Assembly (NCBI GenBank): GCA_965263035.1
Contig: OZ253580.1
Span: 1,152,001-1,216,000 of the forward strand
Direction: 5' to 3'
DNA length: 64,000 nt
Source of the DNA: Acidobacteriota bacterium
Lineage (GTDB): Bacteria; Acidobacteriota; UBA6911; RPQK01; JAJDTT01
This document shows positions 1 to 64,000 of the stretch, in pieces. Positions within the stretch are counted from its first letter, which is position 1. Every line of letters begins with the position of its first letter. Under the pieces are notes generated by a model. That model worked only from the letters and a program-made list of their open reading frames with translations. It had not been told where the DNA came from and ran no database searches. Made by a program: the position numbers and the translations under genes.

Positions 1-1370
1 CGGGTGTCGAAGGGTCCGGGTCCTGATTCGAACACTCGAGTCCGTCCTCCGCCGCCCGGTCTCCAACGGCGTGCGAAGAGGGGGGTGGCATGTCCGCCGA
101 AGATGGTGATCAGATCCAGGTTCAGGGCACCGGCCAGATGCTGACCCAGCGAGTCGTAACCGACGTAGATCCGGCACTGCCGCAGAAGCGCCCCGAACTC
201 CGCGACCGGCCCCTGAAACAAAACCAGCCGGACGGGCGATGAGCCCGAGTCATCTTGCAGAAGTCGCCCCCCCACGATTCGGGCCGTACTCAAGCCCCGC
301 TCCCGAGTGTCGAAGTAGAGCTGCCGGGCCCGCTCCAACTCATCCGCGCCCAAGCCGGCATCCAGCACCAGCGTCGCCCCCCGATCCAGCAAGCCTGTCA
401 CCAATAGACGCTCAAAATCGGAGACCGTTTCCCGATCCCGATGAATTCTCTTGTCCGGATTGCCTCCGACTCCCAGATTCATGCCCACCAGAACCGGCTC
501 CCGGCCCAGGTTCAGGGGGGGCAGCATCTCCTTCGCCCAACCCCGGACCGAATCCGCGAGATGCAGGGACGGACCCTGAAGCGGATTCCGAGGGTGGGTC
601 CGGAACATCTCACCAAGCCAACGGTTCAGATCCTCCAACTGGCTGCGTTCCTTCGTCTCTCTCCCTGAAACCGACGGATCCCAACCGCAGTAGCTCCTCG
701 CCTCCCGGCCCGCGGGAACCAGCGGCAGGAGTCCGCTCTGGAGAAACCGGGAATCGGGATTGATGACGACGAAGTCGCCGCCGGCCACCAGACCAAGGGT
801 CTCTTCGCGGACGGCATCCACCAGATCCACCCAGGTCAACAAGCGTTCCAACAGGGAGCCACGGCGCGGATAGGAGAGCTCGCGGGTCCGGAAGCGGGGC
901 GAGTCCCCGGCGATCAGGGCGGCGTTCTTCCGGCTGCCCAGGAACACGACCTCGGCATCGGGAAAGGCGGCCAGGCAGGTGCGGACGATGACGCCGGTGA
1001 GCAGGACGTCGGCACCCAGGGTCACCCGGGAGGGGACCAGCACCCGCCCCACTTGGCGGGGGAGGGCCCGAATCCCGCTCCGGTTCAGCCTCTGAACCCG
1101 GGTCAGGAGCGCGTCTTCATCGTCCAGCCCCATCCGGTGGAGCCTCTGATGGAACGAGAGGGCCTCCGGGAGCCGCCGGACCCGGGTGACGATTCGGGCC
1201 ATCAGCCGCTGCTGCAGCCCTCGGTCCGGCGCCAGGAACGAGTCTCCCAAGGGTTCGATCAGATTTTGGAACAGGCGTTGAGTCCCAGTCCGGGCTCGAT
1301 CGGGGTCTGGCGAGAGGGCCGGACTCAGACCAGTGTTCAAGATTTCCCAACCCGGAAATCGTGGGGACAT
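1..1370 (-). CDS. Glycosyltransferase family 9 (heptosyltransferase-like), 3' end outside the window
   Basis: Manual minus-strand translation from ATG at 1370 gives MSPRFPGW...SRVTLGADVLLTG...FPDAEVVFLG and, near the edge, YVGYDSLGQHLAGAL (GT9 DSxxxHLAxA motif). It is absent from the ORF track, consistent with no stop inside the window. Confidence 0.75.
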   Translation of the reverse strand, partial: MSPRFPGWEILNTGLSPALSPDPDRARTGTQRLFQNLIEPLGDSFLAPDRGLQQRLMARIVTRVRRLPEALSFHQRLHRMGLDDEDALLTRVQRLNRSGIRALPRQVGRVLVPSRVTLGADVLLTGVIVRTCLAAFPDAEVVFLGSRKNAALIAGDSPRFRTRELSYPRRGSLLERLLTWVDLVDAVREETLGLVAGGDFVVINPDSRFLQSGLLPLVPAGREARSYCGWDPSVSGRETKERSQLEDLNRWLGEMFRTHPRNPLQGPSLHLADSVRGWAKEMLPPLNLGREPVLVGMNLGVGGNPDKRIHRDRETVSDFERLLVTGLLDRGATLVLDAGLGADELERARQLYFDTRERGLSTARIVGGRLLQDDSGSSPVRLVLFQGPVAEFGALLRQCRIYVGYDSLGQHLAGALNLDLITIFGGHATPLFARRWRPGGGGRTRVFESGPGPFDT

Positions 1371-1376
1371 TGTCGT

Positions 1377-4300
1377 TCAGTTCCGGGGGCTGCCACCCTT
1401 CACCGGAGCGGGGATCAGGGTCGGGCGTTCCACTTCCTGTACGGGACGGCGCCCCAGGAGCCATCGGGCAGCTCGTCCCAGATCCTCCAGAATCATGTAG
1501 GTGCACGGCACCAGAATCAGGATGACCGGAGTCGAGAATACGACGCCGAACGCCAGGGAAACAGCCATGGGGATGAGGAACTGGGCCTGCAGACTCGTTT
1601 CCAGGAGCAATGGAGTCAGGCCGGCGAAAGTGGTCAGGGAGGTGAGGAAGATGGGCCGGAACCGAGCCGCCCCAGCTGTCAGGATCGACTCTCGGAGCGG
1701 GACTCCGGCACGCTGTTTCCGGTTGACGTAGTCGACCAGGATCAGACTGTCGTTCACGACCACGCCCGCCAGGGCAACGATGCCGAACACGGACAGGATG
1801 CTCAGGTCCATTCCCAGGATCCTGTGGCCCAGAAAGGCGCCCACCAACCCGAAGGGAATCGCGCTCATGATGATCAGCGGCTGGAAGTAGGAGCGGAGAG
1901 GAATGGCCAACAATGCAAAGATGGCAGCCAGGGCCATGCCGAAACCTTGCAGGAGTCCGCTTACCGTCTCGCTCTGCTGCTCCTGCTCGCCCTCCAACGA
2001 ATAGCTCAGGCCCGGAAACTGCTGCAACAGCGAGGGAAGGTAGTCCGCCTCCAACTCCGCCAGAATTTCGTTGGAGTTGGCCCGTTGAGTGTCCACCTCC
2101 GCGGTCACGCTGATGGAGCGATTCCGGTCCACCCGGCGGATGGATGCGAAGCCACGGCTCAGTTCGGAATCGGCCACCACTGAAAAGGGAACCTCATCGC
2201 CGTCCGGGGTCCGGATCCGCATCCCCTCCATCTGCCCCAGGGAACGGCGTCGATCCGAGGGATACCGGACCATGATCTTGACCTCGTCCCGGCCCCGCTG
2301 AATCCGCTGGACCTCCTCCCCGTAGAAGGCTTGTCGGATCTGTCTTGCCAAGTCCTCTTGCGTCAGACCCAGCGACTCGGCGTCCGGATGAATCTTGAGC
2401 TTGATCTCCTGCTTACCGGCCCGGAAGGAATCGGCGATGTCGTAGACCCCCGCGTATTCGTTCAATTTCAGCTTGAACTTGTGCGCGGCCTCCTGCAGTC
2501 GGTTCAGGTCGGGACCGGAGAACTGAACATTGATGGGAGCTCCCGCGGCGAAGAGTGAGGCCGAGAAGCTGAGTTCCACGGCATCTGGGATGGTTCCCGT
2601 CAACTCCCGCCAGCGGTTGCCTATCTCGGTGCTGCTGAAGAGTCTGCCGTCTTGTGCCAGGGGCCGTTCTTCGGATGGCGCCAGTTCAATGTTCACCTCT
2701 CCCAGGTGGGCGCCGGTGAATCGGGACACGCCTCCGTTGTGTCGATTCTGAATGACGCGGGTGGGTTGATCCCCCACTGACGTGAGCACATGACGGAACA
2801 CGCTGGCCGAGCCGTCCCCCTGGCTGGACGAGTCGATCTCCTCCCGGAGCACCGAGGCGGCTCGCTCCACTTTCTCCATCACGCGGGCGGTGGTCTCGGC
2901 CGGTGTGCCCTGAGGCATGGTCAGAAAGGCCATCACGTTGTCCGCCTCCACCGGAGGGAAGAAATTGAACTTGATTCTTCCGCCCAGAATCATGCCGACG
3001 ACCAGCACCAAGATGGAGACTCCCAGGGCCGCCGTCAGGTAACGCCACTCGACGGCCACGCGCAGGAGGGGTTCGTAGACCCGCTTGACGAATCCTTTGA
3101 GCAGTCCTGAGATCAGGTCCTGAAGGCGGTTCCACAACCCGAACAATCCCCGTTTCCGCAGACTTTCGGAGCGTCTCAGGTGGGAGAGGTGATAGGGCAG
3201 GATGAGCAGGGACTCGACCAGCGAAAAGACCAGTGTGGGCAGGACCACCAGGGGAATGACCCGCATGATCTTCCCGGTGGGGCCTTCGATCATCAGCAGT
3301 GGGGAGAAGGCGGCCACCGTGGTCGCCACCGCAAAAAACACGGGAACCATCATCTCCTGTGTCCCGTCGATGACCGCCTGCAGCTTGGGCTTCCCCTGCT
3401 CGTATTGGGAAAAGATGTTCTCGCCGACGACAATGGCGTCGTCCACCACAATTCCCAGTACGACGATGAAGGCGAACAGGGAGATCAGGTTGATGGAGAC
3501 GTCCAGGTGGGGCAAAACCATGAGGCAGCCCAGAAACGAAATGGGAATGCCCAGGCTGACCCAGAATGCCAGGCCGACTCTCAGAAACAACGTCAGAGTC
3601 AGAACGACCAGCGCCAACCCCGCCAAGCCGTTCTTGATCAGCAGGTCGAGCCGGCTCCGCAGGATGCGGGAGTCGTCCTTCCACGTGGTCAGCGTCAGGC
3701 CTTCCGGCAACTGCAACTGTTTCTGCCTGACGTACTCGCGAACGGCGGCGGCAATCTCCAGAGCGCTCTGCCTCCCGACTCGGAAGACCTGGACCAGGAT
3801 GGCCGGCCGGCCGTCGAACCGGGCCGATTGATCGGTCTCGGCGAACCCGTCCACCACCCGGGCCACGTCTCCCAGCAGGACCCGGGTGCCGTCCCGTCCG
3901 GAGAGAAGCGTCAGTTCCTGGAAATCCTCTCCCACGTAGGCCTGACTATTGGTTCTCAGCAGGATCTCGCCCGCCTGAGTCTTCACCGAGCCCCCAGGGA
4001 GGTCCAGGGAAGATCGGCGGACCGCCCGGGCCACCTGATCGAAGGAAAGGCTGTGGCGGAGCAGGGCTTCCTCCGAGACCTCGATGGAGACTTCATAAGG
4101 GCGGGCGCTGGACAACTCGGCCTGGGTGATCCCGGGCAGGGAGGCGACCTCGTCCCGAACCTGCTCGGCGACCCGCTTGAGGGTCCGCTCGTCCGCCTGT
4201 CCCGAGACGGCTATGTTGATGACCTGATTGCGGACGATGGCCTCCTGGATGACCGGCTGCTCGGCCTCCTCCGGAAAGGTGCTGATGGCGTCCACCCGGG

Positions 4301-4631
4301 CCTTGACCTCGTCCAGGAGTTCACGGATGTCGGTCCCCTCCAGCAGTTCCACGTTCACGATGCCCATGGCCTCGGAGGCCGTCGACGTGATCCGCTTCAC
4401 TCCGGGAAGGCTTTGAACGGCCTCCTCGATCCGGATGCAGATTCCCTGTTCGACCTCTTCGGGTGCGGCGCCCGGATAGAGAACCGACACGCTGATCAGA
4501 TCCGTCGAGAACTCGGGGAAGACCTCCTTTCGAATCTCGGGGACGGAGAGGGTGCCGCCGACCAGGATCACGACCATCAGCAGGTTGGCCACGACCCCGT
4601 TGGACGCAAACCAGGAAACGAGTCCCTTCAT
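1377..4631 (-). CDS. RND efflux transporter permease (AcrB/AcrD/AcrF family), copy 1
   Basis: 1084 aa; N-terminal TM (VANLLMVVILVGG), GIVVDDAIVVGENI, RFRPIFLTSLTT; two-repeat RND layout. Confidence 0.95.
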   Translation of the reverse strand: MKGLVSWFASNGVVANLLMVVILVGGTLSVPEIRKEVFPEFSTDLISVSVLYPGAAPEEVEQGICIRIEEAVQSLPGVKRITSTASEAMGIVNVELLEGTDIRELLDEVKARVDAISTFPEEAEQPVIQEAIVRNQVINIAVSGQADERTLKRVAEQVRDEVASLPGITQAELSSARPYEVSIEVSEEALLRHSLSFDQVARAVRRSSLDLPGGSVKTQAGEILLRTNSQAYVGEDFQELTLLSGRDGTRVLLGDVARVVDGFAETDQSARFDGRPAILVQVFRVGRQSALEIAAAVREYVRQKQLQLPEGLTLTTWKDDSRILRSRLDLLIKNGLAGLALVVLTLTLFLRVGLAFWVSLGIPISFLGCLMVLPHLDVSINLISLFAFIVVLGIVVDDAIVVGENIFSQYEQGKPKLQAVIDGTQEMMVPVFFAVATTVAAFSPLLMIEGPTGKIMRVIPLVVLPTLVFSLVESLLILPYHLSHLRRSESLRKRGLFGLWNRLQDLISGLLKGFVKRVYEPLLRVAVEWRYLTAALGVSILVLVVGMILGGRIKFNFFPPVEADNVMAFLTMPQGTPAETTARVMEKVERAASVLREEIDSSSQGDGSASVFRHVLTSVGDQPTRVIQNRHNGGVSRFTGAHLGEVNIELAPSEERPLAQDGRLFSSTEIGNRWRELTGTIPDAVELSFSASLFAAGAPINVQFSGPDLNRLQEAAHKFKLKLNEYAGVYDIADSFRAGKQEIKLKIHPDAESLGLTQEDLARQIRQAFYGEEVQRIQRGRDEVKIMVRYPSDRRRSLGQMEGMRIRTPDGDEVPFSVVADSELSRGFASIRRVDRNRSISVTAEVDTQRANSNEILAELEADYLPSLLQQFPGLSYSLEGEQEQQSETVSGLLQGFGMALAAIFALLAIPLRSYFQPLIIMSAIPFGLVGAFLGHRILGMDLSILSVFGIVALAGVVVNDSLILVDYVNRKQRAGVPLRESILTAGAARFRPIFLTSLTTFAGLTPLLLETSLQAQFLIPMAVSLAFGVVFSTPVILILVPCTYMILEDLGRAARWLLGRRPVQEVERPTLIPAPVKGGSPRN

Positions 4632-4804
4632 GGTGACACCTTGGGACTGAAATCAGCCTGAACTTGGACCCTCATTCCGTCGACGACATTGGCGGGGGAC
4701 ACCTGTTCTCCCTCCTTCGGAACCGAGTCGATGGCGACCCTTACCCGTTCTCACCGCACGGAACGTGAGCGGCGCAGCCGGAGAGTGGACTCCGAGCCCA
4801 CGAA
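4531..4804 (-). repeat. Left copy of a decayed ~270-bp direct repeat: degenerate MFP 3' end (4628-4804) followed by the intact RND 5' end
   Basis: The minus strand reads FVGSESTLRLRRSRSVR*ERVRVAIDSVPKEGEQVSPANVVDGMRVQVQADFSPKVSP*. This aligns with the C-terminus of the MFP at 14102-15277 (VVDSESRLRFRHVNVVRLEREQVIIDSGLEEGELVSLA...VIDGMKVQIQEDSNP). Its TGA overlaps the RND ATG (ATGA). Confidence 0.85.
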
Positions 4805-5043
4805 CGGACTCAAGAAAACGATTATCCAGGAAACCGAATCCCGGTTCCAGATCACGAACGACCTGGCAACTAGTGTTTCCGAAACAGATTCGTCGCGTCA
4901 AATTCGCCGACGCCGTAGCGCATGCTCGGGACCCGAAGCGAAGCGTGGACTGCCGATTGAGCTTCGATTTTTCTCGTCAACTGCTTGAGGACGCACCGAG
5001 AAATACAGGCTATGCCCGAACGGACAGCTGCACGCGTGCGCGC

Positions 5044-6084
5044 TCAGCCGGATTCCCGAGGATCGGGATAGAACTGTTTGCAATAGCGCCGATAGATCCC
5101 GATCTCGCCGTCGGATCGACACAGACTGGGGCGGGATCGGTACCGTTTCCGGCTCCAGATCGCCACATCCTGAAGCACGTCGCGCTTCTGCGCCCTTATA
5201 AGGATTTTGTTCATGATCTTGGCGCGCAACCGCAACGGAACAAACCGCAAACCGACGATCGGCCGTTTCGGTTTGCGGATCTCCCGCACCTGCCCGGCCA
5301 GCACCAGATCGATGAGCGTGCCGTCGACGGGCGTTGCGAGCACCCACAAACGTACATCCATGCCGATGGAGCGCTCGTGAACATCCACGAACGAGTATCC
5401 CAATCCAATCACGCGGGTGACAACTGAGAAGTCCAATAGGATCGCCCTGATCCCCGCGATGGTCTGAGTTCGCTTGAAGTCAAAACAACTCGTGAGGCAG
5501 GCGCCGTCCACGGTGACCGGTTCGACCCGGCTGACATTGCTGTAGCCGTGCACGTACCGCAGGTGCGCCAGGTCCACGGAGTTCTCGGTCGTTTCCTGAG
5601 GATGGCCGGGAAACCGGATGGTCCGAAACCTCAATCTGCTCCAGTCGGTGCCACCCGGCGGGTCCTCGGGAAGGCTCCATTGCGGTGGCCGTCCATTGAT
5701 TCCCCACCAGGCGAAGACCATGCCAAGGACCTCCCGCGTCTCGAATACCCGCAGCTTGGCGGCCCTGGGGGCCGGGGCAAAGGGAGTGGCAACGCATTGT
5801 CCGCTGACGTCGAACTCGTAGCCGTGAAACGGACAGACGAGACAACCGTCCCGCACCCGGCCTCCGGCGGCGGGCCCCAGATCGGCCCCCAAGTGCGGAC
5901 AAACCGCCTCCGCCACGCAGATGTGCCCTCCACCGCCGCACCAGGCGACGATTTCTTCGCCCATCCAGGTCTTCTGAATCAGCCTTTCCTGCAGAATGGA
6001 CTGACGGCTGGCAACGAAGTACCAACCCTCGGGAAACGGGGATAGCAAGGAGGAATTGTCCGGCTCGAGACATCTTGCTGGCAT
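5044..6084 (-). CDS. Rieske [2Fe-2S] non-heme iron oxygenase/desaturase, KshA/Neverland (cholesterol 7-desaturase)-like
   Basis: PFPEGWY start motif, Rieske CPHLG...CPFHG, mononuclear Fe motif ENSVDLAHLRYVH, and C-terminal QDVAIWSRKRY...SDGEIGIYRRYCKQFY typical of the KshA/Neverland group. ATG at 6084 preferred over TTG at 6096. Confidence 0.85.
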   Translation of the reverse strand: MPARCLEPDNSSLLSPFPEGWYFVASRQSILQERLIQKTWMGEEIVAWCGGGGHICVAEAVCPHLGADLGPAAGGRVRDGCLVCPFHGYEFDVSGQCVATPFAPAPRAAKLRVFETREVLGMVFAWWGINGRPPQWSLPEDPPGGTDWSRLRFRTIRFPGHPQETTENSVDLAHLRYVHGYSNVSRVEPVTVDGACLTSCFDFKRTQTIAGIRAILLDFSVVTRVIGLGYSFVDVHERSIGMDVRLWVLATPVDGTLIDLVLAGQVREIRKPKRPIVGLRFVPLRLRAKIMNKILIRAQKRDVLQDVAIWSRKRYRSRPSLCRSDGEIGIYRRYCKQFYPDPRESG

Positions 6085-6516
6085 TTCCCACCGCAACGTT
6101 GTGTTCTGACGGCTGCGGTAACCTCCGAGCCAAGCGGCTGGCTTAAAAATACCGGAATACGGGTTTTTGATCGTATGCCGGGGTTCGAACAGAGGCGCAT
6201 CGCGAGATTATCCGTGACTGGAGTGAAACCCATGGCCGCGGCTTGGCGGTCACGCCACAAACGCGACTTCCCCTACCGGGGCCTTCGCCAGACGGGGCGC
6301 CAGACGGCGGGACAATGACGGCAGACGATTCTTGCCTCCCTGAAGCTGTCCCGAGGAGAGACGAAAGAGCGTCTCCGTTCTTTTTGTCGTCGACGATCCC
6401 ATCACTCCCTCGGCCTCGTGACACGTAACGCCTTTCTCGCCAAACTTCCAGTCGGGACCCCATCGTTTCACATCGGCCGGACCGGGAAACAAACCAGGCA
6501 GTCAAGCTTACGAATG

Positions 6517-6683
6517 CTAGGAGTCTGCGCGGTAGGAATGATCGTAGCGAGAAAGTGGGGAATCGAGGCCAGATTTTCTCGATGTGGAGGTGCATAGTTG
6601 TTCTATTCGCCGAGAAATCGGGGAAATATGGACCGATTCTACCGCTTTCGCAGTAGATCAATTTCTGCCGCGCAGGATCCTAG
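6517..6683. mobile_element. MITE family A, copy 1 (167 bp including CTAG at both ends)
   Basis: Imperfect TIRs CTAGGAGTCTGCGCGGTAGGAATGATC / rc CTAGGATCCTGCGCGGCAGAAATTGATC. A near-identical copy lies at 17480-17646 (about 9 mismatches counted by eye). Confidence 0.9.
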
Positions 6684-7146
6684 GATAAACCGTTTGTTTT
6701 AAAGGTTTTATGTCACAGGTCCATGCTTATCTCGATTCCTGGACACTATCAAGTTTGCCATCCGTCATTGGCGTAACGGCCCGCCAGCGTGGCTGGGGAT
6801 CCCCTCCACGAAACGACCGGAAAAACCGCGGGATGCAGCCATGAGATCACGCCGGCAAGCCGTGTCGGCGTTGCCATTGCCATTTGTCGCCGGCCACCTT
6901 GCTACGAATTGTTTGCCGATGCGAATCCATCCGGTTTCCGAATCGATCCCCCGATCACCCGAAAACTTCACTGGCGACGCCGCTTTCAGCCGCTGTGTGC
7001 CGGCGGCGGCGTGGAGGAATTTGAACCTCCCGGCACCCGACCGGGTCCTGGGAGGCTTGTGGACCCTCCTCGAGCCGGTCGCTTTTCCAACCGGCGGCTC
7101 CGCCCGTGCGGCGAACCTCCGAGCCGCGTCAATATCTACCGAGTAG

Positions 7147-8370
7147 ATCACCAGGGGCAAGATAGCAGGCTACTTGGTTGCGGTTGTCATCCTTGCCGGT
7201 TCCGGTGCCCTGGCCTATTACCTGGTGTCGCTGGCACCCGAACCGGAGCGCAGTGAGCCGCCTCCCCAAATCCCGTTCGTACAGACCGGCCGGGTTGCGG
7301 CCGGCTCCGGCGCCATACCCGTGTACGGAGCCGGCACGGTGCGGTCCAGCGCGGAAGTCGACATTGCTCCGCTCGTCAGCGGCCGGGTCGTCTGGATGGA
7401 TCCGGGATTCCAGAGCGGCGGGCGGATCGCGTCGGGTCAACCGATCTTGCGCATCGATAACGCCGACTAATTGCAACGCTTGCGGGAGGCTGAGGCCGAT
7501 CTCGAAGCCCGTCGGGTAGCCCTCTCTGTGGCCCAGGAACAAGGGGCGTTCCCCCGCACTGAATTCGAGGAGTACTCCCGCCAGCAACTCGAGGCGGGAG
7601 CTCCCGTAGGCGAACCGGATCCCTTGGCTCTACGGGCACCGGAGATCAAGGCGGCTCGAGCCGCGCTGCACCGCGCCGAGGTCCAGATTGCCGGCGCCAA
7701 GCTGGCACTGTCCCGAACCGAACTGCGGGCGCCGTTTGACGGCTACGTGCGCGACGAGTCGGTGGATGCGGGACAGTTTCTGGCTGCTGGTCAGACCGTC
7801 GGGCGGCTGCTCGCCGCCGACGCCGTCGAGGTGGTCGTTCCCCTGTCCGACGCCAACGCCGCAATGATCCCAGGGCTTTGGAAACTTCGTGCGGGGGACG
7901 CCGAACGGCGCGTGACCGCCCGCGTGACCGCCAAATTCGACGACGACAGCTATGCCTGGAAGGGCTACGTCGACCGGGCTGAAATCTCAGTCGACGAGCA
8001 GACGCGAACCATTGACGCGATCGTACGCGTGCCCAACCCCTTTTCCGCGGGTGTTCCGGCGAACGGGTCCGGCGGTCTCGGCGGCGTAACCCCGCTCTTG
8101 ATAGGCAAGTTCGTGGAAGTAGAGATCCAGGGTCTTGCACCTGAGAGCTATTTCCGGATACCGCGGCCGGCACTGCGACCCGGCAACGAGGTGTGGACGG
8201 CAGGCAAAGACCAAAAGGTGAGTATTGTCCCGGTGCGTGTCCTGCAGCGGATCAACGATGAGGCCTTCGTAATGGGTGCTCTCGAAGACGGGCAGTTGGT
8301 GATCACCGGCGGTATCCAGTTCGTCACTGAAGACATGGTTGTACGGACCGGGAACGGCGTAATGCGATGA
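7147..8370 (+). pseudogene. RND membrane fusion protein (MFP) copy 2, broken by an in-frame TAA
   Basis: ORFs 7174-7470 and 7471-8370 are in the same frame, separated only by TAA at 7468-7470 (IDNAD*LQRL, where Tyr is expected; MFP1 has IDATDYHLQV). MFP motifs VSGRVVW, RTELRAPFDG and PLLIGKFVEVEIQG. The original start may be a mutated ATG (ATC at 7147). Confidence 0.85.
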
Positions 8371-11300
8371 GTCCGAAGGGAGAACTGCACGGGGAGCCGG
8401 GCGGTCCCATTGCCATCATGGCGAGCAACCGCGTCGCGGCCAATCTGTTGATGATCAGCATATTGGCGTTCGGCCTCGTGGCGTTTGGGGCTTTGGAGCG
8501 GGAAGCCTGGCCGACGGTTCCCTTCAATACCATCGAAGTGTCCGTGGTCTATCCCGGTGCCGCGCCCGAGGAGGTGGAGGAGTCGATCGTTGTCAAGATC
8601 GAGGAGCAGGTCGAGGCGCTGCCGGATGTCAAGGCGGTCAAGTCCATAGCGGCCCCGGGACTGGCATCGGTCAGGGTCGAATTGAAGACCGGCGCGGACA
8701 TCAACGAGGCCATGGACGAAGTCAAGTCCGCGGTCGCGCGCATCCCGTCGTTTCCCGGCGCAGCCGAGCGTCCGCAGTTCAGGGAGATGGACAATCGCAC
8801 CAGCATGATCCGTCTGATCGTGTTTGGCGACATCCCCGAGCGCTCGCTGAAGGAGTTGGCCTACCAGATCGAAGACGACTTGGGGTCGCTGCCCAACGTG
8901 TCGCACGTCGAGACCACCGGGACGAGAAACTACGAGATCTCGATCGAAGTGCCGCTCGTCCGCCTGCGCGCCTTCGGGCTGACGCTCGACGATATCGCGG
9001 ATGCGGTTCGCCGCAGTTCCCTGGACCTTTCAGCCGGCCGGATTGATACGCGGGTCGCCGAGGTGCGCGTCCGGACCATCGGCCAGAGCTACGATCAGCT
9101 CGACTTCGAGGAGATCGTCGTTGTCGCCCGGAACGACGGCACGATTATCCACCTCGGAGACATCGCCGAGGTGCGCGATGCCTTCCAGGACACCGACCTC
9201 ATCGTCCGGCACCAAGGGAAGCCGGCGGTCTTTGTCGAGGTCTACCGGGCCGAGGGCGAGCAGGTGATGGAGCTTGCGGGAGCCGTACACGAGCACATCG
9301 CGAACGAGATCGTCCCATCTCTGCCCCATGGCGTCGGGATCACCATCAGGAACGACGACTCCCAGACCTACTCGGAGCGGGCCGACATCCTCCGCAAGAA
9401 CGGTCTTCTGGGACTTATTCTGGTGTTCGTCGCATTGGCCCTGTTTCTCGAGATACGGCTCGCTTTGTGGGTCGTCGCCGGCCTGGTCACCTCGGGCGCC
9501 GGGGCCTTGGCCGTGATGCTGGCGCTCGACCTCGCGATCAATATCATTTCACTGTTCGCGTTCGTTCTGGCCATCGGCATCATCGTCGACGATGCCATTG
9601 TCGTGGCCGAGCACATCCACTACGAACGCATGCGGGGCGTTCCGGGAGTCGCCGCGGCGATCCGGGGCACGCGACGGATCAAGAAGGCGTTGACCTTCGC
9701 GGTTCTCACTTCGGTGGCGGCGTTCACGCCCCTGCTCTTCATCCCCGGGGGCATTGGAGAAGTGTGGAGCGCTTTGCCGGTGATCATCATCGGCATGCTG
9801 CTGATCTCGCTGGTAGAAGCGCTCCTGATACTGCCGAGCCACCTGTCCCACTTGCAGGGGCCGGAATGGGTGCCGGCCAACCTGGTGGATCGATTCTTCT
9901 CGTGTGTCCGACACTATATGGACCGAGGGCTGAACGGGTTCGTGAATGGCCCTCTGGATCGAGCGCTGCGCCTCGCGACGGATCATCCCGCCATCGTGGT
10001 GGCGGGGATCGTCGGACTATTCATTGTCAGCCTGTCGCTGGTACCGGCCGGTATTGTCACGACGACCTTTGCCCCCGTCGTGGAGGGTGACCTCGTCACC
10101 GCCACTCTCGAAATGCCGGACGGGACACCAGCCGAGCGGACCTACGAGGTGGCGATGGAACTGGAGCGGGCGGGAAGGCGGGTTCTGGAACGCCTGGATC
10201 GGGATCGACCGGACGATTTGCCCTCGTTGCTGTCGGGCGTGATCGTAACCGTCGGCCAGAGACCTCGCGTGGAAGGGGGAGGGCTTGACCCGACCCCCAC
10301 CATGAATCCGCAGTCAAACATCGCCTCCATCGAATTCAAGCTCTTGAGTTCCCAGCAACGGGAAATGTCCACCATTGCCATCATGCAGGCCTGGCGGGAC
10401 GAGGTCGGGATCCTCCCCTACGTTCGCGGGATCGCCTTCAGCGGCGAGGTCATCGATCTCGGCAGTCCCGTGGAGGCAGTGCTGTCGCATCCGGATCCGG
10501 AGCGCCTGTTGGAAATCGCCGACTCGGTAGTCGCCGGCCTTCGCAGTGTGGCGGGTGTCTTTGATGTCCGGTCCGATCATACGCCGGGCGTCGGGGAGAT
10601 TCAGCTGGCGTTGCGGCCGGAGGCGCGAACGCTCGGTCTCACGATCGAGGATTTAGCGCTGCAGGCGCGGGCGGCGTTCTTCGGCGTGGAGGCGCTGAGG
10701 GTACAGCGCCATCGCGAAGAGGTCCGGGTCTACGCGCGCCTGCCCGGCGACGAGCGCGATGCGATCACGGATGTCGAGGGCTACCTGATCCGCACCCGGT
10801 CGGGAGGACAGGTGCCGCTCAGCCAGGTGGCATCGATGAGAATGGGCACCTCACCGCCGTCGATCCGGCGCCAGGACGGTCAGCGCGTCGTCACGGTGAC
10901 GGCGGACGTGGACGAGAATGTGATTTCAGGCGGCGAAGCGAATGACATCCTCGAGAACACGATCCTCGCGCAACTGACCGCCGCCGCACCCGAGCTGACC
11001 TTCTCCTTTGGCGGCGAACAGCAGCAGCAGTTGGAGTCGCTGGACGCTCTGAACCGCGGGTTCATGCTCGCCATGTTCGCGATTTTCGGGCTGCTGGCCC
11101 TTTCCCTGGGGTCCTACGTCAAACCGTTTCTCGTGATGGCCATCATTCCGTTCGGTCTGATCGGCGTCGTCCTCGGCCACTTCGTATTGGGAGTCTCCAT
11201 AAGTGCCGCATCGTTCATGGGCTTCTTCGGGCTCAGCGGCGTCACCATCAACGATTCGCTGGTCATGATCGACTTCATCGACCAGCGGCGCAGGGAGGGC

Positions 11301-11558
11301 GCCGCTCCGAAGACGGCGATCATCGATGGCGCCAAGGGACGCTTCCGGCCCATCATCCTGACCTCAGTGACCACATTTCTCGGCTTCACGCCGCTCATTC
11401 TCGAACGGGCCATCCAGGCGCAGTTCCTGGTCCCCTTCGCCGCGTCGCTCGGGGTCCGAATCATGATTACAACCGGGATCCTGATGTTGCTCGTGCCGGC
11501 ACTTATGGCTGTCTATCTGCGTGCCAACTCGCGGCGCAGGGCAGCGGGGGCCATGTAA
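8367..11558 (+). CDS. RND efflux transporter permease, copy 2
   Basis: 1063 aa; GIIVDDAIVVAEHI, GRFRPIILTSVTT; same subfamily as 1377-4631; ATGA overlap with the MFP2 stop. Confidence 0.95.
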   Translation: MSPKGELHGEPGGPIAIMASNRVAANLLMISILAFGLVAFGALEREAWPTVPFNTIEVSVVYPGAAPEEVEESIVVKIEEQVEALPDVKAVKSIAAPGLASVRVELKTGADINEAMDEVKSAVARIPSFPGAAERPQFREMDNRTSMIRLIVFGDIPERSLKELAYQIEDDLGSLPNVSHVETTGTRNYEISIEVPLVRLRAFGLTLDDIADAVRRSSLDLSAGRIDTRVAEVRVRTIGQSYDQLDFEEIVVVARNDGTIIHLGDIAEVRDAFQDTDLIVRHQGKPAVFVEVYRAEGEQVMELAGAVHEHIANEIVPSLPHGVGITIRNDDSQTYSERADILRKNGLLGLILVFVALALFLEIRLALWVVAGLVTSGAGALAVMLALDLAINIISLFAFVLAIGIIVDDAIVVAEHIHYERMRGVPGVAAAIRGTRRIKKALTFAVLTSVAAFTPLLFIPGGIGEVWSALPVIIIGMLLISLVEALLILPSHLSHLQGPEWVPANLVDRFFSCVRHYMDRGLNGFVNGPLDRALRLATDHPAIVVAGIVGLFIVSLSLVPAGIVTTTFAPVVEGDLVTATLEMPDGTPAERTYEVAMELERAGRRVLERLDRDRPDDLPSLLSGVIVTVGQRPRVEGGGLDPTPTMNPQSNIASIEFKLLSSQQREMSTIAIMQAWRDEVGILPYVRGIAFSGEVIDLGSPVEAVLSHPDPERLLEIADSVVAGLRSVAGVFDVRSDHTPGVGEIQLALRPEARTLGLTIEDLALQARAAFFGVEALRVQRHREEVRVYARLPGDERDAITDVEGYLIRTRSGGQVPLSQVASMRMGTSPPSIRRQDGQRVVTVTADVDENVISGGEANDILENTILAQLTAAAPELTFSFGGEQQQQLESLDALNRGFMLAMFAIFGLLALSLGSYVKPFLVMAIIPFGLIGVVLGHFVLGVSISAASFMGFFGLSGVTINDSLVMIDFIDQRRREGAAPKTAIIDGAKGRFRPIILTSVTTFLGFTPLILERAIQAQFLVPFAASLGVRIMITTGILMLLVPALMAVYLRANSRRRAAGAM

Positions 11559-11574
11559 CCTGAACTTCCAGAGC

Positions 11575-11595
11575 CCGACGCTGCAGCAGCGTCGG
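11575..11595. terminator. Hairpin between the convergent RND2 and P450 genes
   Basis: CCGACGCTG-CAG-CAGCGTCGG, a perfect 9-bp stem; no clear U-tract. Confidence 0.4.
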
Positions 11596-11722
11596 TTCCG
11601 TCAGTCATTGCAGCCTGCCCTGTACTGCCGTGCGCAAGTGTGCACGCATTCTCGATGGCGTCCGTCATGACGCACTTAGAGTCATGCGGTTCCAGCCGTG
11701 GCGCTGATGCGCGCTTGCGTGC

Positions 11723-13744
11723 TCAGGCCGAGTTTCTGACTTCAGCCACGCGTAGCTTCAGCTTCTTGTCGGGGGCAGCTGTCGGGAACGGATTGATTCC
11801 GAGTTCGTAGTTTTCGGGCACCAGTTCCAGCTTCATGTGGTAAGCGATGAGCAGGAGGTTGACGACCATCTGAAGTTCCACCCACCGACTTCCCAGGCAA
11901 GTGTGCGTGCCCAGGCCATAGGGAGCGTAGGCACCCGGCGCCAGATGCTCTGCCCGACCCGGCAGGTAGCGGTCTATGTCGAATTTCAGCGGATCCTTGA
12001 ACAGATCGCCGTCGTAGTGGGACGCCGTCTGGCAAACCAACAGTCGCGTTTGAGCAGGTATTTCGAAGCCCCTGACGATGCACTGGTTCATGACCGTCCT
12101 CAGCTGCCAGGGAATCACCGGGTACAGACGCGCGGACTCCATGCAGAGGCGGTGGGTGACGTCGATGCTGTGTTGGGTAAAGTCCCCCGCTTCCGGTTCA
12201 CGCCCGTTACCGAAGAACGACCCGGCTTCTTGCCGGACCTTCGCGTATAGATCCGGGTGGCGAACCATGGAATAGACTGCGAAGCCAAGCCCGCTGCCGA
12301 GATAGAGGCTGGCGATCATTGACGCGACGAAGGGGAAGACGAGGTCCGTTTCCGGAAGGAACTGCGGATCGTTGTGATGGAGTCCGAGGATTGCGTCGGC
12401 AAGATCCGGCGGCTGACCCTTCCTCTGCGCCGGCGTGTGGGATGCTTGAATCGACTCCTGGAGTTCACGGATACGCTTGCCGTAACGCTTCATCTTGGGC
12501 GTTGACATCATGAATTTCGGCAACGCGCCCTGAACGTGCGTCACCAGCGCACGATGTTCAAATTCCAGGAGTTCGTCGACGTAGTGACTGCAATCCACTC
12601 CTATCATCAGATGCGAGATCTGACTGCTGACGTGGGTCTGGAACGTCCCGGTCGCACGGAAAACGTCGCCTTCATTCCATAGCCTGAGCGATCGCCTGCA
12701 GTGGTGGATCAACTCTGGTAGCCGTCGCGCAAGCGTGGTTCGGGAATAGGCACTCTGTAGCGACTTGCGCATCTTGTAGTGTTCGGCGCCATCCATGCCC
12801 GGCAGGGTTCGGGATGCGCCGAACGCGTGTTCGAGATCCTGGATGTAGTCCTTCGACCGAAGGTAGAACCGCCCTTTCTTGTTGACCCACCGATTGGTCT
12901 CCGGCCCGATCAAGGCAACAACAGTTGCCTTGTCCATTTTGAAGGGAAGCTCGACGACCGGCCCGTACTTCCGGAAGATGTCGTACATCGCCTTTGGAAT
13001 GTTGCACGTGCGGAAGTCACGCTGTCGCAGGATGTCGAAGATCCGGAGCCTTGGGATGGGCTTGGTTCGAAGAACACGGCGGGTTCTCGGTGTGGCGGTG
13101 CTCTCCCTCACCGCGCTGGCAACCGATCGCCCTACCAGATCCAGCTTGGCGATCGTCTCGATCCGCTCGAGCTTCTCCTCATATTCCTCTGGCGGAAGCA
13201 GCAGCTTGAAACCGTCGCATGTATGCATCAAGGCAACGAGGATGGCGTCTCTCGGGTCCGGAATGAAATCGTTCAAGATGACGCTCAGGACTCTTGCCTT
13301 GGCTTCCTGGCGGGTCCTTTCGTCGGAGATCGGATAGTGTCCGGAACGTGAAACGGAGCGCGAGAGCGTCCAGAATCCGCCGCTCTCGTAGTCGAGGATC
13401 CCCCTCTCCACCAGGCGATCGAGTGTGGCCGAGACGATTTCTTCGGAACGGGCCGTGTTCCGTTCGATCCAGTACTGCGAATCCCGGGTCTCCCGGGATT
13501 CGGCGATTTCGTTGAGCGTGGGGTCGAGCAGGTCGTCTCCGGTTGGACTGGGATCAACCAGATACAACGCGTCCAAATCGGTGTCGATTCGATCCTCCAG
13601 CGCAAGGTCGGCGATTACAGCTCCCGCCATGACGCAGGAGAAATTCCAGCCTGGAACCATTTCCAGATAGCCGGTCCGTTCGTTGAGCATCAGGAGGATC
13701 AGCTCTTCGGCAAGGCGTATCGGGAACTCGGGGATCCTTCTCAT
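11723..13744 (-). CDS. GPP34 (GOLPH3-like) domain-cytochrome P450 fusion protein
   Basis: The N-terminal ~215 aa look like GPP34 (LAEELILLML...GAVIADLALEDRID...TGDDLLDPTL...LVERGIL). The C-terminal P450 has ESARLYP (ExxR), FDIDRY (PERF-equivalent) and the heme loop YGLGTHTCLG. Confidence 0.85.
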   Translation of the reverse strand: MRRIPEFPIRLAEELILLMLNERTGYLEMVPGWNFSCVMAGAVIADLALEDRIDTDLDALYLVDPSPTGDDLLDPTLNEIAESRETRDSQYWIERNTARSEEIVSATLDRLVERGILDYESGGFWTLSRSVSRSGHYPISDERTRQEAKARVLSVILNDFIPDPRDAILVALMHTCDGFKLLLPPEEYEEKLERIETIAKLDLVGRSVASAVRESTATPRTRRVLRTKPIPRLRIFDILRQRDFRTCNIPKAMYDIFRKYGPVVELPFKMDKATVVALIGPETNRWVNKKGRFYLRSKDYIQDLEHAFGASRTLPGMDGAEHYKMRKSLQSAYSRTTLARRLPELIHHCRRSLRLWNEGDVFRATGTFQTHVSSQISHLMIGVDCSHYVDELLEFEHRALVTHVQGALPKFMMSTPKMKRYGKRIRELQESIQASHTPAQRKGQPPDLADAILGLHHNDPQFLPETDLVFPFVASMIASLYLGSGLGFAVYSMVRHPDLYAKVRQEAGSFFGNGREPEAGDFTQHSIDVTHRLCMESARLYPVIPWQLRTVMNQCIVRGFEIPAQTRLLVCQTASHYDGDLFKDPLKFDIDRYLPGRAEHLAPGAYAPYGLGTHTCLGSRWVELQMVVNLLLIAYHMKLELVPENYELGINPFPTAAPDKKLKLRVAEVRNSA

Positions 13745-13963
13745 AAATCTCCAGTCCGGATTGGACGGCTCAAGGCCTGGGCCTTCGCCGGGAGCCGGTC
13801 AGCCGGACGCGCTGCTCATAAAGCCTTGCAGCACAAACGTCATTGCCCCCGTCCGACCAAGCGCCAGCCATCGGGAGACGGGGCCAGCGAGCGGGCGGAT
13901 GGCTCCGTTTCCCTCTATATAGCATACTCCTAGCCGAATTTGAGGATGGCGTCGTCCAGCAGG

Positions 13964-14008
13964 GGGAAGCGGGCCGTCTTCGACTACATCGAGGGGTTCT
14001 ACAACCGG
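13964..14008 (+). mobile_element. IS3-family transposase C-terminal remnant
   Basis: Reads GKRAVFDYIEGFYNR, matching the IS3 OrfB 'xIFxYIExFYNxxR' motif. It abuts the right-hand repeat. Only ~45 bp remain. Confidence 0.55.
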
Positions 14009-14275
14009 ATCCCCGAGAACGAAGCGAGCAACGCCGATCAGGATCAGGGCCCTCAGCCAGTTGGCCACGATACCGGATGATGCGGCCCGATCATGGTGAC
14101 TTCAGGGGTTGGAATCCTCCTGAATTTGGACCTTCATCCCGTCGATGACCGTGGCCAGGGTGGCCAGCGAAACCAGTTCTCCCTCTTCCAGACCCGAATC
14201 GATGATGACCTGTTCCCGCTCCAGCCGCACGACGTTCACATGGCGGAAACGGAGCCTGGACTCCGAGTCCACGAC
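14006..14275 (-). repeat. Right copy of the decayed direct repeat: intact MFP 3' end followed by a degenerate RND 5' end (14006-14094)
   Basis: After the MFP stop comes GTCACCATGA, as before RND1, then a frameshifted GIVANWLRALILIGV. This aligns with RND1 GVVANLLMVVILVGG at DNA and protein level. Confidence 0.8.
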
Positions 14276-15277
14276 CAACACCTGATCTTCCCCCCGAAGT
14301 GCCGCCCGGGGCAAGGTAACGACATTCTCCAGCCGGCGGCCCTGGATTTCGGCTTCCACGAACATGCCCACGGCGAGGGGAGGACGGTCCGGATCCGGAC
14401 CCCGGCCATAGGGGTCAGCCACCTGAGCGATGGCGTGGATCATCCGGGTCTGAGGATCGATGGTCCCATCCGTTCGCACGATCCTCCCGTTCCATGAATG
14501 CTTCCGCTGGCCGAACTCGGCCCGCAGGAGAACGACGGGATGGCGTTTCTCCGACCCGTCGCCGCGATAGCCGAGGGGCAGGTCCACATAGGCCAACTCC
14601 TCGTCGGGTAGCGGCAGCCGGATCTCGGCATGGTCCACGGCATAGATCGTGGCCACCGGAGTCCCCGGGGTCACGTATTGGCCGATGTCCACGTTTTTTC
14701 GAAGGACCCGCCCCGCGAACGGAGCGGCGATCCTGGTCTTCTCCAGATTTCGCCTGGCCTGGGCCAAAGCGGCCTGAGCCGAAGAAAGCGCGGCCTTGGC
14801 CCGAGCGATCTGGGGCACTCGTCGCAACAGGGGGAGGGCCTCCCCTTCTCCCAGACTCTCCCATTCTTTGCGGGCGACCTCGGCCTGGGCCTCTTCGGTC
14901 TCCAAAGACAGTTGAGCCTGCGCGATCTGAGACTCGGCCTGAACCACCTGCAGGTGGTAGTCCGTGGCGTCGATCCTGAGGAGTTGACCTCCCGCCTCGA
15001 AGAACCCCCCGTCCGCGAGAGAGGGGGAGACTTCCAGGACCCGTCCCGCGATCTCGGGAAACAAAGTGGTCTGGGTTCGGGGAGCCACAGTCCCCTGGGA
15101 CATGACCTTCAGCCGGAGTGTCTGAAGCTGCACGGGAACGACCCGGATCACCGGAACCGGAATCTCCGGAGGCCGGGTCTCGACCACGGGGCGGTCGTTG
15201 AATATCTTCCAGGCCCACGTCGAGGCAACGGCCAAAGTCGCCATGGGCAGCAGAACCTTCAGCAGAAGCTTGATCAA
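14102..15277 (-). CDS. RND membrane fusion protein (MFP) copy 1
   Basis: 391 aa; N-terminal TM, EIAGRVLEV, KTRIAAPFAGRV, PLAVGMFVEAEIQG. Confidence 0.93.
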   Translation of the reverse strand: MIKLLLKVLLPMATLAVASTWAWKIFNDRPVVETRPPEIPVPVIRVVPVQLQTLRLKVMSQGTVAPRTQTTLFPEIAGRVLEVSPSLADGGFFEAGGQLLRIDATDYHLQVVQAESQIAQAQLSLETEEAQAEVARKEWESLGEGEALPLLRRVPQIARAKAALSSAQAALAQARRNLEKTRIAAPFAGRVLRKNVDIGQYVTPGTPVATIYAVDHAEIRLPLPDEELAYVDLPLGYRGDGSEKRHPVVLLRAEFGQRKHSWNGRIVRTDGTIDPQTRMIHAIAQVADPYGRGPDPDRPPLAVGMFVEAEIQGRRLENVVTLPRAALRGEDQVLVVDSESRLRFRHVNVVRLEREQVIIDSGLEEGELVSLATLATVIDGMKVQIQEDSNP

Positions 15278-16740
15278 TTGCCGTTCTCTCCGGTGAGAGT
15301 CACCGGGAGAAGTGCTCCCGGGGCACCCGGCGGGGCGCCCGGCTCGAAGCCGCCTCCCAGCGCCAAGTGGAGATCGATCCGGTTTTCCAGCAAGAGGCGC
15401 TGCAGGGTCAGGATCTGACTCTTGGAGTTGAGGATCCGACGATCCGTCTGCAACACCACCAGCATATCCCCCAGGCCATGGCGATAGCGAAACTGGGCCT
15501 GGTCCCGGGCCGTCTCGGCTTCCACGACTGATTCTTCCAGTTCACGCAGCCGATCTCGCAAGAAACTTTCAACCGAAAGGGCCGTCTCAACCTCGCCGAA
15601 GGCCTGCAGGACTGCACCAGCGTAGGTCTCCAGGATTTCCTGGGACCGGCCTTGGGCAATGTCGACCTGACGCTTGAGGCGTCCTCCCTGAAAGAGGGGC
15701 TGGACCAGGTTGCCCAGCAGGCTCCAGACGGCGTAGTCCCCATTCACCAGGCTCAACAGACCTTTGGTGGCCGTTCCACCGGCCGTGGTGAGGCTCAGTC
15801 GAGGGTGAAGGGCCGATTGAGCCTGGACGATTCCGACATCGGAGGCCAGCAGACGCCGCTGCGCCGCGATGAGATCGGGTCGGCGCGTCAGGAGCTGGGA
15901 GGGGACGCCGGCCGGAACGCCGGAGGAAACCTGGGGAAGGCTCTCCCGAACTTGCAGCTCCCCGTAGGGATAGCGTCCGACCAGGAGTTCGACTTGGCGA
16001 TTCCCGCGGTCCAATTGCTCGCGGCGAAGATGGACGGCGGATTCAGCGGCAGAAATGTCTGCCTGGACCAGACTGATTTCCACGGCCTGCCCCAGACCCG
16101 CCTCAAAGCGATTTCTGAGCCACTGGGAGGTCGCCTCATAACTGGCCACCGTCTCCCGGGCCAGGGCCAACTGAAGATTTGCCTCCGAGCAGACAAACCA
16201 CGCCTTGGCCGTCTGGCCCGCCAACGAATGCCTCGCCGCAGCAAGATCCGCTGCATGCGCGGAGGCGAGAGCACCGGCTTGAATCTCGCCGCTACGGATT
16301 CTCCCCCAGAGGTCCGCCTCCCAGTTGACGTCCAGGGAGGCACCGAGGTTGGTAAACGTTGCCCGCGGCACCCGGCCCTCGAAACCGGGTATGGGAAAAC
16401 CGATAAAGTTTTGCCGCTGACGGCGGCCGTTCAAGCTGAGTCCGAGCGACGGAATCCGGTCGGCACCGGCAATCTGGGCTTCGATCAGGGCCGTCTCCAA
16501 GCGGGCGGCGACGGCCCGAAGTTGAGGATTGTGGCGGAGCGTTTCCTCGATCAACGCATCCAATTGCGGATCCTGAAACTGTTTCCACCAATGGACATCG
16601 ACCGTTCCCTCCGCCGCCGTTCCCGAATTCCACGCCTCTGGAATCGGCAGGCTCGGCTGCCGTTCGGGTGGGACCGCGGTCCGGACGCATCCGGCTCCCG
16701 GAAGGAGCATGGCCAGAAAAAGAAGGTGCGTGGATCTCAT
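15274..16740 (-). CDS. Outer membrane efflux lipoprotein (NodT/OprM/TolC family)
   Basis: Lipobox GAGC, WEADLWGRIR, PSQLLTRRPDL, LHLALGGG. Confidence 0.95.
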   Translation of the reverse strand: MRSTHLLFLAMLLPGAGCVRTAVPPERQPSLPIPEAWNSGTAAEGTVDVHWWKQFQDPQLDALIEETLRHNPQLRAVAARLETALIEAQIAGADRIPSLGLSLNGRRQRQNFIGFPIPGFEGRVPRATFTNLGASLDVNWEADLWGRIRSGEIQAGALASAHAADLAAARHSLAGQTAKAWFVCSEANLQLALARETVASYEATSQWLRNRFEAGLGQAVEISLVQADISAAESAVHLRREQLDRGNRQVELLVGRYPYGELQVRESLPQVSSGVPAGVPSQLLTRRPDLIAAQRRLLASDVGIVQAQSALHPRLSLTTAGGTATKGLLSLVNGDYAVWSLLGNLVQPLFQGGRLKRQVDIAQGRSQEILETYAGAVLQAFGEVETALSVESFLRDRLRELEESVVEAETARDQAQFRYRHGLGDMLVVLQTDRRILNSKSQILTLQRLLLENRIDLHLALGGGFEPGAPPGAPGALLPVTLTGENGN

Positions 16741-17402
16741 CCGTAATTTTCCTGTGATGGAATCGGAGTCCGAAACCCGGCTGCCAGAAAACTGACAAGA
16801 CGAGCGACCACCTCGTCCACCTGGGACGGTTCCGGGACATCCAAGAAGAGGTTCTCCAGGTTTTCCAGATTCTTCCAGTCCGCGATCACGTGAAGCGTGT
16901 GGGACATGGCGCCCACCATGAAATGAAACCTCCAGAAAGCTTCTTCTCTGGGCAAATCGGGGAGCCTTGGGCTCAGGGCTCCGGAGAAACGCTCGATGAC
17001 CTCGGCGAACTGTCCATAGATCATCTCCCGAATCGCTTCGTCAGGAGAGTTGAAAGCCCGGGAGAGAAGCTGCATGAAGCGCATGCTCCCTCTCTCGGGA
17101 TCCCGGATCAGCTGTACCGGCGGTCGGATGAACGCCTCCAAGATCTTCTCCAGGGAGGGCACGGCCCCATCGGCGTCAACCTGACACTGGTCCAAGAGCG
17201 TCAGGCGCTGCCGGTTGAGAGGAGACAGACGCAGGGCGAAGAGCTCCTGAATGAGTCGATCCTTGGAGCCGAAGTGATAGTGCATGGCGGCCAGATTCAC
17301 ATTGGCCCGCGAGGTGATCATGCGAACCGAGGTCGCGGAAAATCCCCGAGCTGCGAAGAGTCCTTCCGCCGCCGCCAGGATCCTGGTTCTGGTGTCCTGC
17401 AT
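16737..17402 (-). CDS. TetR-family regulator, PsrA-like
   Basis: TRTRILAAAEGLFAARGFSATSVRMITSRANVNLAAMHYHFGSK HTH; C-terminal AFWRFHFMVGAM. ATG at 17402. Confidence 0.9.
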   Translation of the reverse strand: MQDTRTRILAAAEGLFAARGFSATSVRMITSRANVNLAAMHYHFGSKDRLIQELFALRLSPLNRQRLTLLDQCQVDADGAVPSLEKILEAFIRPPVQLIRDPERGSMRFMQLLSRAFNSPDEAIREMIYGQFAEVIERFSGALSPRLPDLPREEAFWRFHFMVGAMSHTLHVIADWKNLENLENLFLDVPEPSQVDEVVARLVSFLAAGFRTPIPSQENYG

Positions 17403-17414
17403 GATCCCCGAATA

Positions 17415-17469
17415 AAACAACCGTTTAAAACGTACGATCGTTCTACAAAAATTTCGTCCCGACTGTCAA
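17415..17469 (-). promoter_or_regulatory. Sigma70 promoter of the tetR-omf-mfp operon with a PsrA-type operator
   Basis: TTGACA (17469-17464), 18-bp spacer, TAGAAC. The palindrome AAAC-N4-GTTT at 17415-17426 lies between the -10 and the ATG and matches the PsrA box core. Confidence 0.65.
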
Positions 17470-17479
17470 ATGCTGCCAA

Positions 17480-17646
17480 CTAGGAGGCTGCGCTGTAGAA
17501 ATGATCGTAGCGAGAAAGTGGGGAATCGAGGCCGGATTTTCTCGATTTGGAGGTGCATAGTTGTTCTATTCGCCGAGAAATCGAGGAAATATGGACCGAT
17601 TCTACCGCTTTCGCAGTAGGTCAATTTCTGCGGCGCAGGCTCCTAG
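17480..17646. mobile_element. MITE family A, copy 2 (167 bp)
   Basis: CTAGGAGGCTGCGC...GCGCAGGCTCCTAG; direct repeat of 6517-6683. Confidence 0.9.
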
Positions 17647-17799
17647 GTGCTTCGATCCTTTCAGACGCACAGAATTTCCGCTGGAGACGAGAAGGTGATC
17701 GTTTCGTGGCGGAAAACACTCGGCGCGGTTGGTGGCCTTCTGACCGGTCCGAGTCCGCCATTCGACGGGGCGGAGACGTGGCGCAAGGGCGCCCGGACA

Positions 17800-18066
17800 C
17801 TACCTCCGGTGGATCGTCAGCTGGTCGAGCAGGAAATCTTCCAGACGTTCATCGTCGCCGCCCAAGGCCTGGACCTGTTCCCAGGACAATTTCAGGCGAA
17901 AGCTCTTCACCCGAAGATGACTGATCTCGACTGAGAGACCACCGTCACCCGAAATGACCTCGACCCGGGCATCCGACCCCAGATGGAAGAGAACGAAATT
18001 GTCCAACTCGTCCAGGAATCTGCACTTTGCCGTTTCCCGGGCGTCTCCTCCGCGAGCTTCGATCAG
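17800..18066 (-). CDS. Small hypothetical protein, start uncertain
   Basis: Protein-like C-terminal part of ORF 17800-18429 (KCRFLDELDNFVLFHLG...LEDFLLDQLTIHRR). AGGAG lies 7 nt before an in-frame CTG, but there is no nearby ATG/GTG. Confidence 0.35.
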   Translation of the reverse strand: MIEARGGDARETAKCRFLDELDNFVLFHLGSDARVEVISGDGGLSVEISHLRVKSFRLKLSWEQVQALGGDDERLEDFLLDQLTIHRR

Positions 18067-18368
18067 TCGGGTGCTCCTACTCCGGGAAGGATCTCGCCGG
18101 TCGGAGACACCGGAAAGGCCACCAGGTTCTCCCGCTCCTGCGAGAAGTTCTTGTCGTAGTAGAGGCGGCGGCCCAGGGAGATGGTCCCGGCCGTCGGCGG
18201 ATTGTCTGCGGATACGTGAACGGGGGGTAACCCCAGAGGCGCCTGGATCTGGATGGGTTCGCCGATGGGCATGGTGCCGGTAGCCTGCCCGGTAGGGGTT
18301 ACCGTATAGCCGCCCGACAGCAGCAGGCAGGCGACAAAGGCCAAAGCGGTGAGATAACGGAAATTCAT
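18063..18368 (-). pseudogene. Truncated di-heme cytochrome c peroxidase (CcpA/MauG family), N-terminal fragment
   Basis: Signal peptide then PLGLPPVHVSADNPPTAGTISLGRRLYYDKNFS. Similarity ends just before the expected CxxCH. Confidence 0.75.
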
Positions 18369-18505
18369 CACGGACCAATCTCCTCCAGAAAAACCAGTGA
18401 GCGCCATCCGCGGCGGCTCGACCATTCATACGACCCCGGATATCAGATGTTTCATCTGGATTTCCGGTGTCATCAAGTGAGACGGGGCCGGGAACCGGCG
18501 GCGGA

Positions 18506-19558
18506 TTATGGTGTAACGGCGACCAGATCCACCAGCAGATCGCGTATCCGGGGAACCTGCCGGGTATCGATCTTCAGGTGCCGATGCCGCCCGTGGCCGC
18601 CCCGCTCGAGTCGGGTTCTGCCCTCAGGATCGAGGATCACCTCCCCGGGAGAGGAGAGCAGGAAGTCATCCCGGTGGGGGCGCACCGAATAGAGAACACT
18701 GGTCAAGTCCCATGTCGGCCGGTCGTGAAGGCTCGGGACATACAGGCGGTACGACTCGCGGAGGGGATGGCGCGCGGCGCTGTCCTCATTTCGCCGCATG
18801 CGCTCTCCGGGGTAGAGGATGGACTTTCCGATCTCGTAGCCGCTCACCACGATGGGCGTGGGCCAAGCGCCGAAAAGCTTCCGCGCGGACGGCAGATCCT
18901 TGTAGATGTTGTATTCGCGCCCTCCCTTCGGCCCGGGTTGGCCGAAGCTGCCTGCCACCATGGAGAGCAGGCGGATCTTCCTGGACGCCAGATCTTTTCC
19001 TTGAAGCGGGGAGTATCGGTCGGGAGGAGAATCCAGCAGACGGGCCAGGTTGGTGGAGAAACCCACCTGGATCACCGTCACCGAATGATCGGGTTGACTC
19101 GCCAATGTCCTCCGAAGCAAGGCGGTAGCCTCCTCGACTTCGCCGGGACGCTTCAGAGATCGAGCATACCTCAGCCTGCCTTGATCCCTGGCTTCGCAGA
19201 CCTGCCGAACGTACAGGCCGGCCTCCGGCGTCGGCCCGTTTTGCACTTTCCCGATGGGAATTCCGGGTCTCCCGTAGAAGTGGTTGAGAAGATCGCAGTA
19301 GGCGGCGGCGAAGAAATTGTCCTTGCTGACGGTCACGGCCAGCAACCGGCACTCCCCCCGGTCCTGAAGCGCATGGATCACACCGAGCGCCAGGGCGTCG
19401 TCGATGTCGTTCCCCATGTCGGTGTCGTAGATCAGCCGCACCGGTTCGACCTCCCCCTGCACCTGCGGGGCTTCCAAGATGGCACCGTAGAGCCAAACTC
19501 CAATCGCCAGGAGAAGAACGACGGCGTCACCCCTGTTCTTGGTACGTATTCCAAGCAT
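18506..19558 (-). CDS. Inosine/uridine-preferring nucleoside hydrolase family protein, probably exported
   Basis: LIYDTDMGNDIDDALAL (DxDxxxDD), VGFSTNLARLL, EYNI, RPTWDLTSVLY. Confidence 0.88.
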   Translation of the reverse strand: MLGIRTKNRGDAVVLLLAIGVWLYGAILEAPQVQGEVEPVRLIYDTDMGNDIDDALALGVIHALQDRGECRLLAVTVSKDNFFAAAYCDLLNHFYGRPGIPIGKVQNGPTPEAGLYVRQVCEARDQGRLRYARSLKRPGEVEEATALLRRTLASQPDHSVTVIQVGFSTNLARLLDSPPDRYSPLQGKDLASRKIRLLSMVAGSFGQPGPKGGREYNIYKDLPSARKLFGAWPTPIVVSGYEIGKSILYPGERMRRNEDSAARHPLRESYRLYVPSLHDRPTWDLTSVLYSVRPHRDDFLLSSPGEVILDPEGRTRLERGGHGRHRHLKIDTRQVPRIRDLLVDLVAVTP

Positions 19559-19927
19559 CACGGATGTCCTTCCGGACGCCGTCCGATACGCTGTACACCA
19601 ATCGGACACGCCCGTCGTTGCGGGTGGTTGCGATTCTCATTCTCTCCCGCCAACCTCTTCGCGTTTCCGTTCAACACCACGATCGCCTTCTATGGTGACG
19701 TTCATTCGTGCGACCCACAAGGCCAGGAACCGCCAAGTTCCCTACTGAAAAAAAGCTTTTTGGGCCTCAACCTGGGGATCGAACCAGACCCGGGAGAAGT
19801 AGACTGTCCCTTTCTCGCGGCTCACGCGTGGAGACACCCGAGGTTAATGATGCCAAGAACTTGACGGCAGGTGACAGCTTAGTCATATACTTAGCTAATC
19901 TGAGGTCGTTGTCCAAGGGGCCAAGCC

Positions 19928-20161
19928 ATGTCAGTCGTCAACGTACACGAGGCCAAGACACATCTCTCCCGGCTTCTGGCGCGGGCCGAACGAGGTGAAG
20001 AAGTCGTGATCGCCCGCAATGGCGAACCGGTTGCGAGGCTGGTTCGTTACGAAAAAGATCGAGGCGTCCGGCAGTTCGGTTCGATGAAGAGTCGAGTTGT
20101 GGTGGATGACCGTTTCTTTGAGCCGCTCCCGGAGTCTGAGCTGGCAGCCTGGGAGTCTTGA
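19928..20161 (+). CDS. Type II antitoxin, Phd/YefM family
   Basis: VNVHEAKTHLSRLL...GEEVVIARNGEPVARLV; directly upstream of a PIN toxin. The palindrome TTAGCTAA at 19891-19898 may be its operator. Confidence 0.92.
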   Translation: MSVVNVHEAKTHLSRLLARAERGEEVVIARNGEPVARLVRYEKDRGVRQFGSMKSRVVVDDRFFEPLPESELAAWES

Positions 20162-20556
20162 GTCAGAGAGTGCGTATCCTCCTCGACACCCATGCATTCT
20201 TGTGGTGGCTGGCCGGTAGCGAGCGATTGTCCGAGGCTGCCCGCGCCGCAATAAGCGAGGCAGCGAATGACATCTTCATCAGCGCGGCGTCCGCTTGGGA
20301 AATCACCACGAAGCATCGTCTCGGAAGACTCCCGGGAGCCGAGAGCGTCGCCTTGGACGTGGTCGGCTGCATTCGGAGCCAAGGGTTTCGGGAACTGCCG
20401 ATTACAGCCCACAACGGTGAGCGCGCCGGGCGGCTGCCCGGTCCACATCGCGACCCTTTCGACCGGATGTTGATCGCCCAAGCACTGACCCTCGACCTGC
20501 CCCTCGTATCTGTCGAAAAGCTCTTCGACAGATACGGCGTGAAACGCATCTGGTAA
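20158..20556 (+). CDS. vapC: Type II toxin, VapC (PIN domain)
   Basis: ILLDTHAFLWW...ISAASAWEI...HRDPFDRMLIAQA. Start is TTG 20158 or GTG 20170. Confidence 0.92.
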   Translation: MSQRVRILLDTHAFLWWLAGSERLSEAARAAISEAANDIFISAASAWEITTKHRLGRLPGAESVALDVVGCIRSQGFRELPITAHNGERAGRLPGPHRDPFDRMLIAQALTLDLPLVSVEKLFDRYGVKRIW

Positions 20557-20700
20557 CGGCGGTGGTCGTCTTTTCCATCGCCTACTTCTGTTCCTTGGAG
20601 TCCTTTGCCCGTGAGACCTCGCAAATTGATGACTGCTCGGCGTCCAACTCCAGGACCCGGCCGTAGTAGACTTGGCGCTCACGTGACGGGGGCCGAAAGC

Positions 20701-22143
20701 ATGCGACACGTTCGGACATTGTTGATCCTGTGCGGTCTTCTGGCACCTGCGGCCTGCTCGTCGCCGCCGGAAGTCCGCGAGCCGCTCGACGTCGGAAGCC
20801 GGCGACAGTTGCTGCTGGACGACGCCTGGTTCGACCACAGCGACAACGTGGAGCTGACCCTGCACCGGCCCACGCTCCGGGAAACCGTGATTCGCTGCGA
20901 CCGCCCCTGGGAGGGAAAGAGCCTCCACTACACCACGGTGGTAGGGGACGGCGGGCGTTTTCGAATGTGGTACCGGGTCGCCCTGGGGAATCCTCGGGTG
21001 GATTCGGGCCAGGACACGGTGCTGACCTGCTATGCCGAGAGCCGGGACGGGATCGTCTGGGAGAAACCGGACTTGGGGCGCTATGAATTTGAAGGGTCCA
21101 CCCAAAACAACATCCTGGGGCCGCCGGAGGACTTCACCAACATCAGCGTGCTGCTGGACCCGAATCAGGAGGAGGGCAGTGGCGCTCGCTACAAGATGAT
21201 CTCCCGGGTCAACGGCATTTCCGGGTTCGTCTCATCCGACGGAATTCGATGGACCCCGGTCGCGACCAATCCCCTGTTGTCCAACGGCCCCTTCGACAGC
21301 CACAACATCCTGCTCTGGGACGACGAGCGGGAGCGGTACGTCATTTACCTCAGAGGGGTCGACAGTTCGGTGCCCGGGCCGTTCAAAGGCGGCCGCCGGG
21401 CCATCCGCCGGTCCGAGTCGACCGACTTTCTTCACTGGACCGAACCGGAGCTGGTCTTCTTCGGCGACGAGCAGGACCCTCCCGACTTCCACCTCTACAC
21501 CAACGCGGCCGTCAAATATTCCCGGGCCGCTTCCGCGTTCTTCATGTTTCCCATGATCCTGTACACCGACCGGTCCTACCCGGGTGCGCCCTATCCGGGT
21601 CTTTCCGACGTGCGTTTCGCCTACAGCCGGGACGGCATCCAATGGGAGAGATCCTACCGGGAACCCTACCTCACCCCGGGGCCGGACGAGCGCAACTGGC
21701 TGGACCGCAATCCCATCGTGGGGCACGGCCTGATCCGGACCGGACCCGGGGAGCTCTCCCTCTATTACTCGGATCTGTTCCGGGACCGCGAGAGCCGGAT
21801 TCGGCGCTGCACTCTTCGCACCGACGGCTTTGTCTCGGTGGACGGGCCCTACGAAGGCTGGGGAGAATTCACCACCCGGCCCCTCCTCTTCCAAGGGCAG
21901 GAGCTGGAGCTGAACTACAAAACCAGCGGCGGAGGGGCCATCCAAGTCGAGTTCCAGGATGCGCAAGGGGGAAAGCTGGAGGGATTCCAAATGGAAGATT
22001 GCATCTCGATCGTCGGCGACCGGATCGACGCCGTGGTGCAATGGAAGTCCAACCCCGACCTCTCCGGCCTTTCCGGCAAGCCTGTCCGGCTGCGGGTCCG
22101 CCTTCGCGACGCGCGCCTCTACGCGTTCCGATTTCGGCCCTGA
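20701..22143 (+). CDS. Lipoprotein with a five-bladed beta-propeller glycoside-hydrolase-like fold
   Basis: Lipobox APAAC; repeated Asp-box-like motifs (ESRDGIVW, SSDGIRW, STDFLHW, SRDGIQW); C-terminal LRTDGFVS...LYAFRF. Confidence 0.7.
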   Translation: MRHVRTLLILCGLLAPAACSSPPEVREPLDVGSRRQLLLDDAWFDHSDNVELTLHRPTLRETVIRCDRPWEGKSLHYTTVVGDGGRFRMWYRVALGNPRVDSGQDTVLTCYAESRDGIVWEKPDLGRYEFEGSTQNNILGPPEDFTNISVLLDPNQEEGSGARYKMISRVNGISGFVSSDGIRWTPVATNPLLSNGPFDSHNILLWDDERERYVIYLRGVDSSVPGPFKGGRRAIRRSESTDFLHWTEPELVFFGDEQDPPDFHLYTNAAVKYSRAASAFFMFPMILYTDRSYPGAPYPGLSDVRFAYSRDGIQWERSYREPYLTPGPDERNWLDRNPIVGHGLIRTGPGELSLYYSDLFRDRESRIRRCTLRTDGFVSVDGPYEGWGEFTTRPLLFQGQELELNYKTSGGGAIQVEFQDAQGGKLEGFQMEDCISIVGDRIDAVVQWKSNPDLSGLSGKPVRLRVRLRDARLYAFRFRP

Positions 22144-22216
22144 TTAGTTCATTGAAGTACTGCTCGAGAGAATTGCCGGTCCATCCCGGACCGGCGCCCC
22201 AACCAGGAGTTGAGCG

Positions 22217-23389
22217 ATGAAGATCTCGGACATCAAGGTGGACACCTTCCGCTACCGGACCCGGTGGTTTCGAGACTACGAGGGCCATTCCCATCCCGGA
22301 CCCGAACGCTGGACGACCAACAACCTGCTGACGATCCGGACCGACGAGGGAGCCGAGGGCTATTTTTTTGCCGGACCCTCCCAGGCAGTCGTGGATTCCC
22401 TGATCAAGCCGGCTCTCGTGGGTCAGAACCCCTTCTTCCGGGAGAAGATCTGGCAACGGATGCGGCGGATGCAGAAACTCACCAATTCGCTGCCCGACAT
22501 GATGATCGCCCACGTGGACTGCGCCCTTTGGGACCTGGCCGGACGGTACCTGCAGATCCCCGTGTACAAGATGATCGGCGCCGCTCGAACCCGGATTCCG
22601 GCCTACGCCAGCATAAATTCCGGCGACGACATCCCGGGCGGCCTCAGCACCCCGGAGGAGTACGCGCAATTCTCGGAGGAGTTGGTGCGGGACGGCTTCA
22701 AGGCCATCAAGCTGCACACCTGGATGCCGCCCATGCCCGGCTCACCGGACGTCAAGCGGGACGTGGCCGCCTGCGCCGCCGTCCGCGAAGCCGTGGGGCC
22801 GGATATCACCCTGATGCTGGACCCCCATCACCACTACGACCGGATCGAAGCGCTCTACCTCGCCAAGGAGATCGAGAAATTGGGTTTTCTCTGGATCGAG
22901 GAACCCATGAACGAGCACAGCATGTCCTCCTACGTCTGGCTCAACAGCAAGCTGGACATGGCGGTGCTGGGACCGGAGAACCTGGAAGGAAGTTACCAGT
23001 CCCGGGCCGAATGGGTCGTGAACGGAGCCTCCGACATGCTGCGGGGCGGCTGCGGTGAAGTGGGGGGCATCACGCCGATCCTGAAGCTGATTCACCTGGC
23101 CCAGGCCTTCAACCTCCGGATGGAGGTCCATGGGGGCGGCCCGGCCAACATGCACGTGATCTGCACCATGGACAACGGCTGGTTCTACGAGTGGGGACTG
23201 CTCCATCCCATGATCGAACGCTACCTCCCCTTTCCGTGGCAGAAGACCCTCTATGATCCGCTGGAGGCGGACGGCTGCGTCCAGGTTCCCGAGCGTCCCG
23301 GCCTGGGGGACGACATCGATTTCGAGTACGTCCGGGAACACACGATCGGTGAAGGGGGATCCAGCCTGGGAGCGCCGGACGTTTACTGA
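22217..23389 (+). CDS. Mandelate racemase/muconate lactonizing enzyme family (enolase superfamily)
   Basis: VDCALWDLAGR, AIKLH, MLDP, WIEEP, PERPGLG. Confidence 0.9.
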   Translation: MKISDIKVDTFRYRTRWFRDYEGHSHPGPERWTTNNLLTIRTDEGAEGYFFAGPSQAVVDSLIKPALVGQNPFFREKIWQRMRRMQKLTNSLPDMMIAHVDCALWDLAGRYLQIPVYKMIGAARTRIPAYASINSGDDIPGGLSTPEEYAQFSEELVRDGFKAIKLHTWMPPMPGSPDVKRDVAACAAVREAVGPDITLMLDPHHHYDRIEALYLAKEIEKLGFLWIEEPMNEHSMSSYVWLNSKLDMAVLGPENLEGSYQSRAEWVVNGASDMLRGGCGEVGGITPILKLIHLAQAFNLRMEVHGGGPANMHVICTMDNGWFYEWGLLHPMIERYLPFPWQKTLYDPLEADGCVQVPERPGLGDDIDFEYVREHTIGEGGSSLGAPDVY

Positions 23390-23394
23390 GGAAG

Positions 23395-24384
23395 TCAGGG
23401 CCGGCTTCCCAGAAACCGGTCGAACCACTGGCACACCAGCTCGAAGTACTCCAGCTTGAAGACGTGCCGGCCCGGGGGTTGGTAGACCTTGAAGTGATCC
23501 GGCTTCCCGGCCGCAGCGTAGACGGGTTCGACCTCGCGGATCAAACGATCGACTCCGGCCTTGGGCATGTCCTCGTCCTCGGTGGGCGCCAACATCATGA
23601 AGGGACGCGGGGCGATGCAACTGTTCACGATGTCCCAATGCTCGAAGTAGCGGAGCATGTGGGGGAGGTAGGCAAACGAGCTGTGGCGTCCGGGCATGCC
23701 CTCGTGGATGTTGATGCGCAGGCTCCCCAGCCCGCCGCAGACGGCCGCACCGGTTCGGATCCAGTCTCCCAGCGCCAACCCCAGCCAAGTGGCCCATCCG
23801 CCCAGCGACATGCCGGCCAACCCGATGCGGCCGGCGTCGACTCGCTCCAGGGCCCCCAGGACCCGGGCGGCTCGAAGCACCTCGTCGGCAATGACACCGA
23901 TCTGGGACCGGCCGAAGGGGATCAGCATCCGGCTCTCCTGCTCCCAACGTTCCAGGGTGATCCGCCGCGTCTCGGCGCCCTTGGGCGTGAAGGTCAACAT
24001 GGCGTAACCGCGGCGCGCCAGTTCCCGTCCCCAGCCAAAGAGCGGGCCGGCGTCGGGCCGGGGCCGGTGGCAGCGCTCGTGGGCAACCTGGTCGGCGGTG
24101 CTGCCCGTGCCGTTCATGCAGACCAGCCCGGCCAGCGGGCCTGACGGCGCCCGCGGACGGATGAACCTGGCCGAGATCACCTCTCCCAGATAGTTGGGGA
24201 AGGTGATGCGGCTCTCGTGCAGGCCTGCCTCCTGCTCCCCGTCTCGGACCTTCCGCAGGGTGAAGGCGACGCGCTCGGGAATATCCTCCAGGCCGATGAG
24301 CTCTCGAAACTTCCCGGGGACCTGGGTCGGGGGGAGGTCGACGGGAAACGCCGGCTCGATATTACGGGGGATGGTTTCCGTCAC
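23395..24384 (-). CDS. Alpha/beta hydrolase (dienelactone hydrolase/esterase-like)
   Basis: ELARRGY, RIGLAGMSLGG (GxSxG), IAPRPF, Asp in EDED, His in GRHVF. GTG at 24384 overlaps the upstream stop; the longer track ORF start is not credible. Confidence 0.82.
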   Translation of the reverse strand: MTETIPRNIEPAFPVDLPPTQVPGKFRELIGLEDIPERVAFTLRKVRDGEQEAGLHESRITFPNYLGEVISARFIRPRAPSGPLAGLVCMNGTGSTADQVAHERCHRPRPDAGPLFGWGRELARRGYAMLTFTPKGAETRRITLERWEQESRMLIPFGRSQIGVIADEVLRAARVLGALERVDAGRIGLAGMSLGGWATWLGLALGDWIRTGAAVCGGLGSLRINIHEGMPGRHSSFAYLPHMLRYFEHWDIVNSCIAPRPFMMLAPTEDEDMPKAGVDRLIREVEPVYAAAGKPDHFKVYQPPGRHVFKLEYFELVCQWFDRFLGSRP

Positions 24385-25058
24385 GCGCCTGCTCCGGAGA
24401 GGGACGGACCGGGCGCCGCTACGCCGGGAATTCCAATCCTCTCGGGCATGGTCCGCCGCCTCCGGATGCGCAAGGGAATCCTGGGATCGGCGTCCGGGTC
24501 GGAATCGGTCCCGGCGGGCACGCATAGAGCCTCCTCGCCGGGAACGCTCTGGTGCGTGTAGTAGTGCTCGAACACCGGATAGTTGTAGCTGCCCGGCAGG
24601 TAGATGAAATTGTCCATTCCGGTGTGCGGCAGGTCGGTCAGCCAGTAGCCGATGCACAGTCGTAGAGGAAGGACGGGCGAGAAGGTGGCATAGGGTGTGG
24701 GCCGGGGCGAGTCGGGATGCCACCTGCTCCGATCCGGGTTCCGGGGCCGGACGAAGAAGTCCGAACGCTGCACCTTCAACAGCTCGCCGTACAGATCGTA
24801 ACCGTATCCAACGTGACGAGGGTGATCGATGAGCTCGCTCAGGACCGGGTCCGCCGCCACGGCGTTGGTGACACGATAGTCCTGACCGGGCCGGTAGTTC
24901 GGGTCCGAAGCGCGGGCCTGATCGATGGCCTCGACATAGCGGTCCACCTCCTCCTTGGAGAGGGCGTTCCTGAAGCTGAGCATTCCCCGTTCCAGGAACT
25001 CCTCCCACTGTTCCGCGGTAAAACCCGGCGGCGCAACTCGAAACTTCCGTTCGGTCAC
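24381..25058 (-). pseudogene. Phytanoyl-CoA dioxygenase (PhyH) family protein, apparently internally deleted
   Basis: QWEEFLERG, HPR, WHPD (HxD), IGYWLTD, YLPGS, VPAGT. The strand carrying the distal His and the 2OG-binding Arg is absent. Confidence 0.6.
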
Positions 25059-25124
25059 AAATGGTCTCTTGTCCGTTTCAAGTCACGCGCGTTCCCGCTG
25101 TCCCATCGCGCCTGTGGCGGGCCG

Positions 25125-25292
25125 CTAGCAGTCCGTGGTGAACGTCCCGCGTAGCACCGAAACCGGGGCTGCGCCCGCCGGACAAGGCGCGACGAGGGAG
25201 CATATTCGACCCTATGCGACCGAGTCGCAACGCCGTCCGCCGGGATGCAGAACCGGTCGAATGCCGCGACGACTTTTGCCACGGGCTGCTAT
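25125..25292. mobile_element. MITE family B (168 bp)
   Basis: TIRs TAGCAGTCCGTGGTGAA / rc TAGCAGCCCGTGGCAAA, CTAG/CTAT ends, internally palindromic, intergenic. Confidence 0.75.
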
Positions 25293-25294
25293 GG

Positions 25295-26584
25295 TCAGGT
25301 TTTGGTTTTCTCCCTCACCAGGTCGTCGCGGCTCAGGTGGACCCGGTCGAAGCTGTCGCCGGAGATGACGTAGTACCAGGCGGCGAAACGGACATTGAGC
25401 CGATCGGAGCGCTCCCGCGCCTCCTCCACCTGTTTCTTCCGCTCCTCTTCCTCCGTCGAAGGGTTCTGGATGTCCTTCTCGTCAAATGAGGCGCTGATGA
25501 ATAGGTAGCGGTTCTCGCCCGGGCCGCTCTCCTTGTCGTCGCTGGCGTCGCTGCCGGCGGTGACCGCCTCCCCCGACCCGTAGACGACCTCGCCGAAGCG
25601 GAGCGTGTAGGTCACGCCATCGGAGGTCAGGACCGTCATCTCCCCTTCGTTGGAGACCAGCGAGCCCTGACGCGTGAAGTAGAACCCCTTGTTCTGGAGA
25701 GACATCATGGCGGCCTGGGTGATTCTGGACGACCCCTCGGCCCGCATCAGGGTGCGGGACAACCCCGCAGGCTTGGGCCGGACACCCACGATGTTGAGTT
25801 CGTCGATGGACCGCATCAGCTCGGTGGCGCGGTAGGTCTCCATCTCCTCGTTGGAGCGAAGCTTGCCGAGGGTCCAATCGCTGCCCTTCTTGGTCAGGAC
25901 CAGCTTGCCGCGCCGATTCAACGAGCCGGTGCGCTCGTTGATGGAGTAGTTCTCCAGGACGACGCTGACGATGTCGTCCTTCTCCAACTGCAGCAGGTCC
26001 TTCTCGATCCAGTCCTCGAACTTGGTGGAGGGCTCTACCGGCATCTGGGCCACATAGACCCTCTTCTGGTCCGGCAACCGAACGAAGCGGAGGTTCTCCC
26101 GCTCCTCCACCTTCTTGCCCACGATCAGATCGGCCAGGACCTCGCCACCGTCCCCCTTGATGGTGACGCGGCGTCCCCGGCCCCGCAGGCTGGTCTCTCC
26201 CTCGTCCAGCGGGTCCAGGACTCCACAGATCTCATGGTCCGAGACGTTGTTGGACCGGAAGTCATCCTTGCGCATCTCGATGATGCCGGCGGCCGTCTTG
26301 GAAAGGAGTTCCTTGCCGTCGGCGGGATAGTCGTGGTGCGATGGGATGGTCCACTTCCCTCCCTGAGAGGTCACCTTGAAGGGACGGGCCGAAGCCGTGT
26401 CCGCGTCGAAATCCACCACTTCCAGAGAGACCGCCACGTTGGGATCGGTGAAATCGGGGAAGAAGGATTCGCCGACGTCCAGGAAGGCGTCGGGAGTGAC
26501 CCTGCCGGGAACCGTGACCAGGGCGACCAGCAGAATCAGAACGCCGCCGCCCAGGTAGCTCAAGGATTTGTTCGTTTCACTCAT
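25295..26584 (-). CDS. DUF4340 domain protein (accessory to a Gld-type ABC system)
   Basis: N-terminal TM, WTIPSHHDYPAD, LADLIVGK, STKFEDWIEKDLL; typical position after gldG-like genes. Confidence 0.8.
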   Translation of the reverse strand: MSETNKSLSYLGGGVLILLVALVTVPGRVTPDAFLDVGESFFPDFTDPNVAVSLEVVDFDADTASARPFKVTSQGGKWTIPSHHDYPADGKELLSKTAAGIIEMRKDDFRSNNVSDHEICGVLDPLDEGETSLRGRGRRVTIKGDGGEVLADLIVGKKVEERENLRFVRLPDQKRVYVAQMPVEPSTKFEDWIEKDLLQLEKDDIVSVVLENYSINERTGSLNRRGKLVLTKKGSDWTLGKLRSNEEMETYRATELMRSIDELNIVGVRPKPAGLSRTLMRAEGSSRITQAAMMSLQNKGFYFTRQGSLVSNEGEMTVLTSDGVTYTLRFGEVVYGSGEAVTAGSDASDDKESGPGENRYLFISASFDEKDIQNPSTEEEERKKQVEEARERSDRLNVRFAAWYYVISGDSFDRVHLSRDDLVREKTKT

Positions 26585-26657
26585 GGCTCCATGACCTCAA
26601 CCTTTTTTAGCTTATGACACCGGCAGTCAGGGTCCGGCCGAAGCGGGCACCCAGCCC

Positions 26658-29420
26658 CTACGACCTCAACCTTCTGGCTGCCCGGGCGCCTTCCTCTTCG
26701 CGGCGCTGGCGGCGCACAAAGATGAGCACGCCCAGGACAAACACGGGAACCGGAGGAAGCAGAACAGCGTAGGTCCGAATGTTGCCCTGGATCTTCCGGA
26801 TCTGACTTTCCATGTTCTCCTTGCTGGCGCTGATTTTGGATTCTTTTTCCGCCTCGATGTTGGCCTTCAGGACCTCGAAGCGGCGGTTCTCCACTTCCTG
26901 GAGATTCTGGGCCATGATCTGCTTGGCCTGAGCGTCCAGGTCCCGGCGCTGGCGGACCTCGTCGACTTTTTCCTGCAATCGTTCCTGCGCCTGCTTGAGG
27001 GCCTTCTCGGCCACCCCCTCGGCTTCCTCCTCGTCCTTGACCCGCTGCTCGATGAAGCTGCGAGTCTGCGCTTCGACCCGCTCCAGAGTCCGGTGGCGGA
27101 CACGCTTGTTGCGGAGGGCCACGAAGGACTCGTCACCCATGAGAACGTCCATGCAGTTCAAGAAGAAGGTCACGTTGTCGAAGTTGAGGGTCTCGGGGCC
27201 TTGCGCCCGGATCTGGAAGAACTGCTGGGATATGAAGTCCAGGTCCGCCACCACCACGGCGTTGATCTTTTCGGGCTCGTCCTGCTTCCCTTCCGCCGCC
27301 CCCGCATCCTGGGCAACCTCGCCCTCGCCTTCCGAAACCTCTTGCGAGTCCACCTCAGCGCCGGTTTCGGATTCCTCCTTCACCGTCTCCAGGTCCTTGC
27401 TCCGGACGTGCGCGGCCAGGATGTAGTCCCGGTCATCCGGCCGATGAGGAAGCTTGCGGGCCAGCTGGACGCCGAAAAAGTTTCGTTGAACCATCCGGGA
27501 GTAGTTCTGGACCGCCGAAGCCTGTCCGGAGCGAATCAGGGGATGGAATTCCAGGTCGGAGCCGGACTCCTGCTTCAGGTGTCCGGGGAACAGGAAGACC
27601 AACTCCTGGAGCGCCACGCTGGCGGCGTGTTCCCGGTTGAAGGCCCGGTCGTTGTCGTTCCCTACCCCGATGAAAACCACTTCCTCCGGCAGGTGGGCCA
27701 GATCCGGGTGGGGGTTGTAGCTGTCCCAGACGATCCCGGCCTTGTCCCAGCGCACGCCGATCCTGGCCAGTAGCGTCAGGATGTCTCCCTTGGGTTTGGG
27801 GGGCGGACCCTGCTGGCGCTGAAAGGGGTTGGTGTTGGCACCGGCTCGCTCCGAAGGGGCGAGGCCGATATTGAAAATGGGCAGGGGATCCACCAGGAGG
27901 AGCGTCGGGTGCCCCTTCCGGACATATTCCAGCAGGTTGTCCAGCTCCGGCTGCGGCAGAGAGGAGGGCAGGGCCGCGAAGAGACCGTCCAACTCCTGCC
28001 GGATGGGAGCGGTCGCCGAAACCTGCACCACGTCGTACTGCTTCCTCAACTCCGCCACCACCGGCCAGGACGGGTTGCTCCGCATACTCTGGAAATCGAA
28101 CCCTCCGAAGAGCTTGGCTTCGGTGCCCAGGATGCCGACTTTCTTCCGCTCCGTCTTGGCCACGACCCGAACGCTGCGAGTGATCTCGTACTCGATGGGC
28201 AAGCCCCTCTCCATAAAAGGGATCACCTGCTCCTCGGCGCCGCAGGTGAAGGCCACGCCCAGGAACACGTCAGTGAAGCCCGCGCGGGCGCTGCCCAGAT
28301 GGGGCACCTGCCTGGGAGTGATTCCGAACTTCTCGCGGGCATCCCGAGCCGCCTGGGTGAAAGGCTCCGTATCCTCGATCAGAACCTGCACCCGCGAGCC
28401 ACCCACCGACTCGATCTCTCCCAGCACACCCAGTAGATTGGCCCGAGTCTGCACCAATCGCTCCGGGACTTCCGGGCTCACGTAGGCCTGGATGAAGACC
28501 GGTCGTTCTTCGGACAACTCGGAAATCAGGGAAACCGTCTGGCCGCTCAGTGAGTGGAGTCCCTCGGCGGTGGCGTCGACCCGGACGCCCGCTCGGCCCA
28601 GAATCACGTTGAGGCCGATCACGGCCAGAACCAAGCCGACCGTGCGCATCGTATGGTGGATCCACATGGGCCGCCCATCGGCCTCTCGGGGCCAGTGACG
28701 TTTATCCACCAGGAGCACGTTGAGGTAGAGCATCAGTCCGGCAATGGAGAGGAAATAGACCAGTCCGGAGAAGCTCATGACGCCGCGGGCAAAGTCGTCG
28801 AAGTGGCGGTAGACCCCAAGGGGGGCCGCCAGCTCTCCCAGACCGGCTCCGAAGGAGCCCATCAGCTCGATGAGAACGAAGAAGGCGCAGAAAACGGCTC
28901 CCGCGATGAAGGCGATGGTGGCGTTGGCCGTGAGCAGCGAGGCCAGCATCCCCACGGCGATCAACGCGCCTCCCAGAAGCCAATAGCCCACATAGTTGCT
29001 GAACATGAGTCCCAGGTCGGGACTGCCCAGCCAGCTCAGGACCAGGACGTGGCTCAAGGAGAGCACCAACGACGCGGTGTAGATGCCCAGGGTGGCCAGG
29101 TATTTTCCGATCACGATCTCAAGACTGGTGGCGGGCAGGGTGAAGAGGAGTTCGTCGGTGCCCTGCTTCCTCTCGTCGGACCAGACCGACATGGTCAATG
29201 CTGGAATGAAGAAAAGGAGCAGATAGGGAAACATGTAGTTGAGTTGGTCCAAGTTCGCCAGATTGTCCAGAAAGAAACGATCCTGCCAGAAAGCGGCGGC
29301 GGTGCTCAGAAGGATGAACAGGGTGATGAAGACATAGCCGGTGGGACTCGTGAAGTACTTCCACAGATCCCTCTTCACCAGCGCCAGGACAAAAGTGGTA
29401 TTGATCTCGAGTAGCTTCAC
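26658..29420 (-). CDS. GldF-GldG-like fused ABC permease/auxiliary component
   Basis: YFTSPTGYVF...EELLFTLP-type permease region (TDELLFTLP, IVIGKYLA), then HSLSGQT, IEYEITRSVR, NVTFFLNCMDVL, a coiled coil and a C-terminal TM. Confidence 0.85.
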   Translation of the reverse strand: MKLLEINTTFVLALVKRDLWKYFTSPTGYVFITLFILLSTAAAFWQDRFFLDNLANLDQLNYMFPYLLLFFIPALTMSVWSDERKQGTDELLFTLPATSLEIVIGKYLATLGIYTASLVLSLSHVLVLSWLGSPDLGLMFSNYVGYWLLGGALIAVGMLASLLTANATIAFIAGAVFCAFFVLIELMGSFGAGLGELAAPLGVYRHFDDFARGVMSFSGLVYFLSIAGLMLYLNVLLVDKRHWPREADGRPMWIHHTMRTVGLVLAVIGLNVILGRAGVRVDATAEGLHSLSGQTVSLISELSEERPVFIQAYVSPEVPERLVQTRANLLGVLGEIESVGGSRVQVLIEDTEPFTQAARDAREKFGITPRQVPHLGSARAGFTDVFLGVAFTCGAEEQVIPFMERGLPIEYEITRSVRVVAKTERKKVGILGTEAKLFGGFDFQSMRSNPSWPVVAELRKQYDVVQVSATAPIRQELDGLFAALPSSLPQPELDNLLEYVRKGHPTLLLVDPLPIFNIGLAPSERAGANTNPFQRQQGPPPKPKGDILTLLARIGVRWDKAGIVWDSYNPHPDLAHLPEEVVFIGVGNDNDRAFNREHAASVALQELVFLFPGHLKQESGSDLEFHPLIRSGQASAVQNYSRMVQRNFFGVQLARKLPHRPDDRDYILAAHVRSKDLETVKEESETGAEVDSQEVSEGEGEVAQDAGAAEGKQDEPEKINAVVVADLDFISQQFFQIRAQGPETLNFDNVTFFLNCMDVLMGDESFVALRNKRVRHRTLERVEAQTRSFIEQRVKDEEEAEGVAEKALKQAQERLQEKVDEVRQRRDLDAQAKQIMAQNLQEVENRRFEVLKANIEAEKESKISASKENMESQIRKIQGNIRTYAVLLPPVPVFVLGVLIFVRRQRREEEGARAARRLRS

Positions 29421-30232
29421 TCTCCACCTCCCGATTCGGACGCTTCCACAGCTGCGGCCTCCTCATCGGCCGGTCCGGCTGCAGCCGGGACCGCATTCTC
29501 TTCAACGCGAGCCTGAGTCATACGGTAGAAGGATCCCTCCAGAGAGCCGTCCTCCATCAGCTCTGCGGGACTGCCGTCGAAGATCATTCGTCCGTTGTGG
29601 ACGAAAAGAACCCGGTCGGCGACGGCGTCCACCTCCTGCAGAATGTGAGTCGAAATGAGTATCGTCTTTCGTTTGCCCAGTTCCTGGATGCTGGACCGGA
29701 ATTCCCGGATCTGGTTCGGGTCCAATCCGGCGGTGGGCTCGTCCATGATGAGGACGTCGGGGTCGTGGAGCATGGCCTGAGCCAGCCCCACCCGCTGGCG
29801 GTATCCACGGGAGAGCTTGCCGATGGGTTTCTCCAGAACGTCCTCCAGAGCGAACTGCCGGGTGACGGATTCCATTCGCTCCTCCAGTTCTTCACCGGCC
29901 AGGCCGCGGGCCTCTCCAAAGAACCTGAGAAGCTCCGAAGGAGTCATGTCCAGGTACAAAGGCCCGTTCTCGGGAAGATAACCCAGTATTCGAGAGGCCT
30001 CGATCCGACTCTCGTGAACGTTGAAACCGCCGATGAGGGCGGTGCCTTCGCTGGCGGCCAGATAACCGGTGAGAATCCTCATGGTGGTGGACTTGCCCGC
30101 GCCGTTAGGCCCCAGAAAGGCCACGATCTGACCTTCCGGGATGGAGAAACTGATCTCCTCGATGGCGACGAAGGGCCCGTAGTACTTGCTGAGCCCCTGG
30201 GCTTCGATCATGGTGCGGGGAGAGCTTTCCAT
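29417..30232 (-). CDS. ABC transporter ATP-binding protein (GldA-like)
   Basis: GPNGAGKST, LSRGYRQR, IMDEPT, STH. Confidence 0.95.
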   Translation of the reverse strand: MESSPRTMIEAQGLSKYYGPFVAIEEISFSIPEGQIVAFLGPNGAGKSTTMRILTGYLAASEGTALIGGFNVHESRIEASRILGYLPENGPLYLDMTPSELLRFFGEARGLAGEELEERMESVTRQFALEDVLEKPIGKLSRGYRQRVGLAQAMLHDPDVLIMDEPTAGLDPNQIREFRSSIQELGKRKTILISTHILQEVDAVADRVLFVHNGRMIFDGSPAELMEDGSLEGSFYRMTQARVEENAVPAAAGPADEEAAAVEASESGGGE

Positions 30233-30655
30233 GTTCTCCTTCCTCGTTGGTCCATTTCGGGGGACACGGACCGATCAATCTCGGTAAACGACTGGCCATA
30301 CGTCCGGGGTGAGTTTGGGTTCACTTGCCAGCAACCAGCCTACTCGCGCAACTTGCAGCGGGGAAGTGTCCCGCAAGAAAGGATATTCTAGCATCAGTTC
30401 GTCGGAATCTGCCAATTGCAGTGTCGTCAGCCAGGTGACGTGTCCGGTCTTCAGAGTAGATGATCCGGCCGACAGAGGAGGCGTGAGGTGCGGATGAGCT
30501 GTTTTCCCATTCATGGAGAACGAAGGGATTTTGCCGGGCTGCAGCCGGGTGAAGCTGCCAGCGGCTGAGACCGGCGTAGGCCCCCCTGGGGAAATCGGAC
30601 TCCTCCGCTATAGTTATTGAGTCCCTTACCGAGAATCCCAACGGGGAGGAAGAAC

Positions 30656-32206
30656 ATGCTGAAAACTCTCGTGACGGTCGGTGTCGCTCTCCTGGCCTTG
30701 GCGTGCGATGCCACGGATATCATCACCTCCGGAGTCCGGGTCGACGATCAGAGCGAAGCGGGGCAAGGAACCAGACCGCAACTCGGTGTCATCAGCTTTC
30801 CCAACAGCGGTGATGCCGCCGCCCAGGAGCCATTCTTGCGAGGCATGCTGCTCTTGCACAGCTTCGAATACGACGACGCAGCGGCGGCGTTTCGCGACGC
30901 TCAGGCCGCTGATTCTTCCTTCGCCCTGTCCTACTGGGGAGAGGCGCTCACGCACTATCGGCCGGTCTGGGGCCGCGAGAACCTGGAGGACGGCCGCACG
31001 GCCATCGAAAAGGCTCCCGCCGACGCGTCGGTCACCTCCAGGGAGCAAGCATACATGGACGCTGCCACGATCTTGTTTGGCGATGGTGAGCAAGCTCGAC
31101 GCTGGAAACGATACTCCGAAGCGATGGAGCAGGTCTCGAGAGAACATCCACAGGATCTTGAAGCCGCCAGCCTTTACGCCGTCTCGAGGTTCGGCGTGAC
31201 GGGCGGGGAGCGCGACCATCGGACGTACATGAAGATCGCCTCGATCAGCGGCGGAGTCTTTCGCAGGAACCCCGATCATCCCGGAGCGCTGCACTACCTG
31301 ATCCACGCCTTCGACGATCCGGTCCACGCACCTCTCGGTCTGCCCTACGCCCGCCTCTATTCGAAGGTCGCGTCGACGGCTCCCCACGCTCAGCACATGC
31401 CATCCCACATCTTCCTGGCCCTTGGCATGTGGGACGAGTGCATCTCGTCGAACGTCGACTCGTGGAATTCGTCTGAGGACCGCGTCGCCCGGCTGAGCTT
31501 GGGAAGCGACGATCGAGGCTATCATGCCCTTTGGTGGATGCAATACGCGTATTTGCAAAAAGGGATGCTGACCAAAGCCCGGGAGAATTTGTCCATCGTC
31601 GAGCAAGATGCCGCCGGATCGGACTCGAGCCACGCTCGCAATCACCAAGCCTATCTGCGAGCACACTTGCTCGTAGACGGGGAACAATGGACCGCTGACC
31701 TGCGGTCCGTCGACGACGATGACCTGTCCCCGAGGGCCTGGGGCGCGAACGCGCTCGTCGAGGGTATTCGCGCGCTCAAAACCGGAGACGTCTCGGGCGC
31801 CCGCAAATGGGCGGCGAGGCTTCGAGCCAAAGCGGACTCCAAAGGCGATGAAGAGACCTCACTGCCAATTGCCGCGCTGGAACTCGAAGGCCTGTTGCAG
31901 TTCGAAGACGGCGAGCCCGACGCCGCCGTCGCGACCCTCCGCAAAGCGGTTCGGCTCGAAGAGCAGACTCCGTTCGGTTACGGACCGCCATTTCCGCCCA
32001 AGCCGGCGCTCGAATTGCTGGGCGAGATACTGTTGGCGATAGACCGGGACGACGACGCAGCAAAGGCATTCCAGGCATCCCTGGAGCGCACCCCCAGGCG
32101 CGCCCTCTCACTGCAGGGTTTGCACAAAGCTGCGACGGCCGCAGGCGATCAGGAGGCCGCCGAACGGGTGAATCTCGAGTTGCGGGACCTGGCGTCGAGA
32201 CTCTGA
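30656..32206 (+). CDS. TPR-repeat lipoprotein of unknown function
   Basis: Lipobox LALAC; LLHSFEYDDA, PDHPGALHYLIHAFD, HAQHMPSHIF; helical repeats. Confidence 0.8.
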   Translation: MLKTLVTVGVALLALACDATDIITSGVRVDDQSEAGQGTRPQLGVISFPNSGDAAAQEPFLRGMLLLHSFEYDDAAAAFRDAQAADSSFALSYWGEALTHYRPVWGRENLEDGRTAIEKAPADASVTSREQAYMDAATILFGDGEQARRWKRYSEAMEQVSREHPQDLEAASLYAVSRFGVTGGERDHRTYMKIASISGGVFRRNPDHPGALHYLIHAFDDPVHAPLGLPYARLYSKVASTAPHAQHMPSHIFLALGMWDECISSNVDSWNSSEDRVARLSLGSDDRGYHALWWMQYAYLQKGMLTKARENLSIVEQDAAGSDSSHARNHQAYLRAHLLVDGEQWTADLRSVDDDDLSPRAWGANALVEGIRALKTGDVSGARKWAARLRAKADSKGDEETSLPIAALELEGLLQFEDGEPDAAVATLRKAVRLEEQTPFGYGPPFPPKPALELLGEILLAIDRDDDAAKAFQASLERTPRRALSLQGLHKAATAAGDQEAAERVNLELRDLASRL

Positions 32207-32217
32207 GTCCAACCCCC

Positions 32218-32305
32218 GGGAGCGGCGGTTTCCAACCGCCGAACTCCCGATGGTGCAAGGGGGAATGAGCACACGGAGGAATGGGCGACTGGAATTCGCC
32301 CCTCC
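32218..32305. repeat. Inverted pair of GGAG-type REP-like hairpins (REPIN-like)
   Basis: GGGAG-CGGCGGTTTCCAACCGCCG (32218-32241) and, in the opposite orientation, GGAG-GGGCGAATTCCAGTCGCCC (32305-32283). Confidence 0.6.
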
Positions 32306-32343
32306 TGAGCCGCCGTTCCCAAGTTCCCCACAAAGAGAGATGA

Positions 32344-32392
32344 TTTGCTATGGATAGCAAAAAATGACCCACAATTTGCTATAGACAGTAAA
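32344..32392. promoter_or_regulatory. Tandem palindromic operator-like boxes
   Basis: TTTGCTAT-GG-ATAGCAAA (perfect) and TTTGCTAT-AG-ACAGTAAA, with starts 31 bp apart in an AT-rich tract. Confidence 0.55.
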
Positions 32393-32524
32393 CACCTCCC
32401 CAAATATCCAAAGACGACCGTCGGCGTTGGCATGGAGTCGCGCCGTTGACTCGGAGCCGGGGCCGGAAACATACTCTGATCCGGTCGACCTGACCGTCGT
32501 TAGAAACCATAGAGGAGAGGATTC

Positions 32525-34261
32525 GTGGGACTCGGACCGGACCTCGGAAGGTGCATTCGCTCAGGTTTCGTGGCGCTTTGGACCCTGGTGGGACCGATCG
32601 CCTGTTCCCCGCCGCCGGAAGGCCCGGAGACGGCGGCAGTCGGCCCCGAGGAGGTGCGGAAGGCCCTGAAACAGGCGGTGGAGTTCTTCCGCACTCAGGT
32701 GTCCACCTCCGGCGGTTACCATTTCCGTTACGCGACGGACCTGAGCTACGGGCGGTCCGAGGCGGCCGAGGGTCCGTCTCAGGTCACGGTGCAGACCGGA
32801 GGAACGCCCCGGGTGGGAATGGCCTACCTGAGGGCCTACGAGGCCACGGGAGACCCCGGCTATCTGGAAGCGGCGCGGGAGACCGCACTGCTGCTGGTTC
32901 GGGGTCAGCACTGCTCCGGGGGTTGGGACTACATCATCGAGTTGGACCCCGAAAAGCGCCGATCGTATCCCTACCGAGTCGACGGGAATTGTGCGGAGAG
33001 ACCGGATACCGCTCCGGAAGAAGTGGCCTCCGGACCCAAAGCGGCCAGTACGCTGGACGACAACGTCACTCAAGGCGCTCTCCGGCTTCTCATGAGGGTG
33101 GATCGGGAATTGGGATTCCAGGACCCGAAGATCCACGAGGCGAGCCTCTATGCTCTCGATCAACTGGCCCGGGCCCAATACCCCAACGGCGCCTGGCCCC
33201 AGCGTTTTCGGGTACTGTCCGATCCCGGTCTCCCGGCCACCCGGTCCGCCGGGTATCCCGGCTCGTGGTCTCGCGAATGGCCGGGTCCCGATTACCGCCA
33301 TCATTACACCCTCAACGACAACGCCATTCTGGACGTGATCGACACCTTCCTGGAGGCGGCACGAATCTATGGCGAGCCTCGCTACCGGGCCGTGGCCGAA
33401 AAGGGGGGCGACTTCCTCCTGCTGGCCCAGATGCCCGATCCCCAGCCCGCCTGGGCCCAACAGTATGACGGCCGGATGCACCCCGCCTGGGGCAGGATCT
33501 TCGAGCCGCCGTCGGTCACCGGCTCCGAGTCTCAGTCGGTCCTGCAGATGCTCCTGGTCCTGTACCGCGAGACCGGCCGGAAGAAGTACCTGGAGCCGAT
33601 TCCTCGGGCCGTCGAGTACCTCCGGAAATCCAACCTGCCCTCCGATGGACCCTGGCGCGAGGAAGGCGGGCGATGCGGTCCGGACGCACTCTGTCTGGCT
33701 CGATTCTATGAGCTCGGCACCAATCGGCCCCTCTTCGTCACCAAGGGGAGCCGGGTCCGGATGGAAAAGGGAACCAGCCGCCTGCTGGACGGATACGAGC
33801 TGAGCTACTCGCCCGAGAGCGTCATCACCCACTACGGTCTCTGGACCGACGGCAGCCGCCTGGAGAAGACGGAGCAGGAATACCGGTCACTGCTCTCCCA
33901 GGACCCCTCGGCCATTGGACGCCCGGAGCGCCTCCACGGCCTCTCGCCCTGGCGGGGGGAGACTTCGTTTCCCTCGGGCCCGGAGCTGTCCGGCCGGGTC
34001 CGGAATCTGGTGCAGAGCCTGGACCCGCGCGGGGCGTGGGTCCAGGAGGGGTCGGTGGGCAAGGCCGACCCGATAATATTCCTGTTTGCAGCCGAAGACA
34101 TGGTCGTGACCATCGATGATCGGGCGATCCCTCTGAAAGAGAACGGGAGGCTGACCGTCTTTCGAGGAGACAAGCCACCGCTGGAGCGAATCATCAACTC
34201 CCGAACCTTCGCCCGAAATATCGAGACCATGGCCGCCTTCCTGAGCGAGAGCGGCCGGTGA
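32525..34261 (+). CDS. Pectate lyase-like protein, polysaccharide lyase family 10
   Basis: TLDDNVTQ, QYPNGAWPQ, YTLNDNA, QPAWAQQYD, ARFYELGTNRP; possible lipobox PIAC. Confidence 0.82.
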   Translation: MGLGPDLGRCIRSGFVALWTLVGPIACSPPPEGPETAAVGPEEVRKALKQAVEFFRTQVSTSGGYHFRYATDLSYGRSEAAEGPSQVTVQTGGTPRVGMAYLRAYEATGDPGYLEAARETALLLVRGQHCSGGWDYIIELDPEKRRSYPYRVDGNCAERPDTAPEEVASGPKAASTLDDNVTQGALRLLMRVDRELGFQDPKIHEASLYALDQLARAQYPNGAWPQRFRVLSDPGLPATRSAGYPGSWSREWPGPDYRHHYTLNDNAILDVIDTFLEAARIYGEPRYRAVAEKGGDFLLLAQMPDPQPAWAQQYDGRMHPAWGRIFEPPSVTGSESQSVLQMLLVLYRETGRKKYLEPIPRAVEYLRKSNLPSDGPWREEGGRCGPDALCLARFYELGTNRPLFVTKGSRVRMEKGTSRLLDGYELSYSPESVITHYGLWTDGSRLEKTEQEYRSLLSQDPSAIGRPERLHGLSPWRGETSFPSGPELSGRVRNLVQSLDPRGAWVQEGSVGKADPIIFLFAAEDMVVTIDDRAIPLKENGRLTVFRGDKPPLERIINSRTFARNIETMAAFLSESGR

Positions 34262-34277
34262 CGAGGAGCCTCCCGTC

Positions 34278-35738
34278 GTGACCTGGGTCGGGGAACACGG
34301 CCTGGTGCTGGCGCTCTTTGGAGTCTACACGGCACTCATGGTCTACCACGCCTGGATCGGGCAACGCCGGACCCGAGGCTGGATGGACTTCTTCGTCGGC
34401 GGACGGTCCCTGGGAGGCGTCACGCTGGGGATCTCGTTTTTCGCCACCTACGCCAGTACCAACAGCTATGTGGGTTTCTCGGGCCAAGCCTACAGCTACG
34501 GCTTGTCCTGGTTGCTCCTGGTGCCCTTCGCGGTGGGTTTCACCTGGATGGCCTGGATCTGGGTGGCGCCCCGGCTGCGGGAGCGGACCGCCTCGCTGGG
34601 CTCGGTCACCGTTCCCGACTTCATCGGATTCCGCTATGCCAGCACTCCGGCACGGGTGGGAGCGGCCCTGCTGGTTCTCTTCTCCAGCGTGATCTACATG
34701 ACCGCGGTCTTCAAAGGCATCGGCAACCTGCTGGAGGCGGTCCTGGAGGTCCCCTACTGGACGGCCATCGGAATGGTCCTGGTCGTCGTCATGCTCTACA
34801 CGGCGGTGGGCGGCTTTCATTCGGTAGTCCGAACCGATGTGATCCAGGGCGGCATGATGATCGTCGCCGCCGTGGTGCTCTTCACGGGGACTTACCGGGC
34901 CGCCGGCGGCTGGGAGCCGATTTCCCAGGTTGTGGATCAGGTTCCTTCCTCGGTAGCGGGACCGCTTCCGCTGACTCTGCTGCTGGGCGTCATCTTCGCC
35001 ACCACCATCAAGGCACTGGTGGAGCCCAGGCAGCTCTCCCGCTTCTACGCCCTGGAAAACCGGAAGGCGGTCCGTCACGGCACCTGGATCTCACCGGGAA
35101 TATTTCTGCTGGTGTTCAGCCTGCTGACGCCCATCGGGCTGTTCGCGCGCCGGATTCTGCCCCCGGGGCTGGAAGACACGGACCGGGTCGTGCCGGCGCT
35201 TCTGGCCGGGGGGGAGGTCTTCGGTCCCTTCGTGAGCGCCTTTCTCTTCGTGGCCATGGTGTCCGCCGCCATGTCCTCTCTGGATTCGGTGCTTCTGGTC
35301 GTGGCCTCCACCTGCGAGCGGGATCTGGTGGGCCTGATCTGGAAGGGCCGCAGCGAACGCGCCATCCTGCAGTGCACTCGAGTCTACGTCGCTCTCTTCG
35401 CCGTGGTGACCGCCCTGGTGGCGTTGAACCCTCCGGGGGGCGTCGTCTCCATCACCGCATTCTCCGGGAGCCTTTACGCCGCTTGCTTCCTGCCCAGCCT
35501 GCTGTTCGGACTCTATTGGAACCGAGGCAACGGCCGGGCGGTGCTGACCTCCTATGCCGCGGGGATCGCCTGCCTGATCGTCTGGCCCCATCTCCCGGAG
35601 GTTGCCCTGGTCCACCGCGTCTTCCCGGCGGTGATCCTCTCGACTCTCGCCTACGTCTCGGTATCCCTCCTGACCCCTCCGGCGTCCCCCGTTTCCGAAG
35701 TCGAGCATTCTGGAGTCTCGCGCCGCCGGCGAGCGTGA
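34278..35738 (+). CDS. Sodium:solute symporter family protein
   Basis: FFVGGRSLGG, ATYASTNSYVG, YTAVGGFHSVVRTDVIQ, SAAMSSLDS; multiple TMs. Confidence 0.92.
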   Translation: MTWVGEHGLVLALFGVYTALMVYHAWIGQRRTRGWMDFFVGGRSLGGVTLGISFFATYASTNSYVGFSGQAYSYGLSWLLLVPFAVGFTWMAWIWVAPRLRERTASLGSVTVPDFIGFRYASTPARVGAALLVLFSSVIYMTAVFKGIGNLLEAVLEVPYWTAIGMVLVVVMLYTAVGGFHSVVRTDVIQGGMMIVAAVVLFTGTYRAAGGWEPISQVVDQVPSSVAGPLPLTLLLGVIFATTIKALVEPRQLSRFYALENRKAVRHGTWISPGIFLLVFSLLTPIGLFARRILPPGLEDTDRVVPALLAGGEVFGPFVSAFLFVAMVSAAMSSLDSVLLVVASTCERDLVGLIWKGRSERAILQCTRVYVALFAVVTALVALNPPGGVVSITAFSGSLYAACFLPSLLFGLYWNRGNGRAVLTSYAAGIACLIVWPHLPEVALVHRVFPAVILSTLAYVSVSLLTPPASPVSEVEHSGVSRRRRA

Positions 35739-35776
35739 AAGTCCCCGCGGCGGACTGGTAACATCACGGGACTCCA

Positions 35777-36928
35777 ATGAAGGCGCTACTGCTGGAACGC
35801 CCGGGACAGCTCGAGGTGGCCGACGTCCCGGAACCGGAATGCGGAGATCACGACGTCGTGATCCAGGTCGGGGCCGTAGGCGTCTGCGGCACCGACTTCC
35901 ACATCTTTCAGGGCGAAGCCAACTACAACTCCGATGCCGGCGGCCGGCCGATCCCTCTCCCGGTCCAGCCCCAGATCCTGGGGCACGAGTTCTGCGGAAC
36001 CGTTCTGGAAGCGGGCGCCAGGGTTCGAGATCTGTCGCCGGGGGACAGGGTGGCCGTGGACCAGGGCCTGAACTGCTACAGCCAGCGGATCACTCCGGTC
36101 TGCGAGTACTGTGCCGGCGGGGACTCGCACCAGTGTCTCCACTATCAGGAACTGGGCATCACCGGAATTCCGGGAGCCATGCGGGAACGGGTCGCGATTC
36201 CCGCGGTGAACGCGGTCCGGCTGGAGGGAGAGATGGGATTCCCGGAAACCGCCCTGTCGGAACCTCTGGGATGTATCCTCCACGCCCTCGACCGGGTGGT
36301 TCGCACCCCTGCCCGCTACATGTTCCATCCAGAATCTCATGGATCGCGAACCATGGAAAACGTCCTGATCCTGGGCGCCGGACCGGCCGGCCTTCTGTTC
36401 CTGCAGAACCTCCGGAGAGAAGTGGGATTCGAAGGGACCGTTCTGGTGGCCGATCGTGTCCCGGAGAAGTTGAACCTGGTGGAACGCCTCGGAGGAACGC
36501 CTTTGGACGTGGCCCAATCCGATCTGGTGGAAATGGTCTCGCACCTGACCCGGGGCCGGAAGATCGACCTGCTCATCGAGGCCACCGGAAGCGGAGCCGC
36601 CTTTCGGACCATTTCCTCACTGGTTCGCAAGCAGGCTACCGTGCTGCTCTACGGGCACGGGCACCAGGGGACCGATCTGAGCGTCATCAATCGCCTGCTC
36701 TTTCTGGAACCGACGCTGGTGGTCTCGGTGGGAGCCTCGGGCATGCTGAACCCGGCGACCCGGCGGTCCGAGACCACGACCCGGGCCGTAGAGCTGATTC
36801 AGACGGGTCAAGTGGACGTCCGATCCCTCATCACTCACCGCTATCCGACCTTGGAGACGGTGAGGGGCGCCTTCGGCGGCGACTCCAGGGACGCGGCCTA
36901 CATCAAGGGCGTCCTGCAGGTCTCCTGA
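35777..36928 (+). CDS. Zinc-dependent medium-chain dehydrogenase (threonine/sorbitol DH-like)
   Basis: GVCGTD, LGHEFCG, structural Zn cysteines, EPLGC, GAGPAG. Confidence 0.92.
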   Translation: MKALLLERPGQLEVADVPEPECGDHDVVIQVGAVGVCGTDFHIFQGEANYNSDAGGRPIPLPVQPQILGHEFCGTVLEAGARVRDLSPGDRVAVDQGLNCYSQRITPVCEYCAGGDSHQCLHYQELGITGIPGAMRERVAIPAVNAVRLEGEMGFPETALSEPLGCILHALDRVVRTPARYMFHPESHGSRTMENVLILGAGPAGLLFLQNLRREVGFEGTVLVADRVPEKLNLVERLGGTPLDVAQSDLVEMVSHLTRGRKIDLLIEATGSGAAFRTISSLVRKQATVLLYGHGHQGTDLSVINRLLFLEPTLVVSVGASGMLNPATRRSETTTRAVELIQTGQVDVRSLITHRYPTLETVRGAFGGDSRDAAYIKGVLQVS

Positions 36929-36997
36929 AAGATCTCGCGAATCGTCGCAGGTTTCAGGATCGACTCACGGTGCCGGCCGACATCCGGTGGGAGCCGG

Positions 36998-38041
36998 CTA
37001 CACGATCTGGGGACCCTCGATGGGCTCTTCGGGAGCGTCTTCCAGTCCCAGATCCTCCAGGACGAGCCGGCGGATCTGCTTCAACTCACCTCTCCCCTGG
37101 GGCGTGAGGGTGTTCAACAGGAGCCGGGGCAGATGGTTTCGGAGCCACTGCCGGACGAAATGGCCGGGGATTCCCAGACGGCGGCAGGGCCAGACGATCT
37201 TGTCGGCCACCATGCGGGTGCGCTCCAGAAGCCCGAACGAGGAAATGACCGGCTCGTTGAGTGTGGTCCGATTGAACACCACCAGACAGGCGCCGGCCAG
37301 GAGACTCTCCACCGTCACCACCGACTCGCAGCCGTGCCTGAAATAGGCGTCCTCCGTGCCCCCGCACAGATTCGGCCCGGTCAGGAAGACCTGCCGGGCA
37401 AGATCGCGGGTGAGTATCTTGAATCCGGAGTGGAAATCGGGAAACTCCTCCAGCACCGTGGCGTATTCGAGCCGCAAAGGACGCCCCTGGACCGTGGCGG
37501 AATAGGCCAGGGCGTCCAGTAGAACGCGGTCCGCCAATTCCTCCATCTCGCCCCGCATGAGACCCATGGGCCGATGCCTGGTGATTCTTCTCCCCAGCAC
37601 CAGGATCTCCAGATCCGGTTCCCGCCGGCGCGCGTATTGGGCCGACCGGATCCCGTTGGCGAGCTCGTGAGGAAAGTGGTCCCCGTCCGCGTCCAGCGAG
37701 GCCAGATAGTCATGGCCGCCTTCCTCCAGCAACACCTCCATGCCCCGCCGCACGGCTTGGAGTTTCCCTTTGTTCCGGGGGCACCAGGTGAGCCGGACCT
37801 GGAACCGGCGGGACAGGATCTCCCCAATGTCTCTCCCGTAGGGTTCGCCGTCCACGCTCAAACAGACGGACTCGGGCCGTTCGACTTGGCGGACGCAGGC
37901 ATCAACGGTGTCCGCCAGCAGGTCGTGACCCACCTGCCGATCCACCCCGGGTGGAAAGAAAACGGGAATGACGATGCCGGTCGACGTGCGCACCGCCTCC
38001 GAGCTGGAGCGGAAGGAGTGAGGCTGGATCATGTCTGACAT
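36998..38041 (-). CDS. Glycosyltransferase family 2-like protein
   Basis: GIVIPVF, SVDG, NKGKLQAVRRG, LDADGDH (DxD), DFHSGFK. Confidence 0.75.
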   Translation of the reverse strand: MSDMIQPHSFRSSSEAVRTSTGIVIPVFFPPGVDRQVGHDLLADTVDACVRQVERPESVCLSVDGEPYGRDIGEILSRRFQVRLTWCPRNKGKLQAVRRGMEVLLEEGGHDYLASLDADGDHFPHELANGIRSAQYARRREPDLEILVLGRRITRHRPMGLMRGEMEELADRVLLDALAYSATVQGRPLRLEYATVLEEFPDFHSGFKILTRDLARQVFLTGPNLCGGTEDAYFRHGCESVVTVESLLAGACLVVFNRTTLNEPVISSFGLLERTRMVADKIVWPCRRLGIPGHFVRQWLRNHLPRLLLNTLTPQGRGELKQIRRLVLEDLGLEDAPEEPIEGPQIV

Positions 38042-38127
38042 CCGCGGTGCCGAGCCTACCGGATGCTGCCCCCTGCCAACAGCCCCTCAGAAAAGATTCA
38101 CCATCGGCGGCGGCGTTCGCTCCGGCT

Positions 38128-39069
38128 TCACTCCGACTTGATCTGGAGCAGCTTCAGAAGCCTCCGGTCCCTGTCGTCCAGGACTTTCCCCGATTCGTCG
38201 CCGGAATATTCGTAAAAGCCGCCGCCGCTCTTGATGCCCAACCGACCCGATGCCACCAGGGTTTCCAGCAGTCGGAGACCTCCCCGGGCCGCCGACAGGT
38301 GAGGGTTCAAGTTCCGGGTGACGATGTTGAACACGTCCAGGCCGCCCAGATCGGCGATCTCCAGGGGACCCAGCAGAGCCCATCGCATTCCCAATCCGTC
38401 CTTCATCGCCGTATCGATCTCTTCGCTGGTGACGACGCCCTCCTCCACCAGGTGAACCGCCTCCCGGACCACGGCGGCCTGGAGCCGGACGGTGACATAT
38501 CCGGGGACCTCTTTGCGCACCACGATCGGCTGTTTCCCGATCCTGCGGGCCAAGTTCATGACCAAGTCGATGGTCCGGTCGGAGGTGGCCTTTCCCGGGA
38601 TGACCTCCACCAGCGGAATGATGTGGGCGGGATTCAGGAAATGGAGACCGGCAAAACGTTCGGGCGGGGATCCCGCCTCCGCCATCCGGGAGATGCTCAA
38701 CCACGAAGTGTTGGTGGTCAAGATGGCATCGGGACGGCAAATTCGAGTCAAAGAGCGGAAGAGTTGGTTCTTGGCGTCCAGGTCTTCGGCGATGGACTCG
38801 ATCACGAAATCGACCGGGGCCAGGTCGGAAAGCTCCAGCGTGGACTTCAGGCGGGTCATGGAATCTCTGGCTTCCCCAGCCGAAAGGGCGCCCGATTCGA
38901 TGAGGATTTCCTGGTTCCGGCGGACCCCGCCGAGGCCCCGCTCGATGCCGGCGGCCGATCGGTTGTACCAGGTGACTTGGAAGCCCGACTGGGCGAAGAG
39001 CTGGGCGATGCCCGTCCCCATGGTCCCCGCTCCCGCCACTCCGATTCTCCTGATCTGTTCCAAACGCAT
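38128..39069 (-). CDS. 3-hydroxyacyl-CoA (3-hydroxybutyryl-CoA) dehydrogenase
   Basis: GAGTMG, VIESIAE, TNTS, GLHFLNP, LGIKSGGGFYEY. Confidence 0.93.
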   Translation of the reverse strand: MRLEQIRRIGVAGAGTMGTGIAQLFAQSGFQVTWYNRSAAGIERGLGGVRRNQEILIESGALSAGEARDSMTRLKSTLELSDLAPVDFVIESIAEDLDAKNQLFRSLTRICRPDAILTTNTSWLSISRMAEAGSPPERFAGLHFLNPAHIIPLVEVIPGKATSDRTIDLVMNLARRIGKQPIVVRKEVPGYVTVRLQAAVVREAVHLVEEGVVTSEEIDTAMKDGLGMRWALLGPLEIADLGGLDVFNIVTRNLNPHLSAARGGLRLLETLVASGRLGIKSGGGFYEYSGDESGKVLDDRDRRLLKLLQIKSE

Positions 39070-39097
39070 ATCCTCCCCTCCGCCGGATCGCGGCCCG

Positions 39098-40441
39098 TTA
39101 CTTGACGTGGAAATCGATCATCCTTTCGATGGCTTCCCTGCAGACCGGACAGAATTCGGGCTCATTGCGGCTGAACATCACGCAAGTCAATGCTGGACGA
39201 TAAAGCCCCATGGAGGTGTAGCTGGCTCCTTCGAAAGCGCCGACGACCCCCGCATAAGGCTCCATCTGCAAAACTTTCGGCGCAGCAACCGAATTCTTTT
39301 CGTTATCGCGGCTCCTGAGCTCGTGCCCCTGCTTGTCCCACGGAGTGGGAAGCGGCGTTTCCTCCTGCACCAGATGGCCCCATTTGAGCCGGGCCGGGTC
39401 CAGCAGAGCCGTGATGTTCGGCTCCCAAGGCTCCACGCCGGGCGCCATCAGGTCCAGATAGGCCACGGTCGAGGTGAAGTACTCGTCTCCAAGACCGGCG
39501 AAGAGATGCCCGAACTCGTGCACCAGTAGGTGGGAGCTGTAGGAAGAATCCGCGGCGACCGCCGCATACAGGTTGAAAATCCCCCCTCCTCCGTACTCCT
39601 GGTTATTGACCAGGATGACCACGAAGTCACTGGGAACGGACGCCGCCGCGTTCCGCCAGGCCCGCTCGTCGGTGGTCAGGATGTAGCGCTTCAACCCAAG
39701 CGCATCGTAACGGGCGCCCAGGGGCGAATTCCTGACAACGCCGGCGCCGGGCCGGGACACGCCCGCGGCCACCGCGGGCGTAAAGAGACTCCGGACGTTG
39801 AAGTCGGTCCGGCGGGAGGCGAAGGGTTCGACCCGGAAGAGGGCTTCGGCGAGGCGCCGGCTGTCCCGCCTGAACTTTTCTTCTTCCGGATACCCGTCTC
39901 CCAGAAAGAGGAGGTCCACCTTGTCGGAAGAGGGACCGTTTCGCATCAACGTGGTCTCATCGGGGGACGTGGTTGGAGAACGGTCCACCTCGTTGGAGCT
40001 CGGGTCGATGAGAACGTCCCAGACCGGCTGGAACGCCTGTCGCCGGTCCCGCTTGTAGAGCTCCAACCGGACGGTTCGCCGCGGCTCCGGAAAGCAGACC
40101 GCTTCCGGGAAGGTGCGCCAGATTTCCTGCCTGGCCTCCTCCGTCGTCTCCCACTCCCCGTAGATGCTGGAGAACCCTCGGGAGAACAGGATTCGACCCG
40201 AATCGGGAACCACCAGTTGGAACCGGTATTTGCCCAAGCCTGTCGAATCCAGCAGACGTCGCGGATTTCCGGCCCAGGGGCCTTCGCCCTGAATTCGATC
40301 CAGGCTGAAACGCTCCCTCGAGGCCGTTCCGGTGTGGAAATAGTCGACCCGCATGAGGGCGCCCGTGAAGTCCCGGCGGTAGTCGTCCTCCACTTCCACG
40401 GCCATCCAGGCCATGGCCGCCAAGGCGATCCGAAACTGCAT
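39098..40441 (-). CDS. Peptidase M64 (IgA peptidase family)
   Basis: RVDYFHTG N-domain, KVDLLFLGDGY, YGGGG, VHEFGHLFAGLGDEY, GAFEGA, CVM...FCPVC. ATG 40441 with signal peptide preferred. Confidence 0.9.
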   Translation of the reverse strand: MQFRIALAAMAWMAVEVEDDYRRDFTGALMRVDYFHTGTASRERFSLDRIQGEGPWAGNPRRLLDSTGLGKYRFQLVVPDSGRILFSRGFSSIYGEWETTEEARQEIWRTFPEAVCFPEPRRTVRLELYKRDRRQAFQPVWDVLIDPSSNEVDRSPTTSPDETTLMRNGPSSDKVDLLFLGDGYPEEEKFRRDSRRLAEALFRVEPFASRRTDFNVRSLFTPAVAAGVSRPGAGVVRNSPLGARYDALGLKRYILTTDERAWRNAAASVPSDFVVILVNNQEYGGGGIFNLYAAVAADSSYSSHLLVHEFGHLFAGLGDEYFTSTVAYLDLMAPGVEPWEPNITALLDPARLKWGHLVQEETPLPTPWDKQGHELRSRDNEKNSVAAPKVLQMEPYAGVVGAFEGASYTSMGLYRPALTCVMFSRNEPEFCPVCREAIERMIDFHVK

Positions 40442-40526
40442 CTGTCGTACCCTGTCGGCCGGCGGCGAGAGGCGTTCCGGTGCCCGGCCCCCAATGCAAT
40501 CCGGAGGAGAGCGTTTCGCCGCGGCT

Positions 40527-41429
40527 TCAGCTCGATTCGAAGCGGGCGAGAATCTCCATGAGCGAAAGCGGGTCGACCCGGGCTTTCCGGAGCCGAACGG
40601 ACCAATGAAGGTGCGGACCCGTGACCCGGCCCGTGGACCCGACATGACCGATGAGGTCTCCCCGCTCCACGCGGTCACCCTTCTTGACCGTAAAATTATC
40701 GAGGTGGGCGAAATAGGAATACAAGCCCTGGCCGTGGTCCAGAATCACCGTGTTTCCCGCATAGTAAAGATCCTGGACCAGAACCGTCACCCCGGCGTTG
40801 GGACTCTTGACCGGAGTGCCCCGGGAGGCGCGAAAGTCGGTCCCGCTATGAGGGCTCCGAGGCTTTCCGTTGAGGATGCTCCTCTTTCCGAAACTGCTGT
40901 TGGCGCGTCCCGGAACGGGCCGGAGGAAGAATCCGGACCAGTGCCTCTCGCTACCCACTTCGGCGAATATCCCGGAGACGAGCCGCGATTCCCGTTTGAT
41001 TCTGGCCAGGGACGCTTTGGGAGGAGTCACGAATTTTTCAGGCAGATTGAGCTTGCGCGTCGGGAAATTCTTCTTCTTGACCGTGATGCCGTGATCCGCC
41101 CGGGCAAAAATGCGGTCCTGCCCGTAGAGGTCGAACCGAAGGACATAGCCTCCCGGCTTGGTATTCAGATCGATTCCAACCAGGGCCCACCAGTTGGCCG
41201 GAACTCCTCCCAAGCCGGGCTCAAGCGGCAGGTTCTGCTGGAACACCCGCACTGCGACCCGGTCCACGCGGCGGGGAGCGGTCAGGGTGACCAGCATCAC
41301 CTCCCCCGGCTGGAAAGCTCTGGCGAGTGGAGTGATCCGGACGCCCTCCGGTGCATCGTCCGTGACCGGGGGCGGTTGTCCGAACGCGGGTCCGCTCAGG
41401 AGCAACAGCAAGCAAGGGAGGATTCGCAT
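40527..41429 (-). CDS. M23 family metallopeptidase
   Basis: HSGTDF, ILDHGQG, STGRVTGPHLHW; signal peptide. Confidence 0.93.
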   Translation of the reverse strand: MRILPCLLLLLSGPAFGQPPPVTDDAPEGVRITPLARAFQPGEVMLVTLTAPRRVDRVAVRVFQQNLPLEPGLGGVPANWWALVGIDLNTKPGGYVLRFDLYGQDRIFARADHGITVKKKNFPTRKLNLPEKFVTPPKASLARIKRESRLVSGIFAEVGSERHWSGFFLRPVPGRANSSFGKRSILNGKPRSPHSGTDFRASRGTPVKSPNAGVTVLVQDLYYAGNTVILDHGQGLYSYFAHLDNFTVKKGDRVERGDLIGHVGSTGRVTGPHLHWSVRLRKARVDPLSLMEILARFESS

Positions 41430-41563
41430 GACGTGCCGCGACAATATCACGGCAGTCTGATGTCAAAGGATTCTGCTCCAAAGGTCTGGCCCCCGGGGAC
41501 TCCCCCCGCCCCGGGGGACTCCAGCTCGTTCAGCCAGTTTGTCTTCGGGAGCTGCGTGCGCCG

Positions 41564-42766
41564 TCAGAAATATTGCTTGAAACCGAAGAAGAGAGTCCGG
41601 GGTACCCCTCCGTACTCGGTCCCGGGACTGCGCTCCGTTCCAGAACCGGCGCCGAATCCGAGCTGGCCCCCGATCAGGAACTCCGAGTCATTGCCGGTGG
41701 ACCAGGTCAGGGAGGGCAGCCAGAGGAGGGAGCCATCGCTGCCGTTGACGAGTGCGGTGGTGGAAAAGGTGCAAAGAGGGTGCAGGAGCAGAGCCAGCGA
41801 GACCCCTCCATAGAGCCGGCCCGTCCCGTTGACCTCCCCCCGGGATATCCGGTCCGAGTCGTAGTAGAGAGGGTACTCTCCGGGCGAGGCGGTTCCATAC
41901 CCGTTATAGGCTCCCTCCAGAATCAGGGTCAGGTAAGGCGTCAACTGCCGATCGACTCCCACCGAACCTCGCCAGAAGGACTCCCGGTTCCGTTCCGCAT
42001 CCGCCCCGTCTCCCGACCGTGTCCAACTGACCTCACCCCGCAAGCCGGTCCCGGCAAGGTCCGAAGTCAAGAAAAGGCCGGCGACGTCATCACCGTGGAA
42101 ACTGCCCCCCATGACCCCCACGTCCACCGCACCGGCGTTCAGCCGAAGTTGGAACCCGGCAGCGCCGTCCTCTCCGGGCTCAGGACCCAGTGAGGCGGCC
42201 ACGACCTCCAACTCGGAGAACTGCCCCAGGCGCAAAACCCCACGAACGGCATCGATGCCGGGCTTGTAGTCGCGGTCGAGGCGCTGGGGAGCGAAGGGAG
42301 CGAAGAGGTCCAGAGCCGGCCAGAAGTAACTGACACCCCAAGTGAGTGCCTGCCTCCCCACGATAACGTTCAGCGCGTCGAACTCCACCTCCACGTTCAG
42401 GCGATCGAAAGCGGCCAACAGGCGCCCCTCCGGCCGGTTCATCAGGCGGTTCTCCAACGGCAGATAGAGGGCCGCCGAGGAATCAGCGAGATCGGCCGAA
42501 GTGGACAAGGGAGGAGAAAGGAAATTCAGTATGACGTGGGATTCGACGCGGGCCCGTCGGGAGAGTTCCAGATCGGAGGTCAGCCGGAGTATGGCCAGCT
42601 CGGAATCACGCCTGGCTGCCGGTGCCGTCCTCTCTCTCAGGAAGAGATAGGACCGGATCGATCCACCCCAGTCCAGATCCTGGGCCTGGAGCCCAAGCGT
42701 GGCCAACAGCCAGAACGGAGGAAGCAGCCGCAGCCATGACCACGTGTTAACGCCTTTCGTCGGCAT
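41564..42766 (-). CDS. Probable outer-membrane beta-barrel protein
   Basis: Signal peptide, VGRQALTWG, DYKPGIDAVR, amphipathic strands, C-terminal Phe (GFKQYF). Confidence 0.7.
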   Translation of the reverse strand: MPTKGVNTWSWLRLLPPFWLLATLGLQAQDLDWGGSIRSYLFLRERTAPAARRDSELAILRLTSDLELSRRARVESHVILNFLSPPLSTSADLADSSAALYLPLENRLMNRPEGRLLAAFDRLNVEVEFDALNVIVGRQALTWGVSYFWPALDLFAPFAPQRLDRDYKPGIDAVRGVLRLGQFSELEVVAASLGPEPGEDGAAGFQLRLNAGAVDVGVMGGSFHGDDVAGLFLTSDLAGTGLRGEVSWTRSGDGADAERNRESFWRGSVGVDRQLTPYLTLILEGAYNGYGTASPGEYPLYYDSDRISRGEVNGTGRLYGGVSLALLLHPLCTFSTTALVNGSDGSLLWLPSLTWSTGNDSEFLIGGQLGFGAGSGTERSPGTEYGGVPRTLFFGFKQYF

Positions 42767-43448
42767 CGACTTCCCCATCCACCAAGCGGATGGTTCTCCT
42801 GGCCCGTTCCATGACCCTGGGATCGTGGGTGGAGAAGATGAAGGTCGTCCCGTTGTCCCGGTTGAGCCTTTCCATCAGATCCAGCAGGGAGAGGGCCGTG
42901 CGGCTGTCCAGGTTGGCCGTGGGCTCATCGGCCAGAATCAGCGGTGGCTCCGCCACCACCGCACGCGCCACCGCCACCCGCTGCTGTTGTCCCCCGGAGA
43001 GCTGGTCCGGCTTTCGGTCTTCCAGTCCATCCAATCCTACCTCCTCCAGAATGGCCCGGACCTTTTCCCGGCGTTGGCGACGGGGGACTCCTCGAAGCAG
43101 GAGAATGAATTCGGCGTTTTCCTCCACCGTCAGCACCGGCAACAGATTGTTGGCCTGAAAGATGAAGCCGACCCGCTCGAGCCGGAGCCGAGTCAGTTGT
43201 TTGCGGCTTCTCTGCGCCAGATCGATCCCTTGCAGACGAACGCGGCCGCCGGTGGGATGGTCGATTCCACAGGAGACGTTGAGCAAGGTGGTCTTGCCCG
43301 ATCCGGATGGACCCGCGACGGCCACCAGTTCGCCACTCCGGACGGTCAGGCTGACCTGCCGCAGGGCGTGGACCGTCTGCTCCCCTTGCCGGTAGACGCG
43401 CGAGACGTCCTCGAGCCGAAGCAGGTCCGATTCGCTGGCATGGAGCAT
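42747..43448 (-). CDS. ABC transporter ATP-binding protein (LolD/MacB-like)
   Basis: GPSGSGKTT, LSGGQQQRVAVAR, LADEPTANLD, STHD. Confidence 0.95.
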   Translation of the reverse strand: MLHASESDLLRLEDVSRVYRQGEQTVHALRQVSLTVRSGELVAVAGPSGSGKTTLLNVSCGIDHPTGGRVRLQGIDLAQRSRKQLTRLRLERVGFIFQANNLLPVLTVEENAEFILLLRGVPRRQRREKVRAILEEVGLDGLEDRKPDQLSGGQQQRVAVARAVVAEPPLILADEPTANLDSRTALSLLDLMERLNRDNGTTFIFSTHDPRVMERARRTIRLVDGEVDADERR

Positions 43449-43450
43449 GG

Positions 43451-44707
43451 TCACATCCGTCCCAACAGCTGGACGCTGACCCGGCGGCCCGCGCGCCATG
43501 CCGGAGCCAGGGCCAGAACCAGGGTCAAAAACACGATGACGGCAGCGGAGGCAAAGACTCGTTCGGCCGATAACCGCGAGTAGAGTACCGGGTCCATCAC
43601 CGCTCCGGCGGCGGAAAGCTCCCCTTCCCCTTCGTAGAAGGCGTCCAGGGGCAGCCCGGCGGATTCCAGGTACAAGTGTGCACCGTATCCCAGGCCCATG
43701 CCCACGGCCGTCGAGAGCAGGGCCAACAGGACCGCCTCGGTGAACATCATGAAGAACCGGCCGGCAGGGGCTAGGCCCAGCGCGTCCAGGAGAGCAAACT
43801 CCCGCCTCCGTTCCAGCGCCGACATCAGCAGCGTGTTGAGGACCACGAAGGCGATGAGGAGAAGGAAGATGCCGTTGAACAGGTAGTTTCCGGCATCGTC
43901 GATGCGTATGAATTCGGTGAGCTCCGGCATGGCCTCCGTCCAGTCCAGCACTTCGGCCGAGTCGGGCAGGAGATTCCGGCCGCGCCGGGCCAGCACTCCC
44001 GCTGCTTCGACGTCTTCCAGAAAGACGGCGATCTGATGGACCTGACCGGGCAGCAGCAACAGCTCCTGGGCAACGTCCAACGGGACGATCACCAGTCGCT
44101 GGTCCAGATCCTCCAATCCTGTCTGCAGGATTCCGCGGACCCTGAGGAGCCGGGACTGGAGTTCGGAGCTGCCCGAGGCCTGGGAGAGGACCACGAACTT
44201 CGAGCCCAGACCGACCCGGAGCTTTCTGGCCACACCGGCGCCGACCACAGCCTGGCCTCCTGAGCCGGGGCGCAGAAACTCTCCCGCCACCAGCTTCTCG
44301 CCGAACTTGGAGGCCTCACTCTCGGGCCCGGGCTGGGTGCCGATGATCCGGACCCCCGTGGAGCCGTCGGCAGAGGATGCGAGCCCCGAGGCAAGGACTC
44401 GCTCCACCACGGTCTGAACCGGCGAGTCGTGGCTCGGCTGCTCGATCCAGTCTCGGACCCGGGACCGGATCCCCTCTCCCAACGCTCTCTGAACGCCGCC
44501 GTGGGCGTGATAACCCTGGCTCTGGATCAGAACGTGACCGGAACCCATGCGGACGGCATTGTCGATCATCTGGAGATGGCTGCCGTCTCCCAGGCCCAGG
44601 GTGACCAGCAGCAACGCCAGACCCAGCGCCACCGTGACCACGGTGAGTATGGTCCGGCGCCGATTGCGTCCCAGATTTCTCCAGGCCAGCTTGAAGACGA
44701 TCTTCAT
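43451..44707 (-). CDS. FtsX/LolE-like ABC permease
   Basis: LAWRNLGRNRRRT, NTLLMSALERRREF; 4-TM layout with a large periplasmic loop. Confidence 0.9.
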   Translation of the reverse strand: MKIVFKLAWRNLGRNRRRTILTVVTVALGLALLLVTLGLGDGSHLQMIDNAVRMGSGHVLIQSQGYHAHGGVQRALGEGIRSRVRDWIEQPSHDSPVQTVVERVLASGLASSADGSTGVRIIGTQPGPESEASKFGEKLVAGEFLRPGSGGQAVVGAGVARKLRVGLGSKFVVLSQASGSSELQSRLLRVRGILQTGLEDLDQRLVIVPLDVAQELLLLPGQVHQIAVFLEDVEAAGVLARRGRNLLPDSAEVLDWTEAMPELTEFIRIDDAGNYLFNGIFLLLIAFVVLNTLLMSALERRREFALLDALGLAPAGRFFMMFTEAVLLALLSTAVGMGLGYGAHLYLESAGLPLDAFYEGEGELSAAGAVMDPVLYSRLSAERVFASAAVIVFLTLVLALAPAWRAGRRVSVQLLGRM

Positions 44708-44711
44708 GCCG

Positions 44712-45959
44712 TCAGGCCTTCGACAGATTCCTCATGGCCAGGACCGGACTCACGAACGCGGCCCGCAGAGCCGGGAGCAGCGAGGCGATGACGGTCGCCA
44801 GAACCAACCCCACCGCCGGCCACCACACGGCGTTCCACGACCAGACGACGGGAATCACAGGATCCATCCGGGTTTCCAGCATTGAGATCTCGCCCATCCA
44901 GGATCGCAGGTCCAGCCCGGTGGCACTCAGGTGCCAGACCAGCAGGCTGCCCAGCGCCAGGCCCACGCCCAGGCCGACCGCCGCCAGAGCCAGACTCTCG
45001 GAAAGGACGGTGAGGACCACCCGGGCCGGGCGCATGCCCAGGGCCGAGAGCATCCCCAGCTCCCGAACCCGCTCGAAAACCGACATGAGCATGGTGTTCA
45101 AGACACCCAACGCCGCGAAAAGAGCCACCAGGCCGATCATGAACACGTAGCTGGCGCCCGCCATGTCCAGGTAGTCGCTCAGCGTGGGAAGAAGACTCCT
45201 CCAGCTCCGGGCCACGGCGCCGGGCGGAAGGATTCCCGAATCGTTCAATCTGGCCGCAACCCTCTCAGCGTCGCCGGGGTCGCGAAGCTTGAGCGCAATT
45301 TCGTGAATCCGCTCGGGCGCCAGCGCCAACAGCTCTTGAAGATCCGTCAGGTGGACCAGGGTCAGCGACCGGTCCAGCAACGCCATGCCCGTGTGCAGCG
45401 TGCCCCGATTCCGGTAGAGGTCGTTGCCGATGGTTCCATCGGCGGCCTGGGTCACCAGGGCGATTTCGGTTCCCATGCCGGCAACCAGCTCCTGTTCCAA
45501 GGCTTCCCCCAGAAGCAGGCCCCGTCCCTGGAGATTCTTCTGACTTCCATGCCCCTGCAACCCGCTGACCTGGGCTTCCTGGACGGGGTCAATTCCCACG
45601 ATCGCGACTCCGGAGGAGTATTCGCCCGTGGACGCCAGGCCGGCGGTGTGAATCCGAGCCGTGGCAGCCACCACCTCGGGCTCGTCGAGCAGTCTCTCGG
45701 TGAGGGCCCGCCAGTCGGTTCCCCCGCTGCCTCCCAACGTTTCGTACAGGTCCCGGTCGGGCAGATAGTCCTGGTGTTGGATCTGGACGTGTCCCACCAG
45801 GAGATCGGTGCCGTTGTCGACCATCTGGACCAGCATGCCTTCGGTGAGACTGACCAGGAACATCAACACGGCGTACCCGGAGGCCAGGCCGCCGATGGTG
45901 ATGAGACTGCGGAGAGGGTTTCTCCAGAGATTCCTCCACCCCAGGAGAAACACCATCAT
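44712..45959 (-). CDS. FtsX/LolE-like ABC permease
   Basis: GWRNLWRNPLRS, NTMLMSVFERVRELGMLSALGM. Confidence 0.9.
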   Translation of the reverse strand: MMVFLLGWRNLWRNPLRSLITIGGLASGYAVLMFLVSLTEGMLVQMVDNGTDLLVGHVQIQHQDYLPDRDLYETLGGSGGTDWRALTERLLDEPEVVAATARIHTAGLASTGEYSSGVAIVGIDPVQEAQVSGLQGHGSQKNLQGRGLLLGEALEQELVAGMGTEIALVTQAADGTIGNDLYRNRGTLHTGMALLDRSLTLVHLTDLQELLALAPERIHEIALKLRDPGDAERVAARLNDSGILPPGAVARSWRSLLPTLSDYLDMAGASYVFMIGLVALFAALGVLNTMLMSVFERVRELGMLSALGMRPARVVLTVLSESLALAAVGLGVGLALGSLLVWHLSATGLDLRSWMGEISMLETRMDPVIPVVWSWNAVWWPAVGLVLATVIASLLPALRAAFVSPVLAMRNLSKA

Positions 45960-46762
45960 GGTCTCGCCCGCAGGTTGGCAAGGGAGAAGGTCTTTTCGGT
46001 GATCGGGACGTCAAAGGAGAGGTCCTTGTAGACCATCTCGGTGAACTCCCCCTGCTTGTCCTCGGGAACGATACTCATGCGGGTGGGAATCCGCCGCCCT
46101 CCCATGACAGCGTAGTCCGAGAAGCTCATGGTTCGTTTCAGCGACTCGTCCTCGCCATAGTAGCGCGCCCAGACCGGCAACAGGTCCGCCTGCCGGACCC
46201 GGTAGACGATCCGGCCCCAGACCACCGCTGCCTCCGGCTTGGGAACGAGCTCGAACTCCCAGACCGGAATCCCCTCCCGCTCTCCTTCGAAGGAGATCCG
46301 GATGCCGTAGTCTCGAACCAGGCGGCTCTCCTTGACCAGATCGTCGTTGGTGAGATGGGACCCCATCCAGGAGCCCATCATCATGGACATGGGGACGCGG
46401 ATGACCCGCTCGATCTTGGACAGGTAGTTCCACATGTTGGAACCCACCCGCAAGGTGGCGGTGCCGCGGTTCTTCCTGGGAGCCAGGATCCGAATCAGGG
46501 CCTTGTCGGTTCCCTGGGACCAGATCTGGAGGGTCATGCTGCGGTTCCATCTCCGGGTCGCCACCTTCATCTCCACGGTTCCCTTTGAAGACTCTCCGCG
46601 CATCATCTGGTCGACCCGGTCCATGATCTCCCGCGCCCGATCCTGCCGGATCGACGGCGAGGCTTGGTTCGAAGACGGCTGGACCAGGGCCAGCGATGAG
46701 ACGGCGATGAGCAGGAGGAGAAGGCCCCCCGGCAGTGACGGATTCCGCGTCGTGTGTTTCAC
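45956..46762 (-). CDS. Outer membrane lipoprotein-sorting (LolA-like) protein
   Basis: KALIRILAP..GTATLR..NMWNY..SMMMGSWMGSHLTNDDL..FSLANL. Confidence 0.85.
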   Translation of the reverse strand: MKHTTRNPSLPGGLLLLLIAVSSLALVQPSSNQASPSIRQDRAREIMDRVDQMMRGESSKGTVEMKVATRRWNRSMTLQIWSQGTDKALIRILAPRKNRGTATLRVGSNMWNYLSKIERVIRVPMSMMMGSWMGSHLTNDDLVKESRLVRDYGIRISFEGEREGIPVWEFELVPKPEAAVVWGRIVYRVRQADLLPVWARYYGEDESLKRTMSFSDYAVMGGRRIPTRMSIVPEDKQGEFTEMVYKDLSFDVPITEKTFSLANLRARP

Positions 46763-46772
46763 GGCGGCGGCT

Positions 46773-47378
46773 TCAACCGCGGGGACGGATGGTGCCCAGA
46801 AACGCCAGGAAGTCCTGGTGCCACTTGTCGATGGTTTTCCGGGGTCCGGTGAGCTTGAAGAACCAGGGTCCCGACGGCGTCTGGGCGATGGCGGCCAGCA
46901 TCCGATAGCCCTTCCTGGGATCTCCCGGCCGCATCATGGGACCCGACGATGGACGGTAGCTGCCCGAGACGTCCACCAAGATCAGCGAGACTCCATTGGC
47001 TGTCTGAGACGTGATCTCGGCAGCGGGCGGGCCACCGGCGGTTTCGTCCGGACTGAACTGCCCGACCCAGCGTTTGATGTTGGCCTCGGCCGAGCCCCCC
47101 TGCCCGGGGAAGTGAAACACGACCAGCTCGCCGTCTTCGGGGTCCCCGCCCACGCGGGGAAGGCGATACTGGGCCTTCCGCATCGAGGACGCCGGTGTTT
47201 CCGCGATCCATCCGTCGGGAGCTGAGAAGAGGAGGCCTCCGGAAGCGGCCGCCGCCGCGACCGTCCCGGGAGAGACCGGACCGCCGGCGGGGGGCTCCTC
47301 CAGGTTCCTGGAACAGTGATTCAGGGCCAGGAACAGCAGCGGTCCGAAAACCCCGAGAACGAGATGTTTCTGTCTCAT
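46773..47378 (-). CDS. Hypothetical lipoprotein
   Basis: Signal peptide with Cys; GGSAEANIKRWVGQF, YRMLAAI, WFFKLTGP. Confidence 0.7.
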   Translation of the reverse strand: MRQKHLVLGVFGPLLFLALNHCSRNLEEPPAGGPVSPGTVAAAAASGGLLFSAPDGWIAETPASSMRKAQYRLPRVGGDPEDGELVVFHFPGQGGSAEANIKRWVGQFSPDETAGGPPAAEITSQTANGVSLILVDVSGSYRPSSGPMMRPGDPRKGYRMLAAIAQTPSGPWFFKLTGPRKTIDKWHQDFLAFLGTIRPRG

Positions 47379-47392
47379 GTCAACCTCCGTCT

Positions 47393-47779
47393 TCAGTCCT
47401 CGGAAATCCGCTTGCGGTCCGCGAAACCGGTGTCGATCTCATGCCAGTAGGAGATGTCTTCTTCGCCGTGTTTCCAGCAGAGGTAGACCTCGCGCCCTTC
47501 CTTGAGATGGGGGAAATCGACGAGCCCCTGATCCACGCTCTTGACCAGACAACCCAGGCCCTGAAGCCGGGCGACGCACGATTGCAGTTGCAGTAGACGC
47601 TCCACGTAGGCCGTGCCTTCCGGGCTGCCGCGGTTGAGGTCGGCACTCTTGGCCAGTTCCTGGACGGCTTCCTTGTAGCGGGAAATCTCGCTGGACAGAT
47701 TCATGCCGACCGCCACCAGCTTTCTGACCAGAGGCAGGATTTTTCTGGCTTCCGCCAGAGTGAAGAGTCGTTTCGCCAC
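47393..47779 (-). CDS. DUF2203 family protein
   Basis: FTLAEARKILP...VKSVDQGLVDFP...VYLCWKHGE..ISYWH...GFADRK. Confidence 0.85.
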   Translation of the reverse strand: MAKRLFTLAEARKILPLVRKLVAVGMNLSSEISRYKEAVQELAKSADLNRGSPEGTAYVERLLQLQSCVARLQGLGCLVKSVDQGLVDFPHLKEGREVYLCWKHGEEDISYWHEIDTGFADRKRISED

Positions 47780-47935
47780 GCAGACAGTATAGCCACTATG
47801 AGCACCTTGGTTCTAACCGCGGCCGAGACTGACTGGATGCAGGATTGCGATCAGAGTCCAAAGGTCAGGTAAGCTAATCCGGCCCCATGGTGATATTTTG
47901 GCGGAGCATTCGAGAATGCGGGAAGTCTCAGCGGC

Positions 47936-48562
47936 ATGAAGTGCATCCTGTGCAATAGCAGAAAGGGAAAGCGCCGATGTCCGGCCAAGGGCACACTCAT
48001 CTGCGCCCCCTGTTGCGGCCGAATGCGGGTGGTGGAAATCCCCTGTCCCCCCGATTGCGTCTACCTGACGGAAGGCCATGGCCATCAGGCGGCGAAGAAA
48101 TACGTTCACCAACTCCGCCAGGAGGAGGATACGGACCGCCGTATGCGGCTCTACCGGAATCTTCAGACGTATCGGCCGCTCATCGACCGGGTCGAGGTGG
48201 AGATCCTGCGGTACGGTCAGGGGCTGCGCAGCTTTCAAGACCGGCACGTGTTGGAAGCGGTCCGGCTGTTGCGAAAGACCTACCGGTCCGAGGACCGAGG
48301 GGTCATCTACGAGCAAACGTCGCCGGATCCCATGGTTTCGTCCTTGATTCGGGCGGTACAGGAAATGCTGGAGAAGACGAGGGAAGAACTCCAATCGTCG
48401 CTCCGGGTCTCCGATCTCCTGAACTGCTTGGAGGTGGTGGAGTCGGAGATCGACTATCACCTGAACCAACCGGCCGGCGGAGAGCCCTACCTGACCTTCA
48501 TCCGGAAGAACCACCCGGATGTTACGCCGACTGGATCGGATCAGAACCTGATCGTGCTCTGA
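47936..48562 (+). CDS. Conserved hypothetical protein with an N-terminal Cys-rich zinc-binding region
   Basis: CILC...RRCPA...ICAPCCG...CPPDCVYL followed by a helical domain. Confidence 0.75.
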   Translation: MKCILCNSRKGKRRCPAKGTLICAPCCGRMRVVEIPCPPDCVYLTEGHGHQAAKKYVHQLRQEEDTDRRMRLYRNLQTYRPLIDRVEVEILRYGQGLRSFQDRHVLEAVRLLRKTYRSEDRGVIYEQTSPDPMVSSLIRAVQEMLEKTREELQSSLRVSDLLNCLEVVESEIDYHLNQPAGGEPYLTFIRKNHPDVTPTGSDQNLIVL

Positions 48563-48709
48563 TCTGACGACTCTCGATAGTCCAGCGCCTCTACGGTTCG
48601 CATTATCTCCGACGGTACCGGAGGTCTTCCGGATATTCCGGTCGATCGATCGTTGATTTTCGCCCGCGACCCTCCAAGATCACGGTCGGACATGAAATCT
48701 GTCGAAGTA

Positions 48710-49609
48710 TCAGGTCAGCGGCGGACGGCGGAATACTTCCTTGTAGTGCCAGTTCACGAACTCAGGTCTCGGGTCCACCAAACGGTTCCGAGGAGTACGG
48801 AGGGGCTTTCCATGGTAATCGAGAAACCACCGAACCGGATCGCGCCGACCGTGGATTTCGCTGGAAACGAGCACCTTGTAGTCCGCACCAGCGCCTTCCA
48901 GACCAAATGCACCTCGGTCAAATGCCTTATGGTGAAGCCCGCACAACGCCAATCCGTTTGCTACCGTGTCCGGTCCGCCAGCCGCCACCCACTTGATATG
49001 TGCAGCCTCCACACCGATCAGGTCATCTCCGAGTCGCACGTCGAAGTTGCAGATGGCACATCGGTACTGATATTCGCGCAACACATGGCGCCGGAAAGCT
49101 GGGTCGCGCCGGCGGACCGGCGTCTCTCGAACTTCCCATGCGTACGGAATACCAGTGGCGACGCGGATTTCATTGTGCAACGACTCTGGAAAATGTGAGT
49201 CCAAGAGTCCCTGCGCGGCTTCTCGCGCAATTTCCGAGTGGCGACGCAATAATTTGTATACCCACTCGGGGAATCCGCCCTTGACGCCACGTTTTCGTAA
49301 ATCCCGGACGCGAAAGTCCCGCCCCGGTGGGCAGTACAGGTTTTCGCATCCGGGAATCTCCCAAAGTTGGTCTCTAGGTAACCGGCTGAACGGAAACTCC
49401 GGATGGTAACTGTGGCGAGGTGGACCGAAGCGTCGCAGCAACTCCTTCATCCGCCCCTCTATCTCGGGGTAGGAGACGAGGCGTTCCTCATTGTTCATGA
49501 CGCGCCCGAGCGCCAGCAGTAGTAGCAGAGGTTTGTGCGGTGCACGCACACCTTGCCGCTTCCACACCTGCAGATTCTGGAAGAGCTCAAGCAGCCTATT
49601 ACGGGCCAT
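48710..49609 (-). CDS. SBD-HNH endonuclease (phosphorothioate-dependent type IV restriction-like)
   Basis: N-terminal RAPHKPLLLLLALG...PEFPFSRL; C-terminal RDPAFRRHVL..CAIC..EAAHIKW..GGPD..NGLALCGLHHKAFDRG. Confidence 0.8.
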   Translation of the reverse strand: MARNRLLELFQNLQVWKRQGVRAPHKPLLLLLALGRVMNNEERLVSYPEIEGRMKELLRRFGPPRHSYHPEFPFSRLPRDQLWEIPGCENLYCPPGRDFRVRDLRKRGVKGGFPEWVYKLLRRHSEIAREAAQGLLDSHFPESLHNEIRVATGIPYAWEVRETPVRRRDPAFRRHVLREYQYRCAICNFDVRLGDDLIGVEAAHIKWVAAGGPDTVANGLALCGLHHKAFDRGAFGLEGAGADYKVLVSSEIHGRRDPVRWFLDYHGKPLRTPRNRLVDPRPEFVNWHYKEVFRRPPLT

Positions 49610-49839
49610 CACCTGCACGTGTCAGTAGCGCACGGTCTTTACACCCTCAACTCGATTGAGCGTCTCCGACCAAGACCAAATTCAAACCCGATTAGCCGGT
49701 GGCAATGGTCTTTACGGCATTCGACCTCCGCCATATTCCGACCGATGGTGTCGCTATTCGCTTACCTACGTCCGCCGATTATCGGAGGCTGGGTTCAACG
49801 GGGAGATATCTGTCACGAGCCGATGCGACTCGATCTAAC

Positions 49840-50172
49840 TCAGCTGGCCGTCATCCGGTCGATCTTGGCGGCCAGGACGAAGTCGCTCTCGGTCAGGCCG
49901 TCGATCTTGTGGGTCCAGAGGGTGATCTCCACCTTGCCCCAGGCCAGATAGATGTCCGGGTGGTGGTCTTCCGCTTCGGCGACTTCTCCGACCTGGTTGA
50001 CGAAGGCCAGCGCGTTTTCGAAATCGGGGAATCGAACCAGCTTGCGCAGGTGATGGTCCCCGACCACCTCCCATCCTTGCAACTGGTCCAGAAGGGGTGC
50101 GATCCCGTCGGCCGTCAGCGGCGAAACTCCGCCTCGGCAGGGGATACATCTTCGTTCGGCGAGTTGGGTCAC
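49840..50172 (-). CDS. phhB: Pterin-4-alpha-carbinolamine dehydratase
   Basis: CIPCRGG, AEAEDHHPDI, WTHKIDGLTESDFVLAAKID. GTG at 50172. Confidence 0.9.
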   Translation of the reverse strand: MTQLAERRCIPCRGGVSPLTADGIAPLLDQLQGWEVVGDHHLRKLVRFPDFENALAFVNQVGEVAEAEDHHPDIYLAWGKVEITLWTHKIDGLTESDFVLAAKIDRMTAS

Positions 50173-50245
50173 GATCAAGCCTCCTTGTCGGTGCAACAGC
50201 CGGAGGTCCCCGGCTTCAACAGCCCGAGGAGCGCCACCTGAACGC

Positions 50246-50282
50246 AAAAATGGAGGCTGGCGGCGAACCGCGAGCCTCCATT
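50246..50282 (-). terminator. Rho-independent terminator after the radical SAM gene
   Basis: Stem ATGGAGGCT..GCGG-CGAA-CCGC..AGCCTCCAT with a T5 tract on the minus strand. Confidence 0.75.
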
Positions 50283-50322
50283 CGTGTCGATGACGGTCGG
50301 AACCGAGCCGGCAGGCGCCGGA

Positions 50323-52332
50323 TCAGCCGACATTCAGGGTCACCAGGTCGTTCTTCTTCTTTTTCTTGAGCACTATCTCCTCATAGTACTCCCGCACCGC
50401 CGCCTGCTCCCGCAAGGCCTTGCGCCGCGCCATCTTCTCGTCGCGGGCGGTCTGGGGTTTGTCGCCACGGTCGCGGACGCGCGCCGCGTCGTCGCCCCGG
50501 ATCTGCAACGAGTGATCGTAACTCTGCAACGGCGCATCCTTTCCACCGGCGAAGATCTGATGACGGCCGTTCTCCTTGTACCACTGGGCGACGGTCGCGT
50601 TCTTGTGCATGTTCTCGATGATCTGCCGCCAGCCATGGCCCGTGTTGTAGGCACAGAAGGAGATCTCTCCCTCCTGGGTGGCGTAGGGGATGATGCACAT
50701 CTCGGTGCGGCGGAAGTCGTAGTTGAACAGGTCCTGAAACCACATGCCGGCCACGAAGAGGAAGTTCCAGGGATCGTCCCTTCGCTTCTTGCCCTGGCCG
50801 TAATCCTTTCCGCTCAGACCGAAGCTCTTGTCGAACTTCCTGAGGATGTCGATCAGAGTGAGACGGGACGGCGCATTGAAGGGGCTGTAGTTCTTCAGCA
50901 CGGCCAGACCGATCATGAAATTCGAGAATTTGGTGCTCCGGGCCGCGTCGGTCACCTTCTGCATGTCCTTGACCAGCCCGGGGATGTTCAGGAACTGGGG
51001 AACCGGAGCCGCCTCTTTGGTCTCCTTGTCGATCATCATGGCGGTTCCCACGCCGCAATTCGGATGGCAGCCGCAACTGACCTGACCCCAATCGGCGTTG
51101 GGACCATGGGCCACGTCGGCAAAGTCGGCAAACGCGCCCATCAGGGACAGCGGAAACCAGTCACGGGTGGGCTCGGTGAGTCCTACTTGGCCCTTCACGT
51201 CCTGGGCCAGGTGAGACAGGGTGTACCGCTGGCGGAGCCGCCGCTCGTCGGTGATGGCCTCATCCCTGCCGGTGAAGGAGACGGGCTGGAAGGCGATGAA
51301 GGCCACCTTCTTGGGGTTGTCCATGGCGAAGCGGATGATGGGTCCGACCTGGTCGTTGTTCACGTCGTTGACCAGCGTCGTCACCAGAATGACCTCGATT
51401 CCCGCCTTGTGGATGTTGTCGATGGCCTTGATCTTCACATCGAACAGGTTTCCGATGTGCCGGTGACTGTTGGCGTCGTTGCCGATGCCGTCGAATTGCA
51501 GATAGGTGTAGCGCAGTCCGGCCTCGTACGCCTTCCTGGAAAACTCCAGGCTCTTGGCGAACTCGATCCCGTTGGTGGCCGCCTGGACGCTGTTGTAACC
51601 GATCTTGCGGGAGTACTTGAGGGCCCGGAAGAAATGGGGCGACATGGTGGGCTCGCCGCCCGAGAACTGTACGGACATCTGCCTGCGGGGCTTGATCTGC
51701 AGCGAGTTGTCCAGGATCTCCTTGATCTCCTCCCATTCCAGCTCGTGGACGTAACCCACCTGGTTGGCATCCATGAAGCAGGGGTCGCACATCATGTTGC
51801 AACGGTTGGTGAGGTCGACCGTCAGGACGCTTCCCCGCCCGTGCTTGATGGTGCTGGACCCGTGGTTGTGGAGGGTGGAGTCATTGTGGGACCGGATATC
51901 CCGACCCGGGAAGTTGGCCTCGATCCAGCTGAGGAACTTGGAGTCGATGGCCATCAGGTCCTCGCACTTCCCGTGGATGGGGCATTCCTTGACCATCCAG
52001 ACCTGCCCTTCCCGCTCAATGATGGTGGCCTTGATCTCGCCCACCTTCTCGTTGATCAGGATCCGGTAGTCTTCCTGGCCCTCGATGATCTTTTCCCGGG
52101 CTTCGACCACGCACTTGGGGCAGAGAGAATCGGTCTTCCGGGGCCAACCCAGAGTGGGTTTGGTCTTCTCCCACGACTTGAGTAGAGGTTTGTCGGACCA
52201 CTTGGGCGTGAAGGACGGGTTGGGCCGATAGTTGTTGAAGAACTGAATGGTGTCGAAAGCCATGCCGGCGCCGAAGGACAGAGCGGCGTCGAAACACTTC
52301 CAAGCTTTATGCAAACCGGTTGATCTTGGCAT
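50323..52332 (-). CDS. Radical SAM protein, tetraether lipid synthase (Tes/GDGT-MAS, MJ0619)-like
   Basis: N-terminal TDSLCPKC...KECPIHG, radical SAM DLTNRCNMMCDPCF, QFSGGEPT, YLQFDG, CHPNCG, MWFQD...CII...ISFCAYN. Confidence 0.82.
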   Translation of the reverse strand: MPRSTGLHKAWKCFDAALSFGAGMAFDTIQFFNNYRPNPSFTPKWSDKPLLKSWEKTKPTLGWPRKTDSLCPKCVVEAREKIIEGQEDYRILINEKVGEIKATIIEREGQVWMVKECPIHGKCEDLMAIDSKFLSWIEANFPGRDIRSHNDSTLHNHGSSTIKHGRGSVLTVDLTNRCNMMCDPCFMDANQVGYVHELEWEEIKEILDNSLQIKPRRQMSVQFSGGEPTMSPHFFRALKYSRKIGYNSVQAATNGIEFAKSLEFSRKAYEAGLRYTYLQFDGIGNDANSHRHIGNLFDVKIKAIDNIHKAGIEVILVTTLVNDVNNDQVGPIIRFAMDNPKKVAFIAFQPVSFTGRDEAITDERRLRQRYTLSHLAQDVKGQVGLTEPTRDWFPLSLMGAFADFADVAHGPNADWGQVSCGCHPNCGVGTAMMIDKETKEAAPVPQFLNIPGLVKDMQKVTDAARSTKFSNFMIGLAVLKNYSPFNAPSRLTLIDILRKFDKSFGLSGKDYGQGKKRRDDPWNFLFVAGMWFQDLFNYDFRRTEMCIIPYATQEGEISFCAYNTGHGWRQIIENMHKNATVAQWYKENGRHQIFAGGKDAPLQSYDHSLQIRGDDAARVRDRGDKPQTARDEKMARRKALREQAAVREYYEEIVLKKKKKNDLVTLNVG

Positions 52333-52545
52333 CGAGAATCTTCCTCCTGAAATCTGGGGGCGGGACAAAAGTCTACCGTAGAGCCCCTCGCAAAGCGTCA
52401 CGCAGGACGCGCCACATCACCCTTGCCAGCAACTATCCTGCGCCCAAGGTGGCGCCGGGGTCAACCTGGCATTGGCGACCAGGATGGCAAGATTCCTTTT
52501 TTTTCCCGAAAGTGATCCGTTTTTGCACACTCCCTTAGAGATAAA

Positions 52546-52574
52546 TTGGAAGAAACCCTTTTCTGAGTTAGAAT
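52546..52574 (+). promoter_or_regulatory. Sigma70-like promoter of nfuA
   Basis: TTGGAA-17 bp-TAGAAT, about 46 bp upstream of the ATG. Confidence 0.5.
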
Positions 52575-52620
52575 CTGTGTTGCGGTTCCAACATGCGAAT
52601 TCCGCGCGGGGTATTTTTCA

Positions 52621-53220
52621 ATGATTATCTTTACCAATGAAGCCAAAGAGCAGGTCCTGGCTGTGATCCGGCAACAGCAGGGCAAGAATCCGGCCCTTCG
52701 AGTTCAGGCCACGGCCAACGGCACGGCCGAATTTCAATACAGCATGCAATTGATCACGGCCGAGGAGCAGAGCCCGGAGGATCTGGTCGTCGATTCCGGT
52801 GAATTCCGGGTGATCCTGGACCCCAGGAGCGCCGAGAACCTGAACGGGGCCACCGTCGACTTCGAGGACAAGATCCTGAGGAGCGGCTTCAAGTTCCAAA
52901 ATCCCAACAAGCCGACGGTTCCAACGTTGGGCGAAGGCCCGAGAAAGGACCTTACCGGACCGGTGGTGGAACGGGTTCAGAGATTGCTGGATACGGAAAT
53001 CAATCCTGCCATTGCCGCTCACGGGGGACAGGTTCATCTCCTCGGAGTTCGCAAGAGCAAGGTCTATCTCTCTTTCGGCGGGGGCTGCCACGGTTGCGGT
53101 ATGGCAGACGTGACCCTGAAGGAAGGAATCGAGACCCGCATCAAGGAGGTGGTCCCCGAGATCGTCGAGGTCGTGGACACGACCGACCACACAACCGGGG
53201 AGAATCCCTACTACTCGTAG
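52621..53220 (+). CDS. nfuA: Fe-S cluster carrier NfuA (degenerate A-type domain plus NifU-C domain)
   Basis: GFKFQNPN, EINPAIAAHGG, FGGGCHGCGM, TTDHTTGENPYY. Confidence 0.92.
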   Translation: MIIFTNEAKEQVLAVIRQQQGKNPALRVQATANGTAEFQYSMQLITAEEQSPEDLVVDSGEFRVILDPRSAENLNGATVDFEDKILRSGFKFQNPNKPTVPTLGEGPRKDLTGPVVERVQRLLDTEINPAIAAHGGQVHLLGVRKSKVYLSFGGGCHGCGMADVTLKEGIETRIKEVVPEIVEVVDTTDHTTGENPYYS

Positions 53221-53450
53221 ATAGTCGCGAACCAAGTCCGGCATTGCACGGAGACCGCCGTCTCGAACTTGAGGACGAGCCGCGCCGGCGCATGGGCACT
53301 CGGTATGGGTGCCGGTTCCGCAGACTCCATTGGGAAACTAAGGCGGCCATCCCCGTTGCCCGGGCCGATTGCCGCGAGTCGGGTATATCTGGTATAAATC
53401 CTGGTCTTTCGTAAATCCTGCGTCTGTTCTCACTTGAGGTTGGTTGAGCA

Positions 53451-54605
53451 ATGAAGAGGAACCTGCTTCCCGTTTTTGGACTGCCCGCCGCACTGCTGTT
53501 TCTGGCAGGTTGCGGAACTCCGAGCAGCCTGCTTTCGATCAAGAAGGACAAGGTTGTCCTGGTCGCCACGGTTCCCTTCGAGGCGCCGCTCCTCTACCAG
53601 ACGGGAGGCGAGGGCCTGGTGGGCCCCGAAGCCGAAATGGCTGCCCAGATCGTGGAGAAGGTGAATGCCTCCATCGCCGCGGAAGGCGACGACCCCAATG
53701 TGGTCCTGCGGTGGATCATCAGGCGCTATGGATCCCTGATGGCCGCCTTGGAGAACGAGGAGGCGCACGCGGTCATCGCAGTGTTCGGTGTCAACGAAGA
53801 CCGCAAGCGTCGAGTCGATTTCTCCACTCCCGTCTACACCTCCAGTTTGAGTCTGGTCATCAATCCGGTCCACAAGGACTTGAGGCCGGGCGTTCTCTCC
53901 ACGGCCAAGATCGGCGTGCGGGAGGACACCGAAGTTCAGAGGTGGGTCAAGAGGCAGTTCTCCCAATCGACCATCACTCCGTTCAAGACCTTGGATGACG
54001 CCGTTTTGGCGCTACGCCGAGGAGAAGTGGACTGTCTGATCGCTGACCGGTACATGGCCGCGTACGCCTTGGCCACGCTGCCGGGATCCAGCCACCTGGA
54101 AATTCTGCCGGAAGAAGTCGGACGCGTGGAGTGCGCCGTGGCGGTCCGGAAGGGCGATCCGGAAATGCTCAAGATCGTGGAAGAGGCCGTCGCCGAAGTC
54201 AGGCAGGGCAAGCGTTACGAGAAATGGCTTGCCGAGCACGACGACAATCGATTGGCGCAGGTGCAGGGCCGGCACGGCGATAGGATGAAAAAGGAGTTGG
54301 GACCTCGCAAGATTCGGATCCAGGTGTCCAAGGCCGCGGGGTATGACTTCGACATCTATCGCATCGCCAACCTGACCTTCCAACTGGTCAACCAGCAGTC
54401 AGGCAAGTCGCACCGCTCGTCCAGAATTCGGTTCCGAAGGAGGGTGGGCAGCTGTCAGGCCCAGGCGCCCCCGGGTTCCTATGCGCTGAGGCTCGCCAAA
54501 TTCAAATTCCCTCCATTGGAGTTGCAGATCGACAAGGACGACGGGGACGAGGTGACCGTAAGCATTCGCATCAGTGGTTCCGGGATCACCCTGCAGAAGA
54601 GCTGA
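53451..54605 (+). CDS. Family 3 solute-binding lipoprotein with a C-terminal extension
   Basis: Lipobox LAGC; FEAPL, RKRRVDFSTPVY, ALRRGEVD, AVAVRKGD; about 100 extra beta-rich residues. Confidence 0.8.
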   Translation: MKRNLLPVFGLPAALLFLAGCGTPSSLLSIKKDKVVLVATVPFEAPLLYQTGGEGLVGPEAEMAAQIVEKVNASIAAEGDDPNVVLRWIIRRYGSLMAALENEEAHAVIAVFGVNEDRKRRVDFSTPVYTSSLSLVINPVHKDLRPGVLSTAKIGVREDTEVQRWVKRQFSQSTITPFKTLDDAVLALRRGEVDCLIADRYMAAYALATLPGSSHLEILPEEVGRVECAVAVRKGDPEMLKIVEEAVAEVRQGKRYEKWLAEHDDNRLAQVQGRHGDRMKKELGPRKIRIQVSKAAGYDFDIYRIANLTFQLVNQQSGKSHRSSRIRFRRRVGSCQAQAPPGSYALRLAKFKFPPLELQIDKDDGDEVTVSIRISGSGITLQKS

Positions 54606-54699
54606 AGACGTTCGTTCGCAGGTTCGCCGCCGTCGCCAGGAGTTCCCTCCGATATTCCACTCCCGTCCGGAGCGACGAACGAGCGGTTCCCCTTTCTTC

Positions 54700-54728
54700 T
54701 TGAAAATAAATTTCAACATCATTAGACT
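54700..54728 (+). promoter_or_regulatory. Sigma70 promoter overlapped by a Fur-like 7-1-7 box
   Basis: TTGAAA-17 bp-TAGACT; the palindrome TTGAAAATAAATTTCAA (54700-54716) covers the -35. Confidence 0.65.
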
Positions 54729-54758
54729 GCCCTCCCAGTTTCGGCGAAATGGGACACG

Positions 54759-55331
54759 GTGTGGGAAAAGGGAACCGAAGCCAGACGGCTCGTTTACGGA
54801 ATCTGGACGGTATGCCTTTGCTCGACCCTGGTCTTCACCGCCTCCTCGCTGGGGGTGCTGAGCCGGGAGGAGGCGCTGGCGGCGGCCTATCCGGCTGCCC
54901 AAATCCGGGCGGAACGAGTTTTTCTGACCGATCAACAGCGTCGCCGGGCAGCGAAGCTGGCCAAGGCCGATATTCCCAGTCCATTGATCGCCCGTTACGT
55001 GGCACTCCGGGCGGACCGGGTGGTCGGTCGAGCATACGTGGACACTCATGTCGTCCGAACCAAGAAGGAAAGCTTGTTGATCTGCCTTGATGGGGAGGGA
55101 AAGGTGCAGCGAATCGAGGTGACCGCATTTCTCGAACCTCCCGAATACCTCGCATCGCCGGACTGGTACGCCCAGTACGAGAGTCGCGAGCTCAGTGACG
55201 AGCTTTCCCTGAATCGGGCCATACGACCCATCGTCGGAGCGACCCTGACCAGCTTGGCCGCCAACCAGGCCGTGCGCCGGGTGCTGGCCATCGACCAGGT
55301 ATTGCAGGCCGAATCGCAGCCCGGGAAGTAG
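54759..55331 (+). CDS. Exported FMN-binding (flavinylation substrate) protein
   Basis: DTHVVRTK, AFLEPPEY, IVGATLTS (a variant of the [S/T]GA[S/T] motif); upstream of apbE. Confidence 0.8.
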   Translation: MWEKGTEARRLVYGIWTVCLCSTLVFTASSLGVLSREEALAAAYPAAQIRAERVFLTDQQRRRAAKLAKADIPSPLIARYVALRADRVVGRAYVDTHVVRTKKESLLICLDGEGKVQRIEVTAFLEPPEYLASPDWYAQYESRELSDELSLNRAIRPIVGATLTSLAANQAVRRVLAIDQVLQAESQPGK

Positions 55332-55336
55332 ATGAC

Positions 55337-55801
55337 ATGAGCCGCTGGGAAGCCTGGTCGTTTCACATCCTCTCCGTGGTGCTCTCGGCTACGGGGATTT
55401 TCCTCTTCGTCATGAAATACCTGATGGAGAGCCATGATCCGTTTCAGTTGGTCAATCATCCCTGGCAACTCTCTACCCAGAACCTTCACATTCTGGCGGC
55501 TCCCTGCCTGATTCTGATTCTGGGAATGATGTACGGGAGTCACATCACCGACAAATTGCGCAGTCGAACCAAGAGCAATCGGCGCACTGGAATTCTGATT
55601 CTGGTCAGCTTTCCCCTGATGGTGATCTCCGGCTACCTGCTCCAGGTCTTCACCCATCCCACCCTTTCCATCCTGGCCGTCGTCGTGCACTCGGTCAGCG
55701 GGACGGTATTCGCTCTGACCTACCTCTGGCACCAGTGGGTGACCTTCCGGCTCTGGCTCCGTCGGCGAAGAAAGCGCGAGATCAGGTCTCTTGCCGCCTG
55801 A
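55337..55801 (+). CDS. 4-TM membrane protein, possible cytochrome b-like electron conduit
   Basis: Four hydrophobic helices with His residues in or near them (FHIL, LHIL, SHI, VHSV, WHQ); between the FMN-binding gene and apbE. Confidence 0.65.
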   Translation: MSRWEAWSFHILSVVLSATGIFLFVMKYLMESHDPFQLVNHPWQLSTQNLHILAAPCLILILGMMYGSHITDKLRSRTKSNRRTGILILVSFPLMVISGYLLQVFTHPTLSILAVVVHSVSGTVFALTYLWHQWVTFRLWLRRRRKREIRSLAA

Positions 55802-56921
55802 ATCCAGGCGGCAACCCCGGAAACCGGCGTCATTCCTATTCCGGCTGCTGGCGACAGCCTTCCTCTGCGGCGCTTCCCTGCTCCCGGCTCTGTCCGCTCC
55901 CGAGCTGGTTCCCGTGCGACGGCAGGTGGTCCTGATGGGGACGCTCTGTACCCTGAACGTCTATGCCCGGGACCGGGCTTCCGGAATCGGCCGGTGCGAG
56001 ACCTACATTCGTCTTCTGGAGGAGGCGAACCGGCAACTCAGCACCTGGGTGAAGGAGAGCGAGCTCAGTCGTTTGAACCGGCATCCGGTCGGTGTCCCCT
56101 ACCGGTTTTCTCCGTCGCTGTGCCTGCTCTACAGCGAGCTGCTCCACTGGAATCGGGATACCGAATCCGCCTTCGATCCCGCCATCGGCGCCCTGGCAAA
56201 CGCCTACCGGAGCCTGTCGACGCAACGGACCGGCTTTCGGGAGAGACTGGAGCGGGCCCGGCAATCCTCGGGCATGAGGCATCTCAAGTTCCGGCGGGAG
56301 GATTGCACTGTCGTCCGTGGGGAACAGGTCCTGCTGGACCCGGGAGCCTTCGGCAAGGGTGCGGCCCTGGACAGTGTCTACCAGCACGCCCGAAGCCAGA
56401 AAGACCCGCCCTGGCTCATCGACCTGGGTGGCCAAGTCATGACTTGGGGCACTCCTCCCGTCGAATCCGGATGGAACGTGGAAATCGCCGATCCCGACCG
56501 CCGCACCGTACCGGTTCTGTCGATCCAACTCGACAGTGGAAGCCTGGCCACGAGCGGCGGCTCAGAACGGGACATTCGCGTCGGAGATCGGCGGGTGGCG
56601 CATATTCTGGATCCCAGGACCGGGACCGGCGCCTCCTTCCAGGGCTCGGTGGCAGTCTGGCATCATCGCGCCCTGGTTGCGGACGTTGTTTCCACCGCGC
56701 TCTACGTCATGGGTCCGGAGGAGGGCCTGATCTGGGCGGACCAGCGGAACTTGGCCGCCTGCTTTCTGGACCGGCCACGGATCGAGGGCAATAGAACCGA
56801 ACTCCGGACCCGGGTCACCCGAGCTTTTCTGCAGAGATTTCCGGAGATGGAGTTCACGGAATCGACAGTTTCAGCCGGCCGCTCCCCAGGTTCCCGACGG
56901 AGTCCACGACCCGAACCGTGA
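55791..56921 (+). CDS. apbE: FAD:protein FMN transferase
   Basis: LMGT, SELSRLN, FDPAIG, LDPGAFGKG, DLGGQ, LATSGGSER, HILDPRTG, ADVVSTALYVMG. Confidence 0.93.
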   Translation: MPPESRRQPRKPASFLFRLLATAFLCGASLLPALSAPELVPVRRQVVLMGTLCTLNVYARDRASGIGRCETYIRLLEEANRQLSTWVKESELSRLNRHPVGVPYRFSPSLCLLYSELLHWNRDTESAFDPAIGALANAYRSLSTQRTGFRERLERARQSSGMRHLKFRREDCTVVRGEQVLLDPGAFGKGAALDSVYQHARSQKDPPWLIDLGGQVMTWGTPPVESGWNVEIADPDRRTVPVLSIQLDSGSLATSGGSERDIRVGDRRVAHILDPRTGTGASFQGSVAVWHHRALVADVVSTALYVMGPEEGLIWADQRNLAACFLDRPRIEGNRTELRTRVTRAFLQRFPEMEFTESTVSAGRSPGSRRSPRPEP

Positions 56922-59067
56922 CCAGGTGTTCGCCCCGCTCCAAGCCCTTGAATACCAGCCGGTAGCGTTCCACGGTCCCGTCGGCGATGCCGTCCTCCGG
57001 AAACAGGAGACTCCACCGGCCTCCGTCAACGGCGTATTCCAACTGGTGGATGGCGCTGGCCGCGGTCCGGACTTCAACCTGGAGCCGGGCCTCTGCCCCT
57101 TCGATCTGAGGCGCGCCCCATTCTATGTCGGGGGCGGAGTTGGCCACGACGAAGGGCTTGCTCATCAACTCGCTCTCCAGAGCCTGGTCCGCCGGATTGG
57201 AAGGGGAATCGGAGACGGTGACCCGAACCACATACGTGCCGTCCGGCAAGCTCTTGCCGTCCAGGGTCTGGTAGCGTTCGGCGAGATCCTTTTTCAGTAG
57301 AGTCCATTTGCGGTCACCGGTGGACCGGTAGTGGATGCTGAAAACCAGATCGTCTCCGTTGGGATCCTGAGCACTCCAGGAGAGACTCTGGGCACCGGGC
57401 AGGTACACCCTCCGCGGCGGTGTCTTGACCGTCGGTGAACCCAGACGCCGAATCTCCGAGGGTAAGGAGCGCCGGTGAGCGCCGCCGGGTCCCCCCGGCG
57501 AGACTCCTCCTGCGGGATCGGTGGATGCGTAGCGAACAAAGGCGGCACCTGGGGGATGCACCGTGATCGACGAGAGCAAGGGCGCCAGGTTGTGCTGGAG
57601 ATAACTGACGCTCACCATATCCACGGCGTTGGTCTGAGAGACCACGGCCTCGGACCTGCTCTCGGCAGGAAACTCCAGCTTCCATTGAAGATAGCGAGTG
57701 GGAGGACTCTCGATGCGGGTCCCGCCCGAGTCGGAATATGCCGGACTCCACTTGCCCCAGGTGTCGTCCGGGATATCGGTGTTCCCGGTCCGGACAGACG
57801 CCTTCACCGCCGGTTCGACACGGTCGATCACCTCCCATTCGATGTTTCCCCAGGAGGCGACCATTCCGGCGTCGAAGACCCTGGACTCATAGACGCCCTG
57901 CTTGGAGGGCTTGGTCTTCAACTCGAAGCCCTTCCCCAGATTGCTGGTGGCGGCAAAGAGTCTCCCGCGGCGTTCCAACAGACGTGTGACCTGTTCCTCT
58001 CCCGACTCGACCAAGAGGGTCACGAATCTTCGGGGGCTGACGGAAATAATCCGGCCTTTGTCTCCGGTGGCCACGAGCAGATTGCCATCGTTGCGGATCA
58101 GAAGATCGAATGCCAAGGCACGGTCGGAGCTGTAAAGGATTTCCACGCCGCCGCTACGGCCGATCCGGTAGATCTCCAACCTCTTTCCCGAACTGGTCCC
58201 GGATACCCGAACGGTGCGGCTCGAATTTGTGGACGGAGCCGAAGTGGTCACGGTCTTGGCGGTAGTCTTGGCCGTGCTCTCCGACTTCCGGGAGGCAGCT
58301 TGCGCGCCCCCTGACAAGGCTGCCGCAAATATGGTTCCGTACCGATCGACGGCGATCGACCTGACCTCTTCCAAGGGCGAGTCGTGGACCACGGTGGCCC
58401 CGCCTTCCGAGGACAGGCGCAGGATCAAGGCCCGCGCAGACGTCCCGGCGAGGATATTGCCGTCCAGGTCCCAGGCCAGGCTCACGATGTGGGTGGCCGG
58501 ACTGTCGTAGAACTGCCGCCCTTCCCCGTCGGGGCCGACCTTGTAGACGACGCCTCTGGAACCGGTGCCCACGAAGACATTGTCCCGCCGGTCGATGGCC
58601 AGCGACCAGATGTACTTCTGGTCGGGGTCGAAGAAGACCTCGGCCTTTCCCGTCAAATCCAGCCGGTAGACGTTGCCGTCGGGAGCGGTGCCGGCGTAGA
58701 CCCGCCCCGACGAATCGACCGCCATGGCGTAGACCCCCGGCTCGTCCAACTTGGCCCACTCCTTGGATTCCCCGTTGGCGGCGATCCGAAAGATCTTGCC
58801 GTCGTTGCCGGTCCCGAGATAGAAGTTGCCAAAACCGTCGACGACGGCGGAGTAGACGAACGGCTCCTCGGTGTCCAGCAAAGGCTCCAGAGCGGGGGCG
58901 ATGATGAGCCGGGCGTCGCTGGTGACGGAGACTCCCCGCAGCTTCCCCTTCAGGAATTCGTCTCGAGTTGCCGACACCCATTTGCGCGGTTGAGTGGCCA
59001 ATAGAGAGCCGCCCCATGAGAGGAGGCACAGGAGCGGCAAAAGCCGTTTGAGAAGACGGAAATTCAT
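56854..59067 (-). CDS. Exported beta-propeller protein with C-terminal Ig/Fn3-like domains
   Basis: Signal peptide; repeated 'AVDSSGRVYAGTAPDGNVYRL'-type blades; RTGNTDIPDDTWGKWS; LPDGTYVVRVTVSDSPSNP. Confidence 0.8.
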   Translation of the reverse strand: MNFRLLKRLLPLLCLLSWGGSLLATQPRKWVSATRDEFLKGKLRGVSVTSDARLIIAPALEPLLDTEEPFVYSAVVDGFGNFYLGTGNDGKIFRIAANGESKEWAKLDEPGVYAMAVDSSGRVYAGTAPDGNVYRLDLTGKAEVFFDPDQKYIWSLAIDRRDNVFVGTGSRGVVYKVGPDGEGRQFYDSPATHIVSLAWDLDGNILAGTSARALILRLSSEGGATVVHDSPLEEVRSIAVDRYGTIFAAALSGGAQAASRKSESTAKTTAKTVTTSAPSTNSSRTVRVSGTSSGKRLEIYRIGRSGGVEILYSSDRALAFDLLIRNDGNLLVATGDKGRIISVSPRRFVTLLVESGEEQVTRLLERRGRLFAATSNLGKGFELKTKPSKQGVYESRVFDAGMVASWGNIEWEVIDRVEPAVKASVRTGNTDIPDDTWGKWSPAYSDSGGTRIESPPTRYLQWKLEFPAESRSEAVVSQTNAVDMVSVSYLQHNLAPLLSSITVHPPGAAFVRYASTDPAGGVSPGGPGGAHRRSLPSEIRRLGSPTVKTPPRRVYLPGAQSLSWSAQDPNGDDLVFSIHYRSTGDRKWTLLKKDLAERYQTLDGKSLPDGTYVVRVTVSDSPSNPADQALESELMSKPFVVANSAPDIEWGAPQIEGAEARLQVEVRTAASAIHQLEYAVDGGRWSLLFPEDGIADGTVERYRLVFKGLERGEHLVTVRVVDSVGNLGSGRLKLSIP

Positions 59068-59090
59068 GGGAGACTCACGGGAAATGCGGG

Positions 59091-59207
59091 CTAGGAGGCT
59101 GTCCGAGAATAGACTATTTTAAAAAAGTCTTGTTTGTAAACTATTGATTTATAAAGGGTTAAGTTTTAAAAAACTATGATTTTTCGAGTTCTCGGACAGC
59201 CTCCTAG
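59091..59207. mobile_element. MITE family C (117 bp, AT-rich core)
   Basis: Perfect 19-bp TIR including CTAG: CTAGGAGGCTGTCCGAGAA / TTCTCGGACAGCCTCCTAG. Confidence 0.88.
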
Positions 59208-59212
59208 GGCTC

Positions 59213-61090
59213 CTAGGGCTTGACCTCCACCTGGATGACACGCTGACCCTGGAGGACGTATTCGGTCGCTGTCAGCTCATGCTCCACGTAGACGGCCCGA
59301 TCCACGGCCCGCACGTCTCCTGAAGTCTTCCGAGAGGTATAGAGAGCCAGGAAGGAGGGCGGCAGATCGGAGAGTCGTTCCCCATCCACGACGGTGCTGG
59401 GGCGGTCTCGGAACAACCGGACATAAAGCCGGTCGTTCTTCTTCAGGTTGTTGATGGCCCTCACCAGTTGGCGCACGTTCTCGGGTATGAATCGGCCCTG
59501 GTTCGACTCCGCGTCCGACTTGGCCAGAGACAGGCCGTCGCCGATCATGATCTTGAGCGGACCGGGAAGAATGTCTTCGGGAATCTTCACGGGAAACTTC
59601 TCGACCATGGTTTCTCCATTGAACTTTCTGAGAAAGACCGTCAGGTTGACTTCTTCGCCGGGCCGGGCCTCCAGTTTATCCTGCCAGACCTTCTCCAGAG
59701 TCGCCTCCCAGATCTGCTCCACCGCCTCGATCTCGATGCCGACGCGCTCCACTTCCAACTGCTCGAAACCGCTGTTGAGCAGCAAATGGGCCGGTGCCGC
59801 CGCCGCCACCGCCGCGGCGACGGGGTTGTTGGAGGGACGCGCGATGTTGTTCTCGAACACCACCTCGGGATGCTCTGCGATGCTGACGGTGCTCTTGATC
59901 CGCAACGTCTGGTTACCGAGCGCCTTCTCCGACGAGATCAGGCTGCTGTAGACCGAAAAGGTGAGTACGAAGGGGGTCAGAAAGCTGTCCCGGATGGTCT
60001 CGAAGACGTATTCGCGATCCTCGTTCCGGCTGGTCCTGACCTTGAGATGAACCGGAATCAGACGAGCCTCGCTCCCGCTCATCCCCATGATGCCGGTGGC
60101 TCTGTCCTGCTTCACGGCCCCCACCATCCGGGTGGCCGCCGCCACTTTGTGGCTGGTATTCAGTTGCGGAATGATCGTCAGAACGGCGGCCTGATTCATG
60201 GGCATGTCGGTGTAGCCCAGATTCAAGAAGGGATGGCCGAATGCGTAAATCTTGTTCCCGCTGATATGAGTGACGGTCCCGCTGGCGCTGAGGCTGACGT
60301 CGCCCCGAGCCAACTCGACGCTGATGCTGGAACCCGGTTCCAGTGGAGCCTGGGAAAAGTGGCTGGTCTCGGCGCCGCCGGCGCCTTGCACCGGTACCAG
60401 GCCCAAGCGGCGAAACGTCTCCCGGAAGTATTCCACCGCCGGGGCCGAGAATCCGGATGTATTGACAGGGGTGGCGATGCGGGTCAGGCGAAAAGGAGAG
60501 ACGCTGGCCAGGCCTGGCAGTTGGGCCTCGAACCCAAGGGGCGCGAACGGCGGCAGGTAGTCGGGAAGCTTCAGTTGCGCGGACTCCAGCAGAATGTCGG
60601 TCCGGGGTCGTTCGGGCGCGGGGGGCGCCCGAAGTCGATGGATCTCCTTGAAGACATCGAGGGTTTCCTGAATCGGAGTCACTCCCGCAATAGGCTCCTT
60701 GGCAAAGGGAAAGGAATAGGCGATGGCGCCGACCAACTTCTCTTCGATGTAGACCGGGCTGCCGCTCATTCCGGCAAACACACCGGTCCGATCCAACTGG
60801 CTTCCCGAGACCCGCACCAGAATCAGGTTCCTTCGGGGCTCGAACTTTTCCAGGACTCCCAGAATCTCGACGTCGAACTTCTCGACTCCGTTACCGTGGA
60901 AAACGGTCTTTCCGTATCCCTTCTGGCCCGGTCTGACCTTCTCCAGAGGATAGAGTTGGATGGGTTGGGCGACGGTGGAACCGGCCAGGAGAATTCCAGC
61001 CAGGAGGCTCTTCAGGATGGCCGCGCGGCCCCTTCCTCCGAATGATCCTTCCATCCCCATGGTCACGTCGAAACCGAGAGGCAGAGCCAA
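59213..61090 (-). CDS. SpoIVB peptidase S55 domain protein
   Basis: GYGKTVFHG, GVFAGMSGSPVY, GTVTH..IYAFGHPF, QDRATGI. The start may be ATG at ~61060. Confidence 0.88.
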   Translation of the reverse strand: MALPLGFDVTMGMEGSFGGRGRAAILKSLLAGILLAGSTVAQPIQLYPLEKVRPGQKGYGKTVFHGNGVEKFDVEILGVLEKFEPRRNLILVRVSGSQLDRTGVFAGMSGSPVYIEEKLVGAIAYSFPFAKEPIAGVTPIQETLDVFKEIHRLRAPPAPERPRTDILLESAQLKLPDYLPPFAPLGFEAQLPGLASVSPFRLTRIATPVNTSGFSAPAVEYFRETFRRLGLVPVQGAGGAETSHFSQAPLEPGSSISVELARGDVSLSASGTVTHISGNKIYAFGHPFLNLGYTDMPMNQAAVLTIIPQLNTSHKVAAATRMVGAVKQDRATGIMGMSGSEARLIPVHLKVRTSRNEDREYVFETIRDSFLTPFVLTFSVYSSLISSEKALGNQTLRIKSTVSIAEHPEVVFENNIARPSNNPVAAAVAAAAPAHLLLNSGFEQLEVERVGIEIEAVEQIWEATLEKVWQDKLEARPGEEVNLTVFLRKFNGETMVEKFPVKIPEDILPGPLKIMIGDGLSLAKSDAESNQGRFIPENVRQLVRAINNLKKNDRLYVRLFRDRPSTVVDGERLSDLPPSFLALYTSRKTSGDVRAVDRAVYVEHELTATEYVLQGQRVIQVEVKP

Positions 61091-61160
61091 ATACGGGTGG
61101 ACGCCAGGAATACCCGCTTGTCAGGGTCGGCGGTCATCATAGCATAGGTTGGGAGGGGTC

Positions 61161-64000
61161 ATGCCGCGTCTGGAATCGCTGGAAATACTGGGATTCAAGT
61201 CATTCGCCAACCGGACCCGGGTGCCGTTCGAAGATGGGATCACCATCGTCGTCGGACCCAACGGCTGCGGCAAGTCCAATCTGACCGATGCCCTCTCCTG
61301 GGTTCTGGGATTGGTCGGCGCCCACCGCCTGCGGGGCCGGAGGATGGACGATTTCATCTTCAACGGGACCAGCAAGCGGCGGCCGTCGGGAATGATGGAG
61401 GCCACTCTCACCCTCTCCCGGGAAGACGAGACGAGTATAGCCTTCAACGGTCTCGAGGCGGACGGACCCTCCGTGTCCATAACGCGCAGGCTCTACAGGT
61501 CCGGGGACAGCGCCTATTCCGTCAATGGAAACCGCTGCCGATTGAAAGACGTCGAGGCTCTGCTGGAGCGATTGGGCCTGGGGCTCGGCTCCTATGCTCT
61601 GATCCGCCAGGGCCGGGTGGAGAGTTTTCTCAACTCCGGATCTCTGGATCGCCGCGCCATCATCGAGGAAGCCGCTGGAATCGGCGGGTACAAGGCCCGT
61701 CGCCGGAACGCCGAACTCAAGCTGGAAATGGCTCGCCAGAACCTGCTCCGCATCGACGACATCCTGAGCGAGGTGGAGCGCCAGCTCCGGTCCCTCAAAC
61801 GGCAGGCGGCCAAGGCCCGGCGGCACAAGGAGTTGAAGGAGGAGTTCCGGGATGTCCAGCAGCGGCGCTTCGGCTTGGAGGCACATGGGATCGTCGTCAG
61901 CCTGGCCGAAGTGGAAGCGGCGCAGGCGCGCCTGGGACCGGCACTGACCGAGGCGACCGCTGACATCCGGAATCGGGAACGGACTCTCCAAGAGATTTCG
62001 GAACGAATGGAGGATCTGGAAGACAGGCTCTCGGAGCTGAGAGAGAAAAGTACCGTCGCTCGAGTGGAACTGGACCGGACTCGGAATTCGATCCGCTTTT
62101 GCGGCCAGCAGATCCAATCGACGCGACGGCTTCTGGACACACACGGCCGGAACCGCCACGAACTGCTCAAGTCGCTGGAAACGGTGCAGTCGGAGCATCG
62201 GATTCTCCGGGCGGAAGATGCGAGTTTGAAAGCAGAACGGCCGCTCGTCGGCAGCCACCTCACCCTTCACACCCAGGTCGCGGACGAGTGCAAGGCTCAG
62301 CTGGAGGCCGCGGAGCAGAGAGTCGAGCATCTCCGAGCCCGCAATCTGGAACTCTCGGCCGAGCTGACCCAACTGCGGAATGCCAGAGACCGGGCATTCC
62401 AGCGCGTGGAATCGATCAAGACCCAACGGTCCCGGCTGGAGCGGGAACGTGGCGGGCACGAACCGGGAATGGAGCAGGCTCGGAATCGGCTTCAGAAGCG
62501 GCAGCAGACCGGCTCCCGCCGCCGCGAAGAGGCGGGTGCAGTCCGGGGCCGGCTGGAGACCAGCGAGGTAGAGCGCCGGAAGCTGGAGAGAGAGCTGGCG
62601 CAAGTTCGGGGTGAACTGGCTGAGGCCCGGGAAGGGTGGATCGCCGGGCGAGGACGGCTTCAATCCCTGGAAGAATTGGAAATCAGCCACTCCCTTTACA
62701 GCGAGGGAGTGGCCAAAGCCCTCCACCATCTCCGCAACAGTTCGGTGCCCGTGTACGGAACGCTCGCCGATTTTGCCCGAATCAGCCCCGAATTCGAACG
62801 CTTGGTGGAGCAGTTCCTGCAGCCGGAACTGGAGTTCGTTCTGGTGGATTCCTTGCAGCAGGCGGTGGGGGGAGTCTCCGAACTCAAAGCGTTGGACGGT
62901 GGAAGATGCACCTTCTTGAGCCTGAAGGCCAACGGGTTTTCGGCGCCGGCCCGGAACGGCGGAAAGCAACTGGCAGCCGAGAAGGGGGTGGTGGGAACCC
63001 TTGGGGATCTCCTGACCCTGGAACCTCCGGTCCGAAAGGCGTTTCGCCGGGTCCTCCCGGAGCGGGCGGATGCGGTCGTGGTGTCCGATCTGGACCGCGC
63101 CTTTGCGTTGTCTCACCGCTATCCGTCGAGAACCTTTCTCACCATCCACGGCGAGGCCCTCGCGCCGGGTGGGCTCCTTTCGGTGAGCCGGGCCGGACGA
63201 ACCGGGGGCGGCCTGCTCTCCTTTCGTCGAGAGAAGGCCGAACTGGAGAAGAAGCTGGCCCGGGCGAAGGCCCAGGTGAGCCGTCTGACCCGGCGCGAAG
63301 AGGAACTGCGGGATCACATCCGGGAGACCTCGAGCGCGGCCCGCAAGTTCCAACAGACGCTTCATCAGACGGAGAAGGATGTCCTGCAACTGGAGTTGCA
63401 GGAGGAACAGGCCCGGCGCGATCTGGAGCATCATCGTCGAGCCTTGGAAGTCTTGGCGTTCGAGGAAACTCAACTCCGAGAAGAGGAATCGAGCGAGCAC
63501 GATGGCGCGCAAGCGGCGTCCAGGAGCCTGACCGGGAAGGAGGATCGGGCTCGACAGATTGAGGCCGAATTGGGTGAAGCGACCGAGTTGTTGACTCAGG
63601 CGAGGAGCCAGTTCTCCGAATCCCGGGAACAGCTGCATCGCACTGCCGCCGAAGAAAGGGTGATCGAGGAGAAGGCAAGATCCGTCGAGGACTCGCTGTC
63701 CAGATCGGAAGGCCGGCTGCAGTCGCTGGAGTTACGGCTTAAGCAGACGGAGACACAGAAAGCGGAAGGCGAGGCGCTACTGAAGACACTGACCCTGGAA
63801 CTGGAGAACCTGGAGCAAACCTTCGAGACGTGTCAAGCGGAGGCCGTTCGGCTGTCCAGTGCCGAGGCGAACGACCGGCAGGAGTATGAGGAGTACCGGA
63901 GCGACCGGCGAAGTCTCGACACCCGGCTTCAGGAACTGCGACAGGAACAGCAGCAGTTGCAGGAGGAGAGTTCCGAAAAGGAGGTCCAGAGGGCCCGATT
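61161..64000 (+). CDS. smc: Chromosome segregation protein SMC, partial (continues past the window end)
   Basis: MPRLESLEILGFKSFA...VVGPNGCGKSNLTDA, DFIFNGT, ITRRLYRSGDS, IRQGRV, IIEEAAGI, then coiled coil and hinge. Confidence 0.95.
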   Translation, partial: MPRLESLEILGFKSFANRTRVPFEDGITIVVGPNGCGKSNLTDALSWVLGLVGAHRLRGRRMDDFIFNGTSKRRPSGMMEATLTLSREDETSIAFNGLEADGPSVSITRRLYRSGDSAYSVNGNRCRLKDVEALLERLGLGLGSYALIRQGRVESFLNSGSLDRRAIIEEAAGIGGYKARRRNAELKLEMARQNLLRIDDILSEVERQLRSLKRQAAKARRHKELKEEFRDVQQRRFGLEAHGIVVSLAEVEAAQARLGPALTEATADIRNRERTLQEISERMEDLEDRLSELREKSTVARVELDRTRNSIRFCGQQIQSTRRLLDTHGRNRHELLKSLETVQSEHRILRAEDASLKAERPLVGSHLTLHTQVADECKAQLEAAEQRVEHLRARNLELSAELTQLRNARDRAFQRVESIKTQRSRLERERGGHEPGMEQARNRLQKRQQTGSRRREEAGAVRGRLETSEVERRKLERELAQVRGELAEAREGWIAGRGRLQSLEELEISHSLYSEGVAKALHHLRNSSVPVYGTLADFARISPEFERLVEQFLQPELEFVLVDSLQQAVGGVSELKALDGGRCTFLSLKANGFSAPARNGGKQLAAEKGVVGTLGDLLTLEPPVRKAFRRVLPERADAVVVSDLDRAFALSHRYPSRTFLTIHGEALAPGGLLSVSRAGRTGGGLLSFRREKAELEKKLARAKAQVSRLTRREEELRDHIRETSSAARKFQQTLHQTEKDVLQLELQEEQARRDLEHHRRALEVLAFEETQLREEESSEHDGAQAASRSLTGKEDRARQIEAELGEATELLTQARSQFSESREQLHRTAAEERVIEEKARSVEDSLSRSEGRLQSLELRLKQTETQKAEGEALLKTLTLELENLEQTFETCQAEAVRLSSAEANDRQEYEEYRSDRRSLDTRLQELRQEQQQLQEESSEKEVQRAR

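Follow-up and report, generated by a model that had tools for sequence, protein, structure and literature searches.

A GPP34-P450, Rieske oxygenase and RND pump cassette, reduced and partly broken in an acidobacterial genome, with a predicted role in sterol modification

The window we analyzed is a stretch of 64,000 nucleotides in which a host operon of the order TetR-OMF-adaptor...RND is interrupted, between adaptor and RND, by an insert (4805-14005) with four confirmed genes, those of a Rieske oxygenase, an RND adaptor, an RND pump and a GPP34-cytochrome P450 fusion. Their Pfam and NCBIfam domains lie where an earlier reading, made from sequence only, had placed all four. The features of the locus are as follows.

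1377..4631, minus strand: RND permease of the host operon (RND_left; ACR_tran, 544 bits)
4632..4803, minus strand: left boundary repeat, a remnant of an adaptor (MFP) gene's 3' end (D2 and D7, paired with 14161-14274)
5044..6096, minus strand: KshA-like Rieske non-heme iron oxygenase, intact (Pfam: Rieske 55.3 bits, KshA_C 90.9 bits)
6517..6684, no strand: MITE-like element, 168 nt with inverted ends, in the Rieske-adaptor spacer (repeat D1)
7147..8370, plus strand: cassette adaptor (MFP) gene, a pseudogene (AGG at 7153-7155 in place of the start; in-frame TAA at 7468-7470)
8367..11558, plus strand: cassette RND permease of HAE1/AcrB type, intact, 1063 aa (ACR_tran, 512 bits)
11723..13744, minus strand: GPP34-cytochrome P450 fusion of the GPP34_L family, intact, 673 aa (Pfam)
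13963..14008, plus strand: 46-nt scar left by the 3' terminus of an IS3-family transposase gene (11 further genome sites match at 87-89% identity)
14014..14097, minus strand: right boundary repeat, a remnant of an RND gene's 5' end (D3 and D5, 74-83% to 4538-4599)
14102..15277, minus strand: intact adaptor (MFP) of the host operon (RND_mfp, 158.6 bits)
15274..16740, minus strand: OMF of NodT type, host operon (OEP 109.6 bits; outer_NodT 283, cut-off 210)
16737..17420, minus strand: TetR-family regulator heading the host operon (TetR_N and TetR_C_30)

The insert is indeed bounded, as the sequence-only reading had held: direct repeats at 4538-4803 and 14014-14274 share 73-82% identity at a spacing of 9471-9476 bases (70.7% over 167 nt by blastn), and the limits given for it, 4805-14005, are therefore essentially exact. 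At both ends the repeat content is a diverged adaptor-3'/pump-5' junction; the left remnant is 70.7% identical to the tail of the intact adaptor (blastn) and 69-71% to the adaptor tails of relatives, and in the right remnant the ATG and first codons are still visible. The G+C content of the insert, 0.57-0.67, is similar to that of its flanks. Pfam, NCBIfam and reading by eye revealed no ferredoxin, reductase, OMF or regulator inside the insert, which agrees with the earlier claim that it has none of its own: ORFs 4765-5427, 6143-6661 and 6789-7256 match no Pfam family, ORFs 6143-6661, 6789-7256, 13799-14068 and 13843-14148 match no NCBIfam family, and the remaining ORFs of at least 40 aa in 6097-7173 look by eye like chance frames of G+C-rich DNA.

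The adaptor pseudogene, the 168-nt MITE and the 46-nt IS3 scar had been overlooked in that reading. A second copy of the MITE lies at 17480-17647 (95% identity), and the element gives 186 blastn HSPs genome-wide including its own copy, with 95-100% identity among the 40 matches listed; in run X7 an assembled contig passes from 6516 straight to 6680, with the MITE absent. The IS3 scar abuts the pump-head remnant; a full copy of the element elsewhere in the genome ends ...AVFDFIEGFYNRRRRHS and the window reads AVFDYIEGFYNRI. In the host operon, RND_left is a paralog of the cassette pump (40.7% identity) and is 87-90% identical to the same gene in relatives of the same genus. In a tblastn search of the genome its adaptor and the broken one are the only AcrA-type adaptors found, the former alone being intact, and the operon's OMF is the sole genome match at E<=1e-15 to the OMF queries used. 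The regulator is PsrA-like (139.6 bits, under the cut-off of 300), and the P450 gene lies downstream of it on the same strand.

The cassette adaptor gene is dead in the window. At the position of its Arg codon (AGG) 10 of 19 relatives have Met, and where the window has TAA 14 relatives have Tyr and three Phe, the aligned stretch falling short of the site in two. A contig from run X5, of another study, spans 6647-8619 with 0 differences and thus has the same broken adaptor letters. ORF 7471-8370 on the plus strand still scores 41.2 bits on HlyD_3 (Pfam) and 113.9 on NCBIfam RND_mfp (cut-off 94.9). The pump gene, whose start at 8367 overlaps the adaptor stop codon, has as its nearest solved chains the efflux pumps MdtB and MexB (E 1e-58 to 2e-66); it is an ordinary pump of the HAE1 multidrug type, which counts against the sterol reading. 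With its adaptor gene reduced to a pseudogene, the window's cassette has a broken export arm: it retains intact only two oxygenases and an orphan pump gene, and export in this genome, if any, must use the neighboring adaptor and OMF. Borrowing of the OMF at 15274-16740, as had been suggested, is plausible because no other OMF of its kind was found in the genome.

The Rieske gene likely starts at the ATG at 6084, and its translation contains CPHLG...CPFHG and ENSVDLAHLRYVH. The protein (cluster representative P0123, 346 aa) has, like KshA, the CxH...CxxH and E-x3-D-x2-H-x4-H motifs. KshA is the best solved match of its profile in the PDB (E 3e-32, two collinear stretches), and with an AF2 model (pLDDT 82.5) KshA takes each of the first six Foldseek ranks (TMq 0.73-0.79); next, by profile and fold, come SxtT/GxtA and dicamba demethylase. 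Of the two steroid enzymes named in the sequence-only reading, KshA is the nearest solved relative in sequence and fold, and we found no specific tie to Neverland. Weighing against a steroid reading of the protein, oxygenases of the KshA_C type also take non-steroids. A search of the genome with the Fer2 family found no KshB-type reductase; it turned up a single stand-alone ferredoxin of 120 aa, unaccompanied by a reductase gene.

The fusion consists of a GPP34 domain (124 bits, residues 11-214) and a p450 domain (111 bits, residues 244-651), and both are present in all of at least 120 related clusters, 71-100% identical (100% being the window's own cluster). Its P450 has the heme loop YGLGTHTCLG, an invariant E536..R539 and an I-helix without the acid-alcohol pair. 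The nearest solved chains of this domain include CYP120A1, CYP46A1 and CYP51 (E ~1e-17); in the fold search (AF2 model, pLDDT 79.8) CYP46A1 and CYP51 rank alongside CYP184A1, BM3, CYP2D6 and CYP3A4, and the search points to no particular substrate. The GPP34 domain is a true GOLPH3 homolog (profile E 1.8e-12). Of the four residues with which GOLPH3 binds PI4P, three are replaced throughout the GPP34_L family: R90, R171 and R174, whose binding roles are described in PMC13408441, align with an invariant Ala40, an acidic residue and Val, respectively. In a tree the window's P450 groups with Rhodothermota (support 98), and its allele stands apart from congeneric alleles (AU p 0.006). Contigs from two RNA libraries of one study, which may contain DNA, cover the P450 gene completely and the Rieske gene for the most part, a hint that both are expressed.

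Is the grouping of these genes more than chance? We conclude that it is, because the same orthologs recur together in other phyla. Our survey took in 39 related GPP34-P450 loci from at least six phyla, 25 of them with 8 kb or more of flanking sequence on each side. The pump ortholog lies near the GPP34-P450 gene in 29 of the 39 (21 of the 25 with long flanks), the cassette adaptor and the Rieske gene in 23 each (18 of 25 each), an OMF in 20 (16 of 25), a sterol methyltransferase (SMT) in 12 (11 of 25) and an FAD oxidoreductase in nine (6 of 25). The sequence-only reading had made its case depend on its three gene types occurring together in other genomes, and they do, pump and Rieske gene both being present in 19 of 39 loci, but the Rieske gene is a variable partner, found at 3 of 14 Pseudomonadota loci, and three of five Pseudomonadota carrier genomes have no Rieske match at E<=1e-20 anywhere. 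The pump orthologs are 65-91% identical, as against 38-52% for the paralog next door; in three further genomes a 65-70% ortholog is located away from the P450 locus. Gene order varies by phylum, being P450>RND in Pseudomonadota, RND>Rieske>FAD-oxidoreductase>P450 in Rhodothermota and Rieske>MFP>P450>RND on one strand in loci L029, L031 and L033 (in L031 the pump match is ~9.5 kb further on); three loci have the P450 gene placed between those of adaptor and pump. Cross-phylum identity of 70-80% and a tree that mixes phyla mark the cassette as mobile, which backs the earlier description of it as acquired.

The GPP34-P450 gene, then, travels with one orthologous MFP-RND pump, and often a KshA-like Rieske oxygenase, an SMT, an FAD oxidoreductase and an OMF come along. 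The neighboring methyltransferases of relatives score 59.6-61.7 bits on Sterol_MT_C (Pfam cut-off 21.7), and a sterol substrate gains support from these genes in 12 loci and from a Rieske protein nearest to KshA. Methyltransferase and flavoprotein are absent from the window's cassette, whose own sterol link rests on its relatives, and no SMT ortholog was found in its genome. A full-length triterpene cyclase was not found in five of six carrier genomes examined, including the window's own, where the best match is partial (34 bits, in a 398-aa protein), and the lipid is therefore probably made by the host; one of the five other carriers, G031, has a full-length cyclase (403 bits). The earlier proposal that the cassette modifies and exports a hydrophobic, possibly host-derived compound gains support in its sterol and host-origin parts and is qualified here in its export part.

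We favor, with moderate confidence, the reading that the insert is a mobile sponge-symbiont cassette that modifies and expels host sterols, present here in reduced and partly broken form, the chemistry of its enzymes being predicted. The assignment to bacterial symbionts of sponges rests on a survey in which all 656 GPP34_L proteins came from such symbionts, the family being present in 85.5% of 76 symbiotic Acidobacteriota genomes (Microbiome 2025;13:4, PMC11706023). Sterols that the bacteria do not make would partition into their membranes; the GPP34 domain may dock the P450 to the inner membrane from the cytoplasmic side, through its conserved hydrophobic hairpin (GGFW) and not through PI4P; the P450 and the Rieske enzyme would oxidize the sterol with electrons from housekeeping ferredoxin systems; and a tripartite pump would extrude the product, possibly back to the host.

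An unlikely alternative is a detoxification module, in which the P450, with or without the Rieske enzyme, oxidizes toxic lipophilic metabolites of the sponge holobiont (terpenoids, halogenated alkaloids) and a multidrug-type pump expels them, by analogy with phases I and III in animals. Such a role would suit a pump of ordinary HAE1 type (nearest MdtB/MexB/AcrB), a cassette inside or beside TetR-controlled efflux operons, a P450 model matched by the xenobiotic P450s CYP2D6, CYP3A4 and BM3 as well as by sterol P450s, and carriers confined to a chemically rich host (PMC11706023); it does not sit well with SMT genes within the cassette in 12 of 39 loci or with a Rieske protein closest to steroid hydroxylases, and very high conservation across phyla and hosts is easier to reconcile with a substrate that all sponges share than with toxins specific to a host. 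We think it quite improbable that GPP34_L is, as published, an effector secreted to bind PI4P of the host and keep phagosomes from maturing, its neighbor genes being functionally unrelated: the protein is reported from sponge symbionts only, and as expressed, the GOLPH3 homology is genuine and the P450 resembles eukaryote-type P450s, but the published work examined the flanks of the short form only (PMC11706023). The family-wide replacement of three PI4P-binding residues argues against this idea, as do the lack of an N-terminal signal-like sequence in the translation (by eye), a gene that lies between adaptor and pump in three loci and beside the orthologous pump in 29 of 39, and the need of any P450 for heme and a redox partner. 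Hopanoids and sterols are carried by RND transporters in other bacteria (HpnN; BstA of Methylococcus) and G031 has its cyclase, but it is scarcely probable that a self-made hopanoid or bacterial sterol is tailored and moved outward for the cell's own outer membrane, given that full-length cyclases were found neither in this genome nor in four of five other carriers and that the pump is of AcrB type with an adaptor and not of HpnN type (HpnN models give 16.7-20.5 bits against cut-offs of 752-1100).

How does the sterol cassette we favor compare with known systems? With KshA (PDB 4QDC, 2ZYL) the window's Rieske protein shares a Rieske domain, a KshA_C catalytic domain and a fold match over ~340 columns, but it is only 21-24% identical and its context is an efflux pump, not steroid catabolism; it may hydroxylate or desaturate at another position. 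Like AcrAB-TolC, MexAB-OprM and MdtABC, the cassette has a full ACR_tran permease, an adaptor gene overlapping the pump start and an OMF nearby; unlike such tripartite HAE1 systems, its pump is dedicated to an enzyme set with which it is carried across phyla, and here its own adaptor is a pseudogene. Brown et al. 2023 (PMC10070321) also described SMT genes clustered with oxygenases in uncultured sponge bacteria, in a main text from which "P450", "Rieske" and "RND" are absent. Their clusters have true homologs of ERG11 (~31% identity, E 1e-70) and sdmA (44-47%) and often a cyclase, whereas in the cassette the P450 is a GPP34 fusion, the unit includes a pump and no cyclase, and the SdmA model gives the window's Rieske protein 25.6 bits (cut-off 600). 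The fusion protein itself is already known, having been published in 2025 (PMC11706023); new for the window are the dead adaptor gene, the lack of a methyltransferase and a P450 allele apart from its own genus. The published GPP34_L proteins have the same GPP34-then-P450 architecture, and the window's protein is 71-87% identical to more than 100 two-domain clusters. That paper, with "RND" and "efflux" absent from its main text and one supplement, presents a PI4P-binding secreted effector with flanks given for the short form only, whereas here the protein lacks the PI4P-binding arginines and its gene is linked to those of a pump, a Rieske oxygenase and SMTs.

On balance, the genes at about 4805-14005 are probably the reduced, decaying copy of a sponge-symbiont cassette that tailors sterol-type lipids and expels them. 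The four genes, together with their classes, had been named from the sequence alone, and both are borne out by the ORF listing and by Pfam and NCBIfam scans; the same scans, applied to the larger ORFs, found no ferredoxin, reductase, outer membrane factor (OMF) or regulator between 4632 and 14101, as the sequence-only reading had also held.

Genes of the cassette and of the efflux operon around it, from the ORF listing with Pfam and NCBIfam
1377-4631, minus strand: RND permease
5044-6096, minus strand: Rieske + KshA_C oxygenase
1.07 kb between the Rieske gene and the adaptor: spacer, no convincing genes
7147-8370, plus strand: cassette adaptor (MFP)
8367-11558, plus strand: cassette RND permease
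11723-13744, minus strand: GPP34-P450 fusion
14102-15277, minus strand: host-operon adaptor
15274-16740, minus strand: NodT-type OMF
16737-17420, minus strand: TetR regulator

The insert is bounded, as had been proposed, and a direct repeat marks its ends: an adaptor-end/RND-start stretch of about 260 nt occurs at both 4538-4803 and 14014-14274, the two copies being 73-82% identical and 9471-9476 bases apart (repeat search; blastn). In the left copy the live 1377-4631 gene still begins with the RND part, and only the adaptor part (4632-4803) is a remnant. In the right copy it is the adaptor part that is live, as the end of the 14102-15277 gene; the RND part (14014-14097) is the remnant, truncated at a scar (13963-14008) in which 46 nt of an IS3-family transposase gene survive. 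This pattern places the cassette inside a TetR-OMF-adaptor...RND operon or, alternatively, between two paralogous operons, each of which was trimmed. Eleven other sites of the genome (C1:34375 and 10 more) match the scar at 87-89% identity, and a full copy there ends ...AVFDFIEGFYNRRRRHS; the element has at least 11 genome copies, and the window keeps the 46-nt scar alone.

The order TetR, OMF, adaptor, P450, pump, adaptor, Rieske, RND recurs in five same-genus loci (L010, L011, L012, L025 and L032) whose flanking genes are 85-90% identical to those of the window, and this shared context indicates that the insertion predates these species. Adaptor DNA was present in five of the eight other genomes of the genus and in none of 22 genomes outside it, and the right-hand spacer is common to L032 (69.7% over 350 nt). 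The G+C profile of the insert is not distinct from its surroundings. A promoter and terminator scan of 4500-17700 returned 1 promoter-like and 10 terminator-like sites, not above the 2.4 and 11.5 of shuffled sequences, and was set aside for that reason; the small ORFs of the spacer, judged by eye only, resemble chance frames. Past the TetR gene, two ORFs (17800-18429 and 18467-19864) match no Pfam family, yet same-genus relatives keep them next to the operon (L010 and L012, clusters c16 and c17).

The spacer between the Rieske gene and the adaptor holds a 168-nt MITE-like element with inverted ends (6517-6684), another copy of which lies at 17480-17647. Blastn returned 186 HSPs for it in the 6.2-Mb genome, its own copy included, and the 40 shown are 95-100% identical. 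A contig assembled from sequencing run X7 connects 6516 to 6680 without the element, so this insertion into the cassette is polymorphic and the family has been recently active. The element also occurs in the same-genus relative L011 (92%).

The cassette adaptor gene is dead. Its start has been lost: ten of 19 relatives, all five congeners among them, show Met at a position (I-T-M-R-K...) where the window reads AGG (I-T-R-G-K). An in-frame TAA stands at 7468-7470, a site that is Tyr in 14 relatives and Phe in three; in two relatives the compared stretch stopped short of it. These lesions are real and not an assembly error of the window, because a contig from another study (run X5) spans 6647-8619 with 0 differences; the X7 contig differs from the window over 6680-8619 at nine positions. 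The TAA is directly followed by TTG, a possible start (7468-7473), and the broken gene could in principle give two pieces of 98 and 299 aa, though there is no sign that an adaptor in two pieces would work. There is no intact cognate adaptor for a tripartite system: tblastn of the genome finds only the cassette pseudogene and the operon's own adaptor, 30% identical to it. The cassette pump is intact: its 1063-aa frame spans positions 7-1017 of the 1021 of the ACR_tran profile, with a score of 512 bits, and is 86-87% identical to the pumps of L010-L012. The insert has no OMF; one lies 1.3 kb off in the host operon, a candidate to serve this pump, and is the sole OMF found in the genome. The Rieske and GPP34-P450 genes are likewise single-copy there by tblastn.

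Damage to pump parts is also seen in other carriers. In L005, from a Bryobacterales genome, the match to the cassette pump (12197-15270) is spread over three reading frames, which means that this pump is broken as well or that the assembly contains indel errors, and transposase genes adjoin the pump in L006 (2216-3964) and L008 (12291-13694).

Do these genes belong together outside the window? Scanning one genome per species yielded 39 loci. By label, 14 are Pseudomonadota, 13 Acidobacteriota, seven Rhodothermota and two Gemmatimonadota; Chloroflexota and Actinomycetota have one each, and one locus is unplaced.

Genes within 10 kb of the fusion gene, in all 39 loci and, where given second, in the 25 loci flanked on either side by 8 kb or more
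Pump orthologue: 29/39; 21/25
Adaptor: 23/39; 18/25
Rieske: 23/39; 18/25
Pump and Rieske together: 19/39
Sterol methyltransferase: 12/39; 11/25
FAD amine-oxidase-type oxidoreductase: 9/39; 6/25
OMF: 20/39; 16/25

The pump orthologues are 65-91% identical to the cassette pump, against 38-52% for the window's paralogue with the same loci, and where the P450 gene has no pump nearby, three of five genomes have an orthologue of 65-70% elsewhere. The neighbouring methyltransferases score 59.6 and 61.7 bits with Pfam Sterol_MT_C (cut-off 21.7). The Rieske gene is the weaker partner, being present at only three of the 14 Pseudomonadota loci; of five Pseudomonadota genomes that lack a nearby copy, two carry a homologue of 45-47% at another place, and the other three gave no hit at E<=1e-20. 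Gene order varies: Rieske, adaptor, P450 and pump follow one another on a single strand in L029, L031 and L033 (the L031 pump match about 9.5 kb further on), the order is P450 then pump in Pseudomonadota, and pump, Rieske, FAD oxidoreductase, P450 in Rhodothermota. Linkage that is kept under shuffled order across phyla is a classical sign of a functional unit. Two loci hold unusual forms of the fusion gene. A Pseudomonadales genome has a second, very divergent GPP34-P450 paralogue (L014:882-2855, minus strand) 7 kb from the first, which clusters on a long branch of the P450 tree with a Caldilineaceae sequence, and in L040 (10001-10609) the GPP34 part has two stop codons and a match limited to residues 9-213, so that it is probably a decayed fusion gene.

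The cassette has been transferred between phyla, as identities of 70-80% between phyla and the at least two label changes that the P450 tree needs for each large phylum demonstrate. Within the genus, the flanks are 85-90% identical to the window, and the P450 and Rieske genes only 74-76% and 74-78%, respectively. The P450 tree places the window among Rhodothermota and another acidobacterial group (support 98) and outside the clade of its congeners (support 100); constraining the seven same-context P450 sequences together is 51 log-likelihood units worse (AU p 0.006), for a group that is defined by gene order and was named after the tree was seen. The Rieske tree sets the window outside the congener clade (support 99) without placing it firmly. 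In L025 and L032, both with a methyltransferase, the pump allele is only 65-66% identical to that of the window. The mismatch between tree and flank identity, together with these pump alleles, leads to the conclusion that the locus has swapped alleles in place. What is particular to the window is that the cassette is inserted in an efflux operon, has a dead adaptor and an exchanged P450 allele and lacks a methyltransferase; with the IS and MITE hits, the window displays the cassette as a mosaic in flux.

What might the two oxygenases act on? The Rieske protein has the ligand motifs of the Rieske cluster (CPHLG and CPFHG) and of the mononuclear iron (ENSVDLAHLRYVH), and C66, H68, C88, H91, D175, H178 and H183 are invariant in 24 sequences of its family. 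It scores 90.9 bits with KshA_C (cut-off 23.3), and its family profile matches KshA at E 3e-32 in two collinear stretches, with SxtT next at 1e-21. In a Foldseek search with its model (pLDDT 82.5, pTM 0.82), KshA takes ranks 1-6 (TMq 0.73-0.79) and GxtA/SxtT follow at 0.65-0.69. The protein is nevertheless not a KshA orthologue: identity to KshA structures is only 21-24%, and the genome has seven ORFs with Fer2 but no fused reductase of KshB type among them. The SdmA model gives it 25.6 bits (cut-off 600). From profile and fold we predict that it works like a KshA-type steroid oxygenase without being KshA. Could the cassette instead detoxify other lipophilic host metabolites? The lead of KshA in both searches and the sterol methyltransferases at other loci speak for sterols, and we regard detoxification as rather unlikely.

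Other forms of the Rieske protein came to light. A search for longer proteins returned 11, nine of which (P0244-P0252, 640-686 aa, 37-41% identical, KshA_C type) are longer by some 300 aa at the N terminus. A Pfam scan of six of the 11, namely P0243 and five of the 37-41% forms, found no family over the extension of those five. P0246, the one form compared with the GPP34 profile, is unrelated to it (hhalign probability 0.2). Two GPP34-Rieske fusions have been reported (PMC11706023); they would fall in the 'near' length range and were not recovered among the best 120 of that range or in the longer set. P0243 (675 aa, 61% identical to the window protein) carries an MMPL-type transporter segment (Pfam MMPL, 43 bits) and is a real fusion or one joined by gene calling; it provides a further link of the Rieske oxygenase to lipid transporters.

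The fusion protein is one 673-aa ORF with PF05719 at residues 11-214 (124.2 bits) and PF00067 at 244-651 (111.1 bits), the architecture of the sponge-symbiont family GPP34_L. Over 99-100% of its length it shares 71-87% identity with more than 100 clusters, all with both domains, and it belongs to the single clade of fused proteins, nested inside a tree of 38 of them. GPP34-P450 is among the most widespread sponge-symbiont-specific proteins, and the sole published reading of it is host manipulation via PI4P. The GPP34 domain is a true GOLPH3 homologue (E 1.8e-12), as an effector of that kind would be. The PI4P pocket of GOLPH3 is described as formed by W81, R90, R171 and R174 (PMC13408441). In profile alignments to 3KN1 and 9QPQ (alignment accuracy 0.69-0.77), R90 corresponds to an invariant Ala40, R171 to Asp/Glu (E101 in the window) and R174 to Val104, only a Trp near W81 being kept, so that by alignment three of the four PI4P-binding residues of GOLPH3/Vps74 are missing. 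Together with the gene neighbours, this points to lipid chemistry coupled to efflux instead, and makes the effector model very unlikely. A conserved GGFW...VSRSG aligns with the region of the membrane-inserting hydrophobic beta-hairpin, where the model has pLDDT <50 (residues 121-135).

In the P450 part the loop of the Cys haem ligand reads YGLGTHTCLG, and its G610, G612, H614, C616 and G618 are invariant, as are E536 and R539 of ExxR in 30 sequences. The oxygen-activating acid-alcohol pair of the I-helix (AGxD/ET) is missing, with L480/Y481 or Y481/L482 there when compared with CYP120A1, CYP46A1 and CYP51, and across the family A478, S479, Y481 and L482 vary little or not at all. The P450 fold search was discarded as a clue to substrate, its matches being generic class-II-like P450s (TMt 0.72-0.80). 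Two metatranscriptome libraries from one study gave contigs over the whole P450 gene, running on into the operon adaptor, and over most of the Rieske gene; RNA libraries may hold DNA and contigs give neither strand nor level, so this is only a hint of expression. Their coverage of the adaptor and pump genes is slight, from which nothing can be drawn because contigs cannot prove absent transcription. Both GPP34 architectures are reported as expressed in sponge metatranscriptomes by the survey from which the sponge-symbiont habitat of GPP34_L carriers is also taken (PMC11706023). Run X20, labelled sponge metagenome, was rejected as habitat evidence, only 0.06 of words being present.

The genome has one stand-alone 2Fe-2S ferredoxin (C1:3893330-3893692), with no reductase gene beside it. 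No sterol methyltransferase orthologue and no FAD oxidoreductase of cassette type were found in it, an empty answer from the latter search being no proof of absence. Tailoring of a self-made lipid is the weakest alternative and hardly credible: a full-length cyclase occurs in one of five other carrier genomes, and this genome has none, the sole cyclase-repeat match in it being a partial one of 34 bits to a protein of 398 aa.

In the tailoring and efflux reading that we prefer, the substrate would be a sterol obtained from the host, the GPP34 domain would dock on the membrane, as a bacterial anchor and not a host-directed effector, and oxidation would be followed by export. A bolder reading goes further. 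The P450 lacks the acid-alcohol pair and the cassette a redox partner, so the enzyme may work without one, and might rearrange sterol peroxides or epoxides; CYP74 and prostacyclin synthase are P450s that act in this way, without a redox partner, on their own substrates. With the pump arm in decay, both oxygenases retained and the P450 allele swapped, the enzymes would, in this reading, also serve the bacterium without export. Taken jointly, that symbionts take up host sterols, remodel and return them, that GPP34 is a bacterial membrane anchor, that the P450 may need no redox partner and that the enzymes serve the bacterium without export is a combination we consider improbable as a whole. If it were true, part of the odd sterol repertoire credited to sponges would be made by a cassette passed among their bacteria. 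Sponge sterols, in the form of sterane fossils, are used as a marker of early animals, and with a host sterol as substrate the cassette would be relevant to the question of which organism makes the unusual sponge sterols, and to that fossil evidence.

The fusion protein itself is already published, with a flank analysis of the short form only; RND, efflux and sterol are absent from the main text and one supplement of that survey, whose Fig. S11 may show flanking genes (PMC11706023). We found no paper joining GPP34 with bacterial sterols, and a preprint on sterol methyltransferases (10.64898/2025.12.19.695621) names none of P450, Rieske, efflux or RND. A related bacterial system is that of the de novo sterol clusters, which comprise an oxidosqualene cyclase, ERG11/CYP51 and SdmA/B, a set that the window genome does not have; by the genes listed for them, those clusters are a different gene set from the cassette (Brown et al. 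2023).

Follow-up and report, generated by a model that had tools for sequence, protein, structure and literature searches.

A GPP34–cytochrome P450 fusion with an unusual I-helix motif lies in an oxygenase-and-pump island of an Acidobacteriota bacterium

The fusion gene and the island that carries it

The window, by which we mean the whole stretch of 64,000 nucleotides analysed here, contains a minus-strand open reading frame (ORF) with an ATG start and a 673-aa product at 11723..13744, according to the ORF list and its translation, in which a GPP34 domain precedes a cytochrome P450. The fusion and its parts are as follows.

11723..13744, minus strand: GPP34-P450 fusion gene (P0001), from the ORF, its translation, Pfam GPP34 and p450, and an AlphaFold2 model
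13103..13714, minus strand: GPP34 domain, residues 11-214 (PF05719)
13016..13102, minus strand: basic linker, residues 215-243, by composition (9 of 29 residues K/R, pI 12)
11792..13015, minus strand: cytochrome P450 domain, residues 244-651 (PF00067)
12299..12313, minus strand: I-helix motif A478-S479-L480-Y481-L482, where P450s have AGx(D/E)T (translation, alignments)
11897..11899, minus strand: codon of the heme ligand Cys616, in the loop YGLGTHTCLG (translation; invariant in the family alignment)

The initial annotation, made from the sequence alone, had proposed that GPP34 and P450 domains share one ORF, and Pfam bore this out, with matches to PF05719 at E 9.6e-36 (124.2 bits, cut-off 29.1; profile positions 1-200 of 201) and to PF00067 over residues 244-651 at E 7.9e-32 (111.1 bits, cut-off 22.8). 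The AlphaFold2 model of the fusion had a mean pLDDT of 89.5 and a pTM of 0.84, with the linker as coil (pLDDT ~70 in the residue block 221-230). The P450 fold was recovered by VIA-align with Z scores of 37.6, 37.1 and 37.0 (rmsd 2.9-3.0 over 416-435 aligned residues) and by Foldseek with target-normalised TM-scores of 0.78-0.85. When the full-length fusion was searched by fold, the rows listed by Foldseek and VIA-align were filled by P450s, and the ESM Atlas, searched with the P450 part, returned generic P450 clusters only.

The genes around the fusion belong partly to an island and partly to the site that received it.

4804..14004, no strand: ~9.2 kb of extra DNA (Rieske gene, island adaptor, island permease, fusion), absent between the adaptor and pump genes of the congeners G007 and G006
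8367..11558, plus strand: island permease (RND#1), AcrB family, convergent with the fusion (ACR_tran, E 2.9e-153)
7159..8370, plus strand: periplasmic adaptor of the island pump (MFP#2), with an in-frame TAA at 7468-7470 (tblastn)
5044..6096, minus strand: Rieske [2Fe-2S] and KshA_C oxygenase, 350 aa (Pfam Rieske PF00355, KshA_C PF19298)
14102..15277, minus strand: resident adaptor (MFP#1), directly 5' of the fusion on the same strand (RND_mfp TIGR01730, 158.6 bits)
15274..16740, minus strand: resident outer-membrane factor (OMF), NodT type (TIGR01845, 283 bits; OEP Pfam match)
16737..17420, minus strand: resident TetR regulator (TetR_N and TetR_C_30 by Pfam; PsrA-like by NCBIfam, below cut-off)
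1377..4631, minus strand: resident permease (RND#2), parted from its adaptor by the island (ACR_tran, E 8.1e-163)

In the fusion-free genomes G007 and G006, the gap between the adaptor and pump genes is ~10 nt, compared with 9.2 kb here, and blastn of G007 against the window gave ~280 nt of junction at both island edges (4521-4803 and 14005-14287). The insertion splits a resident RND operon that is intact in both congeners. The resident permease and the resident adaptor have orthologues in G007 with 93% and 94% identity, respectively, the former adjoining the MFP gene there. The outer-membrane factor, the TetR regulator, which scored 139.6 bits against the NCBIfam PsrA model (cut-off 300), and the resident adaptor are thus residents of the insertion site, and that part of the linkage to the fusion is incidental.

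Both pumps of the locus are of the generic multidrug RND type (HAE-1 type), and the best PDB matches of the island permease were multidrug RND pumps. The island adaptor gave a single-frame tblastn match (55% over seed residues 3-396), and the position of its stop codon is Tyr or Phe in 23 of 23 homologues; with this in-frame stop, coupling of the adaptor to the island's own pump may be broken in this organism. The oxygenase matched PF00355 at E 6.2e-15 and PF19298 (KshA_C) at E 1.6e-25, had KshA (4qdc, E 1.3e-23) as best PDB match, and was the sole KshA_C match in the genome; among 61 relatives, its gene occurred in G000-G005 only, which are the complete genomes with the fusion. Its identity as an SdmA 4beta-methylsterol monooxygenase was rejected, as the match to the SdmA equivalog NF052579 scored 25.6 bits where the cut-off is 600 and covered the Rieske part only. 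ORFs at 6143-6661 (minus strand), 6789-7256 (plus), 4765-5427 (plus) and 5480-6133 (minus) were likewise set aside as repeat-derived or as shadows of the island adaptor and Rieske genes, and are not independent conserved genes.

A scan of 11400-14300 gave no promoter-like sites and two terminator-like sites, both on the wrong strand, where 2.3 were expected; the search for short inverted repeats (operators) gave nothing usable, and Rfam had zero matches over 4600-18000. In one study, two metatranscriptome-library runs yielded contigs that span the whole fusion gene at ~99% identity (3348 nt at 11690-15037 in one run; 945 nt and 3097 nt in the other), which shows presence in the libraries and is not proof of transcription. 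Short pieces came from two runs, both labelled sponge metagenome, of a second study. Contigs of the RNA libraries covered the fusion and the resident adaptor, but hardly or not at all the island permease (8367-11558), an absence of cover that is not evidence.

The P450 active site, the family split and CYP51

The heme loop APYGLGTHTCLGS was confirmed by translation, and the residues E536 and R539 (ExxR), R592, G610 and C616 were invariant in a MAFFT family alignment (n=48), so that the intact Cys loop and ExxR motif read in the initial annotation are confirmed. The (A/G)Gx(D/E)T acid-alcohol pair of the I-helix is typical of P450s, though not obligatory. The I-helix string here, VASMIASLYLGSGLG, was also confirmed by translation, and the claim that it lacks the pair was upheld by four of four independent alignments. 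The MAFFT family alignment placed ASLYL on AGxDT, a second MAFFT alignment was likewise without the pair, HMMER against Methylococcus capsulatus CYP51 set Y481 on His260 and L482 on Thr261, and hhalign of the Tyr-type against the canonical profile paired Y481 with Asp and left a gap in the Thr column. In all four, canonical relatives had one residue more in the segment from PETDL to HPDL, the site of the missing residue being ambiguous. The structure prediction gave residues 465-495 as one continuous helix, with pLDDT about 96-98 there.

The fusion is conserved in other genomes, both Pfam domains being present in all 120 homologue clusters listed (71-100% identity, 671-704 aa). The Tyr was kept in 120 of 120 PETD-anchored close homologues, a count drawn from 121 sequences (P0001-P0121) with P0055 left out as it is without the PETD anchor, and the Cys loop (F/Y)GxGxHxCxG occurred in 120 of the 121. 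A tree of 81 P450 domains, from which the I-helix columns had been removed, separated with SH-aLRT 100 into one group of 16 rows, 13 of them Tyr and 3 other, and one of 65, of which 60 were acid-Thr. At the level of sequence, therefore, the family consists of a canonical AGxDT group and a group that we call Tyr-type, one residue shorter and with a strictly kept Tyr. The distribution of the fusion in the phylum Acidobacteriota is patchy (13 of 401 genomes, 4 of 229 genera).

The architecture itself is already in print. Ferreira et al. described GPP34_L, composed of GPP34 and cytochrome P450, as 656 proteins from sponge symbionts of many phyla, strongly enriched in these symbionts (Ferreira et al., 2025, Microbiome 13:4, PMC11706023), with a length class of 620-700 aa in the supplement. 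Domain order and length class are the same as in the 673-aa fusion, which is similarly spread over many phyla, and the records closest to the fusion are metagenome-assembled genomes (MAGs) with isolate names (SB0661_bin etc.) matching the sponge MAG naming of that paper. The statement of the initial annotation that no characterised example exists is therefore superseded for the architecture, while for biochemistry it still stands, none having been found in literature searches. PMC11706023 presents GPP34_L as one monophyletic group, in contrast to the two groups with different neighbours found here, and its main text never uses the words sterol, steroid, efflux or RND and leaves the I-helix and Rieske partners unmentioned; sterol and efflux were not mentioned in the one supplement file consulted, either. 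The split, the CYP51 comparison, the neighbours, the insertion and the substitutions in the PI4P pocket are what the present analysis adds.

A profile built from 14 Tyr-type fusions had M. capsulatus CYP51 (6mi0, 7jj1, 6mcw) as best PDB match (E 2.4e-40, 141.7 bits), followed by the next family at 110.4 bits; the best alignment to CYP51 began at residue 338 of the fusion. In that alignment, Y481-L482-G483 fell on CYP51 His260-Thr261-Ser262 and V401 on Glu178. The signature proton network of CYP51 includes His260, Thr261 and Glu178, with an I-helix -HT(t/s)- triad (PMC7947880). The fusion has Y481-L482-G483 and V401 in place of the triad and the His260/Glu178 pair, while the Cys loop is of the same type in both. 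By fold, the sterol P450 CYP46A1 (VIA-align Z 37.6) and M. capsulatus CYP51 (Z 37.1, rmsd 3.0 over 433 residues) were tied with the non-sterol CYP184A1 and CYP120A1, which lay within about 1 Z unit. Structural alignments gave 16-21% identity to solved P450s and 16-19% to CYP51 6mcw. In P450 nomenclature, members of the same family share over 40% identity, and the fusion falls below this level relative to CYP51. The M. capsulatus enzyme CYP51fx (6MI0/6MCW) is a fusion as well, with a C-terminal ferredoxin as partner where the protein described here has an N-terminal GPP34.

With a strictly conserved Tyr in place of the acid-alcohol pair, the chemistry of Tyr-type GPP34-P450s probably differs from ordinary proton-relay monooxygenation. 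P450s without the pair include CYP74, CYP8A and P450eryF, the last of which is still a monooxygenase though it lacks the Thr. To our knowledge, AS(I/L)Y(L/M)G matches no replacement motif of CYP152, CYP74, CYP8A or P450eryF. The likeness of the fusion to these four lies in the absent Asp/Glu-Thr pair, and its Cys loop is canonical. P450 peroxygenases (CYP152) are stated to be without the acid-alcohol pair (PMC10988616), which, together with the loss of the pair and of the counterpart of CYP51 Glu178, would suit a P450 domain that no longer activates oxygen, and that instead rearranges oxygenated lipids (hydroperoxides, endoperoxides) independently of a redox partner or acts for the pump as a sensor or chaperone that binds heme or lipid. 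Among small ORFs (45-140 aa) in the 37 Tyr-type loci, the search for ferredoxin-like or other conserved candidates found only shadows inside large genes, and islands without a conserved redox-partner gene fit, but do not show, unusual chemistry. However, the Cys loop of the close homologues is of the ordinary redox-partner-dependent type, the example of P450eryF shows that Thr-less enzymes may remain monooxygenases, and a housekeeping ferredoxin may be encoded elsewhere in the genome, so that we consider loss of oxygen activation improbable. For enzymologists, Tyr-Leu in place of His-Thr or Asp-Thr represents a new P450 active-site variant.

Gene linkage across related loci and the substrate

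At least one partner gene lay within 8 kb of the fusion at 34 of 37 Tyr-type loci and at none of 13 canonical-type loci. The 37 loci carried an MFP gene in 25 cases, RND in 23, Rieske in 23, OMF in 19, sterol methyltransferase (SMT) in 12, TetR in 7 and an FAD oxidoreductase in 6; pump parts were present at 32, an enzyme partner at 28, and both at 26. The Tyr-type loci come from several phyla and are kin by descent or transfer, so these counts are not independent events, and one of the related-loci searches used a single protein (P0134) as query. A Rieske gene was also found at three of three further metagenome loci. A recurrent 349-aa ORF (cluster c6, 10 loci) was discarded as an antisense shadow of the Rieske gene, with which its coordinates coincide in every locus.

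Gene order varies among the records from Acidobacteriota, Gammaproteobacteria and Rhodothermales. Between phyla, identities of 69-84% were measured for the fusion, the island permease and the Rieske gene, with the exception of the gammaproteobacterial Rieske gene (56%), which was found in 2 of 13 loci. The resident permease, adaptor and outer-membrane factor drop to 29-41% identity outside the genus, and the resident TetR regulator had zero cross-phylum matches and 40% identity in other Acidobacteriota. Judging from these identities, the fusion, the island permease and the Rieske gene appear to have been shared horizontally.

An island that holds a steroid-type oxygenase and an efflux pump points to chemistry on sterol-like lipids. 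The initial annotation had favoured a lipid or sterol as substrate, and this part of its proposal stands on circumstantial grounds, namely the CYP51 profile match, the KshA-like neighbour and the SMT genes. Searches of the 97%-complete single-contig genome with Sterol_MT_C, SQHop_cyclase_N and ERG4_ERG24 gave no match, and the cyclase C-terminal profile gave one partial match of 28 bits only. With no sterol-synthesis genes found in the genome, an exogenous substrate is likelier than a sterol made de novo. That the sterol methyltransferase is absent from this genome and present at only 12 of 37 loci counts against the sterol reading.

The same observations bear on detoxification, in which the P450 and the Rieske oxygenase would modify a toxic, hydrophobic non-sterol metabolite of the host or of other microbes, for example a sponge terpenoid or alkaloid, for expulsion by the RND pump, with the SMT genes as passengers. 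The multidrug character of the pumps, the adjoining TetR repressor, the excess of loci with pump parts (32 of 37) over loci with SMT (12 of 37) and the lack of sterol synthesis genes in the genome agree with this explanation. Yet among solved structures the profile comes closest to CYP51, both the KshA_C domain and the best PDB match mark the Rieske partner as KshA-type (steroid), the SMT partner carries a Sterol_MT_C domain with 61.7 bits (cut-off 21.7), and conservation of 70-79% across phyla suggests one defined substrate and not broad detoxification. We regard detoxification as unlikely.

Sterol clusters of sponge symbionts provide a further comparison. These clusters hold a cyclase, CYP51, ERG24 and sdmAB, and have been interpreted as serving synthesis de novo (Brown et al., 2023, PMC10070321; Kelly et al., 2022, PMC9531527). 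According to these reports, the clusters are horizontally spread over many phyla, like the fusion island, and place SMT genes beside Rieske-type genes, as at Tyr-type loci. The fusion island differs in that it is without a cyclase, none having been found in the genome either, and in that its Rieske protein falls outside the SdmA equivalog. In Brown et al. (2023), GPP34 is unmentioned and 'P450' has no occurrence.

The GPP34 domain and a proposed role in sponge symbiosis

The GPP34 part matched GOLPH3 (3kn1, E 3.4e-7) and Vps74 (2zii, E 8e-6) by sequence, and its model consists of helices with strands at 117-120 and 124-127 (DSSP); the predicted beta-hairpin at residues 117-127 occupies the place of the beta3/beta4 hairpin of GOLPH3 (3KN1). 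The PI4P pocket of GOLPH3 is formed by W81, R90, R171 and R174 (Wood et al., 2009, PMC2806290). One of these four is kept in the fusion, where W33 corresponds to W81, and A40, E101 and V104 stand at R90, R171 and R174; the alignment around R171/R174 is weakened by a 10-residue gap, which reflects a deletion in the fusion beside this site relative to GOLPH3 and Vps74. Family-wide, the R90 position is Ala in 41 of 48 sequences and the R171 position Asp or Glu in 33 of 48, and all 14 Tyr-type sequences have a hydrophobic residue at the R174 position. In contrast to GOLPH3 and Vps74, the fusion is bacterial, cytoplasmic, joined to an enzyme and acidic in net charge. Given that only W81 has a counterpart and that the domain has a pI of 4.55, the membrane targeting through a GOLPH3-like phosphoinositide site envisaged in the initial annotation is doubtful.

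Ferreira et al. (2025, PMC11706023) proposed that GPP34 is secreted as an effector, which would bind PI4P of the host and stop phagosomes from maturing, the P450 having an accessory part. Homology of GPP34 to the PI4P-binding GOLPH3 and Vps74, the strong enrichment of the family in sponge symbionts reported in that paper and the patchy distribution in the phylum speak for such an effector. The pocket substitutions and the acidic domain speak against it, as do the gene neighbours, which are oxygenase and pump genes and not secretion genes; in addition, an N-terminal signal or hydrophobic segment was not found in the fusion, whose GPP34 fold begins at about residue 8-11. We therefore consider a secreted PI4P-binding effector highly improbable for this protein, and this marker of symbiosis is, most likely, an enzyme acting on lipids instead of a phosphoinositide-binding effector.

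Our preferred reading, to which we give slightly better than even chances, is that of a CYP51-derived enzyme with unusual chemistry that acts on a sterol-like lipid and is coupled to efflux. We infer the substrate class, the efflux coupling and the role of GPP34, the first of these because of the gene neighbours and the distant similarity to solved P450s. The fusion is a cytoplasmic member of GPP34_L, the family published from sponge-symbiont bacteria, and falls within the Tyr-type subclade, with a CYP51-related P450 domain in which the proton-delivery residues of CYP51 are replaced. The enzyme may act on a sterol-like polycyclic lipid, probably host-derived, at the inner membrane face, its partner being the KshA-like Rieske oxygenase encoded on the same mobile island, joined in other genomes possibly by the sterol methyltransferase and the FAD oxidoreductase. 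The co-travelling RND efflux pump would handle the substrate or the product, and the GPP34 domain could serve as a lipid, membrane or partner-docking module and not as a PI4P reader.

In one well-defined subclade, a remodelled oxygen-activation site occurs together with a portable island of oxygenase and pump genes. Two genomic hallmarks of sponge symbionts that were published separately, GPP34 proteins and the sterol genes of bacteria, are linked by this locus. The lipid-enzyme reading is a concrete alternative to the phagosome-evasion hypothesis and suggests a candidate route for the modification of sponge sterols by symbionts, a point of relevance where sponge steranes serve as evidence of early animals. 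A bolder and rather unlikely version is that the fusion is a CYP51 descendant with a dismantled proton relay that rearranges, desaturates or cleaves (at C-C bonds) sterols of the host or the symbiont, through redox-partner-independent or peroxo-type chemistry, with GPP34 bringing the enzyme to the membrane or passing the product to the co-transferred RND pump. If this were true, the sponge-bacterium symbiosis would have a currency or signal in an exported sterol derivative, and this compound could add to the unusual sponge sterol inventory that is used as a fossil biomarker.

Domains and active site of the fusion protein

The GPP34-P450 protein is encoded by a single ORF, and both Pfam matches lay well over the curated cut-offs, while its P450 matches in NCBIfam were all sub-threshold.

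11723-13744, minus strand: GPP34-P450 fusion ORF, ATG start, 673 aa
Residues 11-214: GPP34 domain PF05719, profile positions 1-200 of 201, Pfam E 9.6e-36
Residues 244-651: p450 domain PF00067, Pfam E 7.9e-32

These profile matches, together with a Cys loop and ExxR invariant across 48 full-length relatives (E536, R539, R592, G610 and C616), bore out the initial annotation, which had described one ORF joining a GPP34 domain to a complete P450. Translation of the window DNA gave APYGLGTHTCLGS for the heme loop and VASMIASLYLGSGLG for the I-helix, as first read. An AlphaFold2 model built from the 48-sequence alignment was confident (mean pLDDT 89.5, pTM 0.84), with helices and a beta-hairpin at 117-127 in the N-domain and a single continuous helix at residues 465-495. 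The protein sequence contained neither an N-terminal signal nor a transmembrane stretch, and its most hydrophobic 19-residue window was the I-helix. The pI was 4.55 for the GPP34 domain, 12 for the 29-residue linker and 9.1 for the P450 domain.

Four differently made alignments yielded no D/E-T pair in the I-helix. A MAFFT alignment of 48 fusions placed A478-S-L-Y481-L482 in the AGxDT columns, and a second one (99 sequences) had a one-residue gap at the acid position and Y481 in the Thr column. HMMER against Methylococcus capsulatus CYP51 set Y481 opposite His260 and L482 opposite Thr261, and hhalign of the profiles of the two subfamilies described below, Tyr-type and canonical, set Y481 opposite Asp, with the Thr column gapped. 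Their sole disagreement was the place of a one-residue deletion. The earlier reading that the helix lacks the (A/G)Gx(D/E)T pair thus held in all four, and the acid-alcohol pair is indeed absent. Among close homologues (P0001-P0121, at least 71% identical to the fusion), the canonical (F/Y/W)GxGxHxCxG loop was found in 120 of 121. The PETD anchor was present in 120 and missing in P0055, and the I-helix Tyr was kept in 120/120 anchored sequences; the residue after it was Leu in all but one, which had Met.

The best match to a profile built from 14 Tyr-type fusions was M. capsulatus CYP51 (6mi0, 7jj1, 6mcw; E 2.4e-40, 141.7 bits), the second-best family scoring 110.4 bits. Structural searches were less selective: the tied top rows of the fold search were CYP46A1 (Z 37.6), M. 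capsulatus CYP51 (37.1), CYP184A1 (37.0), human CYP51 (36.4) and CYP120A1 (36.2), and Foldseek with the fusion model was likewise unselective among P450s. In the profile alignment, Y481, L482 and G483 fell on His260, Thr261 and Ser262, and V401 fell on Glu178. In the proton delivery network of CYP51, His260 is described as the signature histidine, salt-bridged to Glu178, and the -HT(t/s)- triad as a CYP51 requirement (Lamb et al., PMC7947880). The P450 domain is therefore built on a CYP51-like scaffold, yet it does not qualify as a CYP51: the signature triad is replaced, and identity to M. capsulatus CYP51 in structural alignments is 16-19%.

The initial annotation had also proposed a membrane-targeted P450. 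The PI4P pocket of GOLPH3 consists of W81, R90, R171 and R174 (Wood et al., 2009, PMC2806290), which we aligned to the fusion with HMMER against full-length GOLPH3; a 10-residue gap near R171 makes the alignment less certain there.

Residues of the fusion at the GOLPH3 PI4P pocket
W81: W33, kept in the Tyr-type group
R90: A40, Ala in 41/48 family members
R171: E101, Asp or Glu in 33/48 family members
R174: V104, hydrophobic in 14/14 Tyr-type sequences

Given the replacement of all three arginines and the domain pI, membrane targeting through a GOLPH3-like phosphoinositide site is doubtful. Rare GPP34-Rieske fusions have been reported (Ferreira et al., 2025, PMC11706023) and would fit a role of GPP34 as an accessory module of lipid oxygenases.

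Distribution of the family and its two active-site types

The initial annotation had considered the architecture without characterised precedent, a claim of novelty overtaken by the description of "GPP34_L", in which GPP34 is joined to a cytochrome P450, in 656 proteins of sponge symbionts from many phyla (Ferreira et al., 2025, Microbiome 13:4, PMC11706023). That paper reports GPP34_L in sponge symbionts only, as a monophyletic group, and proposes for GPP34 the role of a secreted effector which binds PI4P and stops phagosomes from maturing. The words sterol, steroid, efflux and RND have zero occurrences in its main text, and sterol, efflux and AcrB are absent from one text supplement. We found no relevant paper from 2023 onward linking GPP34 with sterol, and no biochemical study of a bacterial GPP34/GOLPH3-P450 fusion in the literature.

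Conservation of the fusion in other genomes was confirmed. A word-indexed search (8000 candidates scored, 1270 proteins within E 0.001) gave both domains in 120/120 fusion clusters among the matches listed (671-704 aa), and in an exhaustive representative search 360 clusters passed E 1e-30, the most distant full-length fusions being ~26% identical. Named genome records with proteins 70-79% identical were MAGs labelled Bryobacterales, Acidobacteriota or Terriglobia, as well as Gammaproteobacteria/Pseudomonadales, Rhodothermales and Gemmatimonadaceae; a Caldilineaceae record held a homologue at 51%. Several of the isolate names, such as SB0661_bin, match the sponge-MAG naming in a figure legend of PMC11706023. 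Among 61 relatives searched with the window's fusion, a full-length close orthologue occurred in 6/8 other species of the genus and 0/6 of the sister genus, and an even sample of the phylum gave 13/401 genomes and 4/229 genera. The source genome (one contig, 6.2 Mb, 97% complete) had a single GPP34 match and three P450 loci.

For a P450-region tree, 7 close homologues and 92 representatives of at least 400 aa were aligned, and 81 rows with at least 380 residues in that region were kept (18 fragments dropped). With the I-helix motif columns deleted, a quick, unrooted IQ-TREE with SH-aLRT support only had a branch of support 100 parting 16 rows from 65. All 16 were one residue shorter, with Tyr at the acid position in 13 and Asn or Arg in 3, while 60/65 of the others had (D/E/H)-T. 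The clade that held the fusion (9 rows, support 99) had AS(I/L)Y(L/I), except for AAIYL in one row. Motifs bridging the Tyr-type and canonical groups were also seen, for example AGHYT in P0124 and P0170. The unrooted tree gives no direction; since AGx(D/E)T is the norm of the P450 superfamily, the Tyr type is the derived state. One congener (G004) carried one Tyr-type and two canonical copies. Another homologue, P0127 (872 aa), had two tandem GPP34 domains ahead of the P450 domain.

Gene neighbours and a probable inserted island in a pump operon

Neighbours within 8 kb of the fusion, in both directions, were searched by tblastn with seed proteins drawn from the loci, and matches were accepted at E up to 1e-8 with at least 40% of the seed within one segment. 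The Tyr-type set comprised 37 loci (the window plus 36), each with its I-helix checked beforehand; L039 (truncated), L050 (canonical) and L051 (GPP34 only) were set aside.

Partner genes at the 37 Tyr-type loci, which are connected by descent or transfer, so that the counts are not independent
Adaptor (MFP): 25/37
RND permease: 23/37
KshA-like Rieske oxygenase: 23/37
Outer-membrane factor: 19/37
Sterol methyltransferase (Sterol_MT_C + Methyltransf_11): 12/37
TetR: 7/37
FAD amine-oxidase-type oxidoreductase: 6/37

At least one partner was found at 34/37 loci, a pump part at 32, an enzyme partner at 28 and both at 26; the three partnerless loci (L027, L038, L046) offered hardly any sequence downstream of the fusion. 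Another three Tyr-type loci, from metagenomes, each had the Rieske gene. In contrast, none of the seven partners was found at 13 canonical-type loci (L050, L054-L065) or beside the two canonical paralogues of G004. Canonical-type fusions of other genomes (L054-L065, L071) adjoined no pumps; their neighbours were sulfotransferase, Acyl_transf_3, EryCIII-like glycosyltransferase and PhyH genes, which suggests modules that hydroxylate a substrate and then sulfate, acylate or glycosylate it. A sulfotransferase gene lay 12 nt after a canonical fusion of G004. Because gene order varied among acidobacterial, gammaproteobacterial and Rhodothermales loci, the Tyr-type linkage is not simply one inherited arrangement.

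In the window, the minus-strand order was TetR, OMF, MFP#1, fusion, Rieske/KshA_C and RND#2, with two plus-strand genes between the fusion and the Rieske gene.

16737-17420, minus strand: TetR
15274-16740, minus strand: outer-membrane factor (OMF)
14102-15277, minus strand: adaptor MFP#1
8367-11558, plus strand: RND#1
7159-8370, plus strand: MFP#2
5044-6096, minus strand: Rieske/KshA_C gene
1377-4631, minus strand: RND#2

The fusion-less congeners G007 and G006 had orthologues of MFP#1 (93-94% identical) and RND#2 (92-93%) only ~10 nt apart, and blastn of G007 against the window gave two collinear blocks (17472-14005 and 4803-1). From this gap and these blocks, 4804-14004 is a 9.2-kb insertion into a resident tripartite pump operon, carrying the Rieske gene, MFP#2, RND#1 and the fusion. 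The same gap could be read as a deletion of this segment in G007 and G006, which is less likely; identities across phyla fitted an insertion, being high for the fusion, RND#1 and the Rieske gene (69-84%) and low for the resident genes RND#2, MFP#1 and OMF (29-41% outside the genus). TetR had no match in other phyla and 40% identity in other Acidobacteriota. An exception to the high identities was the Rieske gene in Gammaproteobacteria, 56% identical and present in 2/13 loci. Among the 61 relatives, this gene occurred in exactly the six fusion carriers (G000-G005). About 280 nt of the resident adaptor/pump junction lay at both island edges (4521-4803 and 14005-14287); these copies were 68% identical to each other and 81-82% to G007, and may be the mark of an integration in which related pump operons recombined. 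As resident operon genes, TetR, OMF and MFP#1 adjoin the fusion by accident of the insertion site, and its true travelling companions are RND#1, MFP#2 and the Rieske gene.

MFP#2 had an in-frame TAA at 7468-7470, where 23/23 homologues of other loci had Tyr or Phe; this is either an error of the assembly or a real nonsense mutation, which would deprive the island pump of its adaptor. Rieske orthologues in G001 (C1:1880031-1881071) and G003 (C1:2600249-2601295) had one internal stop codon each. A 168-nt dispersed repeat occurred inside the island (6517-6684) and at 17480-17647 (copies 95% identical), with at least 40 near-identical copies across the 6.2-Mb genome. Its fold was a single long hairpin (-43.9 kcal/mol, z -9.3), its ends were inverted repeats and Rfam gave no match; it thus looks MITE-like. 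In a comparison with loci L021-L023, L036 and L043, the fusion was only 75-76% identical to same-genus orthologues, compared with 87-88% for RND#1 and 92-93% for RND#2. Copies from Rhodothermales and other Acidobacteriota were equally close to it (77-79%), a hint that a foreign allele has replaced the gene.

RNA-library contigs and possible substrate

Two metatranscriptome libraries of one study covered the whole fusion at ~99% identity and reached into MFP#1, with contigs of 945 nt (11230-12174) and 3097 nt (12146-15242) in X15 and 3348 nt (11690-15037) in X16. A second study contributed pieces of 155-355 nt from two runs with the label sponge metagenome. These contigs are consistent with expression of the fusion but do not prove it; such libraries can hold DNA, and a contig over two genes does not equal a single transcript.

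We found no published account of three features of the family: the division of GPP34_L by active-site type into two groups, a strictly conserved Tyr within a dismantled proton relay of the CYP51 type, and a linkage, exclusive to the Tyr type, with a portable Rieske-plus-RND island, with or without sterol methyltransferase and FAD genes. The source genome had no Sterol_MT_C, ERG4_ERG24 or SQHop_cyclase_N match and only a 28-bit partial match to SQHop_cyclase_C; the control genomes likewise gave no Sterol_MT_C or ERG4_ERG24 match. The lipid or sterol substrate proposed initially gained circumstantial support from the CYP51 profile, the KshA-like Rieske gene of the island and the sterol methyltransferase in 12/37 loci; both the substrate and the chemistry of the Tyr-type fusion are inferred. 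Since these queries did not reveal de novo sterol synthesis, the simpler assumption is that the substrate would be derived from the host.
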